A stretch of DNA of 64,000 nt from positions 186,001-250,000 of the forward strand of contig NW_020845065.1 in the NCBI RefSeq assembly GCF_003704095.1, read 5' to 3'. The translations under genes were made by a program, and so were the position numbers. The notes below the pieces were generated by a model that was given only the letters and a program-made list of their open reading frames with translations, made no database searches and was not told the origin of the DNA. Positions 1 through 64,000 of the stretch are shown here, one piece after another (positions within the stretch are counted from its first letter, which is position 1; each line of letters starts with the position of its first letter). The stretch comes from Pocillopora damicornis. Taxonomy: Eukaryota.

Positions 1-760
1 ATTTGGTTGTATTGTATCTATCTTTTTTCTCTTATTTTTGACACGGGAGGATAATAATTATCTCAAACCAGAAACCGGAGGCTTACCACTTCGGAAGGCG
101 CTCCAAGGTATTAATAATTGTCATGACTGTTACTGACCCCCGAACAAGTCACCCGCACGTTGTCTCCTCATCTCAGTGTTATTTCGAACGTAATAAACAG
201 CTACCAAACTTGACACCTTCTGATTCTATTACTTCTTGACTCTCAAATGATCTCAATCGTCAAGGGAATGTTATTTTTGGAAGATAAATATTGTCGTGCT
301 GCCAAAATTAAATTATGGACTTGAGACTGAGTGATACCTGCGGAGTGCGGCAAATCCACGAATATCACGAGAGTCAGTAAAAGCTCTCAGTTTATCTCTA
401 GACTTCATCGTGGTCTGATTCATTTCGTAAGAGACCCATGAAAATCCAGTTACTTTCCGCCACAAATTTAATCATCTTGCATATCATAATACACTAACTT
501 TGAGCGAACTTCAAACTCAGTGACGCTATCATGACTGCCTCTGAGAATTCAAGCAGACCACACTCTCAGATGAGATTCAGATCAGTGTTTCAAGTGAAGG
601 GCCTCTCTGGTGCGTACGAGCAGTAATTCATCGTAAAATGGCACGGCATAGTTACTAGCTAATTATTGAACAAAGCATCGGTTAACACTCGTGCACTGCA
701 CCGCAATTACCAAAATTATTTTTGGAATCTTTAAAGAATTGAACGAGTTCAAATACTTAC

Positions 761-844
761 TGTATTCTCCCTTCGCCTTCGGCTTTGTCTTCGACGTTTG
801 ACGACCGTTTCTCCGGCGCGAAGCACTTCAGTCAAATCCTCCAT
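761..844 (-). CDS. Probable first coding exon of an unidentified gene running off the left edge (MEDLTEVLRAGETVVKRRRQSRRRRENT)
   Basis: Strong Kozak context (GACGCCATGG on minus), 28 open codons ending at a perfect GTAAGT donor (phase 0), and a basic NLS-like run. A second GTAAGC donor lies at ~86. No family recognised. Confidence 0.5.
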
Positions 845-3431
845 GGCGTCGAGTCAAGTTTATTAGATCTGGCTGTAAGTTATTCAGTAGTTAATGGCAT
901 TATCGATTATTCAACCGGTAACAAAGACGGTGGTTCTTCGCAAATAATGTCGTTATGCAAAAACTGGCACCCAAGGAAATGTCTGTTTACAGAGCATGTT
1001 ATGTGATATGAACTTTCAACAATGTTGTTTCTTACATGGCTCTACATGTACAGTATAACGATATATTGTTATGTCCTTTGCCCCGGCATGTATCTGGTGT
1101 GGAATAAGTGATCTCGCTGATCGAATTAAGATCGGTTCAGGTCGGAACAACTCGGATCTCTTCGGATCAACTTAGGTTGAACGAGATTGGATAACGATGT
1201 GATAAGCCACCTTTTCGCTCAATAAGTCCCTGTCAATGGTTTGTTAAACAGCCATATTTTCAGAGCCTGGTCCTCTTTAAAGATTTTATACGGTGTCCCT
1301 GCAAAACACTCGGAGAAGGACTGAGGCTGCATTGAGGACGACAACTCAGATAGTGCTCTGTTTTGAGAATATAACCCTCCTGTTTTAATCTTTTACCAGC
1401 CTGACTGACTCCTGTCTTATCTTTGGTATGATGAAGCCACTGACCCAATGAGGAACTCTCTATAGTCGGTTCTCAGTATTAGGCTGAACCACCTTTACCT
1501 AGACCCCTGAGGGGGGAGGGTATGGGAAGTGCCAAGCCGTTCCAGCGGATTATAAGTGTTATATCTTTAACCATGGAGGAATATAATGTAAATAGTTCAC
1601 TTTCAAGAGCGAATGGCTTGAACCTGGTCAATGTGTAGAAAGTCACGGTCACCGATTTTGCGTCTTACAAAAAAATTGGGAGGGGCATTTGAACACAATT
1701 TGAAGGAACCAACCTTCAAAAGTTCCAATGCCCGAAGGGTTGCCCTACACGTTTAGGGTTTAAATAAAAACCCAGCACATGAGATTTTGAGGTGACAATT
1801 TATTTTTGTCTAAAACTATTCATCACCAAAGTGATCTATTTCATCAATTTTTTTGTAAATCGTTTAATCCAGGACTAGTTTTTCTTCTAATCAAGTGTTC
1901 AATAACCCAATATGCTGTGGAGTACAAGCATATGACAATGAACTCAGTAGCTTCCAACTAGTACTCAAAACTCCAGTCTCATCAAACTTTCTGCTATTTG
2001 TTTCAAAATTCCTGCCTGATCGCAAGAATTGAGTGAACAGTATATTACTACTCTGATAATTTTTACTTTCATGATCTACATCAGTCTTGTCAGAGAATAA
2101 GGAGAACAGGATGAGTGTTGTTGTGTTGTTAAGTAAGGAAAGGAAACAAAGAAATTGGACATGCTTAACTGATAACTCTAGCAACTAAGTTTAATACAAA
2201 ATAGTTCTTGGATACCATCAGCATTCAAATAGTAAAATATTTTGGTTAAGAATTAAATGTAACAAGAAATATCTGTCATCAAAATATTACAAAGCCCAAA
2301 GATGTCTCTAACCCAAACTACCATTAATTTTTCCTGGAGCACCTTATTGACAGTTACATATTCCCTTGAGAATATATAAAGAGAACTTTCCCATAACAAA
2401 TATGAACTTGGAGTAAACTACTTTTTAAGATTCTGTATATCTGAACCATAGGAGATTCATGGAACACATGTGCCTCAACCTTTAGAGTGGATCTTTTCCA
2501 AGCTCCGCAGGACTATGCGAAATATTTTGATGACTAATTGTTAAGAACTGTATAAGCAATTGGAAACTGACACATGTAAATAATTGCACTACAGGCTTTG
2601 TCAAAGGAAATGATGTTTTTTTTATTTTTCTTTCTTTTTTTTAAGGAAGATCAAAAGAATGATTTTTTTTTAATCATTCAGCTCAACAAAGACAGAAAGA
2701 TACCTATGCAACCTTGTGGTAACTACCTAGAGAGGCTGACAGATGGATGAATAGAAGTGATTTGAGAGATAAAACTTAACTCCATCCAAGTGGATCATTT
2801 AAAGAGGCTCTCCAAAGGTTTTGTGGATGCCTCTACATTGTAAAAAGCCTAGTACAAGCATAAAGCCAGATGATCTTGCTGCCTTAATGCTTGCACTTAA
2901 TCTGCAAAGTAAATGTCCATTCATCTCACAGTGCCTCTGTAAACGTTCAAATGGAATGGGAACAACATGCAATTTTCTCTTCTCGCACTTTTAGCAGCAC
3001 TCAGTTGGACAAGGAAGTAAGAATGTGTACATACAAAATGGTATAATCATCAAAGGACAACAGGAAAAATTAATCAGGGTCACCCAAAGGAGCCTGCTAA
3101 GTTTGTATACATAAACAGTTATGGAAATACTTCCAGCTAACCATTAACATTGTGAGCAAATAAACTGCTGAGGTCCTACTAATGATCATTCATTACATAT
3201 AAAGCACACCAGTATGAGGAACAACAAAGCCCCCTTGTAAAGGCTCAGGTCTGGTTCAACTTGTGTAGCATAAGAACAACATCAGTGTCTTCATCTTCAG
3301 CTATCACAGTTTTTGTGTTCATGAGGCAACAGCTTTTCAAGATGATTTTTTTAATAAATTTGATGGAGTTAATATCTTTTCTGTACAGACTGAAAGAAGC
3401 ATGATTTCTTCAAGCAGCAATGTTTCAAGAA

Positions 3432-6400
3432 CTAGATGGTTGACCTCTTCTCAGCAAAAAATCGCCTTAAAATGACTACTTGACAGATTCCAACAGAAAG
3501 AATTAGGCAAGCTTCTCCAACAGACCACCACTGTATCCTTTCATTTAAATACTCAGCCATGTCCCGTCCTTGAGACTCACGTAAACGATGGTGGGTTTGG
3601 TAGTCTGTTGCAATCTGAATGAGAAATATTAAATAAAAGCTCATTACACCTGCTTTTGTTTATTCTAATTATCCTTTTACGTTTTTTATCAGTCATTTGA
3701 TTGGTGTCCTTATTTAGTGGGTAACCACCATATTTATTGACGCAGTAATAAAGTTATCATCATTATTATAGCAACTAGTTTACACGAGTAAATCAAGTTA
3801 TTCACAGACAGAGCACACATCATTTCAAATATATTGTTGGAAAATGTTTTGAATAGACAAATGAGAGTCTCCCACCAGAGGCCACATGAGAAATGACTAA
3901 TCATTGCAAGTTAGTTGCAACTGATGAAAAGTAATTGCAGAATTAAAACCAGGAAAAATAAAAGGCCTGGGTATAAAATTTGTGCCTCCCAAATGTGAGT
4001 TGGTTTTTTTAATTACATACATCAATTGTCATATCCATTCTAAGAGCAAGTTATTTTTCAGCTCACTTCATCCATGAAAACCCATGTTTTAAAGTTAAGC
4101 TTCTTTTTGCTTGAAATCATGGACACTTCAGGTGATTCCTCAGAAAAAAAAAGTTATCAAACAATTTTTCTTAAAACTTTCCCTAACTGTTCCCTTCCAA
4201 TGTCTGATTTGAAAAATATTATAAAAAGATACATCAAGTCGTGCTTTTTTAAGAGATACGATGAGCCAAACTCACCCCATATAAGCCTGTACTGGCACTA
4301 GTAACACACGTTATACATGTACATGTATGGTAGCAGGAGGCAAGGGTTTTTAAAGTAACACTTGAAGAAACTTTATGGGCAGAAAGTACTGAGGGAATGG
4401 AACAATTTGAATGATAACTTGTGCCAAAATCACACAATTTTAACCCTTTGACCCTTCAGAGTGACTAACATCTAATTTCTCCTCACAATATCTCTCCTGA
4501 ATCACACATGAAAAGGTCACGGGAATAAAGGAAATGATCATCAACTAAAAAAGCTCTTGATTGTTAAACAAATTCTCCTTGCCAGTACCTTAGGAAATGT
4601 ATAAAGAACAGTATAGAGAATATGCATACTGATGAACATTAGGGTGTAAAGGGTTGAAAAACTTCAACTACAAATGTTCCTCCAATCATTACTTTCAAAG
4701 TCATTGTTTCCATCCTCAAGTAACAGGCTTCTAGTATGCTTTTCTCTATATCTTTTTTCTTCCAATTTTTTTAAAAACTTCTCCAATCTTCAGAGGATAA
4801 CCCGTACACCAAAATTATGCAATAAAAAATATAGGTCACATTGCCTGTGCAAGAACTAAAGACCATGGTACCTCTTTAACTGGTCCATTGATTGAAAAAA
4901 CAATGCCATGTTCTCTGAATGCCTGTGCACTTATTCCCCTGATTACATGATTTTTTATGCCCAGTAGAGGATGCACAGTGCACTACTGAGGAATCACCTT
5001 TAGGAAAGCTAAGTAACAAACAATTTGCCCCTGTCCTTCTTAATCTTTTACATCCTAACATTAATATTCACACTCTACACACTGTTCTCTTTACATTTCC
5101 TCTGATACCAACAAGGAGAATTTGTTTGACAATCAGCAGCTTCCTAAATTGGTGATCATTTCCCTATTCTTATGGCATTCACATAGGATTTGAGGGTAAT
5201 AATGTAGGGAGAAATTACGTGCCAGTCACTCTGAGGTGTTAAAGGGTTAAAGGCAAGGTGTACACAGTACATTTGGCTTAAAGTTGTACAAATCGCATAG
5301 CATGAGCTGCATGTCAACAACTATGAAGATTCTGCTAAACAGGACCAACCTTAAGGTCTTCGTGTATGGTTACACATGCTGTCTCCATCTGTGTGAGTGC
5401 TGTTTGATGTGCTCCCATGTCTTTAGTTAAAGGCATTTCATCTCCAGCTTGGAAATCAAAGTAAACCACCTTGTGACTAAATGTAGAAAATTCATTGCTG
5501 AAGCAGAACTTGTAAATTCCATCAGTCTGAGCTGTGAAAGAATGGCTGTCATACTGTTTCTTTTGGACGTTGTAAACTTCGTTACCATTTTCATCATAAA
5601 GAATTACATCTACATCATAGTTTCCACCACTTATGACCTGAAGAGAAAACCACATTATTTAGAAATTCTACTTCTGCTTTGGTTTCTGGACATTTTTGAA
5701 AGGACAGCTTTTTAAATAAGGTAATACAGATACACCCATCAATGGAAAGATAAGACAAAATATGTGCAATGCTGGATAAATACCACAGTGACACACTTGC
5801 AAGATCAACCTGATCAATGTTCTCCCTAAAACAAGAAAGGGTTAGCATTTTTTATGACAGATCTTTACTTATGGAAACCCAGGAGGGGTAGCCACAGTAG
5901 TTGTACTTAGTTAATTAACTTTAGCTTTCTCTAAATGACTGCATACCTTTGGTTTTAGACAAATTGTAAACTCTTGTAAGTCCATTAACACACTAGATCC
6001 TTAGATAAATGTCCTCACAGCTTTACAGCTTTAACAGTTATCATTTTGAAATATAGGATTTGATTAATGAAATAAAGGATTTAATTGATTGTACTGGGTA
6101 TGATTTTTTTCTCATCTCCGTTAGCAGTGCTCAAAAATAGTGGTCATCTGGTCATCAGAAACAACTAAAAAAACAGTCCAGACGACCATTTTTCTGTAAA
6201 ATTAAAGGCCTGGTTGTCTGAGGAAAATAACACCAGACAAATCAGGGGAAATTAAGATACTTTCCCTTACAGTGAAGTCTAACCCAATAACAAAATAAAG
6301 GTATGTGAAAGACTTATATCTGGTGATATTGTTTGTTAGTTAGCAAACTGCCATGTTTACAAACCCAGGCCTCCCCAAAATATTATGGCAAGCAGGTAAT

Positions 6401-8388
6401 CATTCTTTTCTGAGGCATTGTGGGAGAGCAGTTTGCAAGTTGTTGAATATACATTTGCAGGGAAAAAAATGTCAATTCATTCTGGCTGTCGGAGAATAGC
6501 AAGCCAGCTTTGACAAAAGCCATCAATGCTTAATTATAGGGTTTTAAACTAGGTTATTATTAAGGGGAAATATAACTATGTTTCAGAAAACAGGGGACCA
6601 TTTTGTCTGCTATTCCCTGCTGATTGTTTGTTGGTCGGTCTTTGTTGGACCCTTTTGGCTTTTTGCTGATGTAGCTGTATTTCTCTTTCGTGAATATGCA
6701 TGTGCTATACTTTCTGTTTCAAGGAAGTTCATTTACCAAGTGTTAAGTTGCTAACTTGAAAGCATGAACATCCTGCTTGAACAATGTTTCCAGGATGCGA
6801 TTTTGCACCACTTTGCAAAAATTATGTCAGGTAAAAGAAACCCTTTTGACCACAAAAGTTGTCAGCACTGTTGATTTGTTGATTTGTGCTAAGCACAGTC
6901 AAAAAGTATCTGAAAACTTGAAAGTTCAAAGTATTAAGAGTATTCATTACTGAACTGTGATTGCTGATCATTAAAACAGGATTTAATGGATAGTTACACT
7001 AACATTATGTGCAACAATTAGGTTTTTTTGATTTGTAAATTTATTATCTGAGCTAATGCATGACAGTTTGGAGACCTGTGGAAAGGTTGGGGTATCTAAA
7101 TATTGTATATGTGGAAGCTTAGATATCCTAGATAACCCTCCCTCCAAGCCAAAAAGACTGTTAGCCATTTTTTACCAGTATCAAATCAGGCTAAAATTGG
7201 CCCAGGATGGTGAAAAATTAGCCTTGTTTGCCAATTATTCCGCATATACATTTCAAGGCTAAGGAGGATGATGCAATGTGCCTAAAGCAACTTCCATTTT
7301 ATTAAAGAGGATATTTTTACATCAGCAACATGGCCATATTTGACAGAAGATAACTGCATTTGCTTTTAACATTAATTCAACCATAGAGGTGCCCCTAATC
7401 ACTTATTGCAATGGTGCCTTCAATAGGCTATTTGTAAACATATGTAGCATAAACTCTAAGTCAAAAGACCTCACAACAAGTGGTCTTTGTTGAAAATTGT
7501 TCCTGGTGACAGCACCTTGATATATGTAAGACAGTAATTGCAGATTTCAAATGTCTAATTTTGGAGGCTAAACTTAATAAAGAGGGTAAAGTTTCTTCTT
7601 AAAGTTCCTAAATACAATGAAATCTTGATTGTGCAATAATAAATTCTAAGTGCTGAGTATAAAATTTTTAAATAGATCAGTTTTAAGTCCTCTTTATCAT
7701 CTGCAGGTGTATAACAAAGAATAGTCAACAGTACCTCTTCGTTTCATGAGACAAAATTGTAATCCCAAGACTTGTGGAAAAATCTCCTAATAACATGGGG
7801 GCATTGACAAACCAATACCTATCATTTTTTCCCTTACAATCAAAGAACGTTTAAACAGCGAAATATTTTGCTATCAGTAGTATATGGGTTGAATATACCA
7901 GCGGTCAGTTGTACGCAATTAATAGTGATCAAATTAGGAGGTTTTTTTTGTAAGTGTACACTCCGAAAATTACACAACAAAGAGTACCGAACAAACATTT
8001 ATATTAGGAATCTAATATAAAGTAAAAGCCATATACCTTTGCCGGATCAAACATCAGCTGATTTATAGTAAGAGATTTTAAAGCTGATACAGTTATTTGT
8101 AGGCACATGTCTAATTATCTAAAGATGTTTCATATTACGTCGCAAAAAAAAAATTAGAAGCTCCTCAAGAATAGATGGATAATTACAAGAAATCTCAGTT
8201 CTCGTATCCTAGATAAATTGAACACTGACCTGAAACTCAAGCGTTCCTTTGGTATCTTTTTTGATGTCTTCATAGAAACATTGTCTAGCGTTGTCTTCCA
8301 ACTCAAAAGTCAACTCAGTACATTCAACTGGGATCGATGCTAAAAACGTAAAAACTAATCCAACTAAAACAGTACTCAACCAATTCAT
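3432..8388 (-). CDS. TMED7: p24/emp24 family cargo receptor, gamma subfamily (TMED7/TMED3-like), 209 aa, 3 exons
   Basis: Exons 8388-8230, 5637-5350 and 3614-3432, with phase-0 GT-AG introns. Signal peptide [23 protein letters not shown]; GOLD domain [18 protein letters not shown]...[11 protein letters not shown]...[23 protein letters not shown]; coiled coil [13 protein letters not shown]; TM segment; cytosolic tail [15 protein letters not shown]7 versus TMED3 cannot be resolved by eye. Confidence 0.93.
4440..4657 (+). mobile_element. piggyBac-like MITE (~210 bp), copy in TMED intron 2
   Basis: TTAA-CCCTTT...AAAGGG-TT(G)A termini. Internal sequence is shared with copies at 5040, 14247, 17400, 23494 and 47217. 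Confidence 0.7.
5040..5250 (-). mobile_element. piggyBac-like MITE, inverted copy
   Basis: Reverse complement of the 4440 element (AAGGAGAATTTGTTT, TGATCATTTCC, GGAGAAATTA); ends GTTAAAGGGTTAA. Confidence 0.7.
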
Positions 8389-8872
8389 GGTACGCTACTT
8401 TCACTATCAGCTCCTTGGCCAGATCAGCGGGGAAGCAAGTAATATAAATTGTTTTAACGCCGGTTTTATCCGACGCAGGATTTTTGTTTCGGTCAAAATG
8501 GCGCTGACTATACGTGGCATTAATGAAACGACCGTAGAGCCCTGTGGGAAGAAAAAGTTTCGGCGACACGTTCTACTCAGTGGCAGGCTCAGCGGCTATC
8601 TCCAAAGGAAAAAAAAAAAAAAAAAATTTCCTCTACCCCTCCCCTATAAGTCAGTTTTTGTAAATTTTACAATCCTCACGACTCCTCCCCTGTGGGACTT
8701 CTTTGTTATTAGTGTGTAGATACTGGCACTAGTAATAATTTTCGCGGGCAAATTCCCATGAGATATGAATTCATCTTCTGAGTTACAATCTATTCATTTC
8801 TTCGTTTTTTCTGGTTTATCATGAAGAAAATGCTTGGATCGAAGATTAAGCATCCTGATAGATAATTGAGGA
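8389..8872. promoter_or_regulatory. Bidirectional promoter region shared by TMED7-like and CEP152
   Basis: The two ATGs diverge with 484 bp between them. The stretch is locally CpG-richer and has a YY1-like CAAAATGGCG at 8494-8503. Confidence 0.6.
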
Positions 8873-11800
8873 ATGAGTGTTGGGATCAGCCAGGTGAATT
8901 TCGATGCTCAGGTATGCATTTGCAGTTTGACAGGTTGAAGTCAGAGTTGTGCTTGAAATCAACTTTGGCTGAGTCAATTTATCTCGAGACACAATGCACC
9001 GAAATACTGCTTGCTTTCGCTCTGCACATACCGCTTTTAGAAGCTATGATTTGAATCACTCGTCATCTCAGCAAAATATTTCTGGTTTAGCCATCGATAA
9101 TTTTGTTCCTTGCGGCTTTTTTACAATTCATTTGGATCAAATTTCACCTATAATTTTCGTGTTGTGTGTTTGAACCGACTCAATTTTTGTTTAATTATAT
9201 TGACAATACACAAGATTCTTTCTTCGTTCACTTGTAAAAGTGATACCTCAGTCAATTATTTTGGGTAAGGCAAGGGGTCTAGATCTAGCAAACAATGACA
9301 AAGATCTGGATGTTTATTGCCATTTCACACAAGAAGTTACTTTAGCGAATCTTTAGTGGGATAAAGGAGCGCGTTGATTCTTTGTGTTTTCGTGTGTCAA
9401 TGTTTGCTGATCACATCTGCCATGCATGCCAATTTTCCCATTTCGTTGAGACTGTGTTTTCGTCAAAAAGGTCTTTTAGCATCCAAAATGACCGTCGAAA
9501 TACACGGAATCTAGCAAAATTAAAAATATCAAACAAACCTCAGTTAATTAAGAATAGGAAGCTTGCGGTTTAATTGAATATACATGAACTTATTAACATC
9601 TCTCAGATCCAGGTATTGTGTAAAGCTTATTAAAAGTGGAAATGTTGGCAAAAAATTTAAAGACATCAAGAATGTATTTTCTCCTGTATGAGCCTGAATC
9701 AGGCAAAATGGCAATTCTTTAAAATACCTTTACCCCCTGCCTTCATTTTAAAAAGGTAGTTGATGTCATATCCTAAATTTCCCATGGACATCCTGTCTTG
9801 ATGAAGATTTTCTTGTAATCCACCACAATCAAACAGGAACACATAGATTTTTTGAAGTACCCTGCCAAATATACATCGATAGATATGTGACAATATGAAT
9901 TAGATTAAATTTCTGAAAGAAAGTTTCTTGAACTCGGCCAAACCTGGCAATGTATATGTCTGCATGCATTTTTTTTTTCTGGACAAATCATCTGGTCACT
10001 TTTTCTTTTTGTTGTTGGTTTGTTTTTTTTTTTTTTTTTCACACTGTGCAGTTTCCATTTGAAACTGTGAAATTAACACCCTTGAGTCTTGTCACTTTAG
10101 GGCATTTCTTGATATGAGTTTTAATCTTACTCAAAATGGAAATAACAAAGCAAAAGCACTCAAGGGTTTCCCATAAGTTCCTTGCTGTTAACAATATGAC
10201 ACCTTAAAGTGGACATGCAAAAAAGCAATTTTAAATAAGCCTACTTTAAAATTCCATTTTCCACGACTCAGAGTTTTTTACATAATTATAAATTCATGTG
10301 TTTAGAATTAAGCATAAAAAAATGAGTAGCCCTCTTAGGGTTAAAGCTGACAGGCAGTAAGATCAAAAAAATTTCAGAGATATGCATAGATATAGTTCAT
10401 ATCATCAGGCAAAAAAGGTTTCTTGACCATTTATAAACTTATCATCCACACCGATTTGTGATTAAGATGCAAAAAGAGAAAGATTAGGAACTCATTGTCA
10501 GTGCCTTTTTTTGTATGACAGGTGTTGGAAGATGAGGAAGAAGCAGCGTTGGAGAAAGAAGATCAAGAGAGAGAGCAAGAGGTACAATGAATTTCACCAA
10601 CTTTATAAAAAGAGATCATGTTATTGATGTTGTTTTATAATTTTCATAGGATTTCATTTTTTTTTTTGTACTTTCTTGGTGACAGAAAGAGTATGAGATT
10701 TATGCTAAAGCCGAAAAAAAGATATGAAGATGATAATGATCTTGGCATTAATGAACACTGCTTAAGCAGAAGTGAAAATAAGGCATGGAAAAAAATTCAG
10801 ACCTGTATAGGAGTTGAACCCACGACTTATGCAGTACCAATCACTCTCATCTTCATTTGTTTATCCACAGTTAAAGATATGATGTTCATAAATTCACAGC
10901 CTTTGTATTATAATGTAATAGGATTACATGCAGTCTTATTTTGAAATAATTGAATGAAAAAATTCTGACAACAGCCAAAATTTCTGTTGGAATATAGTTA
11001 GAAAAAATAACTATTAAGCATGATTTTTTTTGTACTGAAAGATCATAAGGAAGGATAAATGCTTTTTTTGTATGGTCTAGTTCCTTATATAATTAAACAT
11101 TCTGTACACTCTTAGATTTGGGTAAGTAAACATCCATACATTCCATACTTGGAACTGCTTAATTTAGTGTAAGTAGTTTTGTTTCTATTCATGTATTTTT
11201 GCATTTTATTATGTTATATTGCTAGCTTACTGTTCAATGCCAGGTTTTGTTTATCCTGTGTGGAAAGAGATTAGGTTATTAAGACCTACAGTAAAGTTCA
11301 AAAAGTAAACTTTGTCTTTATTCTACATCAAAGTTTAGCTAGTGTCTGATACAGTATGCTGCGTTTATTTTTCTTTCTATAAAGATTCGAGAGTTGTTAG
11401 ACCGTGAACTGGACGATGGACTTCTTGATGATGATAATGCATCGTTTTCATCACATGATCTTCGAAGTTCAGGATATAGTAGAGAAACTCCATTCTCAGA
11501 TGATTTTTCTGAACAAGTACCTCCAGCTATCTTTAATAGACAAGATTCAAAGACAATAATACCATCTGAAAATGGGGCATTTGAAAGACCACCTCTGATG
11601 ACACAGCGTGCATTTCATCTAATCAATGAATCAGGAAAAAGGAAAGGGTTAAATGCAAATGAAGCACAAGGACCTTACAATTATGACAATGGGTATCAAT
11701 TTGAGAATCAGTATGAAAATCAAGCATTTTATTATAGAGAGCAGGAAAGTCCTGATGATGAAGGCCATGATCAGTACAACAGAAAATATAATGGACATGA

Positions 11801-14800
11801 AAATGGTGTGAATTATCATCAAACTTTGCCGAATGATGTTGATGTGGATGCTGATGAAGGCTTTGAACAGTATGGAAGCTACAGTCCTCATCAACATTTA
11901 CAAGGACAAGCCTCTCCACAGCATGGTATGTATGGCTATCACTCTACACAGCCAAAGTATCCTCGCTCAACATTAACAGAAGACGACAGTAACCATGGTG
12001 GTTATAACTTGAATGAAGATTATGGAGGTTACAATGAGGAACAGGCATATTCACAAGCTCCTGTACAAAATATTTATGCCCATGATGCAGACAGTATACA
12101 GTATTCAAATGAACAAAATCATTACAGAATGGACACTCCTGGAAATTACAGAGTTCATTATCATGGACATCATGAGAGATATCCCCATGCAAGTGACAGG
12201 AGAACTGTGAGAGAAGAACAAGGAAGAAGTGACAGTGAAAATGGATTTTCAGGAGATGGTGCTCAGGACACTACACAGCTTCAGATACTTTACAAAGCAC
12301 GAGGCAGAAAAATTGAAGAGTTGACACAGAAACTCCAAAACCAGGAAGAGGAGATGGCAAAAGAGATCCGTATTTTAAAACACCAGATTGCAATGATGAA
12401 AGGTTTGTAGAAGTAATGAAATTTGTAGTAAAAACCAAAGCTTAATTAATCACCTCACCAATCAGAGAAAAGGTGCTGGTAAACATCTCAAGGAGAGAGA
12501 GGAAACTGAAAGGAAATGGGTTAATTGACCCTCATGAGAACTTTATTCATACACTGCTTCATGCATTTTGCTGTTTTTCTTAATTTATATCTCTCCAGAT
12601 GAGCGTGACGGCATTTCAACAAGTCTTGAAAACTCACAGAAAATGGTGCAAGCATGTAATACAGAATTGAACAATCTGAAAGGCCAACTTGCTGCTGCTT
12701 ATCAGCAGATTAATGCTCTGAAAGAAAGTAAAGAGGAGGTAATTGAAAAACAGATTGAATTGATTCATTGGAATTATAATTATAATAAACAGATGTCACT
12801 CAAACTTTCTCTTGTCACTCTAAGGAAAAAGTTTAATCCATGAGTTATATAAACTCAGAAGAAAATTGACATTAGAATTTTATTCCTATTCAATTTTTTT
12901 GTATTAGTGTAAGCAAAATAGGAGTATTATTTACCACCAAGATGGTGATCTCTCTTATTCTAGGTAACCCCTTTTTTTTAATCATATTTCCTTTGAAGAT
13001 TTAAATGTTGCAGCCAAGAACACATCACCATGACCCTGGCCAGAACTTGAACTCTGACCTCTGACCTCTGACCTCTGACCTTGTGTCATACCAGAGTTCA
13101 TGGTTCTGACCAGTAGGTTACCACATCTTCTATTCCCTCTTGATTCGTAGTTTTTTCAATATTTTCAGGTGGTCAGCAAACTTCATGTCAGTGAAACCAC
13201 AATTGACAGCTTGAACCAGCAGTTGGTTGAATTAAGTCGTTCAGAATCCTTGACTAGAGCAAAAGAACAGCATGAAAGTGTCACAAATGCCATGAAGAAG
13301 AAACATGAAGAGCAAACCCTGACACTAAAACAGAAACTGGATGAGGCTATTTTATCAAGGGACTGCAAGGTGAAAAAAGACAATAATGTATTACATTTTT
13401 TGTTGTTTATGGAGTTTGACAGACATTCCATTTAAGACATAAGTTGGTGGAAATAATGTTTAGTCGAGTTAACATTATAATTTGTTATGTTTTTAGCATG
13501 AAGAAGTTAATCAGTTGAGGGATGAACTTGTCCAGAAAGCAGAAATGATCAATTCATTAACAAGAAGTCTGGATTCCAGTCAAAAGCAATGTCAAGAAAT
13601 CCTTAAGTCAGGTAGAAAGATTGAAATGATTGCCAATGAACCATTTGTGCAAAGACACAAGGATGGCCTCTGGTGCTAACTGTGCTGATGCTTGACTGTT
13701 CAAAACACACTAGAAATCTCAGAGCAAAGGAAATTTATCACTGACATCCTCTAAATTTATATATATTTACACCCTTTGCCTATCCTGTGTCACTGATTTT
13801 TATGCCTGGTTGTGCTTGATAATATCATAGGGACAATGTCAGAAATCAACCAATTGCGCCTGGCTCTTCAAGAGACTTCAACTGCCAGGAATATTGCTGA
13901 AGGCCAGTGCATTTCTCTCAAGGTTTGTTTTGTTACAATTGATTTTATTTTTAATTTTATTTCAATTTGTACAATCTTTGAAACTTTGGTATATACCGGT
14001 AGTTATTGTATCAAACTGTGTGCTGTTTTTTTTTATGTATTAGCATGAGCTGTCAGAACTTCAAGAACAGATCAAGATGTATGAAAGTGCAAGCAGGCTT
14101 GGTATAGGATCAGGGTCTGGAGGCCATAATGAATCTTTGCCACATCTGACCGCAAGAAACTTGAACAAAGAAAATTGGAGCACTCCAAAGTCTCAGTAAG
14201 GAGAGATTATCTGTAATTAACTGATAAATACTTGTCGCTTACAATATTAACCCTGAACTGAACATTAAGGTCAGGAGAATAAAGAATAGGTTCACCAACA
14301 AAAGAAGCTCTTGATTGTTAAATAAATTCTCCTTGTCAGCAGCTTTGGCAATGTATAGAGAAGAGTCGGGAGAATAATTATGCATACTGATGTTTGAGTG
14401 TAAGGGGTTATTGTGCTTTGCTGTGTTTGAGCTCCAGCTGTTATCTTGGATGCTAGTATTTTGAAGTCAGGTTTTGATTTTACTCTTCTAGAGCTTTTTT
14501 TTTTCTTTATTTTCTGTCAGTAAAATTCCATTGGAAGAAACAGTGAGCGAGCTAAGGAAAGAACTTGAGCACTGCTTGATCAGTTACAAGGCTAAACAAG
14601 AACAGGTGCGTGAACAAGAGACAAACCTTGGTACCCTTAAAGTTCAGCTGAGAGATCAGGAAATGAAAGCTCAACGGATGGAACAGATTGCACAGGAACT
14701 TGAGGTGGAGTTCTATTTATTGGTTTAATCAGCAGTTTTTAATACATTACTTCAAATTTCAAGTGCTGCATCATATTTCACCCATAGCACCTGCTTTTTG

Positions 14801-17800
14801 CTTTAGTTTAGACCAAAGGCTAATAGAAATTTATTTATTTACAAGTGTTTCCCCTTTCATGACATCCACCAGAATAAATCGTTACAACTGGAGAAGAAAA
14901 TTAGAGAAATGGAGGATGACAAGAAAGATCCTGGTAAAATGTTCTTTTTTTAATTTTTTCAAAATTATTCCCAGCTAGTGCCTGTTAAGTTATAGAGTCA
15001 AACCTATTTTTGCTAGGACACAACCCTCTTTTGGTTGGACAAGTATCCATTACATCATATCTAAATAAACCCCCCCCCCCCCCCCTTTCATTAAACAAGT
15101 ACTTTTACCATGCTTCTTTTGTACGTACAGCCTTGAACTCAATGCAGAAAAAGTGATACAGCCATATTTAAAACCTGAACTTAGCTCAGAGTTAAATTCT
15201 TCCTCATTCCTTCCATCATTGATGCATCTTTGTATGTGCTGATCATTTCAGATGAGGAACAACAAAAAGTGCTCATGGATTTGGAAATAACAAGAAAAAA
15301 TCTCCAGGTGTGTTACAGATTGTTGTGAACTTGTGAACTAGGAAAAAAATCCTCATCAGAGATATTGTTCATGTATAAATTTCCATTTTTCTTTGAATGA
15401 AGGAGTCTACTACAAACCTCAAAGAAGCTCTTCAGGAAAGAGATGATTTGACAGATGCATGTGCTGACCTTAAGCAGCAAATGGCTGAGGTATGCTAGTC
15501 ATGATTACAAACCTTTGCATCTAGGTTGTACATAACTTAAACTTTAAGTTTTTCCCAACTGTAGCATCAGTTCTCTAATTCGATCATTTTTCCTTTCTTT
15601 TTCAGATGGTCGCAGAATTTGATGAAGACAAAAGGAACAGTTTAGAAAAGTACTTCTGCACTTTGATTTTGAACTATGATTGTTAGGGAACAAGTTATGT
15701 ACAGAATCTGCACCAGAAGAGTGGGATTTGTTCTAGTGATGTTCCATTTTTGTAATTTCCCCTTTGATTTCTTATTGGACAGCCAGGACCAGGCTGTTGA
15801 AAGCTGGGCCAAGACAACCCAACTTAGTGTTAAATCTGATTTCAGATTTGAAAGCTTTAAAAGAAAATTTAGTAGCATTCGTTTTGATCACAATTTGATG
15901 ATTGGATGCCCTACTAAGAATAAAGGAAATTATTCGAAAAAGGCTATTGAACAAAGGTTTAGAAACCCGGATTAAAATTCAACCCTAGGTTAGCGCCAAT
16001 TGGACCTCGAACAACCAGGCCCAGAACCCCTAATTTGCATAATTCTGATTGATTTATTATTTTAAAGAAAGGCCTAAAACACAAATACATGAGTCTTAAA
16101 CAGTTCACTTATAATAGAGTAGGTATTCACCGACCATCACACTGATTGACTCAATGACAGATGACTCACTGACATTGACGGATTGATTGACTGTCTCACT
16201 GACTGGTTTGCTGGTTGGCTGGCTGAGAGACAGACAACCGGATACAGTATGCTCAGACATATGTTAACTGCTCAGACGCATTTTATATGCTCAGACGCAA
16301 GGTAGTCAGACGCGCATATACGATTTTCTGCGCGAACGGACCCAAAAAATGCGCGAATCATGTGCCTTTGTTATTCAGAGCTGTAAGGTTTCCCTTCTGT
16401 AGGCAGACTGACTGAATGAGTTACTGATTTATAAGTGAGTGATTGATAAGCTTCTCAACTTAATTTTAGATGCAGAGAAGCTTGCTTACAGCTTCATGAG
16501 GATGCTAAAAACTTGCTGAGAGATCAGTTGAGCCAAGAATATGAACAAAAAATCCACGAGTTGAAGTATGTTTATTTGGTGGCCTACTATTGTATCTCTT
16601 TCACTTTAATTTACTAAATGTGCACGTGTTGCTGTCCCCTATGAGAATGTTTCTGCATTATTTATAACTGCACACTCTCCTAAACGTTGTTTAAAAGGTC
16701 AATTTTACATTTGAGGTATATAAATCATCGCTCAAAAGTAAGTTGATAGTCCCTCAATCCTTCATCCTCAATCCTCGAAAACTTCGAGGATCGAGGCTCT
16801 AGTCGAGTCTCGTTTTGAGACTTTCGAGGCGGGAAAACTAAGGAATTTTCGCGCTATTAATTTTTCACAGGACAAGGTTCTTACATGTATCTTTGGTACC
16901 AAAATCAAAACCTTACTACATGCACAAAATTCCTCTCCGTTCTTATCAGTCAAAGTCATTTTAATAATCTGGTGCTATTAAATAAACACTCAAAGGAATC
17001 TTTTTTTTAGGAAAGAGTTGGAAGAAAACAGTGAGGAGTTAATCAGGATTAAGGAATGCTATGTGCAGCTGGGCGAGGAAAGCCGCGAATTGGAACGGAA
17101 AATGAAGGATGAATTTGAGAAGGAGAAACAGTTGTTATTTTCCGAGGTGAGAGGGAAGTCACGTGTTGGGTTTTAATGCAATTCAAGATGAAATATCGTA
17201 GAGTTTTACAGGTAATAGGACTCAGTGGAGTCCAATTTGGTCTGAAATGAAGTGAGTGACTGACAATGGAAATTCGGAGGACTGCGTAGTGGGAGTCTGA
17301 TTTGCTTAACCCGAGTATTATTGGAGACAGAATTGGACGAAACGAAACACTATTACCAATTTATCAAAACTATGACAGAATTTGAGAGAAAGAACATAGT
17401 TAACCCTTTAATCCCTGCAAGTGACCAGCATCTAATTTCTCTTTTCAGTATTAAGGTCATGAGAATAAAGGAAATGATAATCAACTGAAGAACCTCTTGA
17501 TTGTTAAACAAATTCTCCTTGCCAGGACATTAGGAAATGTTTAGATAACAGTATGGAGAATTTGCATACTGATGTTAGGGTGTAAAGGATTAAGGAACAT
17601 AAAAGTGAAAGTTTTCGGAACGAGAAATCGAACCCAATAGTGTATGTTACAGCGCGTGTACGTAACGCCTTATTTAATCTTCAAATTACTTGACTTGGAG
17701 GAACAACATAGCAATAAAATGTAGGAAAAGCAACTGCAAGAGTCTAGAATTCAAAATTTTATGGGAAGCCCGGAAATTCTCCGGGACGAAAGGCTTCCCC

Positions 17801-20800
17801 GGGCCTTTAGAACTACTTGCCTGCTATTCGTAATTGACTACCAATTTATGCTATATTTTAATTGAAAGCCCTGTCTTGTGACTCTTGCTTCAGAATGAAG
17901 CCAAGCTAGAGAATGAATTGCGAGCCTCTCTTGAAAAGCAGCACGTGGAGCATCTGGAAAAGGCCAAAGATCAGTGGAAGAGAGAAGAGATGAAGCGAAT
18001 CAATGATGAAGTTATGAAACAGAAGGGACTGCTTCTAAAGGTTACCATTACTCTTCAGCTGTTTAAATAACACGTCCGAAATTGCATTACAAACAGAAAT
18101 CGAACTCCTGTCATTCCTGATCTTGCGGTCGAATACTTCTTTAACTTAGTAGCTGAGAACTCTTCGGCGAGCTGCCGTAGGCTATTCTCATTATGGTACA
18201 ACTTGGGTTCATTTGTGATAAATGTGGTGAGGTTGAGTGTTGTTAAAAGCAGTTTCTCCGAATTTAAAGTAATAATAATTTTGTTAGTTTGGACGCTTGG
18301 CGGTTCTAGTCGTGTATGAGCTCGAACTACCCGAGTAGATTTTTTCATGTGCTCGTTATTGTGAAGACGTTAGGACTTTAAATGAAAGGTTGAGTCGTGT
18401 TTCGATGTATTTATTAGAATAAATACAGATCGTTTTAACATCTACGTGCCAAGAAAGCGTATCTTGTTTTGCTGATTTTAATTTACCACTTGCAACTATA
18501 ACAGTTGAGAGCTATGCGTAGTTTTGGTCATTTTCTTGGAATTTTTTCTGAGATGTTCAGTGTTTTACTCTCAATGTGCAGAACATGACGGAAGCACAGT
18601 CCAAAGCAGTTGAGGAAGCTCTGTCAAAAGCTCGTATGGAATGGAACAGTGAGCAATCTTCTATCATTGCTGATGAAATAGCTACGGCCAAGAGAGAATG
18701 GATGAAGGATCAGAACGATGAGTTAGAGAAACGTTTAGCTAATGCCATCGAAGAAGTGAGACGAATCTGGGACGAAGAACAAAAGCTGAAAACAAAGGAG
18801 GTATCAGTATCAATGGTGAATTATGTCACGATACAGAAACACCTCGGTAAACTCCAGGTGGCATTTGTATTTTCACGTTAGTAAAGTTCAATTTCGTACA
18901 CCAGCCCAGTGGCCTACACCACCGGAACTTATTTCAGTCTTCATGGCGAGGGGATTTTGCTTCCCCTGAAGTGAATGCTAGTCGATCGAAGGCAACCAAT
19001 CCCCCCTTTCGTTTCCGTGCTACGTCGGTTTCGCATATCAGTTTCGTGGGTACTGGAAACCCTTGAGCGCTTTAAGATTTAAGGCCTTACTCAACCTAAC
19101 CAAAGGCCAGGCTGCTTAAACGAAGATTAGTGTAGGCCAGGTTTGAAATGAATTTTTGATGTGGTTTTGTAGCATTGCAGAGAGTGTTATTTCTTATGTT
19201 GTGTAGTTCGTTGGAAAAGAAACTTCACTGGACGTTTGCCTCAATATGCGATATTATGCATGAAATTTAAACCTAGTTACAACTTTTGTACTGGATTAAC
19301 GATATACTTCTTTCGGAAATTTCTGTCAATTACTAATAAAGTTAAGTGAGAAGTTTACGTTTCCCGTAGATATCAGAAACTATCATGATTATTTCCTTCC
19401 TGCTGATCCAGTTTAGTTTTTTTCAGGAGATGGTCAAAGTACGTGCAGAATTGGAGAAAGCACACGGAGCATCATGTGACCAACAACTTAACCAGGCAGT
19501 TGAACTGGCTCTGTCCCAAGCCCACGCGGACTGGCTGAAGAACGAGGAAGAAATGAGGCAGCGAGAGATTGATCAAGCTGTTGAGGTGGCCATAACTAAC
19601 GCAGTCGCCGAAGCTAAGAAGGAATGGCAGAAGGAGTTTGTAGCTCAAGTGAGTACTTTCAGAGTAACTGTCAACTGAATGTCGCTTTCTGTAGACTGAA
19701 AAAGGCATTAATGGTACGATTTCTCTCGAGCGCCTTCAATTGACCCCACAACTTTTCTCGAATATGCGTTTGCCGGCGAGCTTTCACAAATGTACACGAT
19801 CGTTTTGCAGGACAGCTTATTACAAACCTCTCTCGCTCAAGAAAGGCACCGGTGGAAGAAGGAAGAGGAATCGGTGAGAGCTAAAGCGGTAGAAGCTGCT
19901 GTGGCTATTGCTGAAGTGAAGTGGTTAGAGGATGAACAGAAGAAAATCTCTGAAGCAGTGGAACAAGCCGTGAAGATGGCGAGGGAAACGTGGCAAGAGG
20001 AGAAGAAACGGGATATAGGTATAAATATGTATGGAAAAATGATAGTACATACACAAGGGGAAAAAATTGACAGGATGACAACGATACGTTGATTATATTT
20101 GCTACTACGCGTGTCACACACGACATAGTCATGGCCCACTCATCATGGAGTTCTCCGTAGCTCAGGGATGGTGCATTAGAGCGCAGAATCCGAAAGTTAT
20201 TTCCAGATCAAAATATTTTGCGCAGCGATCATAAGTTCCCTTAGATTTGCCTCACTTTGCAAACAGAACGTAGCAGGTATATCTGAGTGCTTGACTCATC
20301 TTTACTGTGTCCATCAAGTTTGTTGATCGTAGTATTGTTCACTGTATCTACAGCCATGGCAGTGGATTTGGCTAAACAAGAGTGGATGTCCAGGAAAGAA
20401 GATGAAGTGAACCTGGTCTTGGAGTCAGCCAGCTCTCAACTTGTCGAACAGTTTGAGCAGCAGAAGAAAGAGGCCGTGGAAAAAGCTGTTGGCGAGGCAC
20501 GGGTAAAGACAGCAGTTGTAACGCTTCTAAAATCATTCCACTACTCACCTTATCCCACCTGTTGTCGTAAAGCTTTACACAGTTTTTTCATAGTATTATT
20601 CAATGGTTGTTTCCTGCCAAATTATATCGAATTCCTCAGGAAGTGTTCCCGCTGAACTTTTGGTTGTTTCCCGTGTAATTTCGCCGCGTGTGTTTGTTTG
20701 TTTTCAGTCGGGAAAGCTGCTTTGAAATTGAAAAAAAAGAAAGAAAAAACCATCATCATTTTTATTTTGCTTTCCTTGCTTTTGCTTGCCCTCATATACA

Positions 20801-23800
20801 GTTTTCACACACGGTTGCTTGATCCAGTCTCTTCGCACTCGGTTTGTCAAAAGCTTTTATACTACATTATGGTAATGTTTCGTTTTTATTTCTATATTTA
20901 CAGTTGTTATGGGAGAGGCGATTGTCCGAGGAGAGAGCCTCAGAAATTGCTTCCATTAGGGAAGAAATCTTCAGAGAATTTGAAGAACAAAAGAAAGCGG
21001 AAATTATGGAAACCTTGGAAGAAGCAAAGGAAGCATGGATGGAGGAATCTGAGGAACAGAAGCGTGAGGAAGTAAACGAAGCTATGGCTTACCTAGAGTC
21101 CGAATACAATAAGAATTTAGAAGAGTTCAAACATAAGACATTGAGAGATGCTCTCGAGCAAGCCAGGAAGCAGTGGACTACTGAAGAACTTTCACATCGA
21201 GAGGAGATTCTCAAGGTGAATGTCGTAAGTTGTGTAAACCACATCAAGGGGGAAAAATTACGAGCTCGTGCTCTGAGGTTTTTAGATTATGGAGAAAACA
21301 AGATTGTTTTGATGAAGAGGGAGGTCCTTTTCTTGTCGAAGTATTTATTCTCCTCTCCGAACTGCTCCAAGCTCTCTGAGCATGCCCTTTAGCATGAGCC
21401 TTGTGGAACGCGAGCCGGAGAGAGGCCTGCTAGGGGTCTGGCATGGAAATTTACGCTTCGTTTTTAATGCCAGACCCCACCTAAACTGCCCCGCTCTTAT
21501 CTCAAATCTTCCCGCGGGTGGAGAAACGCGCGACCTGCAGCACCTACTTGCCCGTGGGCTATATCCGAAAACGAATAGTTTATGCACGTAACAAATTTAG
21601 CCTAAATTCTTCATTTACAATTCATTTTAACTCTTTTATATCCTCAGCCATCTATGTTCCTTCTTTTACTTTTATTCTCTTTTTTTTTTTATATTTCTTT
21701 CATTTTTTGTTCTCTTCTAAGTTTAAAGTAGATCTTATTTTCTCACAACGTAAAAAAATACTTAGAAAAGAACTAATTGGTGAAGCTAAGAGGACGACAT
21801 AAAATTTAGAGCGCTTTGAATCGGTTTAGAAGAGAGGAGTCTCGTTCATCTATGAAAAAGTCTAAGAGTTTGACCGGAAACTTTCCTTAGGCTCGTATAT
21901 TAGCAGCTCAAGAAGACTGGCGCAAAGAAATTGCCAAGTCTACCCAGGAAGAGATTGACCGAGCCTTGTCCACTGCCAGGAAGGCCTGGGCCGTTAAAGC
22001 TGATGAAAAATTTGAGAATCGTGTCAGGGAAATAGAGGCAAATGTGCGACAACAGCTGGAGGCTAAAATCCAAGAAGAAAACAAAAAAAATATAAATGAA
22101 GCACTTCGGGAAGCAGAGGAAAGGTTTAGCTGCGAAAAAAGGAAATTAGAAGAAAACTTTAAGCAAAAGGTGAGCTTACTGTTGTGCGCAGACGCGCCGG
22201 TGTTAGTTTGCTTCTACTTTTGTCAAAATCAATATTTTTATGTATCTTGTGGTTAGACCTTTATCTTTCACGATTTTCTCCTGTCTAGAAATATTATTAG
22301 AGGCTCTCAAAAAGTTGTCAAATCCCTTGAATACAATTAGACGAACATAGCAGAGAAGACATCCTGCTCTTGTCCACAATTCACGTTGCTGCGCTAATTA
22401 CTCTCGTTGCTTTTTAACTTTCCTTAGATCGATGACTCTTCACGCCGTCAATGGGAAGATGAGAAGGCTCGTTTGTCGAAAGAACAACAAAACCATCTTG
22501 AACGCATGCGCAGTGAGTACGAATCCAAGTTGGCTGATCAGCGTGCTAAGATTGAGAGGGATCTGGGCGTGAGAATGAGAGGCGAAGTAGAGAAGGCAAG
22601 AAGTGATTTGAATAAAGAACAACAGGATTTAAGGTTAGTTAAGTTAACAATGGACCAGTGTTGTCCATTATTAATTCATTATAATTTGACAATGGACCGG
22701 TGTTGTTTAATATTAAGTCATTGTAATTTAACAATGGACCAGTCTTGTTTAATATTAAATCATTGTAATTTAACAACGGATCAGTGTTGTTTATTATAAG
22801 TTTATTTAGCTTTGAGCTGCCTGTGATTTGTGGAAGATGCGATGGCCTTGTGCTCAGCTCTCCGTACTCTTCATTGAAAAGTTCGAGTTTGAAAGCTGAC
22901 CATGTCATTGTGTTGAGTTTTCACGATGTCTCTCTCTACCCATGAGTACAAATGGTTACCAGAAAACTGTCAGGCTATCTGCCATTGTCCAGCTTCGTGT
23001 TTAGTTACTCTGTGTTTTGGAAACCGATAGAAGCTTTGGGAGAAATGGGCCAATCTTTATTAGTTACACCAATGCTTTCCAAATTCTTACCATAAATCCT
23101 TTTTAGGGCCCAACTGGATAAACAGTATGAACAGAAAGCGAGAAAAGCGTTAGAAAACGCAAGAATTCAGTGGGAAAAACAACAGCAACAAGAGATCACC
23201 AAAAGTAACGAGGACGCTGTGAAGCGACAGCAGGAGTTGTGGGCAAACGAGAGACGGGAAAACCTGTCTACCATGGAGAACATGAAACACGAGCTAGCCG
23301 CGGTCAAGAAGGAATACGCCATGGCAATAGAGAAACTAAAGAGGGAGATGGCAGAGGAGAAAAAGAAAACTCAGCACAGCATGAAACGGCGAGACTCAAG
23401 GGATATTGCTGCTCAGGTAAGCTGAATTATGTGTTGTGAAAAAAAAAAGTGAACAGATGAGTTTAAAGACATTTTTTATACGACTCTCTTGAGCTTTTAC
23501 ACCCTAACATCAGTGTCCATTTTCTTTATACTGTTCTCCTTACATTTCTTAAGGTGTTTGTAAGGAGAATTTGTTCAACAGTCAAAGTCTTCTAGAGTTG
23601 ATTATCATTTCCTTTATTCTCGTAACCTTAATGTCTGAGTTAGGGTGTTATTGTTAGGAGAAATGAGGTGCCACTCATTCTTAGGGGTTAAGGGCTAAAT
23701 AAAAGTAGGAGTGCTTCTTAATAATTATTTGACATCTCAGGCTTAATATATTTTTATAAAATTTATATGTGTTTATCTTGTTGTTGTTCTTTTGAGGTCT

Positions 23801-34442: not shown

Positions 34443-36129
34443 TAGATAAGATTATTTTCACTTCGTATAGCATCTGCTGGTTCTGCCGCTGTAAAGACTT
34501 GTGTTGTAATGGAAACGGAGTTTTTTAATATTGATTTATCTAAGAAACATTTCCTTTTAGTTGTATGAATGAGTATTAGCTATAGTGCCTCTCTGATATG
34601 GCTTGCAAATGTTTTGATCAGAATGTATCTTGTTTTGTAGAAAAACGTTCATCATGTTAATCATTTCACATATGTGTATATGTAGATATTTTTTTTTAAA
34701 GACTTTGGCCGAGCATCGCCGTGAAGTAGAATAAAAAGAATCATTTTTTGTCTCAGTATCTGGTCGTTTCTGATGTAGATTGTGGTGTTTCGACTGCGTA
34801 TCGATCTACATCACAGGTGTTCAAGAGTGGGACGATCATTCACTACGTAGCCGATAAATTTCACAAGTATGATGTATTTTGACATCTAAGCTAGATTTGT
34901 GCAACACAAGCTGCAACTTGATTCTTTATTAAAATAAAATGTTTTTAGGAGAACTGTTGTAGCCGCTTGATATTAAAAGAAAAATTAAAGCCATTGTTCT
35001 TGGTTCCAGTTATTTTCTATTCAACAGCGGAATAAATACCGCTCAAGGGTTAGAGAGACCGTGAACATTCACCCTTAGGCCAAACACGTGACCTTGAAGT
35101 AACAGGATCATTTTGTGTCCTCTCTCCTTCCTTTTTCTTCACGAATATCTCCCCTTCCCCTCTCCTCCCTGGGAATGCCAGAAGAACTCCGCACAATCTG
35201 ATAACTTTACTGCATATCTTTTTATTGTATACTTTATTATGTAAAAAACGTAAAAAAAAAAAGAAGATACATTGGTCAACTATTGGGTCAGCTATATGGT
35301 AAGTTTATCATCGCAGTTTAAGTGAAAAAGTACAAACATCTTATATTTATCAAAATGTTCAAATGCTAGTATATAAGTAGTCCCCAATGGTCTCAAAACC
35401 AAAGCACTGGCTGATGGGAGAAGTAGCTAACGAAAAAAATTAATATCACGTCAAAGATTACCGGCTGCTTTGGAGAGCAAAACCACAATTACCTTAACTG
35501 AGGATGAGACGTTTCTGCATTTTTCTCTATTTCATTTTACCACTGTGGAAAAAAACCGCCTCTTTTTCGAATGCAATCAGCAGATTTATTTTCCTTTTTC
35601 GCGCAGAAAAATTCGCCAGGTTAAAAAATTCCTGCGCTTTCGCCACGTTCCTTAGAAAGGGTGTGGTGTGGAAAAATTCGTTAAGAGGCGTAGTTTTGTT
35701 CGTCGTGTTAATTAACTATGATTAAAGGCCGCTGAACTCAGGTTAACGAATGGAAAAATAGATCCCATCTTTAAAAATGCTTGACAAAATAGTCTCAGTG
35801 AGACACAAACATTTAACTGATAACATGAAGTATTTACTAATTCCAATTCTTATATCAAATTCTACCCATGCAGATAAAAAGTAAAGGGAACTTGCTAAGT
35901 CTTTTTCAATTCTAAGAAACTTTTAATAGGTTTGTAATTTTCCAGCAGTAGAAATCTTTTTCTTTCTTAATTACTAGTCGATTTATTGAAAAAGTAATCG
36001 AACATGAATTTAAAAACTGAAAATGTTGCTGCGTTAATTACATCAAAGCAGATTTGTGATTTTTGATGTGGCGCTGATTCAGAGGTAAAACTTTGCCTTA
36101 TCATCTACTTTACGCTGAAAACTTAATCT

Positions 36130-38193
36130 TTACAACAAACGGGCCCTGACAAGGCTCAGTAGAGTACTTGTTACCGTGACAGGAACACTCGCAAGTATTT
36201 CAAAACCTTTCCCGCCTCGCGCTCCTTTCACCGGACCTTCATTTCCCTCAGTGATGGTAATGTTTCCCTCGGGGCAGAAATCCCCCTCACAACAACTCAT
36301 CTGACAAACGTTGTAAGCGAGTGATTTCTCGCCGTAGTGTTCCGCAAAATGGCCCGAACATAGCTCGAACACACACTCATCTTGAGATGCGCAGCCCCTC
36401 TGAAAACCTGTCTGATTTTCTCCGAGCAATGTGACGAAAACTTGAACAGTCATGTTACGGCAGCGATCTGTTGGCTTTGGACATTCGGTCTTCTTCATGA
36501 ATTGAACACAATCCTCCATGGATACAAGAGAAGTACATTCATAGCACTCGGTGGACATGGCTGATGGAAAGAAAGACAATTTGATTGGTTATATCAACTG
36601 AGTGGCCACCGCTCTGACGAAGAAGAAGTGACTTTTAAAGGTGGCCAATTTACTTTATCAACTCAGTTGATAAGACAAAATTTCTTCTAATACCCTCTAA
36701 CGACTGAAACTTTTTAGGAAACTTACCCTTCATTCATTTGATGGAAAAAGTCCGAAAATACTGAAAGAGCCAGAACTGATACAGTTTCAATTTATGTATT
36801 TAATATCGTCAAGTGAATTACGAGACAAAACAGGCCGGTCACTTTATGATTTCTCTTTTAAATATTTATAGCCTTGTCATAAGGACGTGTCAAACGATAG
36901 TGACAAAATCATATTCAGGGCGGAGTGTTGGCTTCCTTCCTATAAGAAACTATAAGTGGTTAACCGCGTGTGAGGGTTTCAAACTGCAAATTTTCGGGAT
37001 TTCAATGAAATATAACGGAAAGTTCCTTGCTTTCAACACCACTAAACAGGGGTAGCATTAGCTTTTTCTGTGTAACTTTCTCATTGTGTGTTCAACGAAA
37101 CGCAAAATCTTCAATTTCTTTATTTGTTTGGACGACTTTCGGTTTCTGCTTTGTTTTTCTGGGTCACATCAACTGTCTGACTTGTCTCTAGGGCTCAAAA
37201 CCGCCATGAACGTGACAAAATATGCCTTAAGCAAACACGGTCGAACACAAGGTTTGACAAATTTTATAGTAGATTGGTTATCTTACAGAAAAAGTTAATC
37301 ACATCACCGAGTATCGAAGTATTCAAGAAATTTTCTCTCGATTCCTAGGCCTATTCAGAAAAATTATTGTCTTTAGTGACCCAACACTTTAAAAACATTG
37401 CTAATTAATGCACTGTTTGCATGTGGATTTGAACCAAACGAATAGAAATGTAAATTGTCGTAAACTTCTTGTGTACGAAGAGATTTTTTTGCCAACTGAT
37501 GTTTTAATCTCTTCTCAGCGAAAAAGAGTCAAAATCTTGATAAAGATTCCAAGAAAAAACGTAAGTACTTCTAGGTATACCATTTTCCTTTCAGGAAATT
37601 TTTCAAAGTGGTAAAATATCACACAACCTATATAGCGCTGCAATACTAGTTAATATTTCTTTTATTAAAATTCATGGTGACGAAGGCGCAACAATATCTC
37701 ATTGCGGATAGAATTTTACACCAATTTTTTGTCAGAAATAGCGAAAATCAACCGCAGTATGATGCCGAAAGATCCATCGTTTTACGGTCATGTTGTTTTA
37801 ACTCAAAGATGTTTTTAATTTCGAACAGTTGAAAAATAGGTTGTGACAAAGAGTTTCAACATTCAACGTAAACATCATCACCCGCAATACCAAATCATAA
37901 TTCAAACTGGGCACTAAGTCACTTCGATTAAAACTTGTCATCGATCGAAATTTCGACAAGCGTTGTGAAATTTATCAACCAGGCTTAAAATCACCGAAGT
38001 TTGCTCGGGAAATCGGACTAAATTTGAATGTCAAACGATTCACTCCTCAGTCATTGTTATAAATCATAACATCGCACTGTACAATTTATATTTCGCAACA
38101 ATTTAGGACACAAAAACATTCAACCAGAAGAGAACACTCACCAAATGGAGTTGAATATAAAACAAAGAGTGCTCCCAAGGCTATCCTCAGCAT
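36130..38193 (-). CDS. Ly6/uPAR (three-finger) GPI-anchored protein B, 160 aa, 12 Cys
   Basis: Signal exon 38193-38142 (MLRIALGALFVLYSTPF, G|GTGAGT) joined to 36560-36130: TECYEC...EDC...TEC...DRC...FQRGC...DEC...ELC...NVCQMSCCEGDFCP, then a Gly-rich spacer and a hydrophobic C-terminus. Confidence 0.87.
36610..36732 (+). repeat. Second, deleted copy of the hammerhead-bearing repeat, in the intron of gene B
   Basis: CGCTCTGACGAAG core is intact but stem II and GAAA are missing; same downstream body as 34339-34440. Confidence 0.55.
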
Positions 38194-38529
38194 TTTCGGC
38201 CAGACTCCACGACAAAGACTACGAAATAGTGACATCATTCGACCGGAGAAGCAAGAGAACAATAAGTGAGCCTGTCGACTATCTGCATTGCGGTATGCCA
38301 TCAAGTCTGAAGTGCTTCATGCAAATGATACACTGATAAGGAGTTTTAATATTTTTAAAAGGGACAGAAGTGAGCTTTTATTTCGACGACAAGAAGGAAT
38401 AACAAAGGAAAACTAACGGCTCTCGTCCAGCTGGTCAGTTTGAAGACAAGCTGGTTGATTGTTTGATTGATGATACAGTGAAAGCTCGGACGGAGTCAAG
38501 AATGAAGTAGCCGGTCTCGACGAGGTGAT

Positions 38530-38710
38530 GGCTTTTACGGCTAACGGTTAAAATTTTGGCCATTTTACGGCTCACAGTTAACTTGTTTCGTTTTTGATTA
38601 AAAGAAATACGCTTGACAGTTAATTTTCTTTTTACGACTTACCGTCAAAATTTGTCAATTTTTACGCCTAACGGCTAAATCTTTTGGCCTTTTTACGGCT
38701 AGCGGTTAAC
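38530..38710 (+). repeat. Interspersed element with repeated TTTTACGGCTAACGGTTAA motif (~5 degenerate copies)
   Basis: Motif visible at ~38533, 38563, 38630, 38659 and 38690. Confidence 0.7.
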
Positions 38711-39764
38711 TCTATATGCATTGAGCTTCTCGGAGTATGGTATCTTCGAATTTCCTCGGGTGAATGATATATGTTTCGCAGTCTGAGTTTGATGTTATCA
38801 TTTATGAAATTTGTTCTCAACTGCAATTTGTAGAGTTTTAATCTAACAGCGATTGTTTCGAGATACCTTCATCAGTACCAGGGGCTCCTTTACTAAAAGC
38901 TAACTTAGTTGGTTGTCCATGCACTAGCTCGTGATGCAGTTGAAAAAATGAGCGAGTGAACTAAAATTTGTAGGGATCTTCGATGCAGTAACTGAGGCGT
39001 ACAAAGACAACTCTAACCTTCGCTAACATTAAGCTCTCACTAAGAGAAGAAGTCGATATTCTCCCACTTTCCAATCATTTGTATTACCGGTAGATTTAAC
39101 CGTTCCCGCAGACATCGCAAAATACACACTACAGTAAACTTCCTCGCACCCTGAATACCTGGCGAGGGTATAAAAGCTACAGCTATAAAAATCATCCTCA
39201 CAATTTTTGTGGAAAGGAAGACGCTGATGCTTGATCAAGTCACTCTGAACTCGTAGTTTTGCGATTCACTCAGTTTAAACTTATAAAACGAAAGAGGTCC
39301 ATCCACAGCGAGTTGTTAGCCGTAACAAACACAATTTCTAAGAAATGTGCGTGATTTTTGTAATTGCTGCGTGATGCTTTTTTCCTTAATGAAATAGAAA
39401 CGTGTTCTATTAAGAGGTTTTTTTTTCTTGTTCTTGTTTGAAAAGTGTTTGAAATTAAAAGTCGGGATGAAAAGCGAAAAATACAACGAATAAAGAAATA
39501 ACATAAAATAATGGTAATGAAAACTGAAAGCTGAAGACAAGATACTTTATTGCTACATCATTAAATACAAGTTTCCTGAAGCCAAATGAAAACAATTAGC
39601 GAGCTGATTTACTTAAAGTTACTCAATAACTTGGTAGAAATGTTACCAGAAATTTTCGATGAAATTGTTTCGTTTTCGTCAATCTGTTCCCTTACAACCT
39701 ACGTGAGAACAAGCCGAACAACCTGTGTTTTTTGACTGTTAATAATCAATGGCTGGCTGACTTT

Positions 39765-39864
39765 NNNNNNNNNNNNNNNNNNNNNNNNNNNNNNNNNNNN
39801 NNNNNNNNNNNNNNNNNNNNNNNNNNNNNNNNNNNNNNNNNNNNNNNNNNNNNNNNNNNNNNNN
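39765..39864. other. Assembly gap (100 N)
   Basis: Run of N. Confidence 1.
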
Positions 39865-41672
39865 TCCCACGCACTAGCTTCGACAATATTGTATATACTG
39901 GTTACTTGGTTGCTCCTGATAAGATCTATAAACACGTTCTTACATGAGAAGGAGTCTGTTATGTTATTATTTTCAAAAAAATAAATGTTTCAATGCAGGA
40001 GGTGAAAATAATGGTAGCTGATTAATACAAAAAGGTGCTGATGAAATGTTGGTTGCATTTGGTGTTTTTTAGTTCATTTCTGAAAGTGAAAAAGCACCAA
40101 ATAACGACGTGCTTTTTTTCAGTATGTATACTATGCTAAAACCGATGTATTTGACCGAAAAAGGTTTCGTACCGGCTCGATTGCCAACAAAAGATCAGCA
40201 CGAATAGTCGAATAGAACAAAATGACTTGTTTCATGGCAAAGATGTCCTTATATCGAAGCGACTTACCTGAACGATTGGTAAGGAAAAGCAAGATTGCAA
40301 TAAGCAAATTTTTCATTTTGTAGGTCTTCCACGGCTGAGAACTGAGTTGATTTTAGGGAACCTCAGTGAGAAGTTTACCTAGGTATCGGTTTTCTTGTGG
40401 GTAAACTGCAATTTAGTACATTTCACAACAGGCGAAGCTCTCATCTGTTTCCTACAGCTCTCAAAATTAGTTTACCAGCTATTTTGTTTTAACAAGAAAT
40501 TAATTTCTCACAGCCGAGAAAAGCCTAAAGATTTACACTGTAGGATGAAGAAAATCTCAGTGTTTAGAAATTGAATTAGCAATGCACCACTTATTTTATT
40601 GTCAGCGGGTGCTGATTTAGCTTATGTCCTTAAAGACCCCTGTGAAATACTGGAAACACACAAACAAATTAATAACAACATGAGCAACCCACCGACGCGT
40701 TTCATCCTTAACTTGGAGAGTTAAATTAATTGCTTTTTTCAATAATAACTCGCAGCACTAAAAAGCTCTAAATTTCCGGATAACATTGAGTCAAATGAAT
40801 TCTGTTTCAGAAGGTTATTTAAATTTAAAAAAAGCTCAAATTAAGCAGATTAATCAAAAAATGTTGAGTTGCAGTCAGAATGATCACTCATGTCACATAC
40901 GAAAAAAAAATTATTGAGGACTCCTTGTTCAAGAGCAATTGTCAACGAAAAGTTATTGAAGTGTAATTACACATTCAATCTGATTGGTTCCTATCTATGA
41001 TCTATTGAAGACAGAGGCGTTGATGACGTCACCATTGAAAAATGTTTCCTCTTTGCTACATTCCATGTTGCCATGTTGCTCTCCAGAATACTTCGAATGA
41101 AATATGCGTCGCATGTACAATGAGCCAATCATGAGAGACCAGGCCACTTTCAAAATTCCTTCTACATAATCAAACCTTGACTTTGCTCAACTTTTAGAGC
41201 TAGTCCATTCGATATATGATCTTCCAATAAAGACCAAGTTGGTTCTTATTTATAAGTAAATAGCAATATACTTGATATGCACAGACAGTGATCTTTCAAT
41301 CTTTATTTCTGCTTAAAAAATTTTAAATTGCAATCTTGTGAAGCCATGTCACTTTCATGGAACTTACATCAAATGACCCCTGTTTAACGTACCTGAACAG
41401 TAAAAACCATTCATATATTATATATATCAACGAGTAAATTTGATTTACTCTGCATCAAATAGTGTATACCTTCTTTAAAGAGTCGTTGAACAGTAAATAT
41501 GTTTTGCAAGACTTCGATGACTTCAAATTGGAGGATGATCTCAGATTTATGTTCATTTCCAAAATTTTTGTGAACACACGTTGTGTGGACAATTTGAAAA
41601 AAGTAAGTGTGTGCAAACATCGAAAATATGTATTCCGGCTTTGCACCAGCAGTTCATTTTTGAATACTGTTT

Positions 41673-43648
41673 TTAAAAAGGCAGTGAAGTTAGCAAGAGA
41701 AATATTGATAGCAATACGAAAATTTTATGTTTCCTCATTAGTCGACCACCATTAGTGCTTCCGATTTCTAGTTGTATATTAGTTTTTGGCTCGAATTCGA
41801 AGCACTTTTTTGAAGTTTTCCGTCCAGATGATGTCGGTATAATTTTACGGGTGCTTGATTTATTCAAATCTAGTGTTCCTACACGATGGTTGCAACGATC
41901 AGTGGCACAGCATTCCGGGCGGCAGCTGGGCTCTACAAGTAGCCCGGGCCTCTCTCTCCACAGGTGAGTTTTGATATCTCTGCAGGGCTGGAGCGAGTAA
42001 CATTCTCTTTTCGACGAACATTGCCTAAAGATGGAAAACAATTACGCTGCATTATGTTTGGAGATGAAGGGTTTTGACAATGTTATGTACATGAGCTTAT
42101 CCCAGTTTCTGAATGAATGAAGCGACTAGAAATATTGCCATGCTGGCCTCCGGAAGAAATGCCAATCAATGGTAGGCTATCCGGTTGTAACATATGACCA
42201 GGATTCCCCAAAATGTTTTCGATTACCCAGTGGTGAAGAGAGACAGTGTTAGGGTAAAGCGTCCTGCTCACGAACTGTTTCTTTCTACTCTGTCCAAGTA
42301 ATGATTTTAGTTTTTAGAGCGGCGAGGGTACCAAAATAAGTGGCAAATTTACGGGAGGGGCCGGGGAAGGAAGTTGCTCTTTTTCGTGGTTCCTTCCTCT
42401 TTGTTTTCATTAAGTGCCCAAAACACCGCCAGTTTCGCAGATAAGATCGAACCCGGATGTTTAATCTTGAGTTTTAGCGCGCTCAGTATTAGGTAACCAC
42501 TCCCTCACTGATCACTTGTGGTTGGGAGATGAGAATCCTGGAGGTTCTTCTTCTGCAGCAGTAAGGTCTAAATTGCTACTTGAAGGGAAAAGGTAGCATA
42601 TTAAGTTGCGAGTAGCTGGTTCTAGTGCATCATACCTTAAGAACAAATTTGACTTGTTTCCCTTTAAATCTGTCACCGAGGCATTAATACTCATGCAAAC
42701 TGACTCGCTACCTTGTGAGCAGCTCTCAATACTGGAATTTCTCAGACAATTGAATGCTAACAAGGTGGCATTACACTGATGGCATTCTAACGATCTTGTT
42801 CCCTTGATTGTGGCTTTAAATTAAAGAAAAGAAAATTTAAAAAGTGTGAGAAACAGCGAGGAAACAAAGAAACCGGCACTGTTCATTTTCAGACAGATTT
42901 CATCAAACTGACTGGTGCTGGCTTGCATTTCTATCTCATCTATACACTTCAGCTAAGCCTCAGTTGTAATTTGTTACGTAAGAAATAACAGGCAACTTTG
43001 AGCTCTCCAGTTAAATGGCTTATGAAAATGACGTTTATTATTCGATATAAAACGTCAGAACAGAATAATTCAATGAAATGTTGTAATAAAATCTTCTGTC
43101 GGCTTCCCACGGAGGACGAGGCTCAACATTTTGACGAATATATCGTCCGTCCTCCCTTCCTCCGGAAGGAAACGCCGATTATAAACTAATGATAAAAGTA
43201 TAAAATACGACTGCAAAATAAAAGACAGTATGAAATTCTGTGTACTATAGGAAAAAAATCAATACTTTTTAAATAGCATTTTGCTGTACCAGGTTACAAA
43301 CTTGATGATGCAGCGTCGGAGATCATACATTTTTAATACAAAGCTGACAAAATTTAAGCGTCAATCAAATGTGGTTTTTTCTTGTCCCTTAATTTTAGCT
43401 TAAACCGAACACGTTTGCGCAAAAATTTTGCTAAGAAGATCAACCTAACGATAATTTGTAGATTTGGTGCGCAAATGACCTTTCCACGATGATTACACGC
43501 TCATGGAAACGATGATAGACTTCGCACAAGTAAGCTTAGTAACGCATTGAACTTGTTAATCACAATTATATTACGTTTGGAAAATTTCGATCAAAATCAA
43601 ATCCTTACCTGTTGTTAGAATAACGAGTGTTAGAAAATGAGGATCCAT
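41673..43648 (-). CDS. Ly6/uPAR (three-finger) GPI-anchored protein C, 189 aa, 12 Cys plus one stalk Cys, 3 coding exons
   Basis: Exons 43648-43609, 42813-42636 and 42024-41673 (phases 1 and 2). MDPHFLTLVILTTATIKGTRS-LECHQC...FNC...ESC...SVC...FLRQC...REC...QPC...PSCRPECCATDRCN; omega-like NGG then KIFVLLSIFLLLTSLPF. A splice acceptor 12 nt upstream of the ATG implies an additional 5' exon. Confidence 0.87.
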
Positions 43649-44604
43649 CAGTTCCAATCCCTAAAACAAGAAGTGGTTACGCATTGAGAAACAATTTGTT
43701 TTTACGAAAACCAGGTCTCTAAAACGGATATCATTTCATAATTTTTCCATAAAGTGAACGGAATCCAACAGAAAGTTTTGAGGGTACAGTATTACAGTTC
43801 TATCGACGAAATACTTCAAAATCACCTCGTGAATTACTTGTTAGCTCGTGTTGTTTCACTTCGCTCTAATCAGCTGTGTCTCCTTGCGCCAAGAGCAGTA
43901 TAGAAATTTTTCATAGGCAAGTTTGTGTACGAGTAATTTTAAAAATTATAAAATACGCCTTCAGGTGTGTAAAGCTCTCTGCCAATGTTTACGCCCCCAA
44001 ATATTCAACCAGACTAACAGAAGCGTACTTCAGTGCGAGAAAAAGACTGCTCTTGAGGCGTCACAAAAGATTATCCGGCTTATCTTAAAGCTTAAAACTG
44101 CACTTCCTTCGCTGCATCTCAATGAAATTTTAATGAACTCAAGTAAGCTCAAACGTAGAGTCGGGTAAATCTTTCTGTCAACAAAAATCACATCTATAAT
44201 GTCTTTAGCTTTTACATTATTATAGCGATATTTTCCGTGCTATAACTAAGAATTTCAGGCATTATTTGTGTCTCACGAAGAATTTTCCACATGGAGACAA
44301 ATAAATTTGACAAATTATTTTGATTTCATCATCATTTTTATTTGAAAACAATGTCTGTGGTTTCATTACGCTTATCCAATACATTTTTGCTTTTTATCTG
44401 TCATTTATTTTGTGGTTGTACTGTGTTTTAGACTAATTAACTTAATCCCTGTACTACATTTTTTATCATTCTAATGCCTTTGTTGGTATGTTGTAAGTCC
44501 CCGAATTACCTAATTGATAAATTTCATTAAGAAAGATGTTGAAAACATCTTAGTGCCAGCTCAAAATTAAGAAGTTTGTTTACGAATGGCAGTAGAAGGC
44601 TTGT

Positions 44605-45165
44605 GAATATAAAAGCGACCTTCGCGGTAATGAAAACTACTTGAGCAGTGATGAAAATAAGGCCTGAAAAAAAAATTCAGGCCTGTACGGGATTTGAATA
44701 CATGACCACAGCGTTACTGGTGCAGCGCTCTACCAACTGAGCTGACCAGCCAACTGGGAGCTAGATATTATGTTGATTCTATATAAACCTGTAAAGAGGT
44801 GAATAAATGACTGAGCTAACAAGCCGACTGGGAGCTGGGAACATTATGTTAGTTCCAAATAAACCCGTGAAGTGATGAATAAATGACTGTAAATATATGA
44901 AATTCACAAATTTGAACTGCGGATAAATACGTGAATATGAAAGCGATCTTCGCTGTAATGAACACCACTCGAGCAGTAAAGAAAATAAGGCCTGAAAAAA
45001 ATTCAGGCCCTTTGTACGGTATTTGAACCCATGACCTGTGCGATACCGTTGCAGTGCTCTACCAACTGAGCTAACAAACCAACTGGGAGCTGGTCATTAC
45101 TATGTTGATTCCAGATAAACCCGCAATGTGATGAATAAATGACTGTGAATATGCCATATACTACA
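44605..45165 (-). mobile_element. Two tandem copies of a tRNA-derived SINE-like repeat
   Basis: The minus strand shows A-box TAGCTCAGTTGG and B-box GGTTCAAATACC in a tRNA-like head. Units are ~44610-44935 and ~44935-45160; the first has an internal partial duplication. Related fragments occur at 10730, 24310 and 57110. Confidence 0.78.
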
Positions 45166-46004
45166 ATTGCGGAAAAAAATAGCATTTATATTTTCAATTT
45201 TGGGTGATGTATTTTGCTCTTCCTGTCCCCTTTTCCTCTTCATTTGTCAGTCCTGTGACATTTTTCCCAGGAAAACACACTTTGTTATATTTGGACGAAA
45301 TAGACGAAACAATATGGAGAAAAGAAGGGTGTTTGTTTGTTTGTTTGTTTTTTTCTTAATGTGAGGAATTGATATTCTAGGAAGTAATGCCTATGAACAA
45401 ATTGTCTCAACAGGGTTTTTCCGCAATTGTAGAGTCATGTATGATTTAACACACCTACCCAACGTTCGCCACAAGACACCAGAAAAACCAGGAGACGGAG
45501 AATTTTTTTATCCACTTGAGGTTCATTCATATCTTAGTCCAGTTTTACTCTATGAGAAATGAAATTGAGGGCCAGGCAAGTTTCAGCAATATTTCAATAT
45601 TCCCAGATTCATTCCCCTTCATCATATTTATATTGTCTAAGCCAAAACCTGTTTTATAGAAAAAACTGGCAAGCAATGCGTATAAAAAGGAAATGTTCGT
45701 GATTTTCGATAGACTCAGTAAACTTAAAGCAAAACATTAGATAACTGAAACGATTATAGTAAAACAAAACAATTAGAATATCGGTCATCTTGGAAAACAA
45801 AATTGAACAAGTCTAAACAAGAATTCCTTTAACAAAATTTATTTCTTTACCCGGGCCAGTTTCAATAATAAGCTGCTACGTATCACAATTGCTCTTTGTC
45901 CAAGTACAATATTGAATATTATTCCTCAAAATCGTAGTTCGAGGGACTAAGCTGGGAAAGGGCGAGTCTCCCCGTAATTCATATTTATTGTACAGCGTCT
46001 TAAC

Positions 46005-46081
46005 ATTCCTCTTAGCGCCTTAAAATTCCTCGTAGCGCCTTAAAATTCCTCGTAGCGCCTTAAAACTCCTCGTAGCGCCTT
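46005..46081 (+). repeat. 20-bp tandem repeat (ATTCCTCGTAGCGCCTTAAA) x ~4
   Basis: Directly visible; there are no spacers between units. Confidence 0.9.
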
Positions 46082-47216
46082 TTATGCAGGTTAAGACATC
46101 CTTTAACCAAATAAAACTGATACAGAAAGCAAGTATGCGGAGGGAGTGGTAATAATGCCATTCCCATCCGTTTTATTCCGCGCCCTCCTCTCCTGAAAAA
46201 GTTCCTGTTTACACCACAAATATACCGCAAGATAGTTGATGTCTGATTTGATATTCTTTATCGTCCGACCGCTGGCGCCGAAATTAAAATATTGAATACT
46301 CAATGTCAAATCGATGATTTCCTACTTGGTTGATTTACCTTTGCCGAGGTTCAGACTGTATTAGGCCAGAATTCAACATGATGATCAAGCAGGAAGTGAG
46401 AGGCATGGAGACAACAAAATATGGGTATGTATGAAGGGCTCACAATTCCACTAGAAATTCTTCTGAAGTTATTCTCGATCAACATCCGGACACATAATTA
46501 CGTGCTAGGTGGTCAGTTATTGACAAATTGTTCAACAACCTGGGAGTTTTTGTTGCATTCATTCCGTTATTTCATTGTTAAAACTTAAATCAAGGCTGTT
46601 AAATTCGATTTAATCTTGCATGTTCCCTAGATATGTACATCTGAGAAAAAATTGGTTAGACTTAATACAAAAGACAAAACACCCTTTCGCTGAGGAAATG
46701 TATTCGGGTTCCTCTGGCCTTTCAAAAAGAACGTTAATAAGTTCGATTTAAAAAGACTATCAGAACTTGTTATAAACTTAGATTATAGATATTTTAAATA
46801 CAACGTCGACGTGATTAAGACCATTTACTGACACACACGGCTAGATTACCGTAGTTATAATCCTCTTCGCCAAATTGAGAAAAATAATTGACTTGAGTGT
46901 TATTGTCCAGATTGAAGTCAAGTAGAAATCGGTTCTTCTTAGTTTTACATGCGAGACTTGAATTATATTTCATAGTAAACATATCTGGTGAATTCACTTT
47001 TGACTTTCACTGCTTAATGAAGACAAAAAATGAAGAGGAAGTAATCATAACTGATGCAGCGAGGCGAAATAACTACTGATACCCATTTTCAAAGAAACAT
47101 GTCACACACAAAAAAGCCCGCCTTGTTTCCTGGTCAACCTTTTATAAACTTTTAAATACTGTAAGGATGATTTTATATATAAGTAAGTTATGTTCTGGTT
47201 ACATATAGGTCAACGT

Positions 47217-47427
47217 TTTACCCTTAACACCTTATAAATAGTATCCACATTCTCCAGTCTCTCATCTTTACAATCCTTATGGTACTGATATCGAGAATTT
47301 ATTTTACAATCAGAGCTTCATAGGTTAGTGATCATTTTCGTTATCCTCATAATCTTAAAAAGTGAATTAGCCTTATTACAGAAAGGAGAAATTAGATGCT
47401 GATCACCCCTTGGGTTTAAAGTGTTAA
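47217..47427 (-). mobile_element. piggyBac-like MITE, diverged inverted copy just 3' of gene D
   Basis: TTTACCCTTAACACC...GAGAATTT...TGATCATTTT...AGGAGAAATTAGATGCTGATCAC...TTTAAAGTGTTAA. Confidence 0.6.
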
Positions 47428-47484
47428 TAAATCTCACTGTAACAGAATTAACATTCCATCAACATTCGGCTGAATCGTATTAAG

Positions 47485-49310
47485 TTAACTGATGTAACTT
47501 ATCTCTAAAATGTTCCAAAGAGCTAAAGAGACTATTGTAATTCCCGAAGTGCTTAAGCCAAAAGTTGTGGATGGGCTTCCAGACCGGACAGTAGTATATT
47601 TTGGAGAGGCTGTTGATTCTTGGTTATTCATGTCTTTAGTGGGAATCTTGTTATCAGTTGTGGTTGCGATTGTAGCTAGTGTTGTAGATGGTGTTGTAGG
47701 TGGTGGACCATTGCAGTAATCCTTATCGCAAGAGGAAATTGAACAATTATACACAGGTCTTGACTTGTTTATTGTTTCGCAGTATCCGTTGATAAAAAAT
47801 GGTGGTAAGCAAGTTTTTGAGTAGGTATGTTCGTTGTTCGAGTGCGAAAATATTGCTGTGGTACAAAGGTGCTTGGCAGCTTTACACGAGGTTAGATTTT
47901 GGTTATTGTTACATTCATTCTCAGAACCTGCGGCACATTGATAGCAGAGAAGAGTATTTCCTGTGGAAGAAAAAAAGAGATGTCATAAGATTTATAAGCA
48001 GAAGAGGAGACACAACACAGGTGCATGTCCATCAGAAATGTGTTAAGTTGGTACTTTTGTGATGCACACAAGCCTACTAAACGAGACTGCAAAACTTTCA
48101 TAACGGTACTATGACCGTGTGAACCAAAGCAAACTTTGACCCGAGAAAGGAGACAGTGTGACTATTTTATTTCGAGATATTCATAAGATTCCCCACATTT
48201 TAATACCATTCAACACTTAATCAATTTTATTTCGTAAGAGTAAGAGACCGCAAGAGTTTGTAAATCACAAGTCGGAGACGAGTGATTTGCAAACGTTTCG
48301 AGTGTTCTTCAAACATCCCGCTTGAGTTATTACATCAGTAAACCAATAGAAAGTTCATTTCAGACACAAGTTACGCTACTTTACTCGTGGAATATTAAGA
48401 AGCACGTGATCGAAGGATCAAGCACGTACTGGTCTGATATAACATTAAATCCCCTTTAAAAGGAAATCAAGCTTATCTACGTAGCAAGGTGAAGATAATT
48501 GAATCAGCTTTACTCTTTCCTTCTTCATTTTGTCAATTAAACCCTAAGGTTACCCATGTCAAGCTTAAGTCGTTACTCATCTCTGTACGGTATGGCTTTC
48601 TCTTGGACCATTGTCTGAGATCGTGTTTCGTAAGCCTCGTGTTTCAGAGTTCTTTCATTCTACCAAAATTTTCCGGCCTAAATTCATACTCATTACAAAA
48701 TCAGCGCACGGAAATTTGCAACTTCTTATTAATTCTCTGTTTCTCAAAATAAAGAGAAACCAAACACCTCAAATCACATGCCATTGTTGGGTTATGTCAA
48801 AGTCACGCTGAAATGAAATCGTTGATAGGTGAACCTAATCCTGACCTTTCGACTTACACTGACTAGAATTCCTTATTTAGTCGCAATCTACTCAGTGAAT
48901 AAATGGCTAACTCAAAGGCAAATTTTGTTGGCCTTTAGGGTGTAACAATCGTGGATATTTACCCTCAATAACTCGAGTTCCCTACAATAAATAAACTCAT
49001 GCCTTTAGTCATCAGTCTCTGGAAATATGAGTTATAGTCCTTTCTTCGAGTGTTTTTTAAATGAATAGCGACCACAAATTGCTTTCATTTGACATGAATG
49101 AGACATTTTCTCAAAGGTCGAGGAGACCTTGCCTTCATACTTATACAAGCGTTCACAAAAAACGATTGCTACATTGAAATCAGCCGGTAATAGCAACAAT
49201 AACGTCACAATTTGAATTACTTAAAATCATGAATATATCGACTCACCACAACGACAGAATGCTAACAACAGTGTACAACTCAAAAGCGCCACACATAAAT
49301 TCAGCGTCAT
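47485..49310 (-). CDS. Ly6/uPAR (three-finger) GPI-anchored protein D, 179 aa, 10 Cys, with a mucin-like Thr/Ser/Pro stalk
   Basis: Signal exon 49310-49247 (MTLNLCVALLSCTLLLAFCRC, G|GTGAGT) joined to 47960-47485: GNTLLCYQCAAGSENECNNNQNLTSCKAAKHLCTTAIFSHSNNEHTYSKTCLPPFFINGYCETINKSRPVYNCSISSCDKDYCNGPPPTTPSTT..., ending in a hydrophobic tail. Confidence 0.87.
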
Positions 49311-52300
49311 TCTCGTATAGGTTATCGAAGATGTCTCTCTTGCACGTCAAAGATAAACTAGCTGAAGGTCCGATAACGACGTGGTTTTTATCCAAGTGAA
49401 CGTGGAAATGTGTCAGCGATTCACCTCCGCTGTGTGTGTCAACAACCGCACCTCAGAATTATGACGTTTGCGAATATGAGATGTCTCACGTTTCGATGCC
49501 GGAATTTAGACCATGATTAATAGCAATAAGTAGATTTCTGTTGTCGATCGGGTAAAGGTAAAATTTCATATGTTTTAAAGTTGAGGTTGTGATGGAGGGG
49601 CGGTGTTTGATTTTTATTTTTCATCACGATTACCAGTGACTGGATTCCTTCGCTCACTGTTTACTTTGACATTCTTTGCTAAAATGTGTTACGTCGGTTT
49701 CGGAAACAAAACAAAGAATTGGGATGACCAGATATCACAGATAATTAAGTGGAGGAGGTGATTGGAGGGCCAAGCTTATATTGAATTACTCTCGTTTGCC
49801 GAAGTTCTCTCAAGAAAGAATATTTTATTTGCTACTCCAGATGCTAATAACCTATGCTGGTGTTGTTAACTCGGAGTTCACGTGTCACGCACCGGATAGC
49901 GCACTCACTGGAGAACTGCACAGAAGTTTCCACCGGCAAAATTACATAGCAAAGTATTATAAAACAGCCTATTTATCAAGAAAACACCAATTCAGAGCAA
50001 TATCGGCGCGGAAATGAGAATAGATCAAGAAATTTCCCTGCAGATTACGTATGTATACATACTTTCAACGCCGTAAGAATCAGTGGTACGTCACTCCCAC
50101 AGGAAACAGCAGCGGACAAATAGCATGGAACGAACCGTGGGAAGGTTCACGAGTTCGTTCCACATCCTTCCAGATTTATCTCGAAGCCAAAAATAAACTT
50201 GATCCTTCATAATTGTGATTCAAACTTTAAAATTTTTACTATTGCCAAAAAAAGAATGCAATCATATCCTGTATGTAGATCACGCTGAAAAAGGACTGAA
50301 AAATCTAACAATTCTGAAGCGTATAATCGGTCTTTGGATTTTCTGTATTTTTGTCAATTACTGCCATTCGGTCCGCCATTTTGATTAATCATTACTGGAG
50401 ATGGAGTAGTGTTTATCTTGTGACGTAACATGCAGAAGCAGGTCCGTGATCAGGCCTGGTCCGTGATAAAAAGCCACAAATTGTTCATACGTCATGATAA
50501 GTTGATTTACTATATAAGGCATTCTTGCATCCTGGCAATTTGTCTCCATGATTTGAAATTTTATTACTCTTGACTTATCATCATCTTTATTGATCCGGAA
50601 ATGAGTGATAAAGATTTTTACACGGTTTAAACAATGGTTTTCAATTTGCTTTAATCCAACATGTGTCACCTAAACGCCACAACACCATACTTAACAAAGA
50701 ATTTTTATTTCATTTTATCGTTTATTAAGTTGTCCCAGACAACATTGCAATAAGGAAGACAAATCATGGATACTGTTGTAAACCTAAGATTTAGCAACTG
50801 TTTGGCCGCGCTTAAAATATTTGGGACAAAAGAGGCTCTTTGGGGTGGGGAATTTTGCGGCCCCATCTCATGGCTCAGTACTCTTCCCAGATCCTCTCTT
50901 CAAAGGACCTTCAGACTTAAGAGTTCAGCAATATTTTTTAAAACGACAAACAGTTTATCATAAACTGATAATGTCAGTAATAATTTCACTCTTTGCAGCC
51001 TTGTTAGTTGGCATTAATTTAATTTTCTCTCGGCTGCCGAATGACTATCAGTGTTTCAAAATAAATCAATTGAATTGCGTGCTTCATTCCTTGGTAATCA
51101 TTTCCGCAGCTGTCACCTAATGTAACTTGTCCAGTGGGTTTTTTTAGACTCGTTAACTTTGTATGGGGTCCTCGCATCAAACTCTGGGCGGCAAACACGT
51201 TATCAATCTATGTCACGCATATTTCAATTTCGTCCCCTTTCGTTTTCGATGGAAAAATAACCTGGTTTGTTAGAGAAGGTCTCCTGGTCAAAAATTTCCA
51301 ATTCTTATGGAATATTCAGAAATTAAGTTTAATTAATTTAAAAACTATCCGAAGATCTTAACAGACCGCCGTTAGCACACGCTTCAAGTGTCTGATATGG
51401 AACTATAGTCAGAACATGTTTGTTTCGCTGATTGAATAACATATTTTCAATTTTTTTTCCTTTCATTAATGGTTCTTTGTGGACTACGGATATTGTTTAA
51501 GTGGATTAAAAAAGCGACAGTTACGGTGCATTGGTTAAGAATAATGTGTACTTGACTAAAGAATCGAAAACATCCGCACATTTATTTGCATAAAGCAAGC
51601 GACATGTTTTAGAATCTGAAAGGCCAGTACAGACAAACTTGAACTGAGCTGAAAGCCTTTGGTCGGCACTACTGAAAGAAATATTTGATATTGACGTGTT
51701 GTTTGTGTCTATTTAAAGCATTATTAGTTTAAGTTAATAGAGAAGGGCCTTGTTTTTTTCTCGGTATCTCCGACGAATTCCTGTTGGTAAAAGTTTCATT
51801 TTAACTTAAACCTTTGAATTTGATTTTATTTAGACTGCTCACCTTCTGGAAGAAGAACGAAGATCACATAAATTGTCGCTAATCGGAAAATGGACCCCTT
51901 CAGCCGCATTCTGGTAATGTTATTTAGCGAGAACGCGAAACTTGTGCAACGTTGTGCTGCAAATAGTAAGAACTGTCGGCTGTCACTCTATGAGCTTCAA
52001 TGCGGTGTGATGACATTTAAATTCAAGAAGCATGGAATTTGATTGGTCAACTTTTTTGAGACGTAATGGGCCACTCAATTCATTAGCTCAATATTATGTG
52101 GATTCCTCGAAACAAAAGTCATTCTCGATTCCACATAATTTAAGAATTATGTGGAATCCATCAGTTTCATTCAAAACTGATAGAGAGAACGACAACAAAA
52201 CTTCGCAAATAAACAATGAATACTGTAAATAGTGACTTTTTTTAGAGTACAGCTGACAGAATTACTGCAATACATTGCAGTAATTGACAACCGATTAGCA

Positions 52301-53169
52301 TCTCCTGGCAATATCTTGATGAAAAAAAAAAAAAAAAAAAAACTTTAACGTACGAAATTGGGGTTGGCTTATATCGAGACGGTTCATGGAGAGGACGTCC
52401 TCGAACCCTCCTGCCTGATCCCCATGTGATACTCTGATGATCTCCCCTTGTTAACAGTTACTTAGCAGTCATTTTTCTATAGCTCACTCCTTTATACTCT
52501 TCTAGCCACGACTGATCCCCCAAATGTTCTGCCCCACGCGAAAAATATTTACTGATCCTTAAGCTGCGATTAAGTGATTGCCGAAAAGGAAAGAGACGTG
52601 AAAACATTAAGGCTTCGACTAGATTCGAACCCGACAATTAAATTAGTCCTTCTTTCAATGCAAATCGTAATCCGTCCGACGACTAAATTTGAAAAAGGAA
52701 ACCAGCAATCATATTTATCTATTATGTACATATTAGAGAAATACCGGAATATTTCCTGTTTCAAAAATATGATACTCATTCTCATGGTTGGCGGGTTAGC
52801 CGGGTTCTTTATTCTCAATTACCAACATCTATTGTTTTAAATTTATCTTATATTAATTCTAAGAATAATACATATTTTCATAATTAGAACATGTTTTATA
52901 TTTTTGTCAGATGTTGCAGTAGCTCTTCTGCGGGATCAATTTACGTGCGACGGTAGATAACCATGGCCTTTAATTTTGATTTTTTGAAATGACATTCCTG
53001 TAACTCTTACAGGTGGATATAAAGCGCTTATGCGAATGGGGACAGAACCGTAAACACAAATCCCCGTTAAAGGAGTCATTTGAGGGCTGCGAAGTACTCT
53101 TTTATACAGTTACCCAAAGTTACGTTAAAAGAAACAAAATAGGAGCCGAAAGGGGAATGAATTATCATT

Positions 53170-55965
53170 TCACTGTTCAGTGAGGGTCTTATGCTGGATG
53201 AGGCGGTGGATACGGCAGCTGCATATTCTCTTTGTTGCAATCTTAGCCTCTTGGTAGAAGCTTGGAAAGGAAAAGGCACACACTATACTGAATATTATGG
53301 TCTGCCCATAAATCAGCAACCGAGGAATAAAGAAGAAAATGATCCGGCTTCCAGGCCACAATTCAAAGTTTCCACCCGCGATCTCGGTAAGCCGCGCTGG
53401 ACTGGTACAGATAAAAATGGTCGTAGCAAGTGTAAGGCAAATCCTGCGCAATTTCATCTTGGTTTGGCCATTGTGGTCATCTGGGTCTGGGGGTAGGAGT
53501 GTAAAATTATCTTTCGTTAGAATGCTGTTTAAAAAAACTGGTATTGAAAAAAAAATGCCAGAATAAGTGGAGCTGGGCTTAAAAGTTTTTGTTGTAGTCA
53601 TTGCTTTCACTACTCTATCCATTAAATTGATTTACTGAGATGGAAAAAAAATACGAATCTGATTGATTGTGGCCTCATCAAACTAGTAATGAAAATCAAG
53701 CTGGTGAGATGATACTCCAGAAATGGCTGGTTCCGGGTCGCCTTTGTTTGACAATCACTTTATCCCACAAAAATATTAAATCAAAAGGTTAAATTTGCGC
53801 GCAAGTCTTATGACCCCAAAGGCTTTTCCTAGTTTTCTGAATGATGCGTAAGTGAGTGGATTGTTACTACTTCCCCTTCCCCCTTTCCAGGGAAGAATGC
53901 ACAGGTCATTACCAGGCATTCTGTCGGATGTCCCTTGCGTATCCAGCCGGTTACACATTTTTACTTCTGACTGAAGAAATGCATGGGTCTGGCCTGTACC
54001 TGAAACTTGCCTTCTTTCGACCAAGACCTCACTGCGGTAACAACTAAGCTGGTACGCACCTCAATCCCCGGAGCTTAATTTGTGTAAACATTGAGTAAGA
54101 TCGCGCGAAGATCTTTTTCGAGTCAAAGTGATAAGCTACATTTATTCTTACCAGCTTTGTCAAGGGCTTCATAGTCTGGGTGCACACCAAACTTATTGCA
54201 GTAAAAGCAAACCGTCACCAGAGGCAAGATGGCCACGTACAGGTATTCAGTCCACTGAAACACTGGCATTCGACCCAAGCTGTTGTTTATCAGTGTGCAG
54301 CGTGTGCACCTCCCAGGTATCCTTACTAGGGAGGTGAACAGCAAGGGGAACGCAAACACCAATGACATAACCCAGTTGGTTGTACAGGAAGAGGGCTGGG
54401 TAGGAAACCCAAATGGGGTATAAGCATCGCGCGCCATATTCATGATGTGGGTTGCTATGGCAATGTAAATCGCACGTTCGACAAAAAAGTGCAAGCTGGA
54501 AATGAAATGCAAAGAAATTAAGTTTTAGTTATTTAGTAATTCACTGGAAGTCGACGTTTGGTTTTCCTCCGATTAAAGATGGTTTGAATCGCAATATTTC
54601 TATCAGAACATGAGAAGGTGTAAGTGAAACATGCCGCGGCTGTTCTGAGCAGAAGCATACGATTTTTCAACCAAATGTCTTACAGAAAAGGGAATCTTCG
54701 GCNNNNNNNNNNNNNNNNNNNNNNNNNNNNNNNNNNNNNNNNNNNNNNNNNNNNNNNNNNNNCCCCCCCCCCCCACCCTTCCCAATGAAGGGAAGCTTAG
54801 TTGTTCACATAATTATTCAATCCGTTGAGGCACCAAAGTGTATATTTCCGTTTTTTACGAGGTCTCACTCGGTTCCTGTCTTTGAATGTGTTTTTTGAGG
54901 AAGCTACGTGGTAATTTTCTGCAGAGATTTCTCGCTACGACGTTAATTCACTTCCAGCTAAATCGTAAACCCCTTTTATCAGTAAAACACAACAGTCGAG
55001 TCACAGAAGCGGAAACGATGATAAATATTTAGACAAGCTGTGTTCACTTTGTATCCTCCAAAAGCGAGACAATTGCTATTCAGTCTTAATGTTTTCCAGC
55101 ATTTTCTTTCATATCCATTCTACACGCAGAGAATCATTTATGCTTACTATAATTTGGCCTTTAATAAAAATGCAAATTTTCGAGCTCGCACGAAAATTGG
55201 ATCGCTTCTTTCGTCATTTGCCAATCAGGAAGAAATATTGCTTCCACCTTGAAGATGCCACAGTGTTCACAAAATTTGGTTCATAAAACTGGACGAACAA
55301 AAACTGCTGTTTATTTTTGTACAAAAAAATATTTGTAAAAGTAAGGAAAAAGTAAAAAGAGAAAAACGCACACGCGAAAAAAACTCATTATAAATCCTGG
55401 TCAGTGACTGAATAGCCGAGGTTGGCGAATTGTCTCAGTCACATTTACGGATTCATATCTTAGAAGAGACAAAGTGAAATAAAAGCGAAACTTTCTAAAG
55501 TTGAATTTAAATGGGAGGCATTGAGAGGAATTCAGCATAACTGAACAAGAACACTTTTGGTCAAGTTACTTTGAAAGTAGATTGAAGTTATCAGATCGAG
55601 TGTGCGGAAAGTTAAGGGTTGCGTCTCCAAACTGATTAAAACTCTTTGACTTACTTGCAGGAATACTCCCCAAAAAACCAAGATCCATTTGTTGTGAAGC
55701 TGATGATATCAAAGGGCATTCTGACCATAAGGATCAAGTTTGCAATGGAGCAGTGAAGCAGATAGTCATTGCAGTTCTTGCTGTAGGATTTGGAATTATT
55801 TCCTGTCTTACAACTCAGCAAAATGAACAAAATATTGCTTGCAAAACCTACTAAGAATATGACAAAAAATATCAGAAATTCCAAAAACAAGAATTGACCA
55901 CACATCATGGTTGACTTGACGGGGGAATTGGGTGACGAAGATGAAGAAGCTGTTTCTGTTGACAT
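53170..55965 (-). CDS. Divergent rhodopsin-like (class A) GPCR, ~323 aa, 3 coding exons
   Basis: Exons 55965-55655, 54495-54152 and 53486(or 53480)-53170, phases 2 and 1, with no stops. Seven hydrophobic segments; VGFASN (TM1), ANL..MPF (TM2), WFFGEYSC (ECL1/C3.25), W-VMSLVFAFP (TM4), ECL2 Cys, LPL (TM5), FICTSP (TM6), helix-8 Phe (PSF). The layout resembles peptide receptors. Confidence 0.85.
54703..54761. other. Assembly gap (59 N) in GPCR intron 1
   Basis: Run of N next to a poly-C tract. Confidence 1.
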
Positions 55966-56581
55966 CTTTCAGCAAATAAAAATGAAGCAGTCTTTGTGAT
56001 CGCAAAACAATAAACAATTTTCCTTTAAATTTTAATCTGAAAAAGGCAAATCCACAAATTAAAAAGTCTGTATCAGATAATAGGTTTGCCGAGCCGAGTT
56101 AATTTTATTGATAAACGGCATTGGTAAGTTTGGGTGAACATCTGTTTGGTGACACATATTCATTGATTCGGCCTAAATTGATTCTTTCTCAGACAAACAG
56201 GTGCGAGCGCCTGGTGACGAGTGCAGAGCGCGAAAGTCTATGAGGAAAAGAAGAAAAAGTGTTTTCTTAAAATCCATCCAATATTTTTGCTCGCCTACGA
56301 TTGGTCTATATGTATCGAATATGTCTCAGCAAAACCATGGGTTTTTCACGGGTATAATCAAAGTGATATTCCCCAATTTCCCCTTAGTACCCTACGTTAA
56401 AAGTGTTCGTTTAAAATTCAATTCAAGGTGAGAGAACGTTTACATATTCTTACAGAACGTGTTTGTTTGTCCATACAGTCGTAACAGAGAACTCTGAAAA
56501 GTAAACATCCCACGCAGCAAACAATAAATTGTTCGTCGACATTTCAACTGCGCGTTGCAAAGATATTTCAATATTTCAAAC

Positions 56582-56751
56582 ACAATAGCCTCCATTTAGC
56601 GCAAAAATATTCTCTTCTATTGTCCTTGGGTATTCTTTAAGCTCTCATTTTCTCTTGAACCTCGTTCTCGGAAAACTGTTCGCATCTCAGAAAAGGTGAG
56701 GTCCGCAGACAAATATCTGTGCATATTTTCGCACCAAATAGAAGCTATTGT
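56582..56751. mobile_element. MITE-like element with ~29-bp imperfect terminal inverted repeats
   Basis: ACAATAGCCTCCATTTAGCGCAAAAATAT ... ATATTTTCGCACCAAATAGAAGCTATTGT. Confidence 0.7.
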
Positions 56752-56984
56752 CTTATATTTATCCCTACTTCCTTCCGTACTTGAACAGCTCAAAAGAAAC
56801 AGTCAACGAGAAGTTTGCTACCTTGAAAAGTAATTCAAAACCAAATTTTATGGTGAATAGCGCTGAGTGGTTCTATAAAAAATTGTCTGTACTCGCTAGC
56901 GGCTTATGGCTGTAAGGTTTAGGGTTCTGATACGCAAACAATTTATCAGACAATGCAAGACGCTTATGATGAAGGGAATAAACT

Positions 56985-57084
56985 NNNNNNNNNNNNNNNN
57001 NNNNNNNNNNNNNNNNNNNNNNNNNNNNNNNNNNNNNNNNNNNNNNNNNNNNNNNNNNNNNNNNNNNNNNNNNNNNNNNNNNNN
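56985..57084. other. Assembly gap (100 N)
   Basis: Run of N, followed by a SINE fragment (57105-57210). Confidence 1.
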
Positions 57085-57894
57085 GGTTTATAGGTACATA
57101 TGTAAATGACTGTAAATATACAAAAAATCGTATATGTGAACTGCGGTTGAAGAAACGAAAATGGGACCGATCCTCGCAGTTATAAACACTACTTAAGTAG
57201 CAGTGAAATTTTGTTTCATTGATAAGCAATTACATAGGCTACAATTGCTACCACGAATTTGGATAAGACTTCTTTAGTCAATTGGGACTGACTCGAGTTG
57301 CAAAGGTCAGCGGTAGCAATGCGCATGACAAACAGTTTCTTTTCGCAAGGGAGGATACCGCTGGCATAACATCTATCAGCGCATTAGACACGTATATTTT
57401 TTTTTTGTTCTAAATATTTTATACGGAAATATTCAGCACCTATTTTTTTTACATGTTTCTTTTTGAAGAATCTCGTCACATCTTCGCTAAGAGGTCGCAA
57501 TGGTAGAATTTTAGACTGTCAATTGAGAGAATAATTTGCTATATCAGTCTCTCCTTACAAATGAAAATATTTAGTCTCAAGAGATCGTTTTCATTGCAAA
57601 CTGTAGTCGTCATGATAATTTAATCTTATTACCGCTAAAATTTATTATAATGGTGCTTAGAAGTAAAATGACTAATGAAAACACTTTGATTCTGTTCCTC
57701 CACGACGCGATAATAGCGGAGGTCGCAGAGCGTAGCCCCATAGTATACAAAATAGTAGTAACCGATCAAGCCGAAAAAATTTGGACTTACGACCGTACGA
57801 CCGTTCGACTATACAACCGACCAAGATGCTACTTTTAACATGCGTGGTCAACTGTACCGCGGGCACACCAACGCCACGGCTTTGTTCAGTAGTC

Positions 57895-57985
57895 TAGCCA
57901 TGTAGTTTAGTAGTCAGTGCACTGAGCTCCGAGTTGGACAACCCGGGTTCTAGTCCTGGCCGGGGCAAGGCGTTGTGCCCTTAAG
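57895..57985 (+). mobile_element. tRNA-derived SINE head of a second family
   Basis: A-box-like TAGTTTAGTAGT and B-box-like GGTTCTAGTCC, followed by TGGCCGGGG..GTTGTG. Confidence 0.45.
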
Positions 57986-59567
57986 AAAAAAAAAATTTAA
58001 AAAAAATGCGAGCTCGGCTTTTAGGCTTGGCTAAATATATATTTTAGAGGTTTGGCTTCGGTTTTCGAAGAGCGTATTGAAATTTACCTTGTATCAGAAG
58101 AAATATTTTTCCAAATTTGCAGCTTATTTATACCTTATAAGGCTTCATCCCACTCTATCCCCATGGTTGTCATTAAAATCCATTGTGAGTTAGAAAACCA
58201 AGCTGTGCAAGCAAAATTGTATTGACTTTATTTTGGAAATGGTTTATTTGAATAGTGTTCTCGAAACTCGGTGGAAAGTCACCTGTTTTTTCTTTCCTTC
58301 ATACAATGAATGTAAATCTCTGTACCGTTCATCATTGATTATTCTTCATGTTCTTCTTGGTGCTAGTAGAAGTGGTAGATATTTTTACTGTAGCGCTTCA
58401 GAGCGCAGCGAACGTCTACCGCCATTCGCCTCTACTTCGGTAAACAATAGTTGAAAAAATAATACAGAGATGTATATCCAGTTTGTGCGATGTCGTAAAT
58501 GTCCTTTCATGATTGAAAAATCTTCTCTTATTCAGTAATTATAAAATTTAATCATACTTGGAAATATTCATACTAATTTAACAAAAAGGAAAATCACAAC
58601 CCAGGATTGAAGCTAGGTCTTCCTAATAAAAGCAATTGATAAGAATAGTTTTATTCTTAGCGAGTTTATATCGAGGTATGGATACACGCAGGAAGAGCAA
58701 GAGAGAAGCATAAACCGGTTGCTCCAAGCGCAGCCTTGGCCAACTTTAGCTTCTTAAGTGGTATCCAAACTCCGCAAGGGCTTTCATAACTCGTTCTACC
58801 CGCAGTGTCAATATTGCTGATAAGGGCGCATTTGTTGAAGAACAATTCCCCTCTTATAAGTTCAAATTTTTTCGTTATTTTGACCGACAGTTATACTAGT
58901 AAAAGAAGACTGAGGTGTGCTAATGGCACTTAACTAGTTCCACAATTGACTGTAGCAAAATAAGTTGATAAACGGGATCTCGCGGGAACTTTGCGTAAAA
59001 TGAATCGCAAGCGTCAAATTTTGTGCACGCAGCGGTGCGTACATAGCGATAAAAGCCATGTTGGTTCAGTAAGAATTGGTCACGCCTACAACGACTGTTG
59101 AACCGCACATGAAAGAAAAATATCAATTAAACAAATATATTAAACTTACATGATTATTGTGTTCTAGTGAGCAAACATTTCGCTTGCAATCAAATTCATT
59201 CAAAGTTTATTGTTGATCGTGTTTAAAAAATCAATTATCCATTTGAAAAACTTGAGTACTTTAAGTATTCCGTCAAACGGCTTACTACGCAATAATGTAA
59301 AATGGTTTTCTGCAACGACTGAGTTCGCATGAAATGTCGCAGTCAGAAAGTCAATGATAGCGACACCTTCTGGTGCTTGTATGTAGATATTATTAGTCAC
59401 CATCGAAACGGTGTCGAGTCTTCTTGCAGGTGTCATGAATACAATAATAAACTAAAATATTAATGACTCGCTGAAGAACTTTTTCGTAGAATTTGTGCAT
59501 GCCGAGTAACTCTGTGAAAACTTCTGGTCGCAGTTCAAACAACCTGCCGACTTGGTCCAACGCACGA

Positions 59568-61851
59568 ATGGCGAATTTGACCTGTTCAAATCGGGGCCGA
59601 GGCAAAATTATTATTTTGTTTCCGTTACTCTTAATGTTTTTTCTCCCTAAAGGTAAGTTTAATCGAATGCTTAAACCGAAACATACGCGTCGTTCTGATC
59701 TATATTCGACAAAACTTTATATTACGCGTCAGAAAGATTAGTAAAAATCTAAAAGACAACAAATACAATTACAAACGTTGGCGAGGTTTGTGTGTTCACC
59801 GGACACAGGAACTAATGTGCAAGCCTGATGCTTTGAAAAAAAACTCAATGAATTCCAATTCTTTTAACAATCAATCGACGACAGGATAAAATCCTTAGAA
59901 GAGAAGAAATTAGTTTCACTCATTCCAGTTTAAATGTTTTAACTGACATATGTAATTAGAGACGATGAGACAACCGCGCTCAAAGAAATCAGTATCTTTT
60001 AAATGCATATTAAATCTCTCTTGTCATTTCTTTTTTAAGTATTCATTCTCAATAATTCCAATTTTACTTTGAACTGGTTCAAAAATATTAATTTACTTAT
60101 CTCAACACTATTCCGATCACTCGGAGACTTAACTCGTTGAACCAAGGCAGCCATCTCTGTTCTTAAATTAAAGCGTACAAATTCTATAACAAAAATTTCA
60201 GAGACCCTCAAGCAAGACAGGGTAAGAACTAAGTAAATACCTCACGAAATTGACGGATGACCGCCAGAAACCTGCGGTGTCGCTCTATGAAGCTATCATG
60301 AATGTCTACCTTGCTAAGTCAGGTATTTGTGAGGGCTTTGAGGTTTCAGAGCATCAAAACAAGTATAGTGACGCCGCAAGAGGATTATGTGTGAAGAGAA
60401 AATTGAGTTTTCCCCGTTTCGTGGTTGGTGCAACTTAAATTCTTTTGTTAAGTATTACACGTAAAATGAAAATGAGTAGATAACTAACATGATATACTCG
60501 TTTACTGGAAAAATAAAACCGTAAGTTTCCTATTCAGCTCATCTTATCACCAAAGCTTCTTAAGAAATCTACAGATTTAATTCCTTTACTTTACTTCTTC
60601 TGTCCTTTTCTGTTTCTAAAAATTTGATTTGACTCCGAAAATCCAAGCAGAAATTAAAAACGACAAAGTTTTCCATCACGATGGATTATCTGACTTCAGT
60701 TTTGTGGTGCATAGGTACAACGTAAAGATTTTAATCAGTCTTATAACTGGTTTTACTAACATTTTAATTCTTACGGATGATAATCTGAAAAATCAATAAT
60801 ATTATCGTTATTCGCCTCGAGCTAAAATAACCATGTGGTAAAAACACAAAATTTAATTTTTCCTTTCTTAGAATCACGTCTATAATAAGGCGAAGGACTG
60901 TTTCTCATACTAGCAAAATTAAGAAGAAGCGAGTTTTTATTTTCGTTTTCATATGCCTTCTAGACATACCAAAGCAAAAACAAAGTTACAGGGGGCTTAT
61001 TAAATCTCTCTTCTCAAAAAGCCAGATGGTAAAAGGGATTTATTCAAAGTGATTTTAGCGAAAGCAAGAAAAACATACACCCCTCCAATGATTTTCAGGC
61101 CATTTTCGCTATTGTGTGGCGCGTGCTCCATCAATATTCATTTCAAATTTAACGCCAGTAAGTCTTAATAAGTCCCGATGTATCACGACATGTTAATCCA
61201 TTTATAAAACCTTTCACGCGCAGCGTACGAGTTTCCCAATAAGGTAGAGCCATCAGAAAGTTAAGAAGAAACCACTATGTTTGGCAATAATATTGCCTGT
61301 AAACTCCATCATCATTATCATCTTTGTCATCATTATTATCAGCAGTGGTAGAAGTAGGAGTAGTGCATATTTCAACGTAACGCTCAGACATCGAATTAGC
61401 TAAGCCAAGCAAAAAACAGCTTTCGTTAACAGCCTCCTCAGACACAAAATTAATATCGTTATCATCATAATTTATATCTTTTTTAGCATTTAGCCTACGA
61501 TGTAACGTCTGCGAAAGCGGAGAGTCATGGGAAAACTGCGACAGAAACATGACGATAAAAGAGTGTACCGCACAAGAAGGGAGATGCGTCAAATATGACT
61601 ATCACGTGACATACGATAACACTACCATGCCACAATCGAAGCGTTTTCAACGTGATTGTTTGCCTCCAGCCCAGTGCTCTAGCAGTACACTTCAAGCTTG
61701 TAGAGACCTCGAGAAGCCTGGTATCCCGATGAAAGTAACGTGTCACGTGTCATGTTGTGCCGAAGACTCTTGCAATTCTCAAGTAAAGACAAGTGCCTCT
61801 GTTCTAGTAATGATTATCATTCTTCTAACTGGGGCCACCTTTCAAATTTAA
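59568..61851 (+). CDS. Ly6/uPAR (three-finger) GPI-anchored protein E, 149 aa, 12 Cys
   Basis: Signal exon 59568-59652 (MANLTCSNRGRGKIIILFPLLLMFFLPK, AAG|GTAAGT) joined to 61487-61851: AFSLRCNVC...ENC...KEC...GRC...FQRDCLPPAQC...QAC...VTCHVSCCAEDSCN, followed directly by a GPI signal. Confidence 0.9.
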
Positions 61852-63699
61852 GAGACAGTAAGAACATTACTGTCTCTTTATTCAACACATTGAACTGATC
61901 TCTGGAAAAACTGCCTCTTTTATGATCAATCGTCATCAACTTGACCAAATGTTATGTCGTTAAGTTTATTGACTGTTTTTTTCAATGTCGAGAAGGATTT
62001 TATTTCACAGTGGAGAACATTTAGAAGTAATTATAATTTGCTCGAACAATAGGCCCAACAAACTGATTGGGGTCCAATTTTAATCAACTTTAAGCCACAT
62101 TTCCTTCCTTTCCGATTTCGAATCACATGTGATATTAAAGCACAAAATGTATGTAGTTGTGGAAAAATCCAGTTTGGGTTTAATACAAATGATCATTCAA
62201 TGGCAGATTAGCATTCAGACACACACTCAAGATATTCACACAAGCACTTTAAAATAAGCACTAACACTACTTATGCAAGTTTGCAAGATTGAGTAGCTCT
62301 GCTTGTGGGCGCAGGAGGAAGACCATGCGCATACGTGCATTTTGGGCGCTGCTGTAAAAGCCCCTCAATTTCTTAATAAAAATGTTCTTAAAGGTTCTGA
62401 ATAAGTAAAGTTTTTTGTGATAAAGTTTACTTTAATCGAGTAAAACCTTTGTTTAACTGGCCGTTGTGTCTGAATCAAGCAATCTCAAGAAATACATTCT
62501 CGGCAGCCGTGAACCATTTTTTTTTTAGTTCAAAATACTATTCTTTATCAAGGCATTTCATTTCAAATAAAATTGTCCGTCTCTACTTAAGATATGTTTG
62601 GCATCTGAACCTACCACACTTGTCAAGTGTTTTTTTTTTTTTTCTTTTTTTCACGTCCCTCCCCTCCCCTCCCCACTTAAATATCAATTTTGATTCTTTT
62701 TCGAGCGGCAAATGTTCTCGCTATCGACATCGACGAAAGGGGAAATGTTTCTGCAATCAGGAATGTTACAAGAACTGTAAGCCTGGTCTTTATCATTATT
62801 AATGTTAACATTGTTGTCATCATTATCATCACCACCATTGCCGTTAACTTGGTTAACTTCTTACAAATAGGAGTGTCGCAAAAAATTGACGGTTGAACTT
62901 CGCTGTCATCGAGCTCTCTTGAAATCAAGCCATGAAACTGTCTAATTCAATCCACCTGTTATGGTAATTCCAAAAAATAAATCTGTCAATAAGACAGACT
63001 TGTCATTGTATAATAATTTCGCGGAATCTATACGGACTCCGCAGCCGCTGGTTAACTCGATATCAATCGAAGAGGACTGTATTCTATCTTCTTTTCCAAG
63101 TTTTATTCTCGACGAACTCCGCCGACGTTCTATCAATTAATTCTATCAATTCTCTCGTTGTAACAGTTCAAACATTCTCCCAAATCCAACTTATGCTATA
63201 TCTATTACAGTCTCTCATAGTTCGCCTTGCGTAACTACCAGCAAGTGTTTTCCCTACAATCACGAGTGCAGTAAATTCCCAAGTCAACCTACTGTAATAT
63301 GCCTATACTTAATTCTTATTATCCAAAAGCACGTTTTCCCTTCCTTACTAGGCGGACTAAACGCGAGCAATTACTGCATCTCTCTTACAGTAAATCAACT
63401 GCGGACTTTGTTTACAATATTATGAAATCTGTCAACTCTCTAGTGCAATCATTTACAATTCCGTGATAATTGATATTTACTTGGACATTTAATCAATGCC
63501 TAATTCGTAACTAATATTCCCCGACAAATAATCTTTTAGCGGAGATGTGGACCGCACTCCGTTCTTCACTGGTTAATGAAAGGTTTATGATAGGAAAAGG
63601 TTTTTCCTTCAATGATCCCCAATTCACATACAATTCACCCACCGATTTGTTTTTAAGACAGCTTAGTAAACAAAGCAACCCAAAACTTAGCAAATATCA

Positions 63700-63900
63700 T
63701 TTCACGGCGGTTCGTTGCTAGGTTTTTTTTTTTCCTCCCAGAAGCGCAGGCGCGCATATGTCTGCGGTAATTGCCATGACTATTCCAACGTAAATCAAGA
63801 TGGCAGCGAATTTGGATAAAGTCGTGTTCGATCTAAGTGGCCAAACACATTTTTCAGAGAGGGGAAAGACATTTTTAACACAAGTGAACTGGAGCTGAAG
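63700..63900 (+). promoter_or_regulatory. Probable promoter and first exon of the next gene (MAANLDKVVFDLSGQTHFSERGKTFLTQ...)
   Basis: CAAGATGGCAGC (YY1-like motif overlapping the ATG at 63800), NRF1-like GCGCAGGCGC, and RFX half-site-like GTTGCTAGG. The donor is uncertain. Confidence 0.4.
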
Positions 63901-64000
63901 TCTTCTCTTGAGCGGGAGTAGATAGAGGTGGTCAGGTGGGCTAAAAGACGACCAAACTATGGTATGGGGAGAATGAATAGCGGACTGGAAGAGGTTTGCG

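What the first reader, a model, noticed from the sequence alone, without database searches (positions are those of the whole stretch)
53170..55965. Intact class A GPCR with every canonical activation microswitch replaced
Seen: the ORF is unbroken with good splice sites and keeps the structural residues (N1.50, WxFG-C3.25, W4.50, P5.50, P6.50, helix-8 Phe). However, D2.50 is N (SIANL), DRY is DAY, CWxP is CTSP, NPxxY aligns to FSIVC, and ICL2 is short. Established: these positions form the Na+ pocket, ionic lock, toggle switch and TM7 switch needed for G-protein activation, and atypical chemokine receptors are precedents for DRY loss. Inference: selective loss of signalling residues with the fold retained suggests a decoy/scavenger receptor, an arrestin-biased receptor or a heterodimer partner rather than random decay.
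Basis: partly seen in the sequence, partly recalled or inferred. Interest (0 to 1): 0.72.

Follow-up and report, generated by a model that had tools for sequence, protein, structure and literature searches.

The report
Switch-less coral receptor, likely ligand scavenger
This coral gene is spliced into a 323-residue rhodopsin-type receptor that has lost the usual activation switches, as have its relatives in other stony corals and a sea anemone, so it likely binds a ligand without passing a G-protein signal, as the human Duffy receptor does.

Summary
The gene has three exons on the minus strand (55965-55655, 54495-54152, 53486-53170) and gives 323 aa, identical to an uncharacterised Pocillopora protein. 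RNA contigs show both junctions. Profile alignments confirm D2.50N, DRY to DAY, CWxP to CTSP, NPxxY to FSIVC and a short ICL2. S3.39, I3.40, F6.44 and N7.45 are lost too: 0 of 9 switches kept, against at least 5 of 9 in 130 of 131 other class A frames of this genome (a motif-biased control). The losses are old: Oculina, Orbicella, other corals and the anemone Actinia share nearly all of them; dN/dS is 0.21-0.31 against distant corals. A charged outer pocket is conserved, and the third inner loop is neutral to acidic, unlike all 131 controls. Best reading: a ligand-binding receptor uncoupled from G proteins, convergent with ACKR1/Duffy (0.5). An ACKR3-like arrestin bias is unlikely. Rivals are a rewired G-protein coupling, for which bitter-taste receptors and ORF74 are precedents (0.25), and an accessory subunit (0.13). 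No ligand or coupling was tested, and constraint is only moderate.

The parts
55655..55965 (-). Coding exon 1 (Met1 to C3.25): N-terminus, TM1 with N1.50, TM2 with N at 2.50, P2.58 and D2.60, WxFG loop
   Evidence: Sequence; Pfam 7tm_1 E 1.4e-4; GT donor at 55654; junction in 5 runs
55738..55740 (-). Codon of N76, replacing D2.50 (sodium pocket)
   Evidence: N in 10 of 10 coral rows and in Actinia; D in 129 of 131 controls
54496..55654 (-). Intron 1, GT..AG, phase 2; contains a 60-N assembly gap
   Evidence: Skipped in RNA contigs X1, X5, X7, X6, X9; same position in L044
54152..54495 (-). Coding exon 2: TM3, short ICL2 (PFGFP), shortened TM4, ECL2 Cys, TM5, start of the acidic ICL3
54420..54428 (-). 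D-A-Y at 3.49-3.51 (R3.50 lost)
   Evidence: 3.50 is A or T in 9 of 9 coral rows and S in Actinia
53487..54151 (-). Intron 2, GT..AG, phase 1; its last 145 nt are open in the frame of exon 3 but are not coding
   Evidence: Skipped (665 nt) in X7 and X6; acceptor scan; P0004 lacks the segment
53170..53486 (-). Coding exon 3: rest of ICL3, TM6, TM7, helix 8, short C-tail, TGA stop
53398..53409 (-). C-T-S-P at 6.47-6.50 (W6.48 lost), followed by conserved R6.52
   Evidence: 6.48 is T in 8 of 9 coral rows, V in 1, Y in Actinia; R6.52 in all rows
53278..53292 (-). F-S-I-V-C at 7.49-7.53 (NPxxY lost)
   Evidence: F7.49 in 9 of 9 coral rows and Actinia; 7.53 is C in 7 of 9, Y in 2 of 9

Best explanation
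This is an intact, spliced class A seven-helix receptor gene, single-copy in a search of this genome and shared by stony corals and an anemone, whose activation switches are gone; it likely binds an outside ligand in its conserved charged pocket without activating a G protein, and would act as a ligand sink or carrier in the manner of ACKR1/Duffy. Shown: gene structure, splicing, motif loss and its age, purifying selection. Predicted: the 7TM plus helix 8 fold and a shortened ICL2/TM4. Inferred: (1) a polar ligand, probably a peptide or small protein, binds at D2.60, R3.33, E5.42, R6.52 and Y7.43, plus E3.32 and R7.39 in corals; (2) binding does not open a G-protein cleft, because the sodium pocket, PIF/toggle, R3.50 and NPxxY relay are missing and ICL2 is short; (3) the conserved PFGFP loop and the acidic HPDYE..DD loop bind a family-specific trafficking or scaffold partner instead.
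For: 0 of 9 switch positions kept, against at least 5 of 9 in 130 of 131 same-genome controls, the other being truncated in the alignment. Substitutions shared across Pocillopora, Oculina, Orbicella, unnamed coral sequences and largely Actinia (E 3.5e-28; 30% identity). One clade (support 0.999) on the longest inner branch of a 141-sequence tree, i.e. one old burst of change followed by retention. dN/dS 0.21-0.31 for window versus six coral sequences, upper 95% bounds at most 0.44. Among 4 full-length corals the outer halves of TM5-7 are 74-81% identical and the inner halves 48-60%. Segment 5.58-6.36 has net charge 0 to -3 in 6 of 6 family members, against at least +1 in 131 of 131 controls, median +6. 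3.50-4.50 spacing 17 against 21-30. Fold: AlphaFold pLDDT 79.6, Z 25.9, rmsd 3.6 A over 280 residues to orexin receptor; the independent ESM Atlas model gives TM about 0.8 to peptide receptors. Duffy lacks most of these motifs, has a short ICL2, and couples to neither G proteins nor arrestins (PMC11349380, passages).
Against: No ligand, coupling or trafficking data exist. Motif loss does not prove uncoupling: ORF74 (DTW) and TAS2R4 couple to G proteins. Duffy's other structural hallmark, short TM5/TM6, is not predicted here (H180-208, H223-255), though that model's alignment included canonical receptors. Y202 near 5.58, D3.49 and a basic residue at 3.48 are conserved and could serve a rewired switch. 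Actinia keeps Y6.48 and P7.50. Constraint is moderate: dN/dS 0.39-0.78 among six close coral pairs, three of the six intervals passing 1 and two ending at 0.98; exon differences among laid contigs were 13 non-synonymous to 5 synonymous, many at depth under 5. Four of the nine charged or polar pocket residues examined (E3.32, Q5.39, E6.55, R7.39) are not shared with Actinia. The control set is biased towards receptors that keep motifs.
Confidence: 0.5

Rival explanations
1. It still signals through a G protein, by a rewired activation path (ligand-driven or constitutive) that uses Y5.57, R3.48/D3.49 and family-specific contacts instead of DRY, CWxP and NPxxY.
For: Precedents: ORF74 with DTW signals (PMC3405870, passages); TAS2R4 binds gustducin by a path that bypasses DRY and NPxxY (PMC13172528, passages). 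TM5, TM6 and helix 8 have normal predicted length. The replacement residues are themselves conserved (N2.50, I3.39, A3.40, Q7.45, F7.49).
Against: All nine switch positions are lost together, ICL2 is 8-10 residues shorter than the usual 25-27 spacing, and the ICL3 region lacks the basic charge found in 131 of 131 controls.
Confidence: 0.25
2. It is an accessory 7TM subunit or scaffold that modulates another receptor or membrane protein by heterodimerisation (GPR50-like role, recalled), with or without a ligand of its own; the neighbouring Ly6/uPAR proteins are possible partners.
For: Single copy in a search of this genome, strongly conserved inner loops PFGFP and HPDYE. Ly6/uPAR-like genes flank the gene in the window and in the orthologous locus L044.
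Against: Conservation peaks at the outer ligand pocket, not on lipid-facing TM4 (50% identity). Gene neighbourhood in animals rarely means binding.
Confidence: 0.13
3. It is an arrestin-biased receptor like ACKR3.
For: The Actinia protein is automatically named 'atypical chemokine receptor 3-like'; the acidic ICL3 could mimic phosphorylation (inference).
Against: ACKR3 keeps DRY, D2.50, Y5.58 and Y7.53 and needs Y7.53 and ICL2 for arrestin recruitment (PMC11287255, passages). Family C-tails have 1-4 Ser/Thr and no cluster. The name is an automatic similarity label.
Confidence: 0.07
4. It is a decaying or nearly neutral relic of a receptor.
For: Below the Pfam 7tm_1 cut-off (26.6 against 30.5 bits); dN/dS up to 0.78 among close corals; 13:5 non-synonymous to synonymous differences in low-depth contigs; RNA contig depths are low.
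Against: Open frames in all 7 sequences used for dN/dS and in Actinia; no exon indel listed in 8 laid runs; dN/dS 0.21-0.31 over long distances; 30 invariant columns from coral to anemone.
Confidence: 0.05

Closest known systems
ACKR1 / Duffy antigen receptor (DARC)
   Same: Class A-derived 7TM that lacks most of DRY, CWxP, NPxxY and PIF, has a short ICL2, and scavenges or transports ligand without G-protein, GRK or arrestin coupling (PMC11349380, passages). Table rows that by the paper's text belong to DARC show changes at 2.50, 3.50, 5.58 and 7.53 (PMC3405870, passages).
   Different: DARC was not among the 46 PDB sequence matches listed. DARC has short TM5/6 and loses F8.50; the coral model has neither change. 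Chemokine receptors are described as bilaterian-specific (PMC11087051, passages), so the likeness would be convergent and the ligand different.
ACKR3 / CXCR7 (source of the Actinia protein's automatic name)
   Same: Peptide-receptor-type class A fold with P2.58; ACKR3 lacks G-protein coupling, as inferred here.
   Different: ACKR3 keeps DRY, D2.50, Y5.58 and NPxxY and recruits arrestin (PMC11287255, passages); this family keeps none of DRY, D2.50 or NPxxY.
Canonical class A peptide receptors (MCHR1, CCR7, NTSR1, ghrelin, orexin, galanin)
   Same: Best sequence matches (E 4e-6 to 2e-5) and best fold matches (Z about 25-26); N1.50, C3.25-ECL2 Cys, W4.50, P5.50, P6.50 and helix 8 are kept.
   Different: All signal through the switches that this family has lost; 13-21% identity in structural alignments; the parent clade is unresolved.
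Motif-less but signalling 7TM receptors (TAS2Rs, herpesvirus ORF74)
   Same: Lack DRY and/or NPxxY yet are functional, the precedent for the main rival.
   Different: TAS2Rs are a separate class without the C3.25 disulfide; ORF74 is a viral chemokine receptor with partial motif loss.

Membership tests
Class A (rhodopsin-like) 7TM fold family | Seven helices plus helix 8 in the rhodopsin arrangement | tested here: met
   AlphaFold pLDDT 79.6, Z 25.9 to OX1R; ESM Atlas model TM about 0.8. The family-only model had the same helices but pLDDT 52.6.
Class A (rhodopsin-like) 7TM fold family | Sequence match to Pfam 7tm_1 above the curated cut-off | tested here: inconclusive
   E 5.2e-6 but 26.6 bits against a cut-off of 30.5; hhalign to a canonical profile 99.7%, E 3.4e-24.
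Class A (rhodopsin-like) 7TM fold family | Structural anchors N1.50, C3.25 and ECL2 Cys, W4.50, P5.50, P6.50 | tested here: met
   The five helix anchors are invariant in all coral rows and in Actinia; C170 invariant.
Canonical G-protein-coupled class A receptors | Sodium pocket (D2.50, S3.39, N7.45, N7.49) | tested here: not met
   N, I, Q, F.
Canonical G-protein-coupled class A receptors | R3.50 of DRY, F6.44/W6.48, NPxxY | tested here: not met
   A128, I242/T246, FSIVC.
Canonical G-protein-coupled class A receptors | Agonist-driven G-protein activation | not testable with these tools
   Needs a coupling assay.
Atypical chemokine receptors (ACKR1-4) | Descent from chemokine receptors | tested here: inconclusive
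   CCR7 is one of many equally weak hits; placement in the tree is unsupported; chemokine receptors are described as bilaterian-specific (PMC11087051).
Atypical chemokine receptors (ACKR1-4) | Chemokine binding and scavenging | not testable with these tools
   No ligand known.
ACKR1/Duffy-like mode of action | Loss of DRY, CWxP, NPxxY and PIF with a short ICL2 | tested here: met
   compared with PMC11349380 passages.
ACKR1/Duffy-like mode of action | Shortened cytoplasmic TM5/TM6 | tested here: inconclusive
   The model shows full-length TM5 and TM6 but was guided by canonical rows; the family-only model is low confidence.
ACKR3-like arrestin-biased receptors | Retained DRY and Y7.53 with a Ser/Thr-rich tail | tested here: not met
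   DAY, C7.53 in 7 of 9 coral rows, 1-4 Ser/Thr in the tail; requirement for Y7.53 from PMC11287255; the Ser/Thr-rich tail as a feature is recalled.

The most novel reading that the evidence does not exclude
Hexacorallians evolved, independently of vertebrates and long before chemokines, a transducer-free class A receptor: a Duffy-like scavenger or transcytosis carrier for a neuropeptide or small secreted protein, which has swapped its G-protein face for a conserved acidic ICL3 and PFGFP docking surface. It would be an invertebrate example of a decoy GPCR shaping peptide gradients, with no report found in the searches run here.
Probability: 0.35. Interest if true: 0.75.

Novelty: new variant of a known kind. 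Interest (0 to 1): 0.55.

Why it matters
The ligand-scavenging 7TM receptors without G-protein coupling that the papers read here describe are vertebrate (atypical chemokine receptors). A family conserved from reef corals to anemones with complete switch loss would show that this design arose separately in cnidarians, whose volume-transmitted peptide signalling could use a sink. It would also give GPCR biophysics a natural, long-selected test of whether class A switches are needed for coupling. It is directly testable with the existing Nematostella peptide library and coupling assays (PMC11087051). Receptors like this would be invisible to G-protein-based deorphanisation screens.

Tried and rejected
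Acceptor at 53634, and others upstream of 53612: stop codons follow. Acceptors at 53612, 53609, 53603, 53537, 53510 and 53480 keep the frame, but RNA contigs and P0004 use 53486. Realignment to restore motifs by hmmalign and hhalign failed; hmmalign left the C-terminal half of 6 of 7 family rows partly unaligned, so numbering was taken from P0004 anchors. The family-only AlphaFold model was low confidence (pLDDT 52.6) and was not searched. Word-seeded homologue searches found only 4 proteins and nothing beyond Actinia itself; no Nematostella, Exaiptasia, octocoral, medusozoan or bilaterian member was identified, which is weak evidence given the method. The tree does not resolve the parent clade (supports 0.34-0.89). 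The ESM Atlas top hit for both P0004 and P0033 is an unnamed-family 338-aa chordate cluster ('OPSD protein (Fragment)', 0.97); its sequences could not be read and the HMM search of the representative library gave no matching strong hit, so it is a lead only. YxxPhi (YEAL) and acidic dileucine sorting motifs were seen by eye in some orthologues but are not conserved in all, so they are not used as evidence. No complex prediction was run: neighbourhood alone is not a reason, and a G-alpha pair would pass by likeness. Paper searches and a search for six accessions or locus ids (0 papers) found no description of this family; the library lacks most subscription papers, and the cluster files in the supplements of PMC11087051 were not seen and may hold a Nematostella member. 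Earlier scan notes: nothing.

Full report
Gene structure. The feature is a three-exon gene on the minus strand. Exon 1 runs 55965-55655 and exon 2 54495-54152. I translated through every AG between 54146 and 53382 as a candidate last acceptor. The obvious AG at 53634 leads to a stop, while 53486 gives 323 aa. The product of exons 55965-55655, 54495-54152 and 53486-53170 is identical to P0004, which the protein collection lists as an uncharacterised Pocillopora damicornis protein. I laid 8 of 23 listed runs: 5 RNA, 2 guessed RNA and 1 of unknown kind. Junction 1 appears in X1, X5, X7, X6 and X9 (4 studies). Junction 2 (53486/54152) appears in X7 and X6 (2 studies; X6 has only 24 nt on one side). 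The listed indels all fall in introns. Two metagenome contigs of another coral (L041, L042) hold the frame without introns across the same junctions, and L044 has introns at the same places. A search of the own genome with P0004 finds only these three exons above E 1e-6, among 58 candidates scored.

It is a class A 7TM protein. Pfam 7tm_1 matches at E 5.2e-6, below the curated cut-off. A family profile matches 46 PDB sequences at E up to 0.01; by their names they are class A receptors, led by MCHR1, CCR7, NTSR1 and the ghrelin receptor. hhalign to a profile of 48 canonical receptors gives 99.7% over 308 columns. AlphaFold with a 35-row alignment (24 family rows, 11 canonical) gives pLDDT 79.6 with seven helices and helix 8; TM4 is only 17 residues. 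The best structural match is the orexin receptor, Z 25.9, rmsd 3.6 A over 280 residues; Foldseek lists peptide receptors. Because canonical rows bias that model, I note that the ESM Atlas model gives TM about 0.8 to peptide receptors independently, and that a family-only model was too poor to use (pLDDT 52.6).

The motifs. With anchors on P0004: 2.50 N76, 3.39 I117, 3.40 A118, 3.49-3.51 D127-A128-Y129, 6.44 I242, 6.48 T246, 7.45 Q280, 7.49 F284, 7.50 S285, 7.53 C288. Kept are N1.50, P2.58, C3.25, W4.50, P5.50, C6.47, P6.50 and F8.50, and a Tyr at 5.57 (9 of 10 coral rows and Actinia) that may be a shifted Y5.58. For a control I took 140 loci of the own genome found with 7tm_1, Srw, Srx or the query; 131 gave a distinct intronless frame of at least 280 aa. 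Of nine switch positions, 130 of 131 kept at least 5 and one, truncated in the alignment, kept 3; R3.50 was kept in 130 and D2.50 in 129. The query keeps 0. The control is biased, since HMMs find receptors that keep motifs. The 3.50-4.50 spacing is 17 in 7 of 8 family sequences (14 in one) against 21-30 in 43 canonical receptors.

The loss is old and selected. Orthologues are named from P. verrucosa (99%), Oculina patagonica (two copies, 62-63%) and Orbicella faveolata (62%). The representative library gave 22 proteins at E up to 7e-10, then a gap to canonical receptors at 2.5e-6. One is a full-length protein of the anemone Actinia tenebrosa (E 3.5e-28; 30% identity over 270 columns). It has N2.50, KDSF, CYLP, F7.49, C7.53 and the same short PFGFP loop, but keeps Y6.48 and P7.50. 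The others are mostly unnamed exon fragments; rows are not all independent species. In a FastTree of 141 sequences over 164 helix columns, five family members form one clade (0.999) on the longest inner branch (1.32), with unresolved placement. Nei-Gojobori dN/dS is 0.21-0.31 for window against six coral sequences (dS 0.87-1.30, near saturation), and 0.39-0.78 among six close pairs, three of whose intervals pass 1. Exon differences in laid contigs were 13 non-synonymous and 5 synonymous (12 of 52 rows were not shown; many contigs have depth under 5). So constraint is real but moderate.

What is conserved. Among four full-length corals the outer halves of TM5, TM6 and TM7 are 74, 81 and 80% identical; the inner halves 60, 48 and 56%; ECL2 48%; TM4 50%; ICL3 77%. 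D2.60, R3.33, E5.42, R6.52 and Y7.43 are shared with Actinia, with exceptions in 1 of 7 (3.33), 2 of 10 (5.42) and 1 of 9 (7.43) coral rows. E3.32, Q5.39, E6.55 and R7.39 are coral-specific. These positions line the ligand pocket in class A receptors (established numbering, recalled). On the inside, segment 5.58-6.36 has net charge 0 to -3 in 6 of 6 family members, against at least +1 in 131 of 131 controls (median +6). C-tails have 1-4 Ser/Thr.

Mechanism. A kept pocket, a lost relay, a short ICL2 and a non-basic ICL3 point to ligand binding without G-protein output. The nearest working example is ACKR1/Duffy, which lacks most of DRY, CWxP, NPxxY and PIF, has a short ICL2, couples to neither G proteins nor arrestins, and scavenges or transcytoses chemokines (PMC11349380, passages). 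It is not a member of that family by any test met here, and chemokine receptors are described as bilaterian-specific (PMC11087051, passages), so the likeness would be convergent. ACKR3 is a poor model despite the automatic name of the Actinia protein: it keeps DRY and needs Y7.53 for arrestin recruitment (PMC11287255, passages). The serious rival is rewired signalling: ORF74 signals with DTW (PMC3405870, passages) and TAS2R4 bypasses DRY and NPxxY (PMC13172528, passages); the replacement residues here are themselves conserved, and Duffy's short TM5/6 is not predicted. I put 0.5 on uncoupled ligand binding, 0.25 on rewired coupling, 0.13 on an accessory subunit, 0.07 on arrestin bias and 0.05 on decay.

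Surroundings. Ly6/uPAR-like genes flank the receptor: 47488-47982 (over the Pfam cut-off), 36133-36588 and 61471-61848 (below it), and two frames with a similar Cys pattern and no Pfam match; an Ly6-like frame also lies 1.7 kb upstream in L044. Plus-strand GT-AG spliced contigs overlap the gene in antisense: 51913 to 53013 (X3 loose end) and 54242 to 55661 (X2). Coverage over exon 3 is therefore partly antisense; the sense junctions are the valid evidence of expression.

Novelty. Eight paper searches, judged from listings and abstracts' openings, showed no description of this family or of a cnidarian decoy GPCR; six identifiers gave 0 papers. Subscription papers and the supplements of PMC11087051 were not seen. 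Verdict: a real, ancient, undescribed variant of the atypical 7TM receptor type, with untested function. Interest 0.55.

Noticed in passing
window 51888-51913 joined to 53013-53572 (+), and 54057-54242 joined to 55661-55947 (+): Plus-strand spliced (GT..AG) RNA contigs overlap all three exons of the receptor in antisense (X3 loose end; X2 joint; X5 and X9 contigs also begin at 53012). No long frame: likely an antisense non-coding transcript. Each joint rests on one contig.
   Followed up: partly
window 32621-33148 (+), 36133-36588 (-), 41676-42041 (-), 47488-47982 (-), 61471-61848 (+); L044:1242-1805 (+): A cluster of Ly6/uPAR (three-finger) like genes, several with hydrophobic C-termini suggesting GPI anchors, surrounds the receptor; one lies upstream of the orthologue in L044 too. 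3 of 5 window frames match a Ly6/uPAR Pfam family, 1 over the cut-off.
   Followed up: partly
P0002 and P0007 (ACROYT_G007851 and G007853): Oculina patagonica holds two near-identical copies with close locus numbers, a likely recent tandem duplication or haplotype duplicate.
   Followed up: no
window 11343-25800 (+): Exons of a large coiled-coil, Glu/Lys-rich protein; no convincing Pfam match in the three frames scanned.
   Followed up: no
L054, L056-L059, L062, L063 (G000 C317, C3682): A tandem group of intronless class A receptors with M6.48, W7.45 and NPxxC: partial switch changes in an otherwise canonical coral family.
   Followed up: no
window 56270-56600: A short repeated element: many contigs from several runs match here and continue into unrelated sequence.
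   Followed up: no
ESM Atlas hits of P0004 and P0033: Both proteins have as top feature match the same 338-aa chordate cluster without a common Pfam family, named 'OPSD protein (Fragment)'; identity unknown.
   Followed up: no
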